Assembly: GCA_048938005.1 (NCBI GenBank)
Contig: JBHLMQ010000018.1
Location: forward strand, 1 to 51,211
Reading direction: 5' to 3'
Source of the DNA: Promethearchaeota archaeon
GTDB taxonomy: Archaea; Asgardarchaeota; Lokiarchaeia; Sigyniarchaeales; SOKP01
Length of the DNA stretch: 51,211 nucleotides
How positions within the stretch are numbered: position 1 is the stretch's first letter; the number at the start of each line of letters is the position of its first letter. The position numbers and the translations under genes were made by a program. Shown in pieces: positions 1 to 51,211 of the stretch. Below the pieces are notes generated by a model, which searched no databases, was not told the DNA's origin, and saw nothing but the letters and a program-made list of their open reading frames with translations.

Positions 1-474
1 AAAACTGTTGTTCATGATACACATATTGGTAAAGATAGTTCATATTCGACTCGTCACGAGATTTGTGTTGCATGTAAATATGATAGAGAAATTAGCCATT
101 TTGGTTTTGGTTTCAGTGTTATTCCTTTTCTTATGATTATAGCATTTCTATTAATATTTATTGGTATTACTACCTATGCAAACATTAACATGCCTCATTT
201 TAATTTAATTGCACTCCCTATTATTGGTACTATTGCATTGGTTATTATTAGCGCATATTTTATATATTGGATGACAGTTAAACGTAAAAGAGGTATTTTG
301 AAGGCAAAAATTGAGAAAGAAGAATATCTTAAGAAATTAATCCAATTACCAAGTAAAAAAGATGACACACCATCAAAAATGTTTTGCCCAGAATGTGGTG
401 GTGAAATTTCTTCTGATGATATTATTTGCAGTCATTGCGGTAGCACTATTAAAGATGAATCTCAAATAGGTTAA
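1..474 (+). CDS. Membrane protein with C-terminal zinc ribbon, 5'-truncated by the window edge
   Basis: Frame 1 is open from base 1 (KTVVHDTH...EICVACKY...), upstream of the ATG at 133. Two hydrophobic segments, then CPECG...CSHCG at the C-terminus. Confidence 0.75.
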   Translation, partial: KTVVHDTHIGKDSSYSTRHEICVACKYDREISHFGFGFSVIPFLMIIAFLLIFIGITTYANINMPHFNLIALPIIGTIALVIISAYFIYWMTVKRKRGILKAKIEKEEYLKKLIQLPSKKDDTPSKMFCPECGGEISSDDIICSHCGSTIKDESQIG

Positions 475-490
475 TTTAAACCGATTTTTT

Positions 491-988
491 CTATTTCTTT
501 TTGCTTTCCTTTTCAATCAGACCAATAAAAGAACTAGCTTCTTTAATAACATTTAATACAATATGTGTATTAGTGCGCTCAACATAAGGAGAAGTATGAA
601 TTTCTTTTATCATATCACTTAATTCCCCTCTAGTTTTAAATCTTGCTAAAATTAGAGCATCATATTCTCCAGTAATATCATAAACTGCAAACACATTTGG
701 ATTTTGAGCAATATCACGTTCAACTTCTAACATTTTTCCTTTTGAAATCGTTAATTCGATGAGTGCAATAATAACATATCCTAATTGTTCAAAATTAATT
801 TGAGCACCGTAATTTTTAATAAAATCCTTTTTTTCTAATTCCTCTACATGATTTTTAATTGTTACAGGCGATTTATTTCCCAAATCTTTTGCAAGTTGGC
901 GAAGTGAGATTCGACTATCTTCACTTAATTTTTTCAGTATCTTGATATCAATTTCAGAGATATCTTTTAGATTAGGATATACAGTCAT
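491..988 (-). CDS. Lrp/AsnC family transcriptional regulator (HTH plus RAM domain)
   Basis: DIKILKKLSEDSRISLRQLAK HTH and VYDITGEYD...TNTHIVL RAM motifs. ATG at 988 preferred over 1027 because the extra 13 aa are not domain-like. Confidence 0.92.
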   Translation of the reverse strand: MTVYPNLKDISEIDIKILKKLSEDSRISLRQLAKDLGNKSPVTIKNHVEELEKKDFIKNYGAQINFEQLGYVIIALIELTISKGKMLEVERDIAQNPNVFAVYDITGEYDALILARFKTRGELSDMIKEIHTSPYVERTNTHIVLNVIKEASSFIGLIEKESKKK

Positions 989-1056
989 ATTGTGGAATAG
1001 TTTTATAATTATTAAAAAAGTATACAATCGTCCATATGATATCTATAATAATAAAC

Positions 1057-1204
1057 AAATGATCATTTATCATTACGACAAAAACCACCAAAATAAACGA
1101 TCGATCACTTTGATAATATATTAATGGTCATTTATAAGCTTTTTCTTCCAATTATGTAAACAATTGAATTAGTGAAAGCGAAGCTTTTTATATATATGAT
1201 CATA
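1057..1204. promoter_or_regulatory. Cluster of ATGATCAT-type palindromes, candidate operator sites in the divergent lrp / glnA-locus promoter
   Basis: AAATGATCATTT at 1057-1068 (perfect 12-bp palindrome), TATGATCATA at 1195-1204 (perfect 10-bp), ATGGTCAT at 1124-1131, TCGATCAC at 1101-1108. Confidence 0.5.
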
Positions 1205-1266
1205 ATATTATATATAGTTTTAAAAAGAGGGGATTTTTTCCCTTATACATATATAATTAAGTTTGA

Positions 1267-1671
1267 ATGGTAAGAAAAATGTCATTAACATGCCCAATTT
1301 GCGGAAAGAGATATTTACATGATAGAAAGATATGCCAAACTTGTGAAGAAAAGTCAATTTATAGTGGATTAACAAATAAAGATAACGAGAAAGTTGAAAA
1401 ATGGAATTGTGGTATTTTTTTGGAACTTGACACATTGACATTTGGAAAGCGAAAGTTAGATGATGCATACATTAAAATTGCATCTGAGCCAAGATTTACA
1501 GATTTTAAACACAGAAAAGACTATTATTGGAATTGTGATTCTAATTTTGGATTTAGAAATCGTGGTATTCAAAATATTGGAGGTTCTCCATTTAAAATAG
1601 TCAAAAATTTACCATTTGAAAATTCAGGGTTCATTAGAAAAGATATAAACAATTTTTTGATTTATGAATGA
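1267..1671 (+). CDS. Hypothetical protein with N-terminal zinc finger
   Basis: CPICG-x9-CQTC at the N-terminus; two WNC motifs; co-oriented upstream of glnA. Confidence 0.65.
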   Translation: MVRKMSLTCPICGKRYLHDRKICQTCEEKSIYSGLTNKDNEKVEKWNCGIFLELDTLTFGKRKLDDAYIKIASEPRFTDFKHRKDYYWNCDSNFGFRNRGIQNIGGSPFKIVKNLPFENSGFIRKDINNFLIYE

Positions 1672-1770
1672 AATAATAAAGGAAATTTAAAGGGAGTATT
1701 CTAATATAATATTCAAATCTTAAAATTTTAGTTTAGTAAAAAAGTGATAAAAACAAAAGAAAATTAAAAA

Positions 1771-3120
1771 ATGATTGAAAAAGATGATCCGAAACGGAAA
1801 GAGTTATGTGAAACGGTAATTGAGAAGATAAAAGAGGAAGATATTAAATTGATTTACCTTCAATTTACTGATATTCATGGAATAATTAAGTCTTTTGAAA
1901 TTAATTCGAGAAGAATTGAAGATATATTTGAATTAGGCGAAAATTTTGATGGGAGTTCTATAACTGGCTATGGTGCGATTGAAGAAAGTGATAAGGTCGC
2001 ACTTCCTGATCCTAGTACGTTTCATCTTTTACCATGGAGAAAGGAAAACAAGGTTGCGCGAGTTATTTGTGATATTTATAAGCCTGATGGTGAACGATAT
2101 GAAGCAGATCCTCGTTTTATTTTACAACGAGCAGTAAAAAAGGCAGAAAATCATGGTTATAAATATTTTTGTGCTCCAGAAATGGAATTTTTTATACTTA
2201 CTCCAGATACTAAAGCAGAATTTAAACCATCAGATATGAGGGGATATTTTGATTACGACCCATATGATATCAATGAGAAGATTAGATACACAATCGCGGA
2301 TTATTGCGATGCCATGGGAATCAATGTAGAATGTATCCATCATGAAGTCGCTTTTGGTCAACATGAAGTCGATTTTCGTTATGATGAAGCTGTAAACACA
2401 GCAGATAATACAATTACAATTAAAACAATAGTAAAAACTGTTGCTGCGAATCAAAATCTTGTAGGGACTTTTATGGCTAAGCCTTTTCATGGAATAAATG
2501 GTTCCGGGATGCATGTACATCAATCTTTATGGGAAAACGGAAAAAATGTATTTTATGATGAAAATGATAAAAATAATATTTCATATATAATGAAAAAATG
2601 GATTGCAGGACAATTAAAACATTCAAGAGCTATGTGTGCTGTTTTAAGCAGTTGGCCAAATTCCTATAAAAGACTTGTTCCGGGGTATGAAGCTCCTGTT
2701 TATCTTGCGTGGGGTTTTAGAAATAGATCTCCCTTAATTAGAGTACCTGATTTTCATAGTAGACCTAATGCTGCTAGATGTGAAATTCGATGCCCAGATC
2801 CGTCTGGAAATCCATACCTTCAATTTAGCGTACTTTTGACAACTGGATTAGAAGGTATTTTATCAAATGATATTGAAATTTCTGAACCTACAGATAGGAA
2901 TGTTTATCATCTTTCTAGTAAGGAGATGGAAAAAGAAGGGATTACCTCTTTGCCAGGAAGTCTACATGAAGCATTAATAGAATTCAAAAATTCTGAATTA
3001 ATGAAAGAAATATTTGGAGAATTAGCATTTAAAAATTATTATTATGCTAAGCTTGAAGAATATGATGCTTATCGTGTTGTCGTAAGCGAATGGGAAAGGG
3101 ATAGATATATCCGATTATAA
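1771..3120 (+). CDS. glnA: Glutamine synthetase type I
   Basis: FDGSSI, PEMEFF, HHEVAFGQHE, FMAKPFHGINGSGMHVHQSLW, NSYKRLVPGYEAP, NRSPLIRVP and EIRCPDPSGNPYL motifs. Confidence 0.96.
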   Translation: MIEKDDPKRKELCETVIEKIKEEDIKLIYLQFTDIHGIIKSFEINSRRIEDIFELGENFDGSSITGYGAIEESDKVALPDPSTFHLLPWRKENKVARVICDIYKPDGERYEADPRFILQRAVKKAENHGYKYFCAPEMEFFILTPDTKAEFKPSDMRGYFDYDPYDINEKIRYTIADYCDAMGINVECIHHEVAFGQHEVDFRYDEAVNTADNTITIKTIVKTVAANQNLVGTFMAKPFHGINGSGMHVHQSLWENGKNVFYDENDKNNISYIMKKWIAGQLKHSRAMCAVLSSWPNSYKRLVPGYEAPVYLAWGFRNRSPLIRVPDFHSRPNAARCEIRCPDPSGNPYLQFSVLLTTGLEGILSNDIEISEPTDRNVYHLSSKEMEKEGITSLPGSLHEALIEFKNSELMKEIFGELAFKNYYYAKLEEYDAYRVVVSEWERDRYIRL

Positions 3121-3199
3121 TATCAATCATTTATTTTTTTATAAAATTAATAGCATACTTCAACTTTAACCCTTTAATCGCATAATATGAATTTGAAAT

Positions 3200-5665
3200 A
3201 TGGAAGACATAAAAAATTGGAGATTTTCAATCCCAAGAGTATATTCACCTCAAATATTAAAGAGTTCAAAATTTAAGTTAAATGAAAAATCTGATTACGT
3301 TCATTATGGACAAAAGGGATTTGGAGAATATTTTACTCCTGAAAAGTATTGGTCCCCTCAAATTATATCGCAGATTTTATACCAAGCAGAAACAGGAAAA
3401 ATTCCGGTATCTGGTGCGGGTTATGGAGGGTCTTTTGCTGGAGAGGGATTTGATGCTATATGGTTCGATATGTCAGAAATAGTACGCCCTACAAGGGATG
3501 GAATCCACGGAAGAGAATATATTTCCACGATTATTGAATTAGGTCGAAAAGCCTTGAATTTAAATTTTGATAAGAAGAAACAACTTTTGAAAAAACGTCC
3601 ATCTCTACTAAAACTTCCTTTCCCTATTGTTTTTAATCCACTTCCTTTAATATCAAAAGACAATACAAAAATCAAATCAATTATAAAAGCAGCATATTCA
3701 TTAGGTACAATAGCAATTATCCCTCAATCAGACTTTTCGGAAGATTTACTACCATTTTCTAAAGCTATTTGTTTACGATTAAATAGTAAACCAAATCAAT
3801 TGGAAAAAAAATTGATTCAGAAAGCAAAAATGGTTGAAATTGAAGATTTTTGTCTAATGAAAACGGTGAAGAAGAGTGCTCCCAATATCATTTATTCAAT
3901 TTTTCTTCCGGTAGAAGAGGGGATTGAAAATAAAGTCTTATCTCTAACTAGAAATGGAATTGATATTATTCACTTGAACTTTGATTTATATGGAAAAAGT
4001 AAAGAGGGAGATATTCCAACAGTCATAAAAAGAATTCATGATTTTCTTGTTGATAAAAAATGTCGTAATTCTGTTAGCATTATAGCTAGTGGTGGTATAG
4101 CAGCCGCAGAACATGTTGCAAAAGCTATGATATGTGGGGCTGATTGTGTTGCAATAGATTATATATTATTAATTATTCTTGGATGTTCATTATGGGCTGA
4201 CTTATCCTTTCCATGTGTAGCTGAACATGGTGAAATCGATTTGAATTGGGCTTTTAATAGATTGAAAAATCTAATAGCAGCTTGGAGGGATCAGCTTCTT
4301 GAAGTTCTTGGCGCGATGGGAATTAGAGAAATTAGAAGAATTAGAGGAGAAGTCGGTAGGGCAATTTTTTATAAAGAGGAGAAGGATAAATTTAGAAATT
4401 TATTTAAATCAGTAAGTAAAAATTCAAAATTAGGATATTTAATCCCTCATGAACAGTTAAGTGTTGGAGATTGTCGTTGGCCACTTGAATTAATTCAAGC
4501 AACAATTGAGCAAGCACGTACAGGATTCCTACCAAAACGTCTTGAGTATCGCGTAGGCAGAAGTGCAGGAGGTTTTGATCGTCTTACTTTCACTTTTGAA
4601 GAAAATAGAAAACAATTGATGGATGATCTATCAATAGATTTATCAATTCCCTTAAATCTCCGCTCTAAAGGACCAGAGATAATTATTCCCATGCCAATTT
4701 ATTCAGGAGGGATGTCTTTTGGTTCAATTTCTCTGAATGTGATGCTAGCACGGGCAATGGCAGCTCAAGAACTCGATTCTTTTATGTCTACAGGTGAAGG
4801 TGGCTATCCTCAAGAATTAATACCTTATAAAGAACATGTTATAACTCAAGTTGCTACTGGTTTATTTGGTGTGAGCGAAGCTTCAATTCAAAGAGCTCCA
4901 ATTATAGAATTTAAATATGCTCAAGGAGCGAAACCTGGTTTAGGAGGACATTTACTTGCAGGAAAAGTTACTGAAGCTGTTGCTAATGCTAGAGAATCCG
5001 TAGCAGGAATAAGCCTATTTTCACCATTCCCCTTCCATAGTGTTTATTCAGTAGAAGATCATAAGAAACATATTGATTGGATTAAACAGGTGAATCCAGA
5101 AGCACTAGTAATTGTTAAAGTTTCGACTCCTACAGATGTTGATATGGTTGCAGTTGGTAGTTATTATGCTGGTGCTAATGTTGTGAACATTGATGGTTCA
5201 TATGGTGGAACAGGTGCAGCTCCAGAAGTGAGTAAAAAAAATATAGCAATGCCGATAGAATATGCAATACCAAAAGTTCATAACTTTCTAACAAAAGAAG
5301 GAATAAGAGATGAAATTGTCCTTATTGCATCCGGAGGAATTCGTACTGGATACGATATTGCTAAAGCAATTGCTTTAGGAGCAGATGGTGCAATGGTGGG
5401 TACAGCAGATTTAGTGGCATTAGGATGCGAACGACTTGCTGTGTGTGAAAAGGGGGATGGGTGTCCAGCAGGTATAACTACTACAAATCCTAAATTTGCT
5501 TCCTTAATTGATCCTCAGTGGGGTAAAGAACGCATAATAAATCTTCGTAAAGCATGGGCTATTCAATTACGCCAAATATTAAATGCTCTTGGAATGAAAA
5601 CTATTAAGGAATTAAGAGGTAGGACCGATACAATATTTTATTTAGATAACAAGGTGCAATTATGA
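3200..5665 (+). CDS. Glutamate synthase FMN-binding subunit with two tandem FMN-barrel domains
   Basis: C-terminal domain has MSFGS, TGEGG, QVATGLFGV, KYAQGAKPGLGGHL, ASGGIRTG and the CERLAVCEKGDGCP [3Fe-4S] motif. N-terminal domain has IIASGGI...AKAMICGAD and LGAMGIREIRRIRG but lacks those catalytic motifs. Confidence 0.9.
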   Translation: MEDIKNWRFSIPRVYSPQILKSSKFKLNEKSDYVHYGQKGFGEYFTPEKYWSPQIISQILYQAETGKIPVSGAGYGGSFAGEGFDAIWFDMSEIVRPTRDGIHGREYISTIIELGRKALNLNFDKKKQLLKKRPSLLKLPFPIVFNPLPLISKDNTKIKSIIKAAYSLGTIAIIPQSDFSEDLLPFSKAICLRLNSKPNQLEKKLIQKAKMVEIEDFCLMKTVKKSAPNIIYSIFLPVEEGIENKVLSLTRNGIDIIHLNFDLYGKSKEGDIPTVIKRIHDFLVDKKCRNSVSIIASGGIAAAEHVAKAMICGADCVAIDYILLIILGCSLWADLSFPCVAEHGEIDLNWAFNRLKNLIAAWRDQLLEVLGAMGIREIRRIRGEVGRAIFYKEEKDKFRNLFKSVSKNSKLGYLIPHEQLSVGDCRWPLELIQATIEQARTGFLPKRLEYRVGRSAGGFDRLTFTFEENRKQLMDDLSIDLSIPLNLRSKGPEIIIPMPIYSGGMSFGSISLNVMLARAMAAQELDSFMSTGEGGYPQELIPYKEHVITQVATGLFGVSEASIQRAPIIEFKYAQGAKPGLGGHLLAGKVTEAVANARESVAGISLFSPFPFHSVYSVEDHKKHIDWIKQVNPEALVIVKVSTPTDVDMVAVGSYYAGANVVNIDGSYGGTGAAPEVSKKNIAMPIEYAIPKVHNFLTKEGIRDEIVLIASGGIRTGYDIAKAIALGADGAMVGTADLVALGCERLAVCEKGDGCPAGITTTNPKFASLIDPQWGKERIINLRKAWAIQLRQILNALGMKTIKELRGRTDTIFYLDNKVQL

Positions 5666-8097
5666 AAGTTATGAAAAAGGAAACTGAAGGGGGATGTGGA
5701 GTTGTTGGATTTTGTTCAACTGAGAAAATTTCAGGTAAACATTTATTACCTCCATGTATTCAAATGCATAATAGGGGAAACGGGAAAGGAGGAGGTATTA
5801 TTGCCATGGGTTTAGAAGCTTCTCAACTTAATGTGAGAGAAGAGATTCTAAAAACAAATTATTTAATACAGATTGCTTACCTTAAACCTGAAATACGCAA
5901 AAATGTAGAATCTCAATTTATTTTTAACAATTTTGATGTTTTTACTTATTACAAAATCAAAACCAAAAATGATAATTCAAGTAAGCTTGAAATAATTCCA
6001 CCTGAAGTATATAGATATTTCTGCCGTGTAAAGAAGCCAGTTCTAAAGAAATTCATGAAAAGTAATAATTTTAAATATACCAATAAAGCTGAAGATGAGT
6101 TTGTGTTTTTAAATAGTTTTCAGATAAATAAAAAATTCTATAGTGAATATAGTGCTCAAGAAGCATTCGTTTTATGTCATGGAAAAAATATGATTGTTTT
6201 TAAGATTGTAGGATATGCTGAAGAAGCTATTGATTATTATAATTTGATGGATTTAAAAGCTCATCTTTGGGTAGGACATCAAAGATATCCAACCAGAGGA
6301 AGAGTCTGGCACCCAGGTGGGGCTCACCCTTTTATTGGATTGAAAGAAGCTTTAGTACATAACGGAGATTTTGCAAATTATCATTCCATTTGCGAATATC
6401 TTCATCAAAATGGAAGGGAATCATTATTTTCGACAGATACTGAAGTAGCTGCGTTATTATTTGATCTATGGACAAGAATTTACGAATACCCATTAGAATA
6501 TGCAATTGAAGCCTTTGCACCCACAACAGAAAGAGATTTTGCTATGCTTACACCTGAAAAACAACATATTTATCAACTTATTCAAAGTTATCATGTCCAA
6601 AATTCTCCTGATGGTCCTTGGTTTTTCATTGTTGCCAGAAATGATGATGTAGAGGATCAATTCCAATTACTGGGTATAACTGATACATCTATGTTGAGAC
6701 CACAAGTATTTGCTCTTCAGGAAAATGATGAAGTGAAAATTGGTATTATAGCTTCGGAGAAGCAAGCAATAGATTCAATTCTCTTAAGTATTTCCGAGGA
6801 GGATGATAGATATTGTTCCATAGCTGATTTATATTGGAATGCTCGTGGTGGTAGTTATACTGATGGAGGTGCTTTTTTATTTACTTTAAAAAATAATAAA
6901 TTATCTTGTACAGATAAGTTTGGTAAAAAAATCAAGATTCCAAAAAGAATTGCTCTAAAAGTTAAAACGGTCAAGCATTATCAATTCAATCCTGAATTTA
7001 ATTCCATTATTAAGGAATTTGCCAGTATGGATTACGGAGAAATATTAGGTTTTTTGAAATCTGCTGAAATTTATGCTAAAAAAGGTGATTCTCAATTCCA
7101 AAAAACTATTAAACTTTTAACTAAATTAATTGATAGAGTGTATTCAATAGGGGATAAAAAAAGAAGTAATCTTCTATCATTATATCATAAAACATTATAT
7201 TCAATCTTTCGTGGAATTTCAATAGATTCAAAATTGTTTAAGTTCTTCAGTTTACAACATTCATCTATACCTATCCCTAATTCAAATGATCAATGTTTAA
7301 TCATTGATGGCAAAGGTTTTTCTTCAGAAGGATCTAGAAATTTGGCTTCAATATTGGTGAAAGCTTTTAATAGTGGATGGATGAATTTTATTTTGTTTGA
7401 CCTTAGAGGGCAAAGATTTTGTGGTTGTGGTTTTGGGTATCATTCAAAACCAATTAGAATTGATGTATATGGTTCTCCCGGTGATTATTTAGGATCAGGT
7501 ATAACTAATACTGAAGTTTTTGTGCATTCTAATGGACAAGATCAATGGGGACAGATTATGAAATCAGGAAAACTTGTTATCTATGGGGATGTTGGACAAA
7601 CATTTCTTTATGGAGCTAAAGGAGGTACTTGTTATGTGAGAGGAAATGCAGCAGGAAGGGCTCTTATAAATGCAGTTGGGAATCCTCGCGTTATCATTAA
7701 TGGAAGTTGTTTGGATTATTTAGCTGAATCTTTTATGGCAGGTCATGTTTTCCATGATGGTGGATTTGTTATTTTGAATGGAATAAGTTTAAATAAAGAT
7801 GGTTTATTAGAAGAATATCCAGAACCTTATCCAGGAGGAAATTTATTTTCTCTAGCGTCGGGTGGAGCCATTTATATTCGTGATCCATTTAAAAAAACTT
7901 CAAAAAACCAACTCAATGGAGGAAATTTTGCTAATCTCTCAAATCAAGATTGGAATCTCATTAAACCTTATCTACAAGAAAATGAAAGATTATTTGGCAT
8001 TAAAATTGATGATTTATTGACAGTAAACAATCATATAAAGTCTCCAATGGAGGTATATAGAAAAATTGTTGTTGGGAGCACAGAGGTTTTAAAATGA
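5662..8097 (+). CDS. Glutamate synthase subunit: Ntn (type II) glutamine amidotransferase fused to a C-terminal GXGXG beta-helix
   Basis: GGCGVVG (Cys12), NRGNGKGGG, HQRYPT, AHPF, HNGD and TDTE motifs; C-terminal GQRFCGCG, GSPGDYLG, GDVGQTFLYGAKGG and DYLAESFMAG. ATGA overlap with the upstream gene. Confidence 0.9.
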   Translation: MKVMKKETEGGCGVVGFCSTEKISGKHLLPPCIQMHNRGNGKGGGIIAMGLEASQLNVREEILKTNYLIQIAYLKPEIRKNVESQFIFNNFDVFTYYKIKTKNDNSSKLEIIPPEVYRYFCRVKKPVLKKFMKSNNFKYTNKAEDEFVFLNSFQINKKFYSEYSAQEAFVLCHGKNMIVFKIVGYAEEAIDYYNLMDLKAHLWVGHQRYPTRGRVWHPGGAHPFIGLKEALVHNGDFANYHSICEYLHQNGRESLFSTDTEVAALLFDLWTRIYEYPLEYAIEAFAPTTERDFAMLTPEKQHIYQLIQSYHVQNSPDGPWFFIVARNDDVEDQFQLLGITDTSMLRPQVFALQENDEVKIGIIASEKQAIDSILLSISEEDDRYCSIADLYWNARGGSYTDGGAFLFTLKNNKLSCTDKFGKKIKIPKRIALKVKTVKHYQFNPEFNSIIKEFASMDYGEILGFLKSAEIYAKKGDSQFQKTIKLLTKLIDRVYSIGDKKRSNLLSLYHKTLYSIFRGISIDSKLFKFFSLQHSSIPIPNSNDQCLIIDGKGFSSEGSRNLASILVKAFNSGWMNFILFDLRGQRFCGCGFGYHSKPIRIDVYGSPGDYLGSGITNTEVFVHSNGQDQWGQIMKSGKLVIYGDVGQTFLYGAKGGTCYVRGNAAGRALINAVGNPRVIINGSCLDYLAESFMAGHVFHDGGFVILNGISLNKDGLLEEYPEPYPGGNLFSLASGGAIYIRDPFKKTSKNQLNGGNFANLSNQDWNLIKPYLQENERLFGIKIDDLLTVNNHIKSPMEVYRKIVVGSTEVLK

Positions 8098-8885
8098 ATA
8101 TAATAGTATGTTTAAAACAAGTTCCTGATACTGATGAAGTGAAAACAGATCCAGAAACGGGTCGAATTGTTCGAGAAGGAATAGCAGGTACTATAAATCC
8201 TTTTGATATGTTTGTTCTTGAAGAGGCTCTACGGTTAAGGGAAAAATATGGGGGAAAAATTACTTTACTAAGTATGGGACCAAAAGATGCAATCAATACT
8301 CTTCATTTTGGTTTAGCCTTGGGAGCTGATGAGGCATATTTACTATCAGATATTAAATTTGCGGGATCGGACACATTAGCTACATCCTACGCCCTTTCTT
8401 GTGGTATAAAAAAACTTGGGGATTATGATTTAATCATCTGCGGAATTAAAACTACTGATGGTGACACTGGTCAAGTGGGGGCAAATTTAGCGGAAATTCT
8501 TGATATACCAAGTGTGTATTATGTTAATAAGATACTCAAATATCAAAATACTAAAATTGAAGTTGAAAGACTTTTAGAAGATAGGAGTCAAATTTTACAA
8601 ATCTCTCTACCTTGTCTTATTTCAATTGTAAAGGGTGCTAATATACCTCGGATGCCTACTTTAATTGGAAAGATTGAAGCTGAGAGAAAGCTATTAAAAA
8701 TGTTTAATGCTTCCGAAGTTAATGCTATAGAAGATAATTGTGGACTCGAAGGCTCCCCTACCAGAGTAGTAAAGGTATTTCTCCCAGAAAAAAGAAAACA
8801 AGGAGTAATTTTAAAAGGTTGTTTTGATCGAAATATCATTAAATTGTTACAATTTTTAAAAAATAAGAAAATGGTGTCATTTTAA
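8094..8885 (+). CDS. etfB: Electron transfer flavoprotein beta subunit
   Basis: VCLKQVPD, INPFD, SMGP, FAGSDTLAT, DGDTGQVG and GLEGSPTRV motifs; ATGA overlap with the upstream gene. Confidence 0.95.
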   Translation: MNIIVCLKQVPDTDEVKTDPETGRIVREGIAGTINPFDMFVLEEALRLREKYGGKITLLSMGPKDAINTLHFGLALGADEAYLLSDIKFAGSDTLATSYALSCGIKKLGDYDLIICGIKTTDGDTGQVGANLAEILDIPSVYYVNKILKYQNTKIEVERLLEDRSQILQISLPCLISIVKGANIPRMPTLIGKIEAERKLLKMFNASEVNAIEDNCGLEGSPTRVVKVFLPEKRKQGVILKGCFDRNIIKLLQFLKNKKMVSF

Positions 8886-10084
8886 TGATTTATATTGATC
8901 AAGATAAATGCATTGGATGTGGCGAGTGCGTTGATGCATGTATATTTGGCTCTATGTCCCTTATAGGTAATTTTCCCTCAATTTCAGAAGACTGCCGCTT
9001 GTGTGGAGCGTGTGCCAGAATTTGCCGCTATAATGCTATAATCATTAAACGAAAAAAAAAGAAGAAAATTACTGAGTGGAAAGGTGTCCTTATTTTCGGG
9101 GAACAACGAGATGGAGAAATTTTAGAAGTTGTGTATGAGTTGTTAGGTAAGGGTAAAATGTTAGCTGATAAACTTAATGAATCTCTTTTATGCATTATAT
9201 TAGGAAATTCAGTAAAAAGAATCAATGATTTAAAATTTTATGGAGCAGATGAGATACATTACTTTAACGATAATAACCTTGAGATGTTTAATTGTGAAAT
9301 TTACTCAAAAATAATTTCCAATTTCGTTAAAAATATAAAACCAAGCATATTTTTAATAGGTGCAACCTCCATTGGACGAGAATTAGGTCCTAGAATAGCC
9401 GCGAAACTTAAAACAGGATTAACTGCAGATTGTACTGATCTAGAGATAAATAAGGAAGGATTATTGCTACAAACTAGACCTGCATTTGGAGGAAATATCA
9501 TGGCATCTATAATATGCCCATATTCAAGACCACAAATGGCTACTGTACGCCCAAAAGTCATGAAAATAAAGGAGAACAAAAACGGAGAGGGAGATGTAAT
9601 TAATCATCATGTAAATTCAGAGTTCGTAAAATCAAGAATTATAACATTAAGCGAAATGAAATACAATGAACACTATAACATAGAAAATGCTGATATTATA
9701 GTTTCAGGAGGATTAGGATTAGGTAAAAAAGAAGGTTTTATTTTATTGCAAGAACTTGCAGATGAATTAAACGGAGCAATTGCTGCAAGTAGACCTGCCG
9801 TTGATGCTGGATGGGCTGATCCTACTGTTCAAGTTGGAATGTCTGGTAAAATTGTACAACCACATTTATATATTGCTTGTGGAATATCTGGAGCGGTGCA
9901 ACATCGAGTTGGTATGGAAACATCCGATGTTATTGTTGCTATAAATAAAGATGAACGAGCTCCTATTTTTGAAATTGCAGATTTCGGAATAGTGGCCGAT
10001 TTGTATGATTTTCTTCCAAAATTTATCCAAAATCTAAAAAAAAATAAAAATGATATTTTTGTTTCAAAAAAAAAAATTAGATAA
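8885..10084 (+). CDS. etfA: Electron transfer flavoprotein alpha subunit with N-terminal 2x[4Fe-4S] ferredoxin domain
   Basis: CIGCGECVDAC and CRLCGACARIC; GLTADCT, RPAFGG, ASRPAVDAGW, QVGMSG, GISGAVQH and AINKD motifs; TAATG overlap with etfB. Confidence 0.95.
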   Translation: MIYIDQDKCIGCGECVDACIFGSMSLIGNFPSISEDCRLCGACARICRYNAIIIKRKKKKKITEWKGVLIFGEQRDGEILEVVYELLGKGKMLADKLNESLLCIILGNSVKRINDLKFYGADEIHYFNDNNLEMFNCEIYSKIISNFVKNIKPSIFLIGATSIGRELGPRIAAKLKTGLTADCTDLEINKEGLLLQTRPAFGGNIMASIICPYSRPQMATVRPKVMKIKENKNGEGDVINHHVNSEFVKSRIITLSEMKYNEHYNIENADIIVSGGLGLGKKEGFILLQELADELNGAIAASRPAVDAGWADPTVQVGMSGKIVQPHLYIACGISGAVQHRVGMETSDVIVAINKDERAPIFEIADFGIVADLYDFLPKFIQNLKKNKNDIFVSKKKIR

Positions 10085-10138
10085 TTTTTTACTAATTAGG
10101 TTTAAATAGATAATGAGATATTTTAAATTGATTAAGAG

Positions 10139-11788
10139 ATGTCAAATTCAGTTTTAAGAGTTATAATAGCTCAAATAAATCCAGTTGTGGGAGATATTGA
10201 ATTTAATGAGAAAAAGATTGCGGAGATAATTCGAAAGAATCAAGATGTTGATATTATTATCTTTCCAGAAATGTCTTTAGTTGGTTATCCTCTTATGGAT
10301 CACATACTTGATCCTTTAATTCAGGAAAAGAATCTACATGCAATTGAAAATATAAAGAAATTGGACTCCAAAGCAACAATAATTCTTGGAACTTTTACAA
10401 AACCTCCTGAATTAAGAGGAAAAATCCAGCAATTTTATAATTCCGCTCTCATTATCGAAGGAAATGAAGTGATCCATATTGAAAACAAACGGCTATTACC
10501 CAATTATGATGTATTTGATGAAAGAAGATATTTTTCTTTTGACGATAAATTTGAACCAGTCAATATAAAAGGTGTAAAGTGTGGTATTTTAATATGTGAA
10601 GATATATGGGATGAGTATTATAAAACAAAAGTTGCTGAAAACCTCGTAGATAATGGTGCTGAATTATTAATTGTTATAAATGCTTCCCCTTACCATATTA
10701 ACAAATTTAAATTAAGAGCAGATTTAGTTTGTCAAAAATCTAAGAATCTTTCTGTTCCTATTGCATATATTAATATGGTTGGGGGAATTGATGAAATAGT
10801 TTATGACGGTCAAAGTTTTATAACAAACAGTTTTGGTCAGATTATCTATAAAGCAAAAGAATTTGAAGAAGATGTTCCTATGATTGAGTTAGAAATAGGA
10901 GGGACGCCTTTAGATTCTTTGCAATATTTTGAGAATGATTGGAGAGATGATGTGCTTAGAGCCCTTAGATTAAACTTATATGATTATTTTCACAAAAGTG
11001 GTATATTTAATGGTGTTGTTTTAGGATTGAGTGGAGGAATTGACTCCGCATTTACTGCCTATATATGTGCTACAGCATTAGGATCTGAAAAAGTTACATG
11101 TCTTATGATGCCAACAAGATTCACATCTCAGAAGAGTATTGATTTAGCTCGAGAACTTTGTGAAAATTTAAAGATAAAATATGTAATATATCCTATAGAT
11201 GATCTTTTTGCTGTGTATGAAAAAGAGATGGAAAAAAATCTTGGAAAACAACCTTTTGGTGTAGCGGATGAGAATCTTCAAGCACGAATTAGAGCAAATA
11301 TTTTAATGTATTATTCAAATAAATATAATTGGTTATTAGTATCAACTGGAAATAAATCTGAAATTGCTGTAGGGTATTGCACTCTTTATGGAGATACATG
11401 TGGTGGAAAAAATATCCCTGGAGATCTTTTGAAGGTCCAGATATATGATATTTGCAATTGGATAAATCAAAAAGAAGAGATAATTCCTAAAGGAATAATA
11501 GAAAGACCTCCAACTGCTGAGCTCCGTGAGAATCAGAAAGATAGTGATTCTTTACCGCCATATGATATTTTAGATATAATATTAGAAGAAATTATTGAAA
11601 ATGGAATTGGATCAGAATTTAAGAATTTGAAAAGTAAAGATTTTGATATAAATACTATTAATAAAGTGAGAAAACTCTATTTAAATTCGGAGTATAAACG
11701 CAGGCAATTAGTGCAAACAATTAAGGTAAGTGAGAGTGCATTTGGAATTGGGAGACGATATCCGGTATTAAAAAAAATAAAATTTTAA
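10139..11788 (+). CDS. nadE: Glutamine-dependent NAD+ synthetase (nitrilase plus synthetase domains)
   Basis: Nitrilase triad in FPEM, KRLLPNYDVFDERRYF and ICEDIW; synthetase motifs LSGGIDS, ENLQARIR, TGNKSE, GYCTLYGD and PPTAEL. Confidence 0.95.
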   Translation: MSNSVLRVIIAQINPVVGDIEFNEKKIAEIIRKNQDVDIIIFPEMSLVGYPLMDHILDPLIQEKNLHAIENIKKLDSKATIILGTFTKPPELRGKIQQFYNSALIIEGNEVIHIENKRLLPNYDVFDERRYFSFDDKFEPVNIKGVKCGILICEDIWDEYYKTKVAENLVDNGAELLIVINASPYHINKFKLRADLVCQKSKNLSVPIAYINMVGGIDEIVYDGQSFITNSFGQIIYKAKEFEEDVPMIELEIGGTPLDSLQYFENDWRDDVLRALRLNLYDYFHKSGIFNGVVLGLSGGIDSAFTAYICATALGSEKVTCLMMPTRFTSQKSIDLARELCENLKIKYVIYPIDDLFAVYEKEMEKNLGKQPFGVADENLQARIRANILMYYSNKYNWLLVSTGNKSEIAVGYCTLYGDTCGGKNIPGDLLKVQIYDICNWINQKEEIIPKGIIERPPTAELRENQKDSDSLPPYDILDIILEEIIENGIGSEFKNLKSKDFDINTINKVRKLYLNSEYKRRQLVQTIKVSESAFGIGRRYPVLKKIKF

Positions 11789-11941
11789 TAAATTTATTAT
11801 AGTTTTTGTTAATATTCAAATTTTTCTTCTGAAATGTATTCATTAATAGCTAATGATGAATCTATAACTTTTTTAAAGGTAGTTGATTATTCCTTATAAT
11901 TTTTAAAATTTTTTTAAAATTAATGAGGAAGGAATTTAAAA

Positions 11942-12478
11942 ATGGCTGAAACTAAAGATTGGGTTTTTATATTTCCTATTATTGCAGCTGCCGTGCTATT
12001 GATATCACTCCTTTTTCCAATAATGGCAGTAAGAATCTTTTACTCTGGAATTATTGATCCTGCTATAGTTGGAGATTTGTCACCATTTGGAGGAGGGATC
12101 ATGGATGAACTTGCTCCTTATCTCTTATTAGTTCCTGATTTATCAAGTCTTCAAACGGGGTTCTTATGGATTGGCATTGCTTTTGCAATTTTTTTTATTC
12201 TTGGAGCCCTACTTCTAATAATTTCAGGAATTCGTGTTAAAACTGGTAATAAAGAACTTAAGAAAGCAAGAAGGAAATGGTTAAGAAATGGAATATCTTA
12301 TATCGTCACTGAATTAATCTTATTTTTTAGTTTAGCATATGGTGTTCAATTCGGCTTAGAACAACTAGGTCTCAGTGGAATTGAAGTAAATTTTTTTATG
12401 AGAACAGGTATGTTTTTAATAATCGGTGCTGGAGGAATTTTAATTTTAGCATATATCTTAGCTAAAGCAGCAGGATAA
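11942..12478 (+). CDS. Hypothetical integral membrane protein (about 4 TM segments)
   Basis: 178-aa ORF with four hydrophobic stretches; GAGGAAGG upstream. Confidence 0.75.
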   Translation: MAETKDWVFIFPIIAAAVLLISLLFPIMAVRIFYSGIIDPAIVGDLSPFGGGIMDELAPYLLLVPDLSSLQTGFLWIGIAFAIFFILGALLLIISGIRVKTGNKELKKARRKWLRNGISYIVTELILFFSLAYGVQFGLEQLGLSGIEVNFFMRTGMFLIIGAGGILILAYILAKAAG

Positions 12479-12513
12479 TTTAAATAATTCTTAATTTTTT
12501 TTTTAAAGCATTT

Positions 12514-14334
12514 TTATGTTTTGTTTTGTACTATCTCTTTCATTTTTTCAATGTACTCAAGGCTCTGATGCCTGAAGTACGTGTTATAAAGCTCAGCATA
12601 CATCCCACCTTTAGCCATTAACTCATCATGATTACCCTCTTCTACAATTTTTCCATGATCAAGTACAATAATCCTGTCTACATGACGTACTGTCCAGAGA
12701 CGATGAGCAATTATGATTGATGTTCGCCCTTCAATTGTTTTTTGTAAAGCATCTTGGATTCGGGTTTCAGTGAAAGGATCTACTGAAGCAGTAGCCTCAT
12801 CTAAAATAAGTACCGCCGGATTTTCTAACAGGACACGAGCAAAAACAATTAATTGTCGTTGTCCCATTGAAATTAAGCTACCTCTTTCACCAGTTTTAGT
12901 TTCTAATCCCCTTGACAAATCTCTTATCCAATCAGAACCACTCGTTGAATCCAAGGCTTTATAAACATCTCTTCTTGTTGCTTTTCTATTACCATATTTT
13001 ATGTTATTTTTTATAGTATCTGCCCAAAGGAAGGGAGTCTGTGGAATTATTCCCACTTGTTTCCGGTATTCCATAAGATCATAATTTCTTATACTTATCC
13101 CATCTACTAAGATATCTCCTTCTTGAAATTCATAAAATCTCGCTAAAAGTTTTGCTAAGCTTGATTTTCCAGCTCCAGTATGACCAACAATAGCTAGTGA
13201 TTCTCCAGATTTAATTTTTAAGTTAAAATTCTGAAAAACTTCTTTTGATTCTTCATATTTAAAAGTAAGATTTTGAAATTCAATTTCACCATTAAGTTTA
13301 GATGGTTTTATATTTTCTTTTTGAATTACTAAAGGTAATGTATCTATGAGAGCAAATATTCTTTCTGAAGCAGCCATACCAGTTTGAAAAGTAGGCCAAA
13401 AAGAAGCTAAAGTTAATAATGGAAAGAATAAATATGTTAAACCTTGTATGAATAAGCTTAATTCTCCCACATTTATATTATTTCCTAAAATACCACTTCC
13501 ACCATAAAAAACTAATAACGTTAATACTATACCTTGGATAATACCTAATGATGGAAATATAGCATTAAGTACAAAAGCTCGTCGTAAGTTAACACTATAA
13601 GATGTCGTATTTACCTCATTAAAATTATTATATAATTTCTCCTCTTGTCGAAATGTTTTCGCTATTTGAATACCGGAAAAACTTTCTTTAACAAATGCAT
13701 TGACAGAAGCTAGGGCTCTTTGACCTAAGAGTGTTTTTGATCTAGCTATTTTTCTAAAAGATAATGCTAAAATAAAAAAGAATGGAAAAGTGATGATTGT
13801 AATCAGTGTTAGTATAAAATTGATAAATGACATAATAATGAGTAGAAAGCTAATAATTAATAAAGATGAAATCAATTGAAGAGTTAGATCCGCAGTTTGT
13901 CCCCAGTCTCTAGAATCAGAATTTACACGACTCACTATTTTTCCAATTGGATTTCGGTCGAAAAAAGATAGATCATGATTTAAAATAGCCTGCCCAGCAT
14001 TTCGTCTTAAGTCTAATACAACATTTCCGATAACTTCTGCAGTATATCTCACTGTAAAATAATTAAAAACCCAAGAAAGTAGATTTATTATAAGAATAAT
14101 ACTAATTAAGAAAATAATATATGTGAAATTTCTAATTGTTTCTAAACTATTAATTGCTATACTAACAAGAACAGGCACAATGGCAGAAATGAGTGAAGAA
14201 ATTGTTAAGAAAAGAATCACAATTGTCATTGAACGTTTATAAGGGCTGAAATAATGAAAGATCCGCTTTAATAAAACTTTATTCTTATAGACGCGGTCAT
14301 ATTCTTCTGCTTCTAAACCAACGTACATCCCCAT
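12514..14334 (-). CDS. ABC exporter TMD-NBD half, consensus Walker B subunit of a heterodimer
   Basis: Multi-TM N-terminus; Walker A GHTGAGKS, degenerate signature ISMGQ, Walker B ILDEA, AHRL. Confidence 0.95.
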   Translation of the reverse strand: MGMYVGLEAEEYDRVYKNKVLLKRIFHYFSPYKRSMTIVILFLTISSLISAIVPVLVSIAINSLETIRNFTYIIFLISIILIINLLSWVFNYFTVRYTAEVIGNVVLDLRRNAGQAILNHDLSFFDRNPIGKIVSRVNSDSRDWGQTADLTLQLISSLLIISFLLIIMSFINFILTLITIITFPFFFILALSFRKIARSKTLLGQRALASVNAFVKESFSGIQIAKTFRQEEKLYNNFNEVNTTSYSVNLRRAFVLNAIFPSLGIIQGIVLTLLVFYGGSGILGNNINVGELSLFIQGLTYLFFPLLTLASFWPTFQTGMAASERIFALIDTLPLVIQKENIKPSKLNGEIEFQNLTFKYEESKEVFQNFNLKIKSGESLAIVGHTGAGKSSLAKLLARFYEFQEGDILVDGISIRNYDLMEYRKQVGIIPQTPFLWADTIKNNIKYGNRKATRRDVYKALDSTSGSDWIRDLSRGLETKTGERGSLISMGQRQLIVFARVLLENPAVLILDEATASVDPFTETRIQDALQKTIEGRTSIIIAHRLWTVRHVDRIIVLDHGKIVEEGNHDELMAKGGMYAELYNTYFRHQSLEYIEKMKEIVQNKT

Positions 14335-16173
14335 TTAGGAAACCTCTTCTTGTTTTATTAATTGATCAACATCTACATCAAATTTTTTTATGAATATTTT
14401 TTGATATTCTTCTGATGATTTCAAAAGATCTTCATGAGTTCCCATTGCAGAAATTTCACCTTTTCTCAACACAATTATTAAATCAGCCCATCGAATTTGA
14501 GAGAGCCTATGCGTTATAAGAATTGTAGTTCTATCTTTGAGAATATTTCGAATTGCTCGTTGTATTTTATCCTCGGTATTGGAATCGATTGCTGAAGTCG
14601 AATCATCTAAGATAAGAATTTTTGGGTTAGAGAGAAAAGCACGAGCAATTGCTATCCTTTGCCTCTCACCTCCACTGAGTTGAACTCCTCTTTCGCCTAC
14701 CTCTGATCCATACTGATTTGGAAATTCCATGATAAATTCATTAGCTTGAGCTTCATTAGCCACCTGAATAATTTCATCTATTGAGGAAGTTCTACCAAAT
14801 GATATATTATTGAATATTGTATCAGAGAACAGGAAGACATCTTGCTCAATGAATGAGATCTGGCTTCTTAATGATTCTAGGGAATATTCTCGTATATCTA
14901 TATTATCAATTAAAATTTTACCTTCATTCACATCATATAAACGGGATATCAATTTAGTTAGAGTAGATTTCCCAGATCCCGTAGTACCAACAAGAGCTAC
15001 GGTTTGACCTGGATGAATACTAAAACTAATATTTTTTAGCACGGGTTTTTTACTTTCAGGATATGTAAATGACACTCCTTCGAATTTAATATTCCCTTCT
15101 ATTATCTTTTTAACACCTTTTATGTTTTCATCAATTTCTGTTTCTCTATTCATTAATTCAAGTAATCTTTCAGAGCTTGTAATAGCTAGACGAATGACTG
15201 CAAACACAAAAATAGAGATGAAAGTCGGAAAGCGTAATTGAGCCATTAATCCGTAATATGCTATAATTTCTCCTATACTTATCAAATTTAAGAAATTTAA
15301 AATAATTGCATGAGTAAATCCTAATGTGAGTGATATAGATAAAAAGAGTATTGGAAGGTATTTTGCTTGGACCCTTCCTTGATCTATGTAAGCATTTCGA
15401 TACCATTTAGCCTTTGAATAATATTTTTCCATTTCTTTAGCTTCTTGAACAGTAGCTTTGACTACTTCGATTCCAGTAAGAGTTTCATTTAGAGTGGAAT
15501 TCATCAATCCGAATGATCCTCTTAATCTTCCCGTAATTGGCCCTAATTTACGAACATACGACCTTAATGAAAATACAAAGAGTACAGAGAACAATAAAGG
15601 GGCAAATATTAATTGAGGAGGATAAAAAATTACAATATAAATTAGCGGTATAACTAAAGCTGTAAATGATTCAAAAATTAAAGAAAGAGCGGGACTTATT
15701 AAAAAATTAAGCATTCGAACATCATCGGTCACTCTAGCCATTAGCTCTCCAATTTTTTGTTGATCGTGAAATGATTGACTCTTACCCAGAAGGTTTGTAT
15801 AGAATTCTTTCCTACAATCTCTCTCCATTCTTTGTGCTATTACTTCTCGCAACATATAATTTGCTAATCTCATTAATGGAGTTCCTATACTTAATAATAA
15901 GATAATCATAGTATAGTTGATTAATGCAGAATAATTTCCAATTAAAAAATCAGATATAGCATTCCCAATAATAACATAAATAATAGAAGATAAATTCGAT
16001 GAAACTATAGTCGTAAATAAAACAACAATAAATAGAATCTTATTAGAACCATGAAAAATATGTTTTAATATCCATCTTCGAGTTCCTTTTTTCCGAGCTT
16101 TTTTAAAAGGATCTTTTCCAGGAGAGAATTCCATATAGCTTGCTATAATATGTGTAGATTTTCTTTCAGTCAT
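14335..16173 (-). CDS. ABC exporter TMD-NBD half, degenerate Walker B subunit of a heterodimer
   Basis: Walker A GTTGSGKS, signature LSGGE, Walker B ILDDS (Asp in place of catalytic Glu). Abuts the partner gene. ATG at 16173 (MTERK) preferred; 16242 also possible. Confidence 0.93.
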   Translation of the reverse strand: MTERKSTHIIASYMEFSPGKDPFKKARKKGTRRWILKHIFHGSNKILFIVVLFTTIVSSNLSSIIYVIIGNAISDFLIGNYSALINYTMIILLLSIGTPLMRLANYMLREVIAQRMERDCRKEFYTNLLGKSQSFHDQQKIGELMARVTDDVRMLNFLISPALSLIFESFTALVIPLIYIVIFYPPQLIFAPLLFSVLFVFSLRSYVRKLGPITGRLRGSFGLMNSTLNETLTGIEVVKATVQEAKEMEKYYSKAKWYRNAYIDQGRVQAKYLPILFLSISLTLGFTHAIILNFLNLISIGEIIAYYGLMAQLRFPTFISIFVFAVIRLAITSSERLLELMNRETEIDENIKGVKKIIEGNIKFEGVSFTYPESKKPVLKNISFSIHPGQTVALVGTTGSGKSTLTKLISRLYDVNEGKILIDNIDIREYSLESLRSQISFIEQDVFLFSDTIFNNISFGRTSSIDEIIQVANEAQANEFIMEFPNQYGSEVGERGVQLSGGERQRIAIARAFLSNPKILILDDSTSAIDSNTEDKIQRAIRNILKDRTTILITHRLSQIRWADLIIVLRKGEISAMGTHEDLLKSSEEYQKIFIKKFDVDVDQLIKQEEVS

Positions 16174-16392
16174 TAATACCGTAATTAAAATAAAACTTTT
16201 AGATTTATATTGAAGTTGTTGTTTTTTTCTAGAATTATTCAAAATATAATATTTTTTAGTTAATATTATAAAAATTGGTTAAATAAATAAGAAAAGACTT
16301 TTGGATATTTTCAAAGATTCCTATGATATTCTAATTTATATAGAAAAACTTTTATGTTTTTAATAACGGTTGAGGATTTATAATCTGGTTTT

Positions 16393-19300
16393 ATGAGAAA
16401 AAAAAATAAAATTCTATTATTGTCATTTGTCTTAATAATTAATGGAATGATTTTATTCTCATCAGTATTTAAAGATAATTTAATCAAATCTGAGATTGAC
16501 AAAGGAACTCAGGGTCCTGGAAATCTCCATTTCAAAAATTTTAAAATCTCAGACTATTCTCCTAACTACCTAGGGATCGGCGAAAAAGTTAATATTACTC
16601 TACAACAGTCATTATTAAATAACTCATTAATTAGTTTTTCAGATTTAGATATAGACAATACTTTTACCGAACCGTGTCCAACAGTAAACAATTTTAATAG
16701 TTCATTTATAAATATCTTGATTGAAGATATTAAAGCAGATAATATTTCATCTGTAGTCCAAAATAATCCAGATGATGGTGAAATTGATTGTGCTACAACG
16801 CGTTTAACCTCATTTTCTGTAAGTGCAAATTCTTATATTATTAATGCCTCTATAAACATTAGACGTACAGCTAACCCGACAGGTGATATTTATTTATATG
16901 CATCGTCCTGGAATTCTGTTTTGAACAGAAGCGAACCAACGGGTATACCTACTACAATAGGTACTATCACCCCAACTGTTAATGGTTGGTTATATATAGA
17001 TTTAATAGATACCTTTTTAAATAACTCAAATACAGATAATAAAACTTGGTTTTTTGGAGTAGTTAGAACTTCAGGTGGAGGTTCAATCCAATGGCGTTAT
17101 ACCGATGATAGTCCTATGAACAATAATTCATATGCCTATTATACAAATGCAGGGTGGATATATGAACCAAGAGATTATTTATTAGAGATTGGACTGGCAC
17201 CTATAAATACAACACCTAATCCCCAAGATATTGGTTTAAAAATAAATAATACTCAAGTTATAAATTATGGTGTGGGTTCAGGATATTGGACATCTATAGG
17301 GGAATTCCAAAGTAGTTCAGGGATTTTGAGTTTTAAAATAGTTTCAGATTGGAAAGCTTTATCTTTAAATATTACAGAAGTTCAAATTAATTATACTAAG
17401 ACAGATTTACAAGCTAGCTCAGAATTTAATGTTTTCAAAGGAGCAAGTAAAATATCTTGGAATGTAAGTAGGACTGGTGGATTTAATTATTTTGATCCTA
17501 AAATTAACGATCATACAACAATTAATTTTACAATTCCGGCCAATTGGAATGATATAAATGTATTTAACAGCACTGTAAATAAGACTAATAATATATTAAT
17601 TCGAAATCTTAATAACGTTTATAAAGAAGTTCAAGTATTAAATGCTGGGAATGGTACTTTTTGGTTCTTGAATGCTACTTCTTCAAATTTGCTACAATCA
17701 ATTGATACATTTGAAAATTCAAATCCAACAACTATATTTAATTATTCAAGTATAATTCATTTCAATGCTACTTTTTCTAAAAAAATTGCCCAGAATGATG
17801 GTATTATTAATTTAAGCGTGTATAGTCCTGCTGCTATTAATGATGAGTTAAATTTCACTGAGACCTATACATCATTTGGTCCAGCATCTAAAATTTCACT
17901 AAATGATTGGGATGTTTCTGATAATATAACTCAATACGGAATTTTTCGTGTGCAGGTCTCATGGAATAACGATAGTGATGCTGGATTTCTTGAAAAAAAC
18001 ATAACAATTATAGGGGAAACAGATCTTACTCTCATTAAACCACTCCAAAACGCTTCATTTAATTCTGATCAAATCTTTAATATTACTGTCTATTTCCATG
18101 ATTCTGGTTTAAACAAATCGATTGATGGAACTCTTTGGTATAGTATTAATAGCGAGATTTGGCAATCTACAATTAATAATAATGGAACTACGGGTTACTA
18201 TAATATCACAATAGATTGTAGTACGCTTTATCCTTATGGTCCTCAAAATGTATCATTATCATTAAATCAAACTTATTACTATAACAAATCTCTCGATTAT
18301 TATTTCAATCTGATAGGAATATCAGAATTAACACTAATATCTCCTGCTCAAAATTCATTTTTCACACCTAATCAGAGATTTAACATTACAGTTTATTATA
18401 ATGATACTTTGAATAATCAACCCATTAATGGTACTATGTGGTATAGTATTAACGGGGAAACATGGGAATCTACGACAAATAATAATGGAACTACTGGGTA
18501 TTATAATATTACAATAGATTGTAGTAAGCTTTATTCTTATGGTTCTCAAAATGTATCCATCTCAATAAATCATACATCTTATCAGAATAAAACACTCGAA
18601 TATAAATTTTCCGTGGTAGGTTTATCAGAATTAACATTAGTAGCTCCTAATCAAAATGCTACCTTCTATTCAGATCAATTTTTTAAGGTGTCTGTTTATT
18701 ATAATGATACTATAAATGATAAGCCAATTAACGGTACTATGTGGTATAGTATTAATGGGGGAGTATGGCAATCAACCACCAAAAATAATGGCACTGATGG
18801 ATACTATAATATTTCTATTGATTGTAGTATTCTTGTTCCCTACGGTCCTCAAAGTGTTTCAATCTCATTAAATCATACTGATTACCAGAATAAAACTCTT
18901 GTTTATAATTTTAAAGTAATAGGAGTATCAGATCTGACATTAATAACACCTAATCAAAATGCTACCTTCTATTCAGATCAAATTTTTAATATCACTGTTT
19001 ATTATAATAGTACTACGAATAACCAACCAATTAACGGTACTATGTGGTACAGCATCAATGGGGGATCTTGGCAATATACGGCAGACAATAACGGCACTAC
19101 AGGATATTACAGTATTACAATAGAATGCAATACTTTCGATCCTTACGGTCCTCAAAGTGTATCAATCTCATTAAATCAAACTTATTACCAAAATAAAACC
19201 CTATATTTCAATTTCACGATTATTGGATTAACTGAATTGATATTAATAAGTCCTTCCCAAAACCAATTATTCAGTACAAATCAAACCTTCAGTATGATCG

Positions 19301-21687
19301 TTTATTTTAATGATACACTAAAAAATCAACCTATTAACGGTATTATGTGGTATAGTATCAATGGTGGAATATGGCAATCTACGGCAACCAACAATGGTAC
19401 GGCTGGATATTACAATGTAACAATTGATTGTAGTTCCTTCGATCCTTATGGGTCTCAAAGTGTTTCGATCTCATTAAATCAAACTTATTATCAGAATAAA
19501 ACTCTTGATTATAATTTTAAAGTAATATGTTTAACAGAATTAAACATAACTAATCCAATTCAATTTATAAATAAATTTTCGGATGAATTATTCAACATTA
19601 CAGTTTATTTTTATGATAATAATAAAGTTTTAGGTATTACAGGTGCAAATATCAGTTATAATGTTAATGGAACGGTATACAATTATGTTTATGAGGTAGG
19701 AAATGGCTATTACAATATTACTATTTACAATTGGCAAGTACGTAGTGATACTGGTTATGGCTTAATTGACATCACCATAAATGCAAATAAAACTAATTAT
19801 TTTAATCAAACGTCAGTTTATCATTATTATCTATATAACGCAACCACACAGTTAATAGACCAAGACACTTTAAATGTAATAAGAAGTCAAAATGTTACTT
19901 TTACGAGTTATTATTTGTTTAACGATTCGACTCCTATACTAGGAGCAAATCTACAAATGATTTCAATCAATTCAAACTTTATTTATACTTGGGGAGATAA
20001 TGGAGATGGTAGCTATTATATAGAACTGGGTACTACTAATGTGCTTGGAATGGGTAATATTCCCTACACTATTATCTTCAATATATCTTCACAATTTAAT
20101 CAAACTCAGGTGTATTCGGTAAACCTATATGTATGGAATAGAACTGATTATATAGTTAATAACTTAAGTCAGACAAATTACTCTTACTATCTCAATTCTG
20201 AACCGTGGATAATTTATTATGGTGAAGATGTTACATTTAATATTTCTTATTTCGATACAGATAATGGTGATGAGTTGATATCTGGAGCATGGGGTAATTT
20301 TACATTATTTAATTCAACGAAGAATTGGGATCCTATTTTGATATATACTGATATCAATGGATTTTATATTTTCACATTAAATACAAGTGATTTATTTACA
20401 GGAATATATAATGTTAAAGTAAAATTAAATTCAACATATTTTAATTCCACAATAAGTATTTTTCAATTCGAGATAATAGCTTGCAACGTTTCAGCTAACA
20501 TTTTATCTTTAATTCAATATGGAAGTACTATTAATTTAAATAACACGATTTATGAAGCTTATTTTGGTGATAACATTACAATTTATATGAGTTTTCTTAA
20601 TTCCTTTTCAAATACATCTATAATTGGAGGATTTGGAAACTTAACATTCAACAATCAAAGTATTTTTTATTCAGATATCGATAAAGATGGAATTTATATT
20701 TGGGAACTAAATTCTAGCAATTTAGAATTTGGTAGATATTCATTTACTGTTAACTTCAATAAAGTAAATTTCCAAAATCATTCTTTTGAAATATTTTTCG
20801 ATATTAATAAGTTTAATATTAATATAACCATTGTTGAACAACCAGATGAAGTCGCTCCTGGTAATATTTTCAGTATTACATTGAATATTACTAATCAATT
20901 TATTGGTGAGCCAATTAGTAATTTAAATATTTCAATTTTAGTAGATTTCGGGACTATTTCATGGGAAGCTACTAATGTATCTTTAAGCAACGGATTAATT
21001 TATTTTTACGTCTTTGTCCCCAATAATGCAACGCTTGTGAATATAACCATTCAATTTCTTGGAGATAACTCTTTTAATGCTTCTGAAATTGTTTTTTCTA
21101 TCAAAATAAAAGCAGAAGATAATGGGAATATTATAAGTGAATTTCTATTAATTGCGTTGTATCTAATCCTGATCATAGGTGCTGTAGTTGGAAGCGGATT
21201 ATTCATAATTTATAGAAAGAAGAGATTAAGTTCATCAGAATCGATTGTTGAAGAAGATCATAAATTATTAGCCTCAATGAAATCCGAAGAGGAATTTAAA
21301 GAGTCTCTCCAAGAGGAAATTGTCATAAAAAAATCTATTGAAGCTACTAAACAAATTAATAAACTTATTAAAAAACAAGTTGATATTGATAATGGATTCA
21401 AGATTTTAAGCCTAGATAGATTAAAAGGTAAAATGGAATCCAAAATATCCGCGTTTATAGAAAAAGCAGAAGAAATTAAGAAATTAGAAGAAAGAGAAGT
21501 AATAGTAGAGAAACTAGATAAAGTGGGTCTCATGGAACAAATTGAACAAATTGAGTTTAAAGAGTTTAAAAATTCTATAAGGAAATTAAATAATGAAGGA
21601 TTAGATTTATTAAAAAAGGGGGAGTTGAAGAAATCACTTGAAAAATATAAGAAGATTAGAGATTTGTTAAGTAACTATTTCAAATAA
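16393..21687 (+). CDS. Large membrane-anchored surface glycoprotein with tandem Ig-like repeats and a cytoplasmic helical tail
   Basis: N-terminal KKNK plus hydrophobic signal/anchor; very many N-x-S/T sequons; beta-strand repeats; TM segment at about 21142-21213 followed by RKKR and about 155 aa of K/E-rich tail. Confidence 0.88.
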   Translation: MRKKNKILLLSFVLIINGMILFSSVFKDNLIKSEIDKGTQGPGNLHFKNFKISDYSPNYLGIGEKVNITLQQSLLNNSLISFSDLDIDNTFTEPCPTVNNFNSSFINILIEDIKADNISSVVQNNPDDGEIDCATTRLTSFSVSANSYIINASINIRRTANPTGDIYLYASSWNSVLNRSEPTGIPTTIGTITPTVNGWLYIDLIDTFLNNSNTDNKTWFFGVVRTSGGGSIQWRYTDDSPMNNNSYAYYTNAGWIYEPRDYLLEIGLAPINTTPNPQDIGLKINNTQVINYGVGSGYWTSIGEFQSSSGILSFKIVSDWKALSLNITEVQINYTKTDLQASSEFNVFKGASKISWNVSRTGGFNYFDPKINDHTTINFTIPANWNDINVFNSTVNKTNNILIRNLNNVYKEVQVLNAGNGTFWFLNATSSNLLQSIDTFENSNPTTIFNYSSIIHFNATFSKKIAQNDGIINLSVYSPAAINDELNFTETYTSFGPASKISLNDWDVSDNITQYGIFRVQVSWNNDSDAGFLEKNITIIGETDLTLIKPLQNASFNSDQIFNITVYFHDSGLNKSIDGTLWYSINSEIWQSTINNNGTTGYYNITIDCSTLYPYGPQNVSLSLNQTYYYNKSLDYYFNLIGISELTLISPAQNSFFTPNQRFNITVYYNDTLNNQPINGTMWYSINGETWESTTNNNGTTGYYNITIDCSKLYSYGSQNVSISINHTSYQNKTLEYKFSVVGLSELTLVAPNQNATFYSDQFFKVSVYYNDTINDKPINGTMWYSINGGVWQSTTKNNGTDGYYNISIDCSILVPYGPQSVSISLNHTDYQNKTLVYNFKVIGVSDLTLITPNQNATFYSDQIFNITVYYNSTTNNQPINGTMWYSINGGSWQYTADNNGTTGYYSITIECNTFDPYGPQSVSISLNQTYYQNKTLYFNFTIIGLTELILISPSQNQLFSTNQTFSMIVYFNDTLKNQPINGIMWYSINGGIWQSTATNNGTAGYYNVTIDCSSFDPYGSQSVSISLNQTYYQNKTLDYNFKVICLTELNITNPIQFINKFSDELFNITVYFYDNNKVLGITGANISYNVNGTVYNYVYEVGNGYYNITIYNWQVRSDTGYGLIDITINANKTNYFNQTSVYHYYLYNATTQLIDQDTLNVIRSQNVTFTSYYLFNDSTPILGANLQMISINSNFIYTWGDNGDGSYYIELGTTNVLGMGNIPYTIIFNISSQFNQTQVYSVNLYVWNRTDYIVNNLSQTNYSYYLNSEPWIIYYGEDVTFNISYFDTDNGDELISGAWGNFTLFNSTKNWDPILIYTDINGFYIFTLNTSDLFTGIYNVKVKLNSTYFNSTISIFQFEIIACNVSANILSLIQYGSTINLNNTIYEAYFGDNITIYMSFLNSFSNTSIIGGFGNLTFNNQSIFYSDIDKDGIYIWELNSSNLEFGRYSFTVNFNKVNFQNHSFEIFFDINKFNINITIVEQPDEVAPGNIFSITLNITNQFIGEPISNLNISILVDFGTISWEATNVSLSNGLIYFYVFVPNNATLVNITIQFLGDNSFNASEIVFSIKIKAEDNGNIISEFLLIALYLILIIGAVVGSGLFIIYRKKRLSSSESIVEEDHKLLASMKSEEEFKESLQEEIVIKKSIEATKQINKLIKKQVDIDNGFKILSLDRLKGKMESKISAFIEKAEEIKKLEEREVIVEKLDKVGLMEQIEQIEFKEFKNSIRKLNNEGLDLLKKGELKKSLEKYKKIRDLLSNYFK
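18010..19524 (+). repeat. Five tandem 303-bp (101-aa) intragenic repeats
   Basis: The TGG of WYSIN falls at 18136, 18439, 18742, 19045 and 19348 (exact 303-bp period). Units start at 18010, 18313, 18616, 18919 and 19222; more degenerate units follow 19525. Confidence 0.95.
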
Positions 21688-21853
21688 TTTATTTTAAATT
21701 GTATATCCTTTAAAAAACCGTATTGAATAAATAACTATTAAAATTTGACTTTACATGCTTCTATGTTAATTATATTAACCGATTAATAATATTGGAGAAC
21801 ATCTATGAAATATTAGCAATGAATTTAAATATTTTTAGTTTTATTAAGTAATT

Positions 21854-21994
21854 GTGTCGGATAAAGAGATTGCTTATGATATAAGGTTAGAAGAAAGGTT
21901 AGAGGAGATTAAACTCCAAATTTGGTTGAACGAAGAATTACAGATACAACCTCAAAAACATCATTTACTAATAATCAAGAACCTTACAAATTAA
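21854..21994 (+). CDS. Possible 46-aa small protein (MSDKEIAYDIRLEERLEEIKLQIWLNEELQIQPQKHHLLIIKNLTN)
   Basis: GTG-start ORF in an otherwise empty 345-bp gap; amphipathic E/L/I pattern; no RBS seen and no family recognised. Confidence 0.3.
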   Translation: MSDKEIAYDIRLEERLEEIKLQIWLNEELQIQPQKHHLLIIKNLTN

Positions 21995-22032
21995 ATATGA
22001 AATTAATCTTTTTATGCAATTTCACTATTTTT

Positions 22033-22317
22033 TTAATCTTTATAATTCTTTTTTGTACTAATAAGAGTAGTAGTGGCTTCTATCCATTGAGATAATTCCG
22101 TATCAGACCGACAAAATGATACTATTTTATCTAAATCCTTAAGGTTATTAAATTTGCACTCAACTAATAAATCCCAACCACCATATATAGGAGTAACATA
22201 AGTAATTTCCCAATCTTCATTTGGATTGTTAGATTTCAAACCTTTCAATTTTTCTGTGACTTTCCATTGAGTACCAATGATTTTCAGTCGAATTAAAATA
22301 TATCCACGATAATAAAT
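22033..22317 (-). CDS. Stand-alone Lrp/AsnC ligand-binding (RAM) domain protein, probable ATT start
   Basis: YVTPIYGGWDLLVEC...TTTLI RAM motif. Frame is open upstream of TTG 22248 as IYYRGYILIRLKIIGTQWKVTEKL; AGGTG at 22330-22326 lies 8 nt before ATT at 22317. Confidence 0.82.
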   Translation of the reverse strand: MYYRGYILIRLKIIGTQWKVTEKLKGLKSNNPNEDWEITYVTPIYGGWDLLVECKFNNLKDLDKIVSFCRSDTELSQWIEATTTLISTKKNYKD

Positions 22318-22453
22318 TAATTTAACACCTAAATATTAATATGATTTTTCTTTTCTTACCGTTTATCAAATGCTTTAATAAGTTGTAATATATTTATTAA
22401 TATTTTTTAAGATAGATCATCAGAAAGATGAACCATTAAAATATCAATCTGAT

Positions 22454-25400
22454 CTACCAATAAATTTTTTTTAATGTTTTATGGTACTCATTAAGAGATT
22501 TAATCTCAACTTTTTTCTCTCGAACATTTTCAATGGCATCTACAATAGCTTTTGCTAGTTCCAAATTGATTATTACAGGAATATTATAATCTACAGCCAT
22601 TCTGCGTATTTTATACTCATCTTCAATGATTGTTTTAAATTTTTCTTCGACAGTTGTAGGCATCGGAATATTAATTACCATGTCTATACGACCTTCTTGC
22701 AAGCATGCCATTATATTGGGTTCTTTTCCATACTCATGAACTTTATATAATTTTACTGCTTCAACTCCATTTCCCTTTAGGGCAATTGCGGTATCTTCTG
22801 TAGCAAAAATATTAAATCCTAAACTTTTTAACTTTTGAGCAAAAGGGATAACTTGTTTCTTCAATTCTTCTCCACCTACAGAAATTAACACATTACCTCC
22901 TTCAACAGGGATATTCATTTCTGTAGCTTCTAAGGCCTTTATTAGTGCGTCTTGGAAATCCTCTCCTATAATTCCGATTTCGCCTGTTGATGCCATTTCA
23001 ACGCCAAGTCTGAAATCTGCCCTATCTAATCTTACAAATGAGAACATGGGGGCTTTGATGCCAACATATTCTCCATAAGGAAGCGTAAGAAGGATTTCCG
23101 GGATTTTCTTACCCATTATTACCTCAGCTGCTAATCTCATTAGATTAATTCCTCTTGTCTTCGAAACATAAGGCATACTACGACTAGAACGTAAATTACA
23201 CTCAATTACATAAACCCCCCCATTCTTTACTAGATATTGGATATTAAAAGGTCCTTGTATTTTAAGAGCTAAAGCAATTTGTTTTGTATTATTTTCTATT
23301 GTAGTTATAACCTCTTTAGGAACGGTTTGAGGAGGAATTGCCATTGTAGCATCTCCACTATGGATCCCTGCATTTTCAATATGTTCCACAATTGCACCTA
23401 TTAATACATTATCTCCATCTGATATCCCATCACACTCAATTTCTCTGGCATTAGTAAAAAATTTAGTGATAACAACTGGATATTCACTTGAAACAGATGC
23501 TGCAAGATCAAGAGTATCTTTTAATGTTTTTTCATCATAAGAAACTCTCATTGCTGCGCCACTTAATACATAAGATGGTCTAACTAATACGGGATAGCCT
23601 ACTTCCTTTGCAAAATGTAAAGCTTCTTCTTTATTAGTTAATGTCTTCCATTGTGGTTGTTTAATATTCAGCTGATCCAACATTCCACTAAATTTACTTC
23701 TATCTTCAGCCATATCTATTCTAGATCCATGGGTTCCTAATATTTTTAAATTAGTTTTTCTAAAGAATTCAGAGTATTTCGAAATTTTAGCAGCTAAATT
23801 ATTTGCTATCTGTCCTCCAGCTGAAACAACTATTCCTTCAGCTTTTTCAAGTTCACATATATCGAGAACTCGTTCTCCAGAAATTTCTTCGAAATAGAGC
23901 TTATCACTTACATCATAATCAGTTGAAACTGTTTCTGGATTATAGTTAATCATTATAGCCTGATCTATTCCCAGTTTCTTAATTCCCCATAAACAGTTAA
24001 CAGATCCCCAATCAAATTCAACTGAGGCCCCAATACGATAAGTTCCAGAACCTAATACGATTACTTTTCTGAGATTTGAATTATTTTCTTCTTCAAAATC
24101 AATATCATGCTCAGAAGCAGAGTAAGTAAGATAAAGATAATTGGTTATTGCAGGCCATTCAGCTGCTAAAGTATCAATTCTTTTAACATAAGGCTGAATA
24201 ATTAGCCTTCTTCTCATCTGTCTTATGAAGATTGTGGCAACTCCCATAATCTTAGCAATTTGCCCATCAGAAAAACCATACCTTTTAGCTCTTTCTAACC
24301 AATATCTTTTTTCAAGATCAGTGGATTCCAATAAATCAATATCTTGGAGTTGACGTTCAAGATCAATTATATTTTTTAATTTATAAAGAAACCATTTATC
24401 TATTCTTGAGAGACGATAAATTTCATCAATAGAGATGCCTTTTTTTATTGCTTCAGCAATTCTAAAAAGTCGTAAGTCAGTTGGATTTCTTAAAGCATAT
24501 TTTAATTCGTGAATATCTTCAATAGGTTCTAAATTATTTGCTATAAAGCCTTTCATCCCAATATCAAGCATTCTGATGGCTTTCTGTACAACTTCTTCGA
24601 AAGTTCTCCCTATTGCCATTACTTCACCAACACTTTTCATTTGAGAACCTATTCTACGATCCACTTTTTGGAATTTTGTTAGATCCCATCTAGGGATTTT
24701 AAGTACTAAATAATCTAACGCAGGTTCGAAACATGCTGTTGTAATTCCAGTGATTTTATTTTTTAATTCTGGTAATGTGTATCCTATTGCTAACTTGGCT
24801 GCGATATACGCTAATGGATAACCAGTTGCTTTAGATGCAAGTGCGGATGATCTCGAAAGCCTAGCATTTACTTCTATTGCACGAAACTCTTTTGAAAAAG
24901 GATCTAATCCATATTGAATATTACATTCTCCTATAATACCAAGGTTTCTTATCACCCTAATAGATGCTGAACGGAGCATATGATATTCCTCATTTGTAAG
25001 AGTCTGACTGGGGGCGATTACAATTGATTCACCAGTATGTAACCCTACTGGATCAAAGTTCTCCATATTGCAGTTAATAAAACAGTTATCTTCAGTGTCT
25101 CTGACAACTTCATATTCGATTTCTTTCCAGCCCCATATACTTTCTTCTATTAATATTTGATTTATTCGAGATTGGGCGAGACCTTTTTTTGCCATTCGTT
25201 CAAATTCCTTCATATTATTGACTATACCAGATCCCCTACCTCCCAATGTGTAAGCTACTCTAATCATACAAGGAAAACCGATCTCTTTTACAGCTTGCAA
25301 TGCCTCAGTATAAGAATTTACTGCTTGACTTTTACATACTTTAACATCGGATTTTTCCATTGCTTTAACAAAAAGATCTCTATCTTCAGTAGCTTCAATT

Positions 25401-25765
25401 GCCTCTATTGGTGTTCCAAGTACTCTTACATTGTATTTTTCCAAGATTCCTGCTTCTTTTAATTCAACTCCAACATTTAAAGCTGTTTGACCTCCAAACG
25501 CTAATAAAATACCGTCTATTTTTTCTTTCTTTATTACTTCCTCTACATATTTAACGTTAATTGGCAATAAGTAAACTCTATCTGATAATTCTGGGTCAGT
25601 TTGGATTGTAGCAATATTCGGGTTTATTAAAATAGTCTCTATTCCTTCTTCCTTAAGAGCTTTTAACACTTGACTTCCAGAGTAATCAAATTCCCCAGCT
25701 TGACCGATACGAATTCCTCCAGATCCTAAAACCAATGCCTTTTTAATGGTTGTATCTAATGGCAA
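22454..25765 (-). CDS. carB: Carbamoyl-phosphate synthase large subunit
   Basis: GSGGIRIGQAGEFDYSG, NPNIATIQTD, EVNARLSRSSALASKATGYP, NYNPETVSTDYD and HSGDA motifs; C-terminal MGS-like domain; TTG start. Confidence 0.97.
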   Translation of the reverse strand: MPLDTTIKKALVLGSGGIRIGQAGEFDYSGSQVLKALKEEGIETILINPNIATIQTDPELSDRVYLLPINVKYVEEVIKKEKIDGILLAFGGQTALNVGVELKEAGILEKYNVRVLGTPIEAIEATEDRDLFVKAMEKSDVKVCKSQAVNSYTEALQAVKEIGFPCMIRVAYTLGGRGSGIVNNMKEFERMAKKGLAQSRINQILIEESIWGWKEIEYEVVRDTEDNCFINCNMENFDPVGLHTGESIVIAPSQTLTNEEYHMLRSASIRVIRNLGIIGECNIQYGLDPFSKEFRAIEVNARLSRSSALASKATGYPLAYIAAKLAIGYTLPELKNKITGITTACFEPALDYLVLKIPRWDLTKFQKVDRRIGSQMKSVGEVMAIGRTFEEVVQKAIRMLDIGMKGFIANNLEPIEDIHELKYALRNPTDLRLFRIAEAIKKGISIDEIYRLSRIDKWFLYKLKNIIDLERQLQDIDLLESTDLEKRYWLERAKRYGFSDGQIAKIMGVATIFIRQMRRRLIIQPYVKRIDTLAAEWPAITNYLYLTYSASEHDIDFEEENNSNLRKVIVLGSGTYRIGASVEFDWGSVNCLWGIKKLGIDQAIMINYNPETVSTDYDVSDKLYFEEISGERVLDICELEKAEGIVVSAGGQIANNLAAKISKYSEFFRKTNLKILGTHGSRIDMAEDRSKFSGMLDQLNIKQPQWKTLTNKEEALHFAKEVGYPVLVRPSYVLSGAAMRVSYDEKTLKDTLDLAASVSSEYPVVITKFFTNAREIECDGISDGDNVLIGAIVEHIENAGIHSGDATMAIPPQTVPKEVITTIENNTKQIALALKIQGPFNIQYLVKNGGVYVIECNLRSSRSMPYVSKTRGINLMRLAAEVIMGKKIPEILLTLPYGEYVGIKAPMFSFVRLDRADFRLGVEMASTGEIGIIGEDFQDALIKALEATEMNIPVEGGNVLISVGGEELKKQVIPFAQKLKSLGFNIFATEDTAIALKGNGVEAVKLYKVHEYGKEPNIMACLQEGRIDMVINIPMPTTVEEKFKTIIEDEYKIRRMAVDYNIPVIINLELAKAIVDAIENVREKKVEIKSLNEYHKTLKKIYW

Positions 25766-25769
25766 TTAC

Positions 25770-26903
25770 CTATAACTCCATAAGTTCTATAAATTTATCA
25801 AAAAGGTATAAGGAATCTAATGGCCCTGGAGACGCTTCTGGGTGAAATTGGACAGCAAATATAGGTTTATCTTTATGAATTAGTCCCTCATTTGAATTAT
25901 CATCAATATTTCTAAGAAATTCCTTAAAACCGCTTCCTTCAAAATCTTTAACACAGAATCCATGATTTTGAGAGGTAACATAACATTGATGAGTTTCAGG
26001 ATTTATAACTGTTTTATTACCTCCTCGATGACCATATTTTAATTTATATGAAGAACCACCAGCGCCTAAACCAATGATTTGATTACCTAAGCAAATCCCC
26101 ATAGTTGGGACATTATTTTTAATTAAATTACGAGCAACTTCTATCGCGCCTTTATATATTGCGGGGTCGCCTGGTCCGTTAGAAATGAATACGCCATCCG
26201 GATTAAACTTTATTATTTCTTCGTAATTATGATTATAGGGTACAAGAATTACTTCAATCCTTCTATTCACTAAATTTCTAAGAATATTGTTTTTTACTCC
26301 TAAATCTAACACTACAACTTTACCTATTGGCTCTGAAGGTATGAATCTCTTAATTTCTTTGGTTGATACTTCACTTACTAAATGTCTAAGGTTGGGATCT
26401 TGCACTTCTTTTACTTCTTCTCTTAGTTCATCAATATTTGGCTTTTCACCTGGATTGTAAACAGAAATTATTCCTACCTGAACACCCTCTTCTCTTAAAA
26501 TTTTAGTTATTGCTCTAGTATCAATCCATTCAATTCCTGGTACATTCTCCTCAAGAAGAAATTCATTCAGGGTTTTTACACTTTCATAATGACTTGGATT
26601 TTTACAGCATTCATTAACTACAAATCCACTTACTTTAATAGAATCTGATTCAAAATATTTATGAACTCCAAATTCATCTTTTTCCCAAGCGGGAACTCCA
26701 TAATTTCCAACAAGAGGGTGAGTCATTACCACAATTTGACCATGATATGAAGGATCTGTCAAAGTTTCATTATAACCTGCACCAGTAATTGTAGTAAAAA
26801 CAATTTCTCCTCCAACTTTTTTTGTTGCTCCAAATCCCATCCCTTCAAAATAACGACCATCTTGAAGCATTAAAATTGCTGGTCTTTCTTTTTTATAAAG
26901 CAT
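25770..26903 (-). CDS. carA: Carbamoyl-phosphate synthase small (glutaminase) subunit
   Basis: TDPSYHGQI, GNYGVP, SNGPGDP, GICLGNQ (nucleophile Cys), SQNHGF and QFHPEASPGP motifs. Confidence 0.97.
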   Translation of the reverse strand: MLYKKERPAILMLQDGRYFEGMGFGATKKVGGEIVFTTITGAGYNETLTDPSYHGQIVVMTHPLVGNYGVPAWEKDEFGVHKYFESDSIKVSGFVVNECCKNPSHYESVKTLNEFLLEENVPGIEWIDTRAITKILREEGVQVGIISVYNPGEKPNIDELREEVKEVQDPNLRHLVSEVSTKEIKRFIPSEPIGKVVVLDLGVKNNILRNLVNRRIEVILVPYNHNYEEIIKFNPDGVFISNGPGDPAIYKGAIEVARNLIKNNVPTMGICLGNQIIGLGAGGSSYKLKYGHRGGNKTVINPETHQCYVTSQNHGFCVKDFEGSGFKEFLRNIDDNSNEGLIHKDKPIFAVQFHPEASPGPLDSLYLFDKFIELMEL

Positions 26904-27038
26904 TGACTCTCTTGTAAGATCCTTCTTTTATATTCTTAAAATAAAAATAGCTAATCCTTTTTTTAATATTAATTATTAACTCGTTAAATAAAGTAAACCA
27001 TAAATAGAGCTAATTTAGGATTTGAGAGATTAAGAAAT

Positions 27039-28082
27039 TTATTTAAAAACATACCCAATATCTTTAAAAAATTGTTGTTTATTCATGCTTATTGATTGAA
27101 TAATTTGTTCTATATTTATTTCCTCAAAAGTGCTAAACCATGAATAATTTTGGGAGTTAATAATTTTTAAATCTTCAGATTCTTTTAGAGTTATTATGTT
27201 TTGATCTAATAAAAATGATGGGTCTAATATGTCTGTCTTTCCTTTATCTAACATATTAAGATTTTGGAGCATACACTCAAGTAAATCATCATAAAAAAGA
27301 AGTGGAAGATACTTTATTTCATTTGGTATTAATTCATATATCATTGCGTTTTGTGAATCAATATCGCTTTTAAAACCTCTCTCAGTTAAGTCATATACAT
27401 CAATATCTACGAGTTCTGGATGATATTGAAGTTGTTCAACCTTTTTCCTTTTTTTATAATATTTCGCTATTTTTTGTATATATAATCTAACATTAATTTC
27501 TTTACGCCGTGTTTCAATTAAAATAGAGTTTTCTTTTAATCGTTTCTCACAAATTTCTTTAACAGTCTTGCAATAATTTATCGCTGCACTATTAAGATCT
27601 TCATTATTAAGTTTTGCCTTCAGTACATTATGAATATAAGCCCTTAAAAATGCTGAAAAATCTTCTTCAAGACGTATCAATTTTGCATAAAGATACTTCG
27701 TAGAATCCCACCATTTTTTTGCTTTTTCTATAGTAAGAGAAAGAAAAAATTTTTCATGAGCGCGAATTTCAGTGAAATATAATAGTTTTTCGAATCCAAA
27801 TTGAAGAAATGGGGTTGGGTTTATTATTGCAATAAGATCTTCCTTGAGCGAGAAAGAAATAGGTTCTCTAGGACGAATTAAAACGGATTCTCTCCCATTA
27901 AATACACGATCCACTCTCATGGGTAGTGGCATTATAGGATTGGTCTTTATAGATTCTAATAGGTTTTTATGTTGTCCTGATTTGAATATAGTAAGATCGG
28001 GAGGAAAAATTTCAATGTAAAAGAAGAAAGGCGCGGCATCAGATTTAAAAATCTTGAATTTATGAATAGGTTTTTTAAACAT
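27039..28082 (-). CDS. Hypothetical soluble protein
   Basis: 347-aa ATG ORF with normal composition; no motif recognised. Confidence 0.75.
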   Translation of the reverse strand: MFKKPIHKFKIFKSDAAPFFFYIEIFPPDLTIFKSGQHKNLLESIKTNPIMPLPMRVDRVFNGRESVLIRPREPISFSLKEDLIAIINPTPFLQFGFEKLLYFTEIRAHEKFFLSLTIEKAKKWWDSTKYLYAKLIRLEEDFSAFLRAYIHNVLKAKLNNEDLNSAAINYCKTVKEICEKRLKENSILIETRRKEINVRLYIQKIAKYYKKRKKVEQLQYHPELVDIDVYDLTERGFKSDIDSQNAMIYELIPNEIKYLPLLFYDDLLECMLQNLNMLDKGKTDILDPSFLLDQNIITLKESEDLKIINSQNYSWFSTFEEINIEQIIQSISMNKQQFFKDIGYVFK

Positions 28083-28291
28083 AGTGACTAATAAAACGAT
28101 ATTTTATGCTTTTTTAAAACGATACGAATATAATATTTATTAATAGTATTTTTAAGTATCTTAAATTATTGGTCAAGGAATTCAATACAACTCAAAACCA
28201 AGTTGACTTATAATAATAGGTATAAAAATTATGCACAAATTGTTGAAGAATATATGAAAAAGTAAAAAAATAAATAAATTTTTATTACTAT

Positions 28292-29344
28292 TTATTTGAT
28301 TAAGTTGTGTGCATTTTTTAAGCGTTTTTCTGCATCTTGAACAATGTCTTCTATAATTTTCTTTATATTTTTAATACTTTTTATTACTCCAATACTCTGC
28401 CCTAAAAGAACTGCTCCTGAATTAATATCTCCCGTATATGCTGCTTCATATGCTTTTCCTTCAGCTAAAATATCTTCCTGAGTCATGGCTGCTTCTTCAG
28501 CCATTTTTTCATCTTTGTCTGCTACAAGGCCATGATGTAATGAATATTCATTCTTCCAAAGCCTAATTGGACCTAATGCACCTGTTACTAACACTGTATC
28601 TTGAGCTCTTGCAGGAGGAACTACATTCTTATATGTTTCGTGAAATTCACTTTCAATAGACGCAATAAATCTGGATCCCATTGCGATAGCTCCAGCACCC
28701 ATAGCTAATGCTGCAGCAAGTCCTTCACCTGTGGCAAAACCTCCACAAGCAATTATAGGAATATCAGAATATTTTCGCATTACTTGTTGAAGCAAAACTA
28801 AAGTGCTAACTTTCTCATAGGATTGATGGCCTCCACCTTCATTTCCAGTTATCACCATACCATCTACATTTGACGCCACACATTTATCTGCGAGCCATAA
28901 TGCAGGTGCTACATGAAAATGTTTAATGTTTGAGCCGCTTTCTTTTAATTTTTGGAAAGTTTTTGATTGTGGTAACGTTTTTGAGGATCCTGCACTTGTA
29001 ACCGCATATACACATTGCTCTTTTACTCTTGGATTTTCCATAATGAATTTAGGAATTTCTGTAACTAGCTGTGGGGTATAAGTTTCTCTTCTTGAAGTTC
29101 TGATATTAAATCCAAAGGGTTTATCTGTATGTTCGACTACGTGAAGCATATTCTCTTTCATTATTTCTACAGGGCTCCTTTTATTTATATAATCGCTCAA
29201 TAGGGCACTATGACTTAACACACCTAAACCTCCTGCTTCAGATACAGCAATAGTTAATTCAGTTGTGTAGAATGGACCCATAGGGGCAGCAACTGTAGGA
29301 TGCTTAATTCCTAACAATTTTGTTATATTTGTTTCTAAAACCAT
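28292..29344 (-). CDS. Nitronate monooxygenase / FabK-like FMN oxidoreductase (paralog 1)
   Basis: AAPMGP, SEAGGLG, KPFGFN, GNEGGGH, IACGGFATG and MGSRF motifs. ATG at 29344 preferred over GTG at 29353. Confidence 0.9.
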   Translation of the reverse strand: MVLETNITKLLGIKHPTVAAPMGPFYTTELTIAVSEAGGLGVLSHSALLSDYINKRSPVEIMKENMLHVVEHTDKPFGFNIRTSRRETYTPQLVTEIPKFIMENPRVKEQCVYAVTSAGSSKTLPQSKTFQKLKESGSNIKHFHVAPALWLADKCVASNVDGMVITGNEGGGHQSYEKVSTLVLLQQVMRKYSDIPIIACGGFATGEGLAAALAMGAGAIAMGSRFIASIESEFHETYKNVVPPARAQDTVLVTGALGPIRLWKNEYSLHHGLVADKDEKMAEEAAMTQEDILAEGKAYEAAYTGDINSGAVLLGQSIGVIKSIKNIKKIIEDIVQDAEKRLKNAHNLIK

Positions 29345-29489
29345 ACTTATCACTTTCTTGATATTCAGAAATTTTTTAATTCGGTATTAATCTATTAAAT
29401 TAAGAACTATTTATTAAATATACATATTTCATTTATGAGCGTTCTATAAATATTCTTATCTTTAAACTATTAGAATAAAATGTAGGAAA

Positions 29490-30536
29490 ATGATTCATAT
29501 GCTCAGAGAAAATCCTAATATAATAATTTATGGTACAGGAGCTATTGGTGCTACTCTTGGAGGGTGGTTGACTAAGGATTATAATAATGTTTATTTATTA
29601 GCTAGAGGGAATAATTTAAGAGCTCTAAAATCCAATGGATTGATTTTATATGAAATCGATGAAAAAAATTCTAAAACCATTCCAGTAAATGTAATTGAAG
29701 ATTTAAATGAAGTCGAATCACCTGAAATTATACTTATTGTAGTAAAAAATTATGATCTTGAAGAAGTTGCAAAGGATATATATGAAAAAGTAGGAAATAA
29801 TGCTATTATTGTAGGATTACAAAACGGGATTGAAAATCAGAAAATACTACCAAAGTACTTTTCAAAAATAATATATGGAGTAATTGTTATGTCTGCATGG
29901 AGGGATAGCCCTGGCGTATTCGGTACTAGAGGGAAAAATCTACTTATTCTCGGAACAAAAAATAATAAGAACCAAGAGATTTTGGAAAGGGTAACTCACA
30001 TCCTTAATAAGAGTTTTCCAACAAAGTCAACAAAAAATTTCCAGGATGCTGCTCATTCTAAATTAGTTATGAATTTAATCAATTCAATATTTACATTAAT
30101 AGATCAAAAAAATCAAGATGAGGATTCCATATTTAAATTATGGAAAATATTTGTAAATACTTTCCTAGAAGGTGTAAAGATAGTAAAAGCTGCTGGATAT
30201 AAAGAATACAAACTTAAAGGGCTACCTAATTGGAAATCAATGGAATTTGCTCTGAATTTAGATAGAAAAATAACGCTTGATAATTTCAGGAAGAGTATAA
30301 GTTTTTCATGGCTTAATAGTATGGCACAAGATATGTTAATACGACAAAAACAGATTTCAGAATTAGAAACCTTAAATGGATATTTATTAAGTTTAGCTGA
30401 TAAATATGGATTAGAGGTCCCATATAATAGAACGATCTATAAATTATGTAAAGAAAGTTTTACCAAAATTCCTTACAAACCTTTAGATGTAGAAATAATT
30501 TATAAAGAAATTAAAAAAAATTTGGATCTAAATTAA
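29490..30536 (+). CDS. Ketopantoate reductase family (PanE/ApbA-like) oxidoreductase
   Basis: GTGAIG Rossmann motif, VKNYD, LQNG, KLVMN, SMAQD and ELETLNG. Confidence 0.85.
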   Translation: MIHMLRENPNIIIYGTGAIGATLGGWLTKDYNNVYLLARGNNLRALKSNGLILYEIDEKNSKTIPVNVIEDLNEVESPEIILIVVKNYDLEEVAKDIYEKVGNNAIIVGLQNGIENQKILPKYFSKIIYGVIVMSAWRDSPGVFGTRGKNLLILGTKNNKNQEILERVTHILNKSFPTKSTKNFQDAAHSKLVMNLINSIFTLIDQKNQDEDSIFKLWKIFVNTFLEGVKIVKAAGYKEYKLKGLPNWKSMEFALNLDRKITLDNFRKSISFSWLNSMAQDMLIRQKQISELETLNGYLLSLADKYGLEVPYNRTIYKLCKESFTKIPYKPLDVEIIYKEIKKNLDLN

Positions 30537-30581
30537 TTTTAATTACATTAAATTCAAATTTAAAATATTTTTTCTAATAAA

Positions 30582-31706
30582 ATGAAAGAAATTAGCCATG
30601 AAGAATATTACAATAAAGTTTTAGGTTCATGGTTAGGTCGTGTCGCTGGAGATTTTGTTGGTGCTCCAGTAGAATTAAAAAGTCAGAAATATATAAAGCG
30701 TAACTATGGCAATATTACGTATTATCCCAAGCCTATTAACTTAAATTATGTTAATGACGATGAAATGTATGAAATTGTTGCGCTTATAGCATTAGAAAAA
30801 TATGGAATTAATCTTAGTGCAAAGGATATTGCTCAAGAATGGGTTTCCCTTCTTAAAAATGAAAATTTTATATTTACTGCTGAAAAAATTGCTTACAATA
30901 ATCTCAAATCAAATATTTTTCCACCTAAATCAGGGATACTAAATAATTTCTATTATGATTTTATTGGAGCTCAAATGCGAGCAGATATTTGGGGGCAAAT
31001 CACTCCAGGCTGTCCTGAAATTGCAAAAGAATATGCAGAAATGGATGGTTCGATATCCCATGCCGATATTGGAATAGAAGGAGAGGGATTTATTGCAACT
31101 CTAATCTCCCAAGCTTTTTTTGAGGGAGATATTAGAAAAAATATTAAATTGGCTCTTGGATATCTCACTTCAGAAGACGAGAGTTTGTACTCTAAGATGA
31201 TATATAAAGCAATGCAAATTTATGAACAATATCCGAAGAAATTTAGAAAAGCTAGAAATCTTTTAGTAAGAGATTACTGGAAGAAACATATTGTAAATAA
31301 ATTAATTGAAAATAGTAAATACTTTCCAATAGAAAGAAGAATAATTTTGAATAGTCTAGTTGGTGGTATACATGTTCTACCAAATATAGGAATCATTATA
31401 TTATCTCTTCTATATGGTTCTGAAGATAAAGAAGATCCCTTAGGACGGTCAATTTGTATTGCTGCTATGATGGGTCTTGATACAGATTGTAATTGTGGCA
31501 ACATCGGTGCCATATTAGGAGCTCAACTTGGAGCTGAAAAAATACCTTCAAAATGGAAAGATCCTTTGCAAAATACATTTTCCACCTATGTGGAAGGATA
31601 TGAAAAATGGAAAATCTCAGATTTAGCACAAAGAATTACAAATATTGGAGAAAAAGTATTAAAACATAAGGCTCAAAATGTAGTTATAATAAAAAAAAAG
31701 CATTAG
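30582..31706 (+). CDS. ADP-ribosylglycohydrolase family protein
   Basis: GDFVGAPVE, NDDEMYE, GAQMRAD, SISH and GLDTDCNCGNIGAILGA motifs. Confidence 0.88.
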   Translation: MKEISHEEYYNKVLGSWLGRVAGDFVGAPVELKSQKYIKRNYGNITYYPKPINLNYVNDDEMYEIVALIALEKYGINLSAKDIAQEWVSLLKNENFIFTAEKIAYNNLKSNIFPPKSGILNNFYYDFIGAQMRADIWGQITPGCPEIAKEYAEMDGSISHADIGIEGEGFIATLISQAFFEGDIRKNIKLALGYLTSEDESLYSKMIYKAMQIYEQYPKKFRKARNLLVRDYWKKHIVNKLIENSKYFPIERRIILNSLVGGIHVLPNIGIIILSLLYGSEDKEDPLGRSICIAAMMGLDTDCNCGNIGAILGAQLGAEKIPSKWKDPLQNTFSTYVEGYEKWKISDLAQRITNIGEKVLKHKAQNVVIIKKKH

Positions 31707-31848
31707 CTCCCGCAGAGCATTCAATACAACAAGTTTAAAAAAATATTTAAAGAAAAAACAAAAATCAAAATTATATAAAATATAGAATTATAATTATGTA
31801 ATTCAACTTAAAGAATTAAAAAAAAAAAAAAACACAATTTGATGAGAA

Positions 31849-33402
31849 ATGGTTAGAACAAAAGAACAGTACATGAAAGATTTAGGTAGAATGAAGCCAA
31901 ATCTGTATTACAATGGAAAAGAAATAGATAGGTTAGACGATCTTCAGATGGATTGTATAAATACAATTGGAACTACATTTGATGCTTTTGATGATCCAGA
32001 ATACAAAGATTTAGTTCAAGTAAAATCTCATTTAACGGGTGAAATCATTAATAGATTTACGCATATTCATCATAGTACTGATGACCTTCATAAAAAGCAG
32101 GATATGACACGTAAATTATGTCAAAAAGTTGGTGGATGCATCCAGCGATGCATGGGTTGCGACGCAGCAAATGCTGTATATAATGTTTCATATGAGGCTG
32201 ATAAATTAAATAATGGAGAATCTCATTATCATGAAAATTTTAAAAAATGGTTATTAAGATTCCAACAAGAAGATTTAGTTTCAGCTGGTGCTCAAACGGA
32301 TGTAAAAGGAGATAGAATTAAAAGACCTGCTGATCAAGCAGATCCTGATATGTATGTCCATGTTGTAGAGAAAAAAAAAGATGGAATTATAGTTAGTGGC
32401 TGTAAGTTACACATTTCAGAAGCCTCCGTGTCTGACGAACTATTAGTTATCCCAACAAGAGCATTAAGACCTGAAGATAAAGATTATGCAGTTGCGTTCG
32501 CCGTACCAGGAGATTATGAGGGTGTTAGTCAAGTGGTCACTATCCATAATCTTCGAAAAAGAGAATACTTTCCACGTGGGTTTCAACCAGGAGCCACAGA
32601 TTCGTATATAATCTTTGATGAGGTGTTCGTTCCCTGGGAAAGAGTATTTTTATGCGGTGAATACCAGCATGGGGGTGCTCTTGCTTTACTATTTGGTCTT
32701 TTTCACCGGCATAGTTATTCAGGATGCAAACCTGCAATTGGAGATATTATGACGGGGACAGCAGCTTTGGCTGCGGAATATAACAATATAGCTAAAGCAA
32801 CGCATGTTAGACATAAACTAGCAGAATTAATCTTAGTTACAGAACTTGGTTATGCTGCTGGATACACTGCTTCTGACTTGGGAAAAACAGAAATATATAT
32901 GCCTGGAATAGGCTTTATCCCTTATGGACCTGGAAGCTATATTCCAGACTCAATTTACTGCAATGTTGGAAGGTGTTTAACTGGAGAAAATGTATTTCGT
33001 GAAGCTGAGATAATAACGGATATTTGTGGTGGTATTCCAGCAACTTTCCCACATGAACGAGATTTTGTTAATCCTAGATTGAAGGACAAACTCTATAAAT
33101 ATATTACTAGAAACCCAAAGATATCCCCCGAAAATGCTGCACAATTTTGGCGATTTGTTGGTGATATGATTTGTTCTTCAACAGGAGGAGTTCATCTCTT
33201 TGGAAGCTACCATGGGGGAGGAAGCCCAGTTATGGAGGAAATAGCTATTACAACCCAATATGACATTGAAGCCCGAAAAACAATGGTTAAAAAAATAGCT
33301 GGAATTGACGATGAGTTAAACAAGAAAAGATTGAAATTCAATGAAGCAAATGCAACGAAATTGATTACTCATGATGTAGATAAAACAGTTTCTAAAAAAT
33401 AA
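31849..33402 (+). CDS. 4-hydroxybutyryl-CoA dehydratase-like FAD/[4Fe-4S] protein (AbfD/HpaB family)
   Basis: CIQRCMG and HRHSYSGCK cluster ligands; QTDVKGDR, FDEVFVPWERVF and HGGGSP motifs. Confidence 0.85.
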   Translation: MVRTKEQYMKDLGRMKPNLYYNGKEIDRLDDLQMDCINTIGTTFDAFDDPEYKDLVQVKSHLTGEIINRFTHIHHSTDDLHKKQDMTRKLCQKVGGCIQRCMGCDAANAVYNVSYEADKLNNGESHYHENFKKWLLRFQQEDLVSAGAQTDVKGDRIKRPADQADPDMYVHVVEKKKDGIIVSGCKLHISEASVSDELLVIPTRALRPEDKDYAVAFAVPGDYEGVSQVVTIHNLRKREYFPRGFQPGATDSYIIFDEVFVPWERVFLCGEYQHGGALALLFGLFHRHSYSGCKPAIGDIMTGTAALAAEYNNIAKATHVRHKLAELILVTELGYAAGYTASDLGKTEIYMPGIGFIPYGPGSYIPDSIYCNVGRCLTGENVFREAEIITDICGGIPATFPHERDFVNPRLKDKLYKYITRNPKISPENAAQFWRFVGDMICSSTGGVHLFGSYHGGGSPVMEEIAITTQYDIEARKTMVKKIAGIDDELNKKRLKFNEANATKLITHDVDKTVSKK

Positions 33403-33446
33403 TGTAAAATTAAGATAAAAAAAATAATTTTTATTTTATAAAAGTC

Positions 33447-34007
33447 TCATCTTTTCTTTTTTGGGTTAAAAATTATAGCAGGTTTAGTGCGATCTGAATA
33501 TTTAAAATTATCCGCTTCTTTAATGTCACCGTATTTTGATTTTAGTTCTTCTAGATTACCCGCATAGAGAGCCCTAGGTCGACAAGTTTGTACACATACC
33601 GGGATTTTATTTTCCAAATGCCTATCTAGACAAAAAGTGCATTTTCGCATCTTAGCACCTTTTTCGGGTCCGAATTGTGGTGCATCGTAAGGGCATGCCT
33701 TTAAGCATTTAGAATCGCATTCCTCATTACCTATACATTTATTACTATCTACAATAACTATTCCATCTTCTTCTCTTTTTGTAATGGCTTTGACAGGACA
33801 AACGGGGATACATACAGGGTCTTCACAATGATAACAAGGTCTTACCAAATAACTAATAAAAACATTTGGAGTCTTCCCTTCTTCATTATAAAGCACTTGC
33901 ATCCAAAATTCTGGTCCAGCTGGAACGTCATTCCAGTCTTTGCAGGCGACAATACATGCAGCACATCCTGTACATCGAGTCTGATCAAAGTAGAAACCAA
34001 TCTGCAA
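33447..34007 (-). CDS. DmsB-like four-cluster iron-sulfur subunit (copy 1)
   Basis: CTGCAACIVACK, CYHCEDPVCIPVCP, CIG...CLKACPY and CTFC...CVQTC; TTG start with GAGGTGA RBS. Confidence 0.93.
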   Translation of the reverse strand: MQIGFYFDQTRCTGCAACIVACKDWNDVPAGPEFWMQVLYNEEGKTPNVFISYLVRPCYHCEDPVCIPVCPVKAITKREEDGIVIVDSNKCIGNEECDSKCLKACPYDAPQFGPEKGAKMRKCTFCLDRHLENKIPVCVQTCRPRALYAGNLEELKSKYGDIKEADNFKYSDRTKPAIIFNPKKKR

Positions 34008-34008
34008 T

Positions 34009-36258
34009 TTATTTCACCTCTGGTTTATCTTTACTTACTTGAACAAGACATGTTTTTAAACAAGAAGCCCCATCAGGAGCGTAAGCATTTTTAGTCAAAG
34101 TATTGGGACACCCACCCCTATCAATGCCTTCCTCATCAGGAGTATACCATGCACCTTCATGGATGATGATAACCCCAGGAATAATTCGTTCTGTAACCCA
34201 TGCTTCAATTGATAGTATGCCTCGATCATTATAAACATATATTAAGTCTCCTGTTTTAATATCTCTAGGTTTAGCATCGACTGAATTAATCCAACACCTA
34301 TGAGGATCAACTTCTTTAAGCCATTCAACGTGGAATAAATCAGAATGAACTCTATTCTTAGGGTGCGGAGAAAGCATTTGTAATGGGTATTTTTCAGTTA
34401 ATGGATCAAATCTATCTTCCCAACTACTTAAATATTTAGGAATGGAGGGTAAGTTGGGATCATTTATATCAGCTACCCGTTGCGAAAAGATTTCAATTTT
34501 CCCTGAAGGTGTCTTGAAAGGATTGTTTTCGGGATCTTCAATTTGTTTTTTAAACGCTACGTAGGGTTCGTCTAATTTTACTCTCCAAATCCCATCTTCT
34601 TTATATTTTTCGTAATTGGTGACGTGTGTTTTAATATCTTTTGTGTTTCTCCAAAACCTTTTTAATTGCCTTTCCTCATCGTAGTGTTTAAAATCTTCAA
34701 TACCCAATCTTTCTGCGAGTTCTTCAGCAATGGTAATATCATTCTTACTCTCTCCAATTGGTTCAATAGCTTTATTCATATATCCAAAATATGGTCCAGA
34801 TGGCCAAGGGCGAGTTAAATCCGATCTTTCTGCGATGCTAGTTGTTGGTAATATAATATCTGCATATCGAGCAGTTGGTGTCATAAATAATTCAACGCTA
34901 ACCATATAATCGAGCTTTTTTAATGCTTTTGCATTGCGATTGGTATTACCCAATTGATTTAAAAAATCGTTGCCACAAAACCATCCAAACTTGATGTCGT
35001 ATGGATAACCACCATTCTTACCTTCTAAAATCTGATCAAACATCTTATTAGTGTGAACTCTCGTACGTAAGCGATGGTTTAAGTTCACGGATCCTCTCAC
35101 TGAAATTCTATCCGGATGATTTTCTTCTACAGGATTCCTGCTTGGAGGGTAAATAAAAGGTCCAAAAAACATATGAGCTATTGGAATACCCATTAATCCT
35201 CCACAAGCTGCGCCACCATGTTGTCCAACATTTCCAGTCATTGCTGATAATGTCATAGCAGCTCTATTATATTGTCCGCCCATAGCACTGCGTGCTGGTC
35301 CTTGACAATCCATTAGCGCGGCGGGTTTAGTAGTTGCATATTCACGAGCTAATTCTCTGATTGTTTCTGCAGGTACCTTGCAGATCTTTTCAGCCCATTC
35401 AGGCGTTTTTTCAACACCATCTTCTTGACCCATAACATATTCCTTGAATTTATCAAATCCAACAGTATATTTGTCCAAGAACGAATGATCATGAAGATTT
35501 TCTGTTATCATTACGTTAGCCATGGCAACCATCATTGCCACATCGGTACCTGGTACAATAGGAATCCATTGATCCGCGACAACAACATCTGTATCTGTGT
35601 ATTTAGGATTAATACTTATAACTTTAGCACCTTTTTCGTGTGCTTTTATAAGATAATACATAGCATCTGTTCCTGAGTTCATTCTTGCTGGATTCCAACC
35701 CCATAATATTATTAACTTTGAATTTAACATATCTTCTCTACTATGGCCCACAAAAGGAGAAGCATATTGAACCATTGTTGCCCAAACGGCACCCTCAGAG
35801 GATACATTTCCATGATGGGTGGAGAAGCCACCAAAATGGGTAAATAATCTAATCATTGCGAGGATAGGGTGATGATATGCGCCGAGATAACCACCACTCA
35901 TAGGAAGAAATATAGCTTCATTTCCGTATGTTTCTTTTGTATATTTTAGTTTTTCAGCTATCTCATCCAATGCTTCGTCCCATGAGATACGTTTAAACTT
36001 ACCCTCTCCTTTTGGTCCTACTCTTTTCAGTGGATATTTAAGCCTTTCTGGATGGTAAATATGTTTCCGAAGAGCACGACATTTTACGCAGGTCCTAAGT
36101 TGGTTTTCTTCATTAACTAAATCGTCCCCCTCAACACGGATAATTTTACCATTTTTAACATGAAATTTAAGAGGACAACGTCCACCACAATCAAATGCTG
36201 ATGTAGTTCTTATAAACTTAACCTCATCAATTTCCTGTTGTTGGTCTTGTTTTTCCAT
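34009..36258 (-). CDS. DMSO-reductase-family molybdopterin oxidoreductase catalytic subunit, no Tat signal (copy 1)
   Basis: SAFDCGGRC...C, RLKYPLKR, ISWDEA, WGWNP, PGTD, KTPEWA, TPSGKIE and C-terminal Mo-bisPGD domain; GNVSS aligns with the Ser-ligand loop. Confidence 0.93.
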   Translation of the reverse strand: MEKQDQQQEIDEVKFIRTTSAFDCGGRCPLKFHVKNGKIIRVEGDDLVNEENQLRTCVKCRALRKHIYHPERLKYPLKRVGPKGEGKFKRISWDEALDEIAEKLKYTKETYGNEAIFLPMSGGYLGAYHHPILAMIRLFTHFGGFSTHHGNVSSEGAVWATMVQYASPFVGHSREDMLNSKLIILWGWNPARMNSGTDAMYYLIKAHEKGAKVISINPKYTDTDVVVADQWIPIVPGTDVAMMVAMANVMITENLHDHSFLDKYTVGFDKFKEYVMGQEDGVEKTPEWAEKICKVPAETIRELAREYATTKPAALMDCQGPARSAMGGQYNRAAMTLSAMTGNVGQHGGAACGGLMGIPIAHMFFGPFIYPPSRNPVEENHPDRISVRGSVNLNHRLRTRVHTNKMFDQILEGKNGGYPYDIKFGWFCGNDFLNQLGNTNRNAKALKKLDYMVSVELFMTPTARYADIILPTTSIAERSDLTRPWPSGPYFGYMNKAIEPIGESKNDITIAEELAERLGIEDFKHYDEERQLKRFWRNTKDIKTHVTNYEKYKEDGIWRVKLDEPYVAFKKQIEDPENNPFKTPSGKIEIFSQRVADINDPNLPSIPKYLSSWEDRFDPLTEKYPLQMLSPHPKNRVHSDLFHVEWLKEVDPHRCWINSVDAKPRDIKTGDLIYVYNDRGILSIEAWVTERIIPGVIIIHEGAWYTPDEEGIDRGGCPNTLTKNAYAPDGASCLKTCLVQVSKDKPEVK

Positions 36259-36309
36259 AAAATCATCTTATTTTGATTATAGATTTGTATTAAATTATAT
36301 AAAAATATA

Positions 36310-36324
36310 TTACTAATCTATTTC
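36310..36324. promoter_or_regulatory. 15-mer TTACTAATCTATTTC, copy 1 (upstream of molybdoenzyme copy 1)
   Basis: Identical to 39690-39704; both copies are intergenic. Confidence 0.4.
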
Positions 36325-36349
36325 CTTCTTAACCAAATTTAAAGTAAAT

Positions 36350-37039
36350 TTAATCAATTAATATATGTTCTAACTTCTTTAATACGTAATTTCGAAATTC
36401 TATTCTAGAAAAACCAGCTTGCCCAAATTGTGGTAATTCACTAGGAAAATCCCCTTTATATTTGTTATTTTGTTCAAGGTTCCTCATATGGCGTTCTACA
36501 ATAGCAGCACCTAATATTAAACTATAAGTAAAAAAAGTTAACATTCCCGCTTCAGATTCTTTAATTTCTCCTCTTTCAATGGCATTCCTTACTATCCTAG
36601 CCGTACCTATTAAATAATTAAATTCACGATAATCTTTTTCAAAAGGTCCTATCTTATCAGAAGGGGGAGATTTTTGGAGATGCATCATACTAAAAGCCCC
36701 ATAATCTTTTTCAGCAAACTCTAAAAAATTAGTAAAAATTTTCGTTAAAAGATTAGTCATAGATCCTTTATGGTCTTTAATTATTTTAATATTTTCTTCT
36801 CGATATTGCTTAAAAAACTTGTTTCTGATAGCTATCCATAACTCTCTCTTACTTCCTACGTAATTATACAAATTGTTTTGATTCATTCCAAGAATTTTAG
36901 CCAATCCTCGCAAACTAAAACCATCTCTCCCTTTTTCTAAAAATAATTCTTTTCCTGCTTCTAAGATTTGTTCAAATTGAGCTGCTTTTTTTTCAGGTGA
37001 ACGGCTTCGAGTTTGTTTTTTATTAGATTTAGTACTCAT
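36350..37039 (-). CDS. TetR/AcrR family transcriptional regulator
   Basis: ILEAGKELFLEKGRDGFSLRGLAKILGMNQNNLYNYVGSKREL HTH; AGGAG RBS. Confidence 0.92.
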   Translation of the reverse strand: MSTKSNKKQTRSRSPEKKAAQFEQILEAGKELFLEKGRDGFSLRGLAKILGMNQNNLYNYVGSKRELWIAIRNKFFKQYREENIKIIKDHKGSMTNLLTKIFTNFLEFAEKDYGAFSMMHLQKSPPSDKIGPFEKDYREFNYLIGTARIVRNAIERGEIKESEAGMLTFFTYSLILGAAIVERHMRNLEQNNKYKGDFPSELPQFGQAGFSRIEFRNYVLKKLEHILID

Positions 37040-37055
37040 ATTTATCTCCTATTGG

Positions 37056-37073
37056 TTTCATTTAAAAATGAAA
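37056..37073. promoter_or_regulatory. Inverted repeat, candidate TetR autoregulatory operator
   Basis: TTTCATTT-AA-AAATGAAA, perfect 8-bp arms, 17-34 nt upstream of the tetR ATG. Confidence 0.4.
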
Positions 37074-37299
37074 TTTATTAGAAATTCTTTTATCAGTTTA
37101 ACAACATATATATAAATTTTTAACTAATTATTAAGATTCGTGCTTTAAATATAATATGTATATTAGCAAAAATAGCATTTAATGTCATCTCTTTATATTT
37201 TTAGATAAAAAAAAAGAAATTAAAGAAAAAATTATTTGATTAAAACATCTCAGTTTTACTTGTTTTTATTATTGTATATCATTTGAAGTGCTTTATTTC

Positions 37300-38340
37300 C
37301 TATTTTATCATAGAGTAATTGTTCTTTATGGCAGCTTCTGCTTCCTTTATTACTCTTTCAATTATATCGTTGACATCATCAATACTATCAATAATTCCGA
37401 TTGACTGGCCGAGTAGTACTGCACCAGTTTCAGTATCTCCATTATAGACCCTATCATAAGCCCCTAAATCATGTGCTCTTTGCTCAGGAGTTATGGATTG
37501 TTCATAAGCTATCATTTCCTCTTTAGAGCTGGGTGCAGGATGTTCTAGAGCATATTTATTTTTGTATAAACGAATAGGACCAAATGCCCCTGTGAAAAGT
37601 CCTGTATCTTGTGGTTTCCCTTGTGGAACTAAAGCTTTATACTTTTCGTGAAATTCACTTTGTTTGGAAGCAATAAATCGAGAGCCCATAGCAATCGCTC
37701 CTGCACCTAAGGAAAGAGCTGCCGCCAGTCCTTCTCCCGTAGCAAATCCTCCACATGCTATTTTGGGTAAATTAGGAAAAACTTTATTAACCTGTTGTAA
37801 CAATACAAGTGTTGAAACTCTTTCATACGATTGATGGCCACCTCCTTCAGTCCCAGTGACCACTATCCCATCTACACCAGCATCCACACATTTCTGTGCA
37901 AGCCATACTGCAGGTGCTACATGAAAGTGCTTAACTTCCGAATTTTCCCTTAATTCTTGAAATGATTTTGAGCCTGGTAGAATCTTTGAAGATCCCGCAG
38001 AAGTCAGCCAATATTTACATTGATCCCTCATTTTTGGATTTCCCATGACTATCCTTGGTAATTTCCTTATCATTTCTCGAACTCCTCGATTATTACGAGA
38101 AGTAAGGATATTGAGACCGAAAGGTTTATCTGTGTGTTCAATCATATATTTCAAGCTTGAAATATGCTCCTCAACGGGATCTGTTCCCACTATATTAACA
38201 TTTGATAAAACACCCAAACCACCAGCCTCACATACTGCAAGAGCTAAATCGCGTGTAAAAAAGGGTCCCATAGGGGCATTAAATATAGGGTATTTTATCC
38301 CAAACATTTTAGTAATATTTGTTTCTATCATATTCTTCAT
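37300..38340 (-). CDS. Nitronate monooxygenase / FabK-like FMN oxidoreductase (paralog 2)
   Basis: NAPMGP, EAGGLG, GTEGGGHQSYE, ACGGFATGEG and MGSRF motifs; collinear with 28292-29344. Confidence 0.9.
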   Translation of the reverse strand: MKNMIETNITKMFGIKYPIFNAPMGPFFTRDLALAVCEAGGLGVLSNVNIVGTDPVEEHISSLKYMIEHTDKPFGLNILTSRNNRGVREMIRKLPRIVMGNPKMRDQCKYWLTSAGSSKILPGSKSFQELRENSEVKHFHVAPAVWLAQKCVDAGVDGIVVTGTEGGGHQSYERVSTLVLLQQVNKVFPNLPKIACGGFATGEGLAAALSLGAGAIAMGSRFIASKQSEFHEKYKALVPQGKPQDTGLFTGAFGPIRLYKNKYALEHPAPSSKEEMIAYEQSITPEQRAHDLGAYDRVYNGDTETGAVLLGQSIGIIDSIDDVNDIIERVIKEAEAAIKNNYSMIK

Positions 38341-38401
38341 TCTTTTGAATTTTTAAAATTATTAATGTTTAAAAATATTAAAAAAATTATTTAAGATTTG
38401 A

Positions 38402-39577
38402 TTATATCATATCTACAAATTTTCCAGATTTAAGAAAATCACAAGGTTTTAGATATGATTTACCTAATTTTTCAGCAGTTTCTTCCAAAAGTTTAACTAG
38501 TCGTTCATAGTTCTTAGTAGCATATTCCATCGGCCCTGGAAAATTCATACCTGCTAAGATAGCTTCATCGATTACTTTCCAGCTTGATACTACTCCTTCC
38601 TCTAAGATTCTACACCCTTCATTGGCATTTATTGCATTAAAAATCTCTTGATTAACAAGACCTGCTTTTTTAGAGAGATCGGGTTGAGGTCTTCCCTTTG
38701 ACCAGTCATAAAATCCTATTCCTGTCTTTTTACCTAGAGTTCCTTTTTCTATTTGCATTCTTAACACTTTCCCGGGTTTAAAATCAGGAGAAAGTTTTTC
38801 GCTATAATAAAGTGATCCATGATAAGCAATATCACGCCCTGTAAAATCTGCTAAAGTCAGTGAAGACATTGGAGTATTCGGACCAGTTAGATCTGCATCT
38901 ACGTGTTCCCATGGAATACCCTGTTCATATGCTAAATCAATTATATAATTAAAATAAATGCCTCTTGGTGCAAGTACACGATTAACAATAAATCCAGGTC
39001 GATCCTTCTGTACACGAGCAATATATCTTTCTCCTCTCAAACAAGGCAAAGATTTCGAAACTTCAACTCCTATATCCATAGATTCTTCTGAGCTTTTATC
39101 ACCCTTAATAACTTCAATAAGACGCATTAACGGAGCTGGATTAAAAAAATGCATTCCTATTACATTTTCAGGCTTACTACATTTCTCGGCGATCTCAGTG
39201 ATACTCATTGTGGAAGTGTTCGAAGCAAATATACAATGATCAGGAGAGTTTTCAATAACATCTTTACATAGATTTTGTTTTATATCTAATTTTTCTATAA
39301 CTGCTTCAATTACTAAATCTGCATCCCTAACAGCTTCAATGATATCTTTAGATGTTTTTAATTTTCTTATATAATCTGCTGCAGTTGAATCTTCAGGCAA
39401 CTTACCTTTCGATTCTAATTTCTCAAATCCTGTTTTTATGTAATCCAAACCTTTTTCAATAATTTCATCACTTATGTCAACCACTGTGACATTGTAACCT
39501 GCCATTAAGCAAACCTGGGCGATGCCTTTACCCATATCGCCAAAACCAAGCATAACTATATTCTTAACATTTGTCAT
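38402..39577 (-). CDS. 3-hydroxyacyl-CoA dehydrogenase
   Basis: GFGDMG, IEAVIE, ASNTST, GMHFFNPA...LIE and PGFIVNR motifs; duplicated C-terminal domain. Confidence 0.93.
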   Translation of the reverse strand: MTNVKNIVMLGFGDMGKGIAQVCLMAGYNVTVVDISDEIIEKGLDYIKTGFEKLESKGKLPEDSTAADYIRKLKTSKDIIEAVRDADLVIEAVIEKLDIKQNLCKDVIENSPDHCIFASNTSTMSITEIAEKCSKPENVIGMHFFNPAPLMRLIEVIKGDKSSEESMDIGVEVSKSLPCLRGERYIARVQKDRPGFIVNRVLAPRGIYFNYIIDLAYEQGIPWEHVDADLTGPNTPMSSLTLADFTGRDIAYHGSLYYSEKLSPDFKPGKVLRMQIEKGTLGKKTGIGFYDWSKGRPQPDLSKKAGLVNQEIFNAINANEGCRILEEGVVSSWKVIDEAILAGMNFPGPMEYATKNYERLVKLLEETAEKLGKSYLKPCDFLKSGKFVDMI

Positions 39578-39689
39578 TTATTTCAACTTCAGTTTTTTAT
39601 AGATATAAGTTATAAATATACATTAAACATTAAATAATCTTTTAAAATAAGGTTTAGTAGAATTTATAAGTTGATGGATCTTTAGAACT

Positions 39690-39704
39690 TTACTAATCTA
39701 TTTC
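39690..39704. promoter_or_regulatory. 15-mer TTACTAATCTATTTC, copy 2 (divergent region between the dehydrogenase and molybdoenzyme copy 2)
   Basis: Identical to 36310-36324. Confidence 0.4.
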
Positions 39705-39709
39705 TTAAA

Positions 39710-39790
39710 AGAGAGAAAAGTAAGAAGAGAATCATAATAATAAATTAAAGAGAAATGTTGACGATCCTCAGTCTTCTCTGTATTCTCTCT
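39710..39790. other. Bipartite inverted repeat, possible RNA stem-loop
   Basis: AGAGAGAA (39710-39717) pairs with TTCTCTCT (39783-39790); AGAAGA (39723-39728) pairs with TCTTCT (39772-39777). Confidence 0.35.
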
Positions 39791-39911
39791 AATGAATAGA
39801 TAAAATAGTGATCAAATTTTCATTAACACATTTCATAAAAAGTATTTAAACACCGTATATTTTTTCTAGTTAAAATTTGGTATAAAATCAATAAAGGGTT
39901 GTGAATTTAAA

Positions 39912-42185
39912 ATAGAAGCAAAAGAGAATAATATTAAAATAATTAAAACAGGTTGTTGTCACGATTGTGGTGGACGTTGCGTTCTAAGAGCTCATGTAAA
40001 AAATGGGAGGATTATAAGACTTGAAACAGATAATGGGGAACAACCACAGTTAAGAGCTTGTTTGCGAGGGAGAGCATATAGGCAGCGAGTTTACTCGGAT
40101 GAAAGACTTAAATATCCTCTACGTCGAGTTGGAGAGCGTGGCGAAGGACTATTCGAACGGATATCTTGGGATGAAGCACTGGATGAAGTAGCTTCTAAAA
40201 TTAAAAAGATTAAGAAAAAGTATGGTAATGCTGCGATTTTACTTGTTCCAGGTGGAGGTAATCAAGGAATGCTCCATGGTGTTGTACCTCATGCTTTAAT
40301 GCTTCATCAAATTGGAGGATATACACGAATGTGGGGAGCTCCATCATATGAAGGCGCGCTATTTGCTTCTATGGCAACTTATGGTACAATGATGACTGGT
40401 AATGCACGTGAAGATTTACTGAATTCTAAGCTTATTATAATGTGGGGATGGAATCCAGCAAATACAATTTGGGATCCTGGAACGAGTTTAATGTTAGCTA
40501 AAGTTCGAGAAAAGGGCATTAAAATTATCGCAATTGATCCAATTTTTACTGATTCAGCAGCGATTTTAGCCGATCAATGGATTCCTATCCGTCCTGGTAC
40601 TGATACTGCTATGCTACTTGCTATGGCTTATGTTATTATAACAGAAAATCTTCATGATCAAGCTTTTATTGAAAAACATACTGTTGGTTTTGATAAATAT
40701 AAGGATTATCTACTTGGATCAGAAGATAATCAGGCTAAAACACCTGAATGGGCTGAAGAAATAACGACTATTTCTGCAGATCTTATAAGAAACTTGGCAA
40801 GAGAATATGCTACAAACAAACCAGCATCACTCATTGCCGGATGGGGCCCTGCGAGAACGATGTTTGGTGAACAATATTCAAGAGCAGCTAATGTCTTATG
40901 CGCAATAACGGGTAATATTGGAATTAATGGAGGATATGCTTCTGGTTTTATGAGAGCATATTATAGTCGCGAGAGAATTATTTCAGGTGGGAAAAAGAAA
41001 GTAGGTCCTGTCAAACCAGAAAAAGAGAAACCTAAAAAACCAAGACTTCAAGATAATCCTGTTGATTTTGGCGCACCTCCTCGTAAAGATAGTTTATATA
41101 AATTAAGAGGAGGTACTAATCCGGCAAGTACACGTATACATTGGAATGATTACTATAATGCGATACTAAAAGGTCGCAAAGGAGGTTATCCCGCGGATAT
41201 TAAAATGGCTTATGTTGTAGCAACTAATCGTTTGAATCAATATAGCAATGTAAATAAAGGTATTAAGGCGTTTAAATCTCTTGATTTTATTGTGGTATAT
41301 GAACAATTTATGACTCCTACAGCTCAATTAGCAGATATTGTTTTACCTGTTAATACTTTCCTAGAGCGTAATGATATTACAGTTCCTTGGCTTGGATCAC
41401 CTTATTATATTTATTTAAATAAAGCCATAGATTCTTTACATGAATCAAAATCAGATCTGGAAATATGTAAAGAGCTTTCTAAGAGATTGGGAATAGAACA
41501 GAGCTTATTAGATCTACCTGAAGACCAAATTTTAAGATTGTTTACAGCTCCTCGTAAGGATATTAAAAGCTATAATAAACTGAAGAGGGACGGGTATTAT
41601 AAAGTTAAAGTTGAAGAACCATTCGTTGCATTTAAAGACCAAATTGAAGATCCAAAAAATAATCCTTTTCCTACATTGTCAGGAAAAATAGAAATTTATT
41701 GTGAACATATAGCTGAAAAAAATAATCCATTAATGCCTCCGATTCCAACATATCTGATTCATGAAGAACATTATGATTCTCCTAAAGCTAAGAAATATCC
41801 TTTACAATTACTTACACCTCATAATAAAAGACGAACTCATTCAACTTTACATAATATTCCTTGGTTAGAAGAGGTAGAACCTCATGCTGTATGGATTAAT
41901 CCTATTGATGCTTCAAAACGTAATATTAATAACGGTGATTTAATAGATATTTTCAATGATCGAGGGAGAATTAGAATTCCTGCTAATGTTACTGAACGAA
42001 TAATTCCGGGAGTTGTTTGTGTTTACCAAGGAGCATGGTATAATCCAGATAAAAATGGCATAGATTATGGAGGTTGTGCTAATGTATTAACAAAAGACGG
42101 ATATTCTCCAGGTGGAGCTTTTCCTATGAATAGTTCCTTGGTAGAGATAGAATTATCCCCAAAAAAAAAATCGGAAGGAAAATAA
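39912..42185 (+). CDS. DMSO-reductase-family molybdopterin oxidoreductase catalytic subunit, no Tat signal (copy 2); start non-canonical or recoded
   Basis: Frame is open upstream of TTG 40062 and encodes IEAKENNIKIIKTGCCHDCGGRC...QLRACLRG (the FS0 cluster motif). No ATG/GTG/TTG in frame back to TAG at 39867. Body has RLKYPLRR, WGWNP, PGTD, KTPEWA and SGKIE. Confidence 0.9.
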   Translation: MEAKENNIKIIKTGCCHDCGGRCVLRAHVKNGRIIRLETDNGEQPQLRACLRGRAYRQRVYSDERLKYPLRRVGERGEGLFERISWDEALDEVASKIKKIKKKYGNAAILLVPGGGNQGMLHGVVPHALMLHQIGGYTRMWGAPSYEGALFASMATYGTMMTGNAREDLLNSKLIIMWGWNPANTIWDPGTSLMLAKVREKGIKIIAIDPIFTDSAAILADQWIPIRPGTDTAMLLAMAYVIITENLHDQAFIEKHTVGFDKYKDYLLGSEDNQAKTPEWAEEITTISADLIRNLAREYATNKPASLIAGWGPARTMFGEQYSRAANVLCAITGNIGINGGYASGFMRAYYSRERIISGGKKKVGPVKPEKEKPKKPRLQDNPVDFGAPPRKDSLYKLRGGTNPASTRIHWNDYYNAILKGRKGGYPADIKMAYVVATNRLNQYSNVNKGIKAFKSLDFIVVYEQFMTPTAQLADIVLPVNTFLERNDITVPWLGSPYYIYLNKAIDSLHESKSDLEICKELSKRLGIEQSLLDLPEDQILRLFTAPRKDIKSYNKLKRDGYYKVKVEEPFVAFKDQIEDPKNNPFPTLSGKIEIYCEHIAEKNNPLMPPIPTYLIHEEHYDSPKAKKYPLQLLTPHNKRRTHSTLHNIPWLEEVEPHAVWINPIDASKRNINNGDLIDIFNDRGRIRIPANVTERIIPGVVCVYQGAWYNPDKNGIDYGGCANVLTKDGYSPGGAFPMNSSLVEIELSPKKKSEGK

Positions 42186-42754
42186 TGAAACAAATGGGTT
42201 TTTATTTCAATCAAGAACGATGTACTGGATGTTACACATGCTCAATAGCATGTAAAGACTGGAATGACATACCAGCAGGTCCTGTAAATTGGAGAAAAAT
42301 AAAAAAAATTGAAGAAGGTAAATTTCCTAACTTATTTTTAGCTTATTTATCTACTGCTTGTAATCATTGTGCAAACCCTCCCTGTGTAAAAGCGTGTCCG
42401 ACAGAAGCGATCATTAAAAGAGATTCAGATGGGATTGTAGTGGTTGATCATGAAAGATGTATTGGTAAAAAAGAGTGTGGTTCAAAATGCTTAAAAGTTT
42501 GCCCATGGAATGTACCCCAATTTAGTAAGAAAGAAAATGCAAAGATGCAAAAATGTGATTTTTGCTTAGAACGATTAGAGCAAGGACAAAAGCCTATTTG
42601 TGTTGAAGCATGTCCAATGTATGCTCTTGATGCAGGTCCGATAGATGAATTAAAAGAAAAATATGGTAAAATATTTGATGCTGAAGGTTTTCAATATTTT
42701 GAAGAATTCAAACCCTCTATATTATTTAATCCAAAATTAAAGAAATCAAAATGA
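42185..42754 (+). CDS. DmsB-like four-cluster iron-sulfur subunit (copy 2)
   Basis: CTGCYTCSIACK, CNHCANPPCVKACP, CLKVCPW and CDFC...CVEACP; TAATG overlap. Confidence 0.93.
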   Translation: MKQMGFYFNQERCTGCYTCSIACKDWNDIPAGPVNWRKIKKIEEGKFPNLFLAYLSTACNHCANPPCVKACPTEAIIKRDSDGIVVVDHERCIGKKECGSKCLKVCPWNVPQFSKKENAKMQKCDFCLERLEQGQKPICVEACPMYALDAGPIDELKEKYGKIFDAEGFQYFEEFKPSILFNPKLKKSK

Positions 42755-42788
42755 GTTAAATAAAATATTGAAAGAGTAAACTTATTAA

Positions 42789-44033
42789 TTATAGTTCTCC
42801 TTTAGATTTAAGAAATTCTTTATCTTTATTTAAGTAATACACCCAAGCATTTTTTGACATCAAACAATTATCTTGAGCACCTAATGCCTTGAGAAGTTCA
42901 ATATGAAATTTTCTAGCGCTAATATTTTCAGGTTCAATTTGAATGAGCACATCTAGAACTTGAAGTGCGAGTTGTGCTTGGTTTTGGTTAAATAATTCTT
43001 TTGCCCTATTTAAAATCTTTTGTGAATTTCCAATCAGATTAAAAATCTCATTTATCACTTCTTTTTCAGGTCTGGGTAGAAGGTGTGCGGGATTATCATC
43101 AAAATAACCATGATACCATCTATATACGTTATATACAAAAAATTCAACACGAGAGTATAATGGTCTAAGATAAGGATTTTTTTCAAGGTATTTTGGTACT
43201 TTAACTTTATGAATCATTTCTGTAATATGCATTCCTTGGTTTATAAAATCTACGATTTGATCATGTAAAGTGTGAATTACTTCGATATTAGCATCTAGAG
43301 CATCAATAGCTCCTTTATTTTTGAACATTACTCCCGCACCATTACAGAAAACGTATTGAGGCTCTTTAGCACGTACTTCTTCTAACGCTTTTGCCCAATC
43401 TAAAGCAAATCGAGTTGGTTTCCATGGATTCCCTATATTTGGAAAGTGCCTGCCAATCATTAGATCACCTATAAAAGCGGCGTTGATCTCTGGTACGAAA
43501 ACCCAACAAGCATCATCTGTTTCGGCACGAGCCGTATATAATTCGAATGTCTTGTCTCCGAGTTTAATAGTCATTTCTCCTAAAAATGTCTTTGTAGGGT
43601 ATACATATTTGATTGAGTCTAAAGTTTCAGGAACATTAAACTGCACAGCATTAATATGAGCACGATGCTGAGCCAACATTTTGTATTTATCAAATCTATC
43701 TGGTAGATATTTACTCGATATTATCTCAGGATTATCATCCAGAAAAACTGAGGCTCCTCCTACATGATCCATATGCCCATGTGTATAAATAATATATTTG
43801 ATCTTATCATTAATTCTTTCTTTTACCTGTTTTGCGGTGTGTCTCCTGTTCAAAGTATCTATTAATACAATTCCCTCTTTAGTATCAACCCAACCACAAC
43901 TAGCAATACGTAATCTCGCTGTATGAACATCTGGTAGGGGATTATTAAATTTTACATCTAAATAACTAAGAACACGGTTTGCTTGAAGTTTTATTGCATC
44001 ACTTTTTTTTAAATTATTATTTCTTTTTGACAT
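42789..44033 (-). CDS. Alkyl-sulfatase-like metallo-beta-lactamase fold hydrolase
   Basis: THGHMDH, ETDD, GDL...FPNIGNP and YHGYFDDNPAHLLP dimerisation-domain motif. ATG at 44033 preferred. Confidence 0.85.
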   Translation of the reverse strand: MSKRNNNLKKSDAIKLQANRVLSYLDVKFNNPLPDVHTARLRIASCGWVDTKEGIVLIDTLNRRHTAKQVKERINDKIKYIIYTHGHMDHVGGASVFLDDNPEIISSKYLPDRFDKYKMLAQHRAHINAVQFNVPETLDSIKYVYPTKTFLGEMTIKLGDKTFELYTARAETDDACWVFVPEINAAFIGDLMIGRHFPNIGNPWKPTRFALDWAKALEEVRAKEPQYVFCNGAGVMFKNKGAIDALDANIEVIHTLHDQIVDFINQGMHITEMIHKVKVPKYLEKNPYLRPLYSRVEFFVYNVYRWYHGYFDDNPAHLLPRPEKEVINEIFNLIGNSQKILNRAKELFNQNQAQLALQVLDVLIQIEPENISARKFHIELLKALGAQDNCLMSKNAWVYYLNKDKEFLKSKGEL

Positions 44034-44241
44034 ACTAACCAATTCCTTGATACAAGTATAAGAAGTTTTAATCCTTTAATTTTAGAATATATGAATTTTA
44101 ATAAAGTTGATTTCAAAGATTTGAAATATTAATTAAGTTAAATGGATGTTAATCAAAAAAAAGATTTAATTATAATTTATAATAATTCAATTTAAACACT
44201 TTTCAATAAGAAAAAAGTAATGAATAAGAAAGGTTTAAGAA

Positions 44242-45069
44242 ATGTCAACAGAAAAAAAGTTTGAACATGTTCAAATCAAGAAAGCTGAGGAGGGAAATTA
44301 CGCTATATTATCAATCAATCGCCCTGATAAATTGAATGCCCTTCAGAATCAAACACTTAAAGAAATTGCAGAAGCATTAGAAACAGTAGAACTAGACAAA
44401 AGTGTGCGCTGTGTGGTTATACGAGGGACTAAAGAATTCACTAAAAAGCCTGCTTTCTCTGCTGGTGCTGATCTTTCAGCACGAAGAGATTCCCGTCTTG
44501 ATCCTGAAAATTTAAGACATCGCAGCCATGCAATGTATTTAAGGCATAAATATTACGATTTAATTGAAGAATTTCCAAAGCCATTAATCGCTGCTGTCGA
44601 TGGTTATGCTCTTGGTGGTGGATTAGAATTAGTATTAGTGTGTGATATAGTTATTGCATCTAAAAGATCCGAATTTGGCTTTCCTGAAATTAGAAGAGGA
44701 ATCTTTCCGGCTAACGGAGGAACCCAACGCATGATTAGAAATCTTGGTAAAATGAGAGTTAACAGGATGATGTATTTTGGTGAACATTTTACTGCTGAAC
44801 AGATGAATGAATGGGGATTTATTTCCTTTTTAATCGATGATGATAAGTTTGAAGAATTTGTACATGAAAAAGCTTCTCAGATAGGAAATTCTGCGACAAA
44901 TGCACTTTTCGTTATTAAAAAGTGTGTTCAATACGGAACTCAAGTACCTTTGAATGTGGGACTACAATTTGAACACTGGGGCTATGCTTTAAATACAACC
45001 TCACAAGATGTCAGAGAAGGAGTTACAGCATTTCTAGAAAAAAGAATCCCAAAGTTTCAAGGAAAATAA
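44242..45069 (+). CDS. Enoyl-CoA hydratase (crotonase family)
   Basis: NRPDKLNAL, FSAGADL, GYALGGGLEL and FPEI (both catalytic Glu present). Confidence 0.93.
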   Translation: MSTEKKFEHVQIKKAEEGNYAILSINRPDKLNALQNQTLKEIAEALETVELDKSVRCVVIRGTKEFTKKPAFSAGADLSARRDSRLDPENLRHRSHAMYLRHKYYDLIEEFPKPLIAAVDGYALGGGLELVLVCDIVIASKRSEFGFPEIRRGIFPANGGTQRMIRNLGKMRVNRMMYFGEHFTAEQMNEWGFISFLIDDDKFEEFVHEKASQIGNSATNALFVIKKCVQYGTQVPLNVGLQFEHWGYALNTTSQDVREGVTAFLEKRIPKFQGK

Positions 45070-45078
45070 AATTACTCC

Positions 45079-45098
45079 TTTTTTATTTTTTTTTTTTT
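45079..45098 (+). terminator. Oligo-T tract, archaeal-type intrinsic terminator
   Basis: TTTTTTATTTTTTTTTTTTT starting 10 nt after the hydratase stop, between convergent genes. Confidence 0.55.
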
Positions 45099-45206
45099 AA
45101 TCATTATTAATATTAGTTAAATTCAGAGAGAATTATAATAAAAAAAAAATATTAATTTAATTTTGAAGGTTTTCATTAGGCAATAATTAGGATGTCGTTG
45201 AGAAAA

Positions 45207-45515
45207 TCATCTTCCTATATACGCCATAGCTTCCGTTAAAGTACTAAAAGTTCTAATTTGATATCGCAAACCTTCGATATCCTGGAATTCTACTAGGAAT
45301 CTAGCACCATAATCTAGTGCTTCTCCCATATCCTCTCGCTTTACCTCATCAACAACGAAAACTTCAATTCCTTCTTTAGTTGCAGCAACAGCTGCGGGAA
45401 CAACTCGTTTAATGCTAGAAATTACGGGATATTTTTGAAGTGTTTCTAAATATTTCTGAGCCACTTTGTCTGATACAGAAGGGGGATACCATATAAATGC
45501 CACAACATAAGGCAA
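45207..45515 (-). CDS. Small hypothetical alpha/beta protein (102 aa)
   Basis: TTG at 45515 (MPYVVAFIWYPP) lies 7 nt after a GAGGTG RBS; the longer 45800 start overlaps the thiolase and is unlikely. Confidence 0.75.
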   Translation of the reverse strand: MPYVVAFIWYPPSVSDKVAQKYLETLQKYPVISSIKRVVPAAVAATKEGIEVFVVDEVKREDMGEALDYGARFLVEFQDIEGLRYQIRTFSTLTEAMAYIGR

Positions 45516-45682
45516 TTTTTTGCACCTCTTTTTAATTTTTAAATGGGATTTCTCAAGTGAAATCATAAAAAAGTATTTTAAAATCCTTATAAGTTTTACT
45601 TCAATTTCACCATCTCGGTAAATTTTAAAATAAATGAAATTTTTTACAATAGAAAATGTCATAAAAAAAGAGTGAAAATAGA

Positions 45683-46963
45683 ATGAATTTAAAAGAAGTC
45701 TGGTTAATTGATTATGCTCGAACAGCTTTTTCGCGTTCAAGACCACAACAACCTGAAAGAGATGTTTTTGGTGAGATTCGTGGAGATGAACTACTCGCAA
45801 ATTTATTAATAAAGTTTTTTGATGGTAAATTAGCTGATAAAGGCATAACTAAAAAAGATATTGAGGAAGCATCGATAGGGATCGCTTCAGGTGTACTAGA
45901 AAATTGGACCTATGGAGGGAGAATTCCATTATTTTTAGCAAGATTTCCAAATGAAGTATCTTCATTTATGATTGATAAACAATGTGCTTCAGCAGGTGTT
46001 GGGATGCATGCATTGATAATGCATATTATGACAGGTAATAGTAAAAGGGTATTAGCAACAGGTTTTGAACATATGACAAGAGTTCGGAGAGTTGGTATTG
46101 AACCTGAATGGGAACGATTTACTGACAAGAATAGTAAATTTTATAATCCTGATATTGATATCATGAATTCGATAAATATGTTACAAACTGCTCAAAGATT
46201 ATATGAAGAAGAAGTGCCACGGTTTACAAAGGAAGATCTAGATAAATTTGGAGTAAGAAGCCATAATTTAACAGTCAAAAACCATGAAGCGGGATGGTTT
46301 AAAGGTGAAATTATACCAATTGAAGGCCATGTTGAGGGAAATGTTGAAGAACCAATGATGGTAGACAGAGATATGGCAGCAAGAAAATCTACTTTAGAAG
46401 GTGTTGCAGGATTGCGTAGAATAACTACTCCATTTTATTTAGAAAAAAATGGTGGCAAAAAGGGATATATTGAGAGAGAAGGAACTGAAGAAGGTGTAAT
46501 AACTGCAGGAAATTCATCACCTTTAAATGCAGGTGCTACAGCAGCAGTTCTTATGGAGGCTGAAGAGGCAAGAAAAAGAGGATTAGACCCAATGGCGCGA
46601 ATTGTCTCAATTGGATGGGCGGCAGTAGATCCAAGAGTTATGGGGCGAGGACCAGTTCCTGCAACTCGAAAAGCATTAGAATATGCAGGCTTAACAGCAG
46701 AAGATATAGATTACTGGGAAATAAACGAAGCTTTCACAATTGTAACATTGAATTGCATGGACAAATTCAATATTCCAGAAGAAAAGGTTAATATTATGGG
46801 GGGTTCTACGGCGATAGGGCATCCTTTAGGATCAACAGTAATTCGTCTTACTGGAACATTAGCACGCATATTAAAAGACAATAAGGCAAAATATGGTGTT
46901 GCAAATGCGTGTGTTGGTGGCGGGCAAGGATTAGCAACTGTAATTGAAAATCTAGATGCTTAA
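45683..46963 (+). CDS. Acetyl-CoA C-acyltransferase (thiolase)
   Basis: KQCASAG, TAGNSSPLNAGA, EINEAF, GHPLG and CVGGGQG motifs. Confidence 0.95.
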   Translation: MNLKEVWLIDYARTAFSRSRPQQPERDVFGEIRGDELLANLLIKFFDGKLADKGITKKDIEEASIGIASGVLENWTYGGRIPLFLARFPNEVSSFMIDKQCASAGVGMHALIMHIMTGNSKRVLATGFEHMTRVRRVGIEPEWERFTDKNSKFYNPDIDIMNSINMLQTAQRLYEEEVPRFTKEDLDKFGVRSHNLTVKNHEAGWFKGEIIPIEGHVEGNVEEPMMVDRDMAARKSTLEGVAGLRRITTPFYLEKNGGKKGYIEREGTEEGVITAGNSSPLNAGATAAVLMEAEEARKRGLDPMARIVSIGWAAVDPRVMGRGPVPATRKALEYAGLTAEDIDYWEINEAFTIVTLNCMDKFNIPEEKVNIMGGSTAIGHPLGSTVIRLTGTLARILKDNKAKYGVANACVGGGQGLATVIENLDA

Positions 46964-47042
46964 AATCAAACGTTCTATTAAACTTTTTTATTTATTTCAA
47001 TTTAGAAATTTATTTTGGTAAATTTAAGAAAAGGTAATCTTA

Positions 47043-47927
47043 ATGGTTTATATAAATAAAGAAGGAAAATTCAATGAGAACACGTGGTTAATTGATGGAT
47101 ATTTATTTGGAGGAATGGGAAGTCTATCAATGTATGTTATCGAAAATAATGGCATTCGAATGATGATTGATGCCTCTGAAAAAGCAGCAGTACCCAAAAT
47201 TATTGAAAAGTTGAAAGAGTTTAATGTTTATCCTATACATAAGATTTTCCTAACGCATTCTCATTTTGATCATACAGATGGTGTCCATGAATTTCAAAAA
47301 TTGATAAAGGATACAGATATTGAAGTTTTAGCATCGGAAAATGCAATAGAAAATTTAAAAAATCCTAATAAGATTAATGGAGTATTTGGAGCCGAAACGG
47401 AATCAATAGAAGGAGTCACACCATTAAAAGATGATCAAATTATAGATTTAAATGGTTTAGAATTAAAAGTCCTAAATTTTTTTGGGCATACGATGGATTC
47501 TATTGCGCTATTTGATAAAAAAAATAGGAATATATTTACTGGTGATGCAATTATTGATAAATCTAGTATTTATTACTTCCAACCAACTTTCATGCCACCA
47601 GATTTTCATGAAGCAGAATTGTTAAGGACGTTTCAAAGACTTAGGAATATGAAAGATGAGTTGAATTCAATATCATTAGCCCATTATGGAGTATGGAAAG
47701 ATGAAGAATTCGATCAAATAATAAATAGTATGGAAGAATTACATTTTTCTACAAAAAATTCAATTATTAAGTGGTATAAAGAAAAACCTTCATATAATTA
47801 TTTAGCTCTCAAGTTTCATGAAAAATTCATACCCAAGTCGAAAATTATCAAGTTAGGATATATTGATATTCTAGAAAGAAATATGGAATGGCTTGTTGAG
47901 GGTTTAAAAAGAAGTGGATTTATTTAA
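47043..47927 (+). CDS. Metallo-beta-lactamase fold hydrolase
   Basis: THSHFDH, GHTMDS, FTGDA and AHYG motifs. Confidence 0.9.
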   Translation: MVYINKEGKFNENTWLIDGYLFGGMGSLSMYVIENNGIRMMIDASEKAAVPKIIEKLKEFNVYPIHKIFLTHSHFDHTDGVHEFQKLIKDTDIEVLASENAIENLKNPNKINGVFGAETESIEGVTPLKDDQIIDLNGLELKVLNFFGHTMDSIALFDKKNRNIFTGDAIIDKSSIYYFQPTFMPPDFHEAELLRTFQRLRNMKDELNSISLAHYGVWKDEEFDQIINSMEELHFSTKNSIIKWYKEKPSYNYLALKFHEKFIPKSKIIKLGYIDILERNMEWLVEGLKRSGFI

Positions 47928-48018
47928 AATATCAAATATAAATAACAGAAAAAGATTATTTTACATTAAATATTCAATTTAAAAGGAAATATATTATTTA
48001 ACTAAAGGTGATAAAATA

Positions 48019-48858
48019 TTGTCAGGATTAAATCTTGATGTTGTTGGAAAAAAATATCCTGAGGTTACTTTTAAATATAATTGGAAAGATGTAGTACTGT
48101 ATGCTTTAGGGATTGGGGCTCAGGTTGACGAGTTACAATTTTTATATGAAGGATTTTCTGGGGGATTAAAAGTCTTCCCCAGTTATGCATGTATTGTAGC
48201 TAGTGGTGGTCTTCAGCTAAACAGGTTAGGAAAAATAGATTTTTCCCATTTTGTTCATGGTGAACAATCTATTCAACTTTATAAGCCTTTTTCTCCTTCT
48301 GGTGAGATAGTTTGTCAAGGGGAAGTTGAGAATATTTATGATAAGGGTAAAGCTGCAGTTATTCACATGAAGGTTTCAGGCTATACTAAAGACAGTAAAC
48401 CGATATTTGATACAAAATGGGTCTTTTTTTATCTTGGTGCTGGAGGTTTTGGTGGTAACCCTGGCCCAAAATCCGAGCCATTAAATCCTCCTGAAAATGT
48501 TGAACCTGATTTTAGCATAACTTATAAAACTAATGAAAATCAAGCAGCTTTATATAGACTTAATGCAGATTTGAACCCCTTACATATAGATCCCGAATTT
48601 GCCAGTAGGAGTGGGAGATTTAAAGGACCAATCCTCCATGGATTATGTACGTATGGTTTTACAACTCGTGCAATACTTTATAGTTTATGTGATGGAGATG
48701 TGGCACGGTTTAAAGAATTTAAAGCACGGTTCACAAGTGAGGTATACCCTGGAGAAACTCTGACCACAGAGGGTTGGAAAGATAATGGACGTTATATAAT
48801 TCAAGTAAGAACGGAAAGAGCTGTAGTACTGGGAAATGCCTATGCCATTGTAGAATAA
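48019..48858 (+). CDS. Double hot-dog MaoC-type (R)-specific enoyl-CoA hydratase 2
   Basis: LYALGIGA, VHGEQ, DKGK, YRLNADLNPLHIDP and PILHGLCTYG motifs; TTG start 8 nt after AGGTG. Confidence 0.9.
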   Translation: MSGLNLDVVGKKYPEVTFKYNWKDVVLYALGIGAQVDELQFLYEGFSGGLKVFPSYACIVASGGLQLNRLGKIDFSHFVHGEQSIQLYKPFSPSGEIVCQGEVENIYDKGKAAVIHMKVSGYTKDSKPIFDTKWVFFYLGAGGFGGNPGPKSEPLNPPENVEPDFSITYKTNENQAALYRLNADLNPLHIDPEFASRSGRFKGPILHGLCTYGFTTRAILYSLCDGDVARFKEFKARFTSEVYPGETLTTEGWKDNGRYIIQVRTERAVVLGNAYAIVE

Positions 48859-48925
48859 CTTTTAAAATTTATCCCTTTTTTCTTTTTACAAATTTTTTAA
48901 TAAAATAATTACTTAAGTTGATTTT

Positions 48926-49726
48926 ATGACTCATATAACAGAATTGTTTAAATTAGATGGAGAAGTTGCCCTTGTAACAGGTGGCGGGAGAGGCTTAGGA
49001 TATTTTTCAGCTGAGGGTTTAGTTGAAGCAGGAGCTGATGTAGCAATTTGCGGAAGAAATATTCACGGAAAATTAAATACTGCCGTTGAAAACCTAAAAA
49101 AAATTGGAGGAGATTGCATATCAATTAAGTGTGATATAAGAAAAGAAGACGATGTAAAGAATATGGCACAAACGATAGAAGATCATTATGGAAAATGTGA
49201 TATTTTAGTAAATAATGCTGGAATCTCTGATATGGCCCCATCTGTCTCGTATAGTTTAGAACGATGGAAAAAACTCATAAATACGAATGTAACAGGGACG
49301 TTCTTATGTTGTCGAGAAATAGGAAAAATGATGATTAAGCAAAAAAAAGGGAGTATCATTAACATTTCAAGTTTGAATGGCCAAGTAGGTTTTTCAGGTG
49401 GTATGACGGCTTATGCAACATCTAAAATTGGTATTGTTGGTATGACGAGATCGCTAGCAGTCGAGTGGGGAAGATATAATATCAGAGTTAATGCCATTCT
49501 TCCCGGCAATATGGAAGAAGGTATGATGGAAATTCTTCAAGATAAAAATGGTCCAATGTTTAAATCATTTGGAGTTCCCCTATTAAACCTAACTCCAATA
49601 AAAAGGTTCGGTAATAGAGATGATATAAAAGGAGTGGTTGTTTTTCTAGCATCTAAGGCGGGTGGTTATATTTCAGGTGCAAAGATCTTAGTTGATGGAG
49701 GAATTACTATCAATGGTGGTGTTTAG
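48926..49726 (+). CDS. Short-chain dehydrogenase/reductase
   Basis: TGGGRGLG, NNAG, NISS, YATSK, VNAILPG and VDGG motifs. Confidence 0.94.
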   Translation: MTHITELFKLDGEVALVTGGGRGLGYFSAEGLVEAGADVAICGRNIHGKLNTAVENLKKIGGDCISIKCDIRKEDDVKNMAQTIEDHYGKCDILVNNAGISDMAPSVSYSLERWKKLINTNVTGTFLCCREIGKMMIKQKKGSIINISSLNGQVGFSGGMTAYATSKIGIVGMTRSLAVEWGRYNIRVNAILPGNMEEGMMEILQDKNGPMFKSFGVPLLNLTPIKRFGNRDDIKGVVVFLASKAGGYISGAKILVDGGITINGGV

Positions 49727-49791
49727 ATCTAATAAGAGAATGAGATTTTTTTTATAAAAATAAAAAAGAATATAAAAATTGATTTAATAAT

Positions 49792-50919
49792 TTAATTCTT
49801 GCGTAGGGGGAGCATTCTTACAAATCTTTGGCCCTCAATAAGAGAAATAGCATTTTCAGGACAATTATAAGCACATAAACCACACCCAACACAATATTCT
49901 TCTATTCTTTCTGCTTTATCATCATCATTTAATTCAATAGCTTTATTATAGCATATATCTACACATGTACCACATCCTATACATAATTCTTCATCGATGT
50001 GAGCTAAGTAATTAGTTGCAGTAACTACAGGGTAAATCAAACAGTCTCTTGCATTTAAGCAACAACAGCTACAGCAATTACAAATAGCTACCTCTTCCTT
50101 GCCTATATCACCATATAGATGATACGCTTTATGGACTAACCCTGCATCTTCACATTTTTTTAGAATTTTTAAAGCTTCTTCTTTAGAAACCAATTTAGAG
50201 AAACCATGATTAGAAGTATGTCTTGCAGATTTACCTAACGTCATACAAGTTGGCGTAAGTTCGATTTGCTTACAAGGATTGCCTAGAAATTCTTGATGCT
50301 GACGACAATAGCAATTACCTACAGCAATATCATCATATTTTTCAATTAATTCTCTAATTTTTTGAGTTGGTAATATTTCTTCTATAGGGACTTGTAATTC
50401 TTCTTCCACGATAATGTTAATTTCTTCACCTGTTTCTAAATTTTCTAATATTGGGACCGTACGATCCAGTGGGGGCATTCCACTCAAATCTGAACTCATT
50501 TCATCATAATTAGATTGTATAACATCACTTTGCTCTTCATTTAATTGTTGGAATAATTTCGCTACCTTATAATTTTCTTCTGTTTTTTCAAGGTTTTTCA
50601 TGAAAATATATTCAAATTGCCTATGTGTTGGTAATAATCGATATACCATCACCCCATGACGATTAGGTTGGTTGAACATTACACCTGTTTTTGCTAAAGC
50701 ATCTACTTTTTTCAATATTTCTTCTTCAGATAATCCACTGCTCTCCTTTAACTGTTCCATTGTTTGGGAGATATTATTCTCAAAAGCCATTACAAGATCT
50801 AGATTTTCATCTTTAATGGTATACTTTAAAATATTAAGCAATGTGTCTGAAAATGGATAAGAAAACCCCCCTGCTTTAATCAAAATATTAGCAGCTTTTT
50901 TATAATCAGCTTCACTCAT
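49792..50919 (-). CDS. Multi-cluster iron-sulfur protein with N-terminal HTH-like region and C-terminal 2x[4Fe-4S] domain
   Basis: CYCRQH...C...C, CNCCSCCC, CIGCGTCVDIC and CVGCGLCAYNCP. ATG at 50919 or 50928. Confidence 0.85.
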   Translation of the reverse strand: MSEADYKKAANILIKAGGFSYPFSDTLLNILKYTIKDENLDLVMAFENNISQTMEQLKESSGLSEEEILKKVDALAKTGVMFNQPNRHGVMVYRLLPTHRQFEYIFMKNLEKTEENYKVAKLFQQLNEEQSDVIQSNYDEMSSDLSGMPPLDRTVPILENLETGEEINIIVEEELQVPIEEILPTQKIRELIEKYDDIAVGNCYCRQHQEFLGNPCKQIELTPTCMTLGKSARHTSNHGFSKLVSKEEALKILKKCEDAGLVHKAYHLYGDIGKEEVAICNCCSCCCLNARDCLIYPVVTATNYLAHIDEELCIGCGTCVDICYNKAIELNDDDKAERIEEYCVGCGLCAYNCPENAISLIEGQRFVRMLPLRKN

Positions 50920-51062
50920 TTTTAACATTTATTAATGTAATTAATCTTGTTTTTAAATATTAACTTATGATAATGAAAAAGTTATAATAATTCTTATTGG
51001 AAACATTTATTATAAATACCATTGAAATATATAATTTAGATATTAAAAGGTAGAAATAAATT

Positions 51063-51211
51063 ATGATTCCAAAAGAAGTGGAGTATGTATTTCAACCCAT
51101 TACCATTGGGGATGTGGAAATAAGCAATAGAATAATGATGGCACCCATGAATACGAGATTCGGTTATGATGGATATGTAAAAGATCAATTAGTAGATTAT
51201 TACGTGGAAAG
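51063..51211 (+). CDS. NADH:flavin oxidoreductase (Old Yellow Enzyme family), 3'-truncated by the window edge
   Basis: Translates to MIPKEVEYVFQPITIGDVEISNRIMMAPMNTRFGYDGYVKDQLVDYYVE; FxPxxIG...NRIxMAPM...YY is the OYE N-terminal signature. Confidence 0.88.
   Translation, partial: MIPKEVEYVFQPITIGDVEISNRIMMAPMNTRFGYDGYVKDQLVDYYVE

Follow-up and report, generated by a model that had tools for sequence, protein, structure and literature searches.

A GltD-less split glutamate synthase linked to a two-FAD ETF in a Lokiarchaeial genome: a candidate route for electrons into nitrogen assimilation

Introduction

Glutamate synthases (GOGAT) are described in the available sections of two sources as receiving electrons from NAD(P)H via GltD or from free ferredoxin (PMC8097209), with F420 via FrhB as a predicted third input (PMC9012536). 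Here we ask how electrons reach a glutamate synthase that has no adjacent GltD and whose genes run directly into etfB and etfA. The locus lies on contig C22 of a Lokiarchaeial (Asgard) MAG that is 95% complete, within a stretch of 51,211 nt that was analysed as a whole (the window). A sequence-only reading had proposed that the synthase is the high-potential partner of a bifurcating ETF, or alternatively that the ETF is a simple GltD substitute, and knew of no described enzyme of either kind; likewise, no description of an ETF-fed glutamate synthase was found in the literature searched. The glt-etfBA unit suggests a so far undescribed route for electrons into nitrogen assimilation.

Results

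Layout of the locus

The order glnA-glt-glt-etfB-etfA-nadE, the overlaps and the gaps of 79 nt and 54 nt that had been read earlier are all borne out by the ORF calls and by direct reading; all six genes are on the forward strand. The synthase and ETF genes are chained by 4-nt ATGA overlaps at 5662–5665 and 8094–8097 and by a 1-nt overlap within TAATG at 8883–8887. The synthase and etfB genes overlap in other genomes as well (G298 and G397, 4 nt each; G132, 1 nt).

glnA (1771–3120) encodes a type I glutamine synthetase of 449 aa (Gln-synt_C, E = 2.9e-121; TIGR00653, 495 bits with a cut-off of 429) and occupies the same position in G185 and G209. The 79-nt spacer behind it (3121–3199, forward strand) contains a T7 run at 3134–3140 and the stretch TTTATAAAA at 3138–3146, as read from the sequence, and may hold a putative archaeal terminator and TATA box; glnA is a nitrogen-assimilation neighbour, probably with a separate transcript. 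At the other end, nadE (10139–11788), separated from etfA by 54 nt (10085–10138), encodes a glutamine-dependent NAD+ synthetase of 549 aa with CN_hydrolase and NAD_synthase domains (NF010588, 597 bits with a cut-off of 479). It directly follows etfA in G185, G209 and G233, and not in G151 or G132, and is thus a neighbour in the closest relatives only.

Synthase core

The first synthase subunit (P0001; 3200–5665, 821 aa) has at its N-terminus a barrel akin to the central domain of GltB (Glu_syn_central, E = 3.1e-10), which is fused to an FMN (β/α)8 synthase barrel (Glu_synthase, residues 484–799, E = 1.7e-104). It aligns with the FMN domain of B. subtilis 7mfm_G at 190 bits, including three Cys, QGAKPG and GEGG. 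The triad C743, C749 and C755, invariant in 37 aligned homologues, lines up with its counterpart in B. subtilis GltA, where the second and third Cys stand one residue closer together, and is predicted to bind a 3Fe-4S cluster. The ferredoxin-like domain present in split homologues is absent from P0001.

The second subunit (P0002; 5662–8097, 811 aa) consists of a class-II (Ntn) glutaminase domain (GATase_6, E = 9.9e-07), an unassigned middle part and a C-terminal GXGXG β-helix domain (E = 1.9e-11), whose C-terminus aligns to residues 1279–1408 of the Fd-GOGAT 1llw. The glutaminase domain is matched by the glmS and purF models at about 1e-10 and not by the GltB-specific GATase_2 model. All 17 aligned homologues keep C12, which lies in the motif EGGCGV; with the nucleophilic Cys at residue 12, we assume that a propeptide is cleaved off. 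A single polypeptide in the order glutaminase-central-FMN-GXGXG, which was tested for, is not what the locus encodes: two genes specify central plus FMN and then glutaminase plus GXGXG, and most relatives use three genes rather than two. The GltD-less synthase pair that had been recognized before stands; its split and permuted architecture had escaped notice, as had the archaeal origin of the DNA, the ferredoxin fusion in all three ETFs of the genome and a stand-alone GltD-like gene on another contig.

Judged by these domains, the synthase carries every catalytic part of a GltB/Fd-GOGAT-type enzyme: an Ntn glutaminase, a central barrel, an FMN barrel with the 3Fe-4S triad and a GXGXG domain. 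Context supports glutamine- and 2-oxoglutarate-dependent glutamate formation as its probable reaction. The genome has no Glu_synthase gene other than that of P0001, and glnA, amtB, P-II, carAB and GDH recur at related synthase loci. Within the genus this synthase replaces the classical archaeal GOGAT, with no genome of five having both types.

Type of the ETF

etfB (P0003; 8094–8885) encodes the small ETF subunit of 263 aa (Pfam ETF, E = 1.1e-35) and etfA (P0004; 8885–10084) a protein of 399 aa with Pfam Fer4, ETF and ETF_alpha matches. EtfA begins with a 2x[4Fe-4S] ferredoxin domain (about residues 1–62, window 8885–9070) bearing two CxxCxxCxxxC motifs (C9/12/15/19 and C37/40/43/47), followed by ETF domains I and II with RPAFGG (R198). 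EtfB contains FAGSDTLAT, DGDTGQVG (D122–G129, with the small residue Gly123) and GSPT at 220–223. The ferredoxin domain, RPAFGG, FAGSDTLAT and DGDTGQVG had all been noticed before and are present. The available parts of PMC9232219, PMC10734219 and PMC12630350 list DGDTxQVG (small residue at the position of Gly123), SPT and the Arg of RPxFGG as motifs of the β-FAD site; all these motifs of the bifurcating group occur in EtfB and EtfA, where the Arg is R198. R198 and P199 are the same in all 40 sequences compared, and the α-FAD domain is fully conserved. The RXFXG segment at the NAD+ site reads IKFAG, with Arg replaced by Ile; at its first position, 27 aligned EtfBs, close homologues of known type among them, have R, K, I, S, V, M, Q or A.

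EtfB scores 162–213 bits against five structurally solved bifurcating or confurcating ETFs versus 58–77 bits against canonical ETFs, and EtfA 268–383 bits versus 123–149 bits against canonical α subunits. The highest EtfA score is to CarE (6fah_A), over residues 4–386 with both Cys motifs included. By motifs and PDB scores, the ETF is of the NADH-oxidising, two-FAD bifurcating (group 2) type, and it sides with these ETFs rather than with the AMP type, the grouping that the sequence-only reading had left to be checked. Two-FAD type is no proof of bifurcation, because the ETF of C. propionicum acrylyl-CoA reductase is a non-bifurcating one according to the section of PMC5861303 that treats it.

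A ferredoxin-fused EtfA is the rule in this genome, being part of all three ETFs, and so no peculiarity of the glt operon. The glt-linked EtfA and EtfB are only 44–46% identical to the two other ETF pairs, one of which adjoins an acyl-CoA dehydrogenase. The glt-linked ETF thus appears to be a dedicated paralogue, which we count as support for a partnership with the synthase.

The type of the ETF also bears on the direction of the reaction. The FMN barrel might instead oxidise glutamate, and the ETF would reduce NAD+ with electrons from this reaction and from reduced ferredoxin, a confurcation as in Ldh-EtfAB that would suit an amino-acid-fermenting archaeon. The ETF is as similar to the confurcating LctBC (213 and 273 bits) as to any bifurcating ETF, and the genome has many amino-acid and acyl-CoA catabolic genes. 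Against oxidation stand the conserved GXGXG domain and glutaminase domain with its invariant Cys, the position between glnA and the glutamine-dependent nadE, the presence of three ordinary glutamate dehydrogenase genes and the substitution for classical GOGAT within the genus. We consider the oxidative direction highly improbable.

Other candidate electron inputs

In a whole-genome search, contig C22 has no match to Fer4_20 (GltD; 7 matches elsewhere), Acyl-CoA_dh_1 (13 elsewhere), FAD_binding_4 (11 elsewhere) or FrhB_FdhB_C (12 elsewhere), and Fer4_ETF_QO has no match in the entire 95%-complete genome. A Cys-motif scan of the window finds ferredoxin-type motifs only in EtfA, two Fer4_11 subunits of molybdopterin enzymes and one 378-aa protein, with no small free ferredoxin. 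The absences that had been noted near the ETF thus hold for the families searched genome-wide and, for free ferredoxin, in the window.

One of the Fer4_20 matches elsewhere is a stand-alone GltD-like protein of 465 aa on contig C92, which could serve as a classical β subunit of the synthase and make the ETF irrelevant; modules of the GltD type are an established entry for NAD(P)H electrons (PMC8097209, in the part available). The gene is unlinked to the operon, however. Of the five genus genomes with the glt-etf unit, three have an orthologue at E ≤ 1e-100, while the search of G209 (97% complete) and G198 (88% complete) found none. Among genomes that lack the unit, 14 of 49 have one, so the gene and the unit do not go together. 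Stand-alone GltD adjoins the synthase family in none of 80 related loci and appears only inside HdrL fusions and, in L075, in a canonical gltBD pair 10 kb away. A β-subunit role of this protein is very unlikely. The product of the gene beside it has an N-terminus that resembles a flavodiiron protein.

Distribution of the glt-etfBA linkage

The linkage is not confined to this genome, a point on which the sequence-only reading had made its proposal depend. Of 27 Asgard loci with this family of synthases, one of which is not assessable, 12 have etfBA directly downstream. Among the 12 are all ten members of the clade of the window, whose synthases are 57–100% identical. In a further locus, the archaeal L031, etfBA lies downstream as well. 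No ETF adjoins the synthase in 15 of the 27 Asgard loci, nor in any bacterial or ANME relative among the 80 loci; of the 78 loci scored, 13 have less than 1 kb of downstream DNA. In the synthase tree (94 rows, FastTree), ETF-linked synthases stand at three places, and the starred branches force at least two changes; their EtfAs form three separate clades. On these trees, ETF was recruited to the synthase at least twice independently.

Three genomes (G000, G151 and G233) each have a separate ETF paralogue linked to an acyl-CoA dehydrogenase. In the 91%-complete genome G132, the single ETF pair is glt-linked and six acyl-CoA dehydrogenase homologues lie elsewhere; this ETF may be a general one.

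Redox modules in the wider family

The GltD-less synthase family, large and apparently undescribed, comprises more than 7,700 proteins from many anaerobic phyla. A redox module adjoins the synthase in 33 of 40 loci with both flanks, and seven have no redox partner of any kind. In bacterial relatives, the same core lies beside MvhD/MetVF, HdrCB-HdrL or a GlcD-like FAD/Fe-S dehydrogenase, and the last module (FAD_binding_4) is fused in the same polypeptide in 14 of 18 long (giant) relatives. Several of the redox modules of the family belong to classic bifurcation families. It is conceivable, if doubtful, that interchangeable modules (ETF, MvhD/MetVF-HdrCB-HdrL, GlcD-like) plug into this large family, with a bifurcating Asgard GOGAT that recovers part of the GS-GOGAT cost as one case.

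Because many relatives have no ETF and seven of the 40 loci have no redox partner, the core can work without ETF, perhaps on free ferredoxin. This observation favors a synthase that acts as a stand-alone ferredoxin-dependent GOGAT like Fd-GltS and forms no complex, with the ETF serving other dehydrogenases or only supplying reduced ferredoxin in the same regulon. The fused core without ferredoxin domain resembles Fd-GltS in cofactor content, and the G132 arrangement, a sole and glt-linked ETF with acyl-CoA dehydrogenases elsewhere, also fits. Several findings argue against independent action: start/stop overlaps join synthase and etfB in three lineages, the linkage is kept throughout the clade, at synthase identities as low as 57%, and the ETF was recruited at least twice independently, separate acyl-CoA-dehydrogenase-linked paralogues are kept in G000, G151 and G233, and in the long relatives the neighbouring redox module is mostly (14/18) physically fused to the synthase. 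We regard a stand-alone synthase as unlikely and the ETF as probably the electron-input partner of the synthase; the conserved linkage and the ETF type support this part of the sequence-only reading, whereas its further step to bifurcation remains an inference.

Proposed mechanism

The acceptor couple of glutamate synthesis lies well above NADH in potential, as for other ETF partners. Our tentative reading, which is short of probable, is that positions 3200–10084 encode one enzyme system, a GltD-less split GOGAT with a dedicated two-FAD EtfBA as bifurcating reductase module. NADH would reduce the β-FAD of EtfB. One electron would then travel over the mobile α-FAD domain of EtfA to the 3Fe-4S cluster and FMN of the synthase; FMNH2 would in turn reduce 2-iminoglutarate, the product of 2-oxoglutarate and the ammonia released from glutamine. 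The other electron, at low potential, would exit by way of the ferredoxin domain on EtfA and reduce free ferredoxin, giving a net reaction of 2 NADH + Fd(ox) + Gln + 2-OG -> 2 NAD+ + Fd(red, 2 e-) + 2 Glu. In known GOGATs, electrons enter at cofactors of rather low potential, so transfer from α-FAD to the 3Fe-4S cluster would be uphill.

The same complex may work without bifurcation, with the ETF as an NADH:GOGAT reductase that replaces GltD and sends both NADH electrons into the synthase. The 2x[4Fe-4S] domain of EtfA would then be a wire to the 3Fe-4S cluster like the GltD clusters in NADPH-GOGAT, or a tethered ferredoxin on an Fd-GOGAT-like core. All the linkage evidence applies equally to this alternative, and the position of the ferredoxin domain is in keeping with it. 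This domain is present on 47 of 57 split barrel-2 genes. The ETF-linked Lokiarchaeial clade and L031 have fused barrels without it and an EtfA with it, whereas the ETF-linked G298 and G397 have it on barrel 2 (Pfam Fer4_7 at 35–92 in L133) and an EtfA without it. The complementarity, however, rests on only two clearly independent events, and L040 and L045 have fused barrels without the domain, yet no ETF. A pattern of one ferredoxin domain per system would fit equally a wire into the synthase and an exit to ferredoxin. Low-potential [4Fe-4S] clusters link FAD to 3Fe-4S in NADPH-GltS (PMC8097209) and the C. propionicum ETF is a precedent for a non-bifurcating two-FAD type (PMC5861303); on the other hand, the ferredoxin domain of CarE and LctC is reported to connect external ferredoxin with β-FAD as an adaptor (PMC9232219 and PMC5861303), each within the portion of the source available, and the fully conserved α-FAD domain would be left without a role. 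A non-bifurcating complex is possible but uncertain. The simple GltD substitute of the sequence-only reading, in view of two-FAD ETFs that do not bifurcate, is about as likely as bifurcation; the odds are roughly even, with bifurcation only slightly ahead.

Discussion

If the partnership is real, an ETF-fed GOGAT would be the fourth electron input to glutamate synthase, and the first biosynthetic partner of a two-FAD ETF that involves neither acyl-CoA nor quinone nor lactate. If the complex also bifurcates, an energy-starved Asgard archaeon would regain part of the GS-GOGAT cost by dividing NADH electrons between glutamate synthesis, which is exergonic, and the endergonic reduction of ferredoxin. 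Nitrogen assimilation itself would then be a source of low-potential electrons, which would matter for how syntrophic Asgard archaea balance their energy and for models of their metabolism. The same core beside Hdr/MvhD/MetFV modules, and beside or fused with a GlcD-like dehydrogenase, offers natural experiments on the exchange of input modules and several testable enzyme candidates.

Comparison with known systems

The synthase resembles GltBD (Azospirillum 1ea0/2vdc, B. subtilis 7mfm) in its FMN barrel (188–196 bits) with aligned Cys triad, QGAKPG and GEGG, and in having a central barrel, GXGXG domain and class-II glutaminase. It differs in that no GltD is adjacent, the α chain is split in two and permuted, the glutaminase fits PurF/GlmS-type models better than the GATase_2 of GltB, and the Cys spacing is one residue longer. 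Like Fd-GOGAT (Synechocystis 1llw/1ofd), with which its C-terminal domain aligns, it has no reductase subunit and only FMN and 3Fe-4S are predicted from sequence; unlike Fd-GOGAT, it is split and translationally coupled to a two-FAD ETF with a tethered ferredoxin domain. The classical archaeal split GOGAT (ferredoxin domain plus FMN barrel, GATase_2 of about 400 aa and GXGXG as separate genes) shares the domain-wise split and the adjoining glnA and also occurs elsewhere in the genus and the order (L125, L127). That enzyme is nevertheless of a different family, with 30–45% identity in shared parts, has no ETF linkage, and carries a 2x[4Fe-4S] domain of its own on the barrel gene. The predicted FrhB-linked, F420-dependent glutamate synthases of ANME and methanogens provide, in the portion of PMC9012536 available, a precedent for exchange of a GOGAT input module by gene neighbourhood, but the module is FrhB, which has no match on the contig of the window, rather than ETF.

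On the ETF side, EtfA resembles CarE of Acetobacterium woodii CarCDE (6fah) over its full length, N-terminal 2x[4Fe-4S] domain included (383 bits), and EtfB resembles CarD (201 bits). In contrast to CarCDE, no acyl-CoA dehydrogenase (CarC/Bcd) is adjacent, none of the 13 Acyl-CoA_dh_1 matches being on C22, and the neighbouring oxidoreductase is an FMN/3Fe-4S amidotransferase, a class not listed among ETF partners in the available parts of PMC9232219, PMC8097209 and PMC5861303. Bcd-EtfAB, Ldh-EtfAB (LctBCD) and EtfABCX/FixABCX share the group-2 ETF type, the β-FAD motifs and a partner gene beside the etf genes; their electrons enter the partner at FAD or quinone/Fe-S, whereas here the entry point would be the 3Fe-4S/FMN pair of a biosynthetic enzyme.

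The glt-etfBA unit and the synthase core

The contig that carries the unit (C22) belongs to an assembly of 3.72 Mb in 101 contigs (genome G000), which is 95% complete and 7% contaminated with about 31% G+C, and the best homologues of the window's proteins are labelled as Promethearchaeota or Lokiarchaeota/Lokiarchaeia MAGs, which makes the source an Asgard archaeon. Pfam and NCBIfam assign glnA (1771-3120), the synthase subunits P0001 (3200-5665; Glu_syn_central and Glu_synthase domains) and P0002 (5662-8097; class-II glutaminase and GXGXG domain), etfB (8094-8885), etfA (8885-10084; N-terminal 2x[4Fe-4S] domain) and a glutamine-dependent nadE (10139-11788). The ORF calls and a reading of the sequence bear out all the ORFs, overlaps and gaps that the sequence-only reading had given for this gene row. 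A family search found no acyl-CoA dehydrogenase on C22.

The C-terminal half of P0001 matches the FMN domain of GltB chains of known structure (188-196 bits), and alignment to these chains revealed that P0001 keeps the cysteine triad of the 3Fe-4S site as well as the QGAKPG and GEGG segments. The N-terminal half is a second barrel, which matches the GltB central domain and is distantly paralogous to the FMN barrel (cross-hits at 20-26% identity). P0002 contains an Ntn-type glutaminase, whose Cys12 is invariant among the aligned homologues, and, at its C-terminus, a domain alignable to the Fd-GOGAT beta-helix. Because both barrels, the 3Fe-4S triad, the Ntn glutaminase and the GXGXG domain are matched, the two proteins are predicted to hold every part of a GltB/Fd-GltS-type core, in a permuted order and divided between two chains. 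The central barrel (window 3340-4410; P0001 residues about 48-402) also retains an SGGI...GAD segment, which corresponds to the part of the FMN enzymes L-lactate oxidase and DHODH that binds phosphate. P0002 belongs to a large family: of 8,000 candidates scored, 7,786 pass E <= 0.001, and members with about 50-57% identity are spread over Aminicenantes, Acidobacteriota, Chloroflexota, Desulfobacterota, Planctomycetota, Verrucomicrobiota, ANME-1 and other groups.

Further along the contig, a 1,764-aa ORF (16393-21687, + strand) matches no Pfam family at E <= 1e-6. carB and carA, encoding carbamoyl-phosphate synthase, are found 10 kb beyond the glt-etfBA unit, on the opposite strand (22454-26903, - strand), and in many bacterial loci of the synthase family carAB is likewise found downstream of the synthase. 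A redox and acyl-CoA gene cluster occupies 28292-47927 and includes two molybdopterin oxidoreductase and Fer4_11 pairs (33447-36258, - strand; 40062-42754, + strand), two NMO-like FMN proteins, an HpaB-family protein, a TetR regulator, a 3-hydroxyacyl-CoA dehydrogenase, an enoyl-CoA hydratase and a thiolase.

The ETF resembles two-FAD ETFs

To place the ETF, we compared it with a two-FAD reference set of five solved bifurcating or confurcating ETFs: LctBC, CarDE, EtfAB of C. difficile and of A. fermentans, and the EtfAB of T. maritima EtfABCX. EtfB scores 162-213 bits against this set versus 58-77 against canonical AMP-type ETFs, and EtfA scores 268-383 versus 123-149. CarE is the best EtfA match, aligned over residues 4-386 with the ferredoxin domain covered. 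Passages of PMC9232219, PMC10734219 and PMC12630350 describe a signature of beta-FAD and bifurcation, comprising DGDTxQVG with Gly123, SPT and the Arg of RPxFGG, and all these elements are present in the window's ETF. The bit scores and motifs thus side with the bifurcating two-FAD ETFs rather than the AMP type, the grouping on which the earlier proposal of bifurcation depended, and the protein is predicted to be a two-FAD, group-2 ETF. According to a passage of PMC5861303, this type is necessary, yet insufficient, for bifurcation. We regard a bifurcating mechanism, in which NADH electrons are split between glutamate synthesis and ferredoxin reduction, as plausible but unproven, and advance it tentatively.

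The Arg of the RXFXG motif is replaced by Ile in EtfB; this change need not mark a loss of NADH binding, a reading that we set aside since the position varies across the family. Two further EtfBA pairs are encoded by G000 (C53:224-4741 and C53:32475-35815); one adjoins an 843-aa Fer4_20 protein and the other an acyl-CoA dehydrogenase, and both have a ferredoxin-fused EtfA. With three of three EtfAs in this genome fused, the fusion was rejected as an adaptation to the synthase.

Conservation of the linkage between synthase and ETF

Conservation was assessed in two surveys. The first covered 80 loci on contigs from one genome per species, which are the best 80 of at least 590 confirmed relatives. 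L080 and L095, whose glutaminase gene was uncalled, were excluded, leaving 78 scored loci. L141 was omitted because it is the same contig as L018. Genes were called by a crude rule (longest non-overlapping ORFs), and neighbour families were named by Pfam from one representative per cluster. Among these best 80, the barrel genes lie 5' of the glutaminase-GXGXG gene almost everywhere, and etfBA is found downstream in only two, L018 (a Promethearchaeota MAG) and L031 (an archaeon), with downstream DNA shorter than 1 kb in 13 of the 78 scored loci. Many relatives have no ETF at all, so the synthase core may accept free ferredoxin.

The second survey covered 400 genomes of the window's phylum, 27 of which contain the full-length synthase family. 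Of the 27, 12 have etfBA immediately 3' of the synthase (one locus was not assessable): all 10 members of the window's synthase clade, which span families f1 and f3 with synthase identities between 57% and 100%, as well as G298 and G397, which come from other families and whose EtfA has no ferredoxin domain. The synthase gene runs into etfB with a 4-nt overlap in G298 and G397; in G132 the overlap is 1 nt. On the synthase tree, in which 23 loci with short flanks are unlabelled and L136 (from G397) is absent, having been missed by the motif filter, ETF linkage requires three changes, and well-supported branches force at least two. The linkage, for which uniqueness to this genome had been named as the test, is thus shared and recurrent. 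Three separate clades of the EtfA tree contain the glt-linked proteins; the change count of four is inflated because database rows of unknown gene context were scored as not glt-linked. The window's EtfA clade is distinct from the acyl-CoA-dehydrogenase-linked paralogue, which is retained in G000, G151 and G233.

As a matter of judgement, an overlap-joined neighbour that recurs in independent lineages would not be expected by chance. The ETF is probably functionally coupled to the GOGAT, a reading that comparative genomics supports well. In G132, the ETF may be shared with other enzymes: the glt-linked pair is its only ETF, and six acyl-CoA dehydrogenase homologues are encoded elsewhere.

The unit is patchily distributed: in the survey of the window's genus (G177-G229), five of the 54 genomes carry it, and these are five of the 10 clade members. 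The window's synthase clade lies among bacterial clades, apart from the other Asgard clades. The patchiness and the bacterial tree neighbours are compatible with lateral acquisition.

Redox modules beside the synthase relatives

Forty of the best 80 loci have at least 4.5 kb of upstream and 2.5 kb of downstream DNA, and a redox module adjoins the synthase core in 33 of these. MvhD/MetV/MetF are encoded upstream in 23 (8 of which also have HdrC/HdrB/HdrL downstream), HdrCBL only in two, a GlcD-like FAD/Fe-S dehydrogenase of roughly 620 aa directly upstream in seven and an ETF in one; seven have no redox module. Plain GltD is not adjacent to the synthase in any of the surveyed loci (best 80 of at least 590). 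A stand-alone GltD-like gene on another contig of G000 (C92) was considered as a GltD acting in trans and rejected, because it does not follow the operon across the genus: 3 of the 5 operon-bearing genomes have it, as do 14 of the 49 that lack the operon, and one operon-bearing genome that is 97% complete lacks it.

Across the 78 scored loci, MvhD-MetV-MetF upstream and/or HdrC-HdrB-HdrL downstream occur in 36, from bacteria of at least seven phyla; these loci lie within L019-L097 (e.g. L037:4407-6413, L094:12613-18808 and L076). HdrL is named in a passage of the D. autotrophicum genome paper as an Hdr/GltD-like fusion, and its GltD-like module could dock on the synthase barrel. Going by this arrangement, glutamate synthase may be part of an undescribed Hdr-type complex in these bacteria. 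The GlcD-like gene (FAD_binding_4/FAD-oxidase_C/Fer4_8, about 620 aa) is directly upstream in 10 of the 78 loci (L022, L025, L028, L033-L035, L058, L062, L075 and L083).

Among 18 longer synthase relatives of 1,440-3,345 aa (P0396-P0411 are the entries listed for the GlcD-like type), 14 combine FAD_binding_4, Glu_synthase and GXGXG in one polypeptide; the giant relatives given for this fusion measure 2,500-3,345 aa. One type of module found next to the synthase, at least, is thus physically joined to it, and this raises the credibility of the ETF as a partner. The GlcD-linked or fused synthase may be driven by 2-hydroxyacids. None of the 18 is a synthase-ETF fusion, which is weak evidence. A further redox module beside a GltD-less GOGAT is found in a related genus (G172), where a 436-aa CCG and Fer4_8 gene (HdrD/GlcF-like; L125:2553-3863) follows the classical archaeal GOGAT.

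Candidate electron path

A ferredoxin-like Cys motif opens the barrel-2 gene in 47 of the 57 split relatives, with a Pfam Fer4_7 match in L133. This motif is absent from the fused barrels of both the ETF-linked Loki clade and L031, where EtfA carries such a domain; in G298 and G397 the arrangement is reversed, with the domain on barrel 2 and none on EtfA. For the location of the 2x[4Fe-4S] domain, window 3200-5665 was compared with L133:7378-8928 and L136:10531-12081. This pattern, with a single ferredoxin domain in each system, may indicate that the domain wires into the 3Fe-4S cluster, which would favour the ETF as a plain NADH input that substitutes for GltD. However, the domain of CarE and LctC is described in passages of PMC9232219 and PMC5861303 as a relay between external ferredoxin and the beta-FAD, fused barrels without the domain also occur without an ETF (L040 and L045), and every EtfA of G000 is fused. 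The pattern could also be a coincidence. We rate the plain-input role only slightly below the bifurcating mechanism. A complex prediction with P0001 residues 471-821, EtfA 1-386 and EtfB 1-263 (1000 residues, with P0001 trimmed and P0002 omitted), using a separate alignment for each chain, scored 0.00 in two runs, gave no verdict and carries no weight for or against a complex.

Probable role in nitrogen assimilation

glnA is present in 16 of the 80 related loci (best 80 of at least 590), and amtB, P-II, GDH, carAB and NtrC-type regulators were also identified by Pfam on the cluster representatives. Glu_synthase is a single-copy gene in G000, which has three glutamate dehydrogenase genes. A glutaminase of approximately 400 aa, which belongs to the classical archaeal GOGAT in the two annotated loci from other genera (L125 and L127) and adjoins glnA in L127, is matched in 12 of the 49 genus genomes without the glt-etfBA unit; the two GOGAT types occur together in none of the five genomes with it. 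The recurrence of nitrogen neighbours and the lack of any genus genome with both types support the unit as the cell's GOGAT. Since the glutaminase is conserved and glnA and nadE flank the unit, an oxidative, confurcating role is unlikely.

Elsewhere in G000 (C95:7651-14489), a 915-aa ORF with matches to both FrhB_FdhB_C and Fer4_20 (GltD-like) neighbours two glutamate dehydrogenase genes. A 294-aa ORF next to these genes has a start that resembles PyrK/NfnA.

Comparison with known glutamate synthases

Our search of the full-text literature, with subscription journals and supplements outside its reach, returned no description of an ETF-dependent, ETF-linked or bifurcating glutamate synthase. 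The known enzymes, as listed in a passage of PMC8097209, comprise NADPH-, NADH- and Fd-dependent forms together with unassigned archaeal ORFs, and F420-dependent glutamate synthases are predicted in a passage of PMC9012536.
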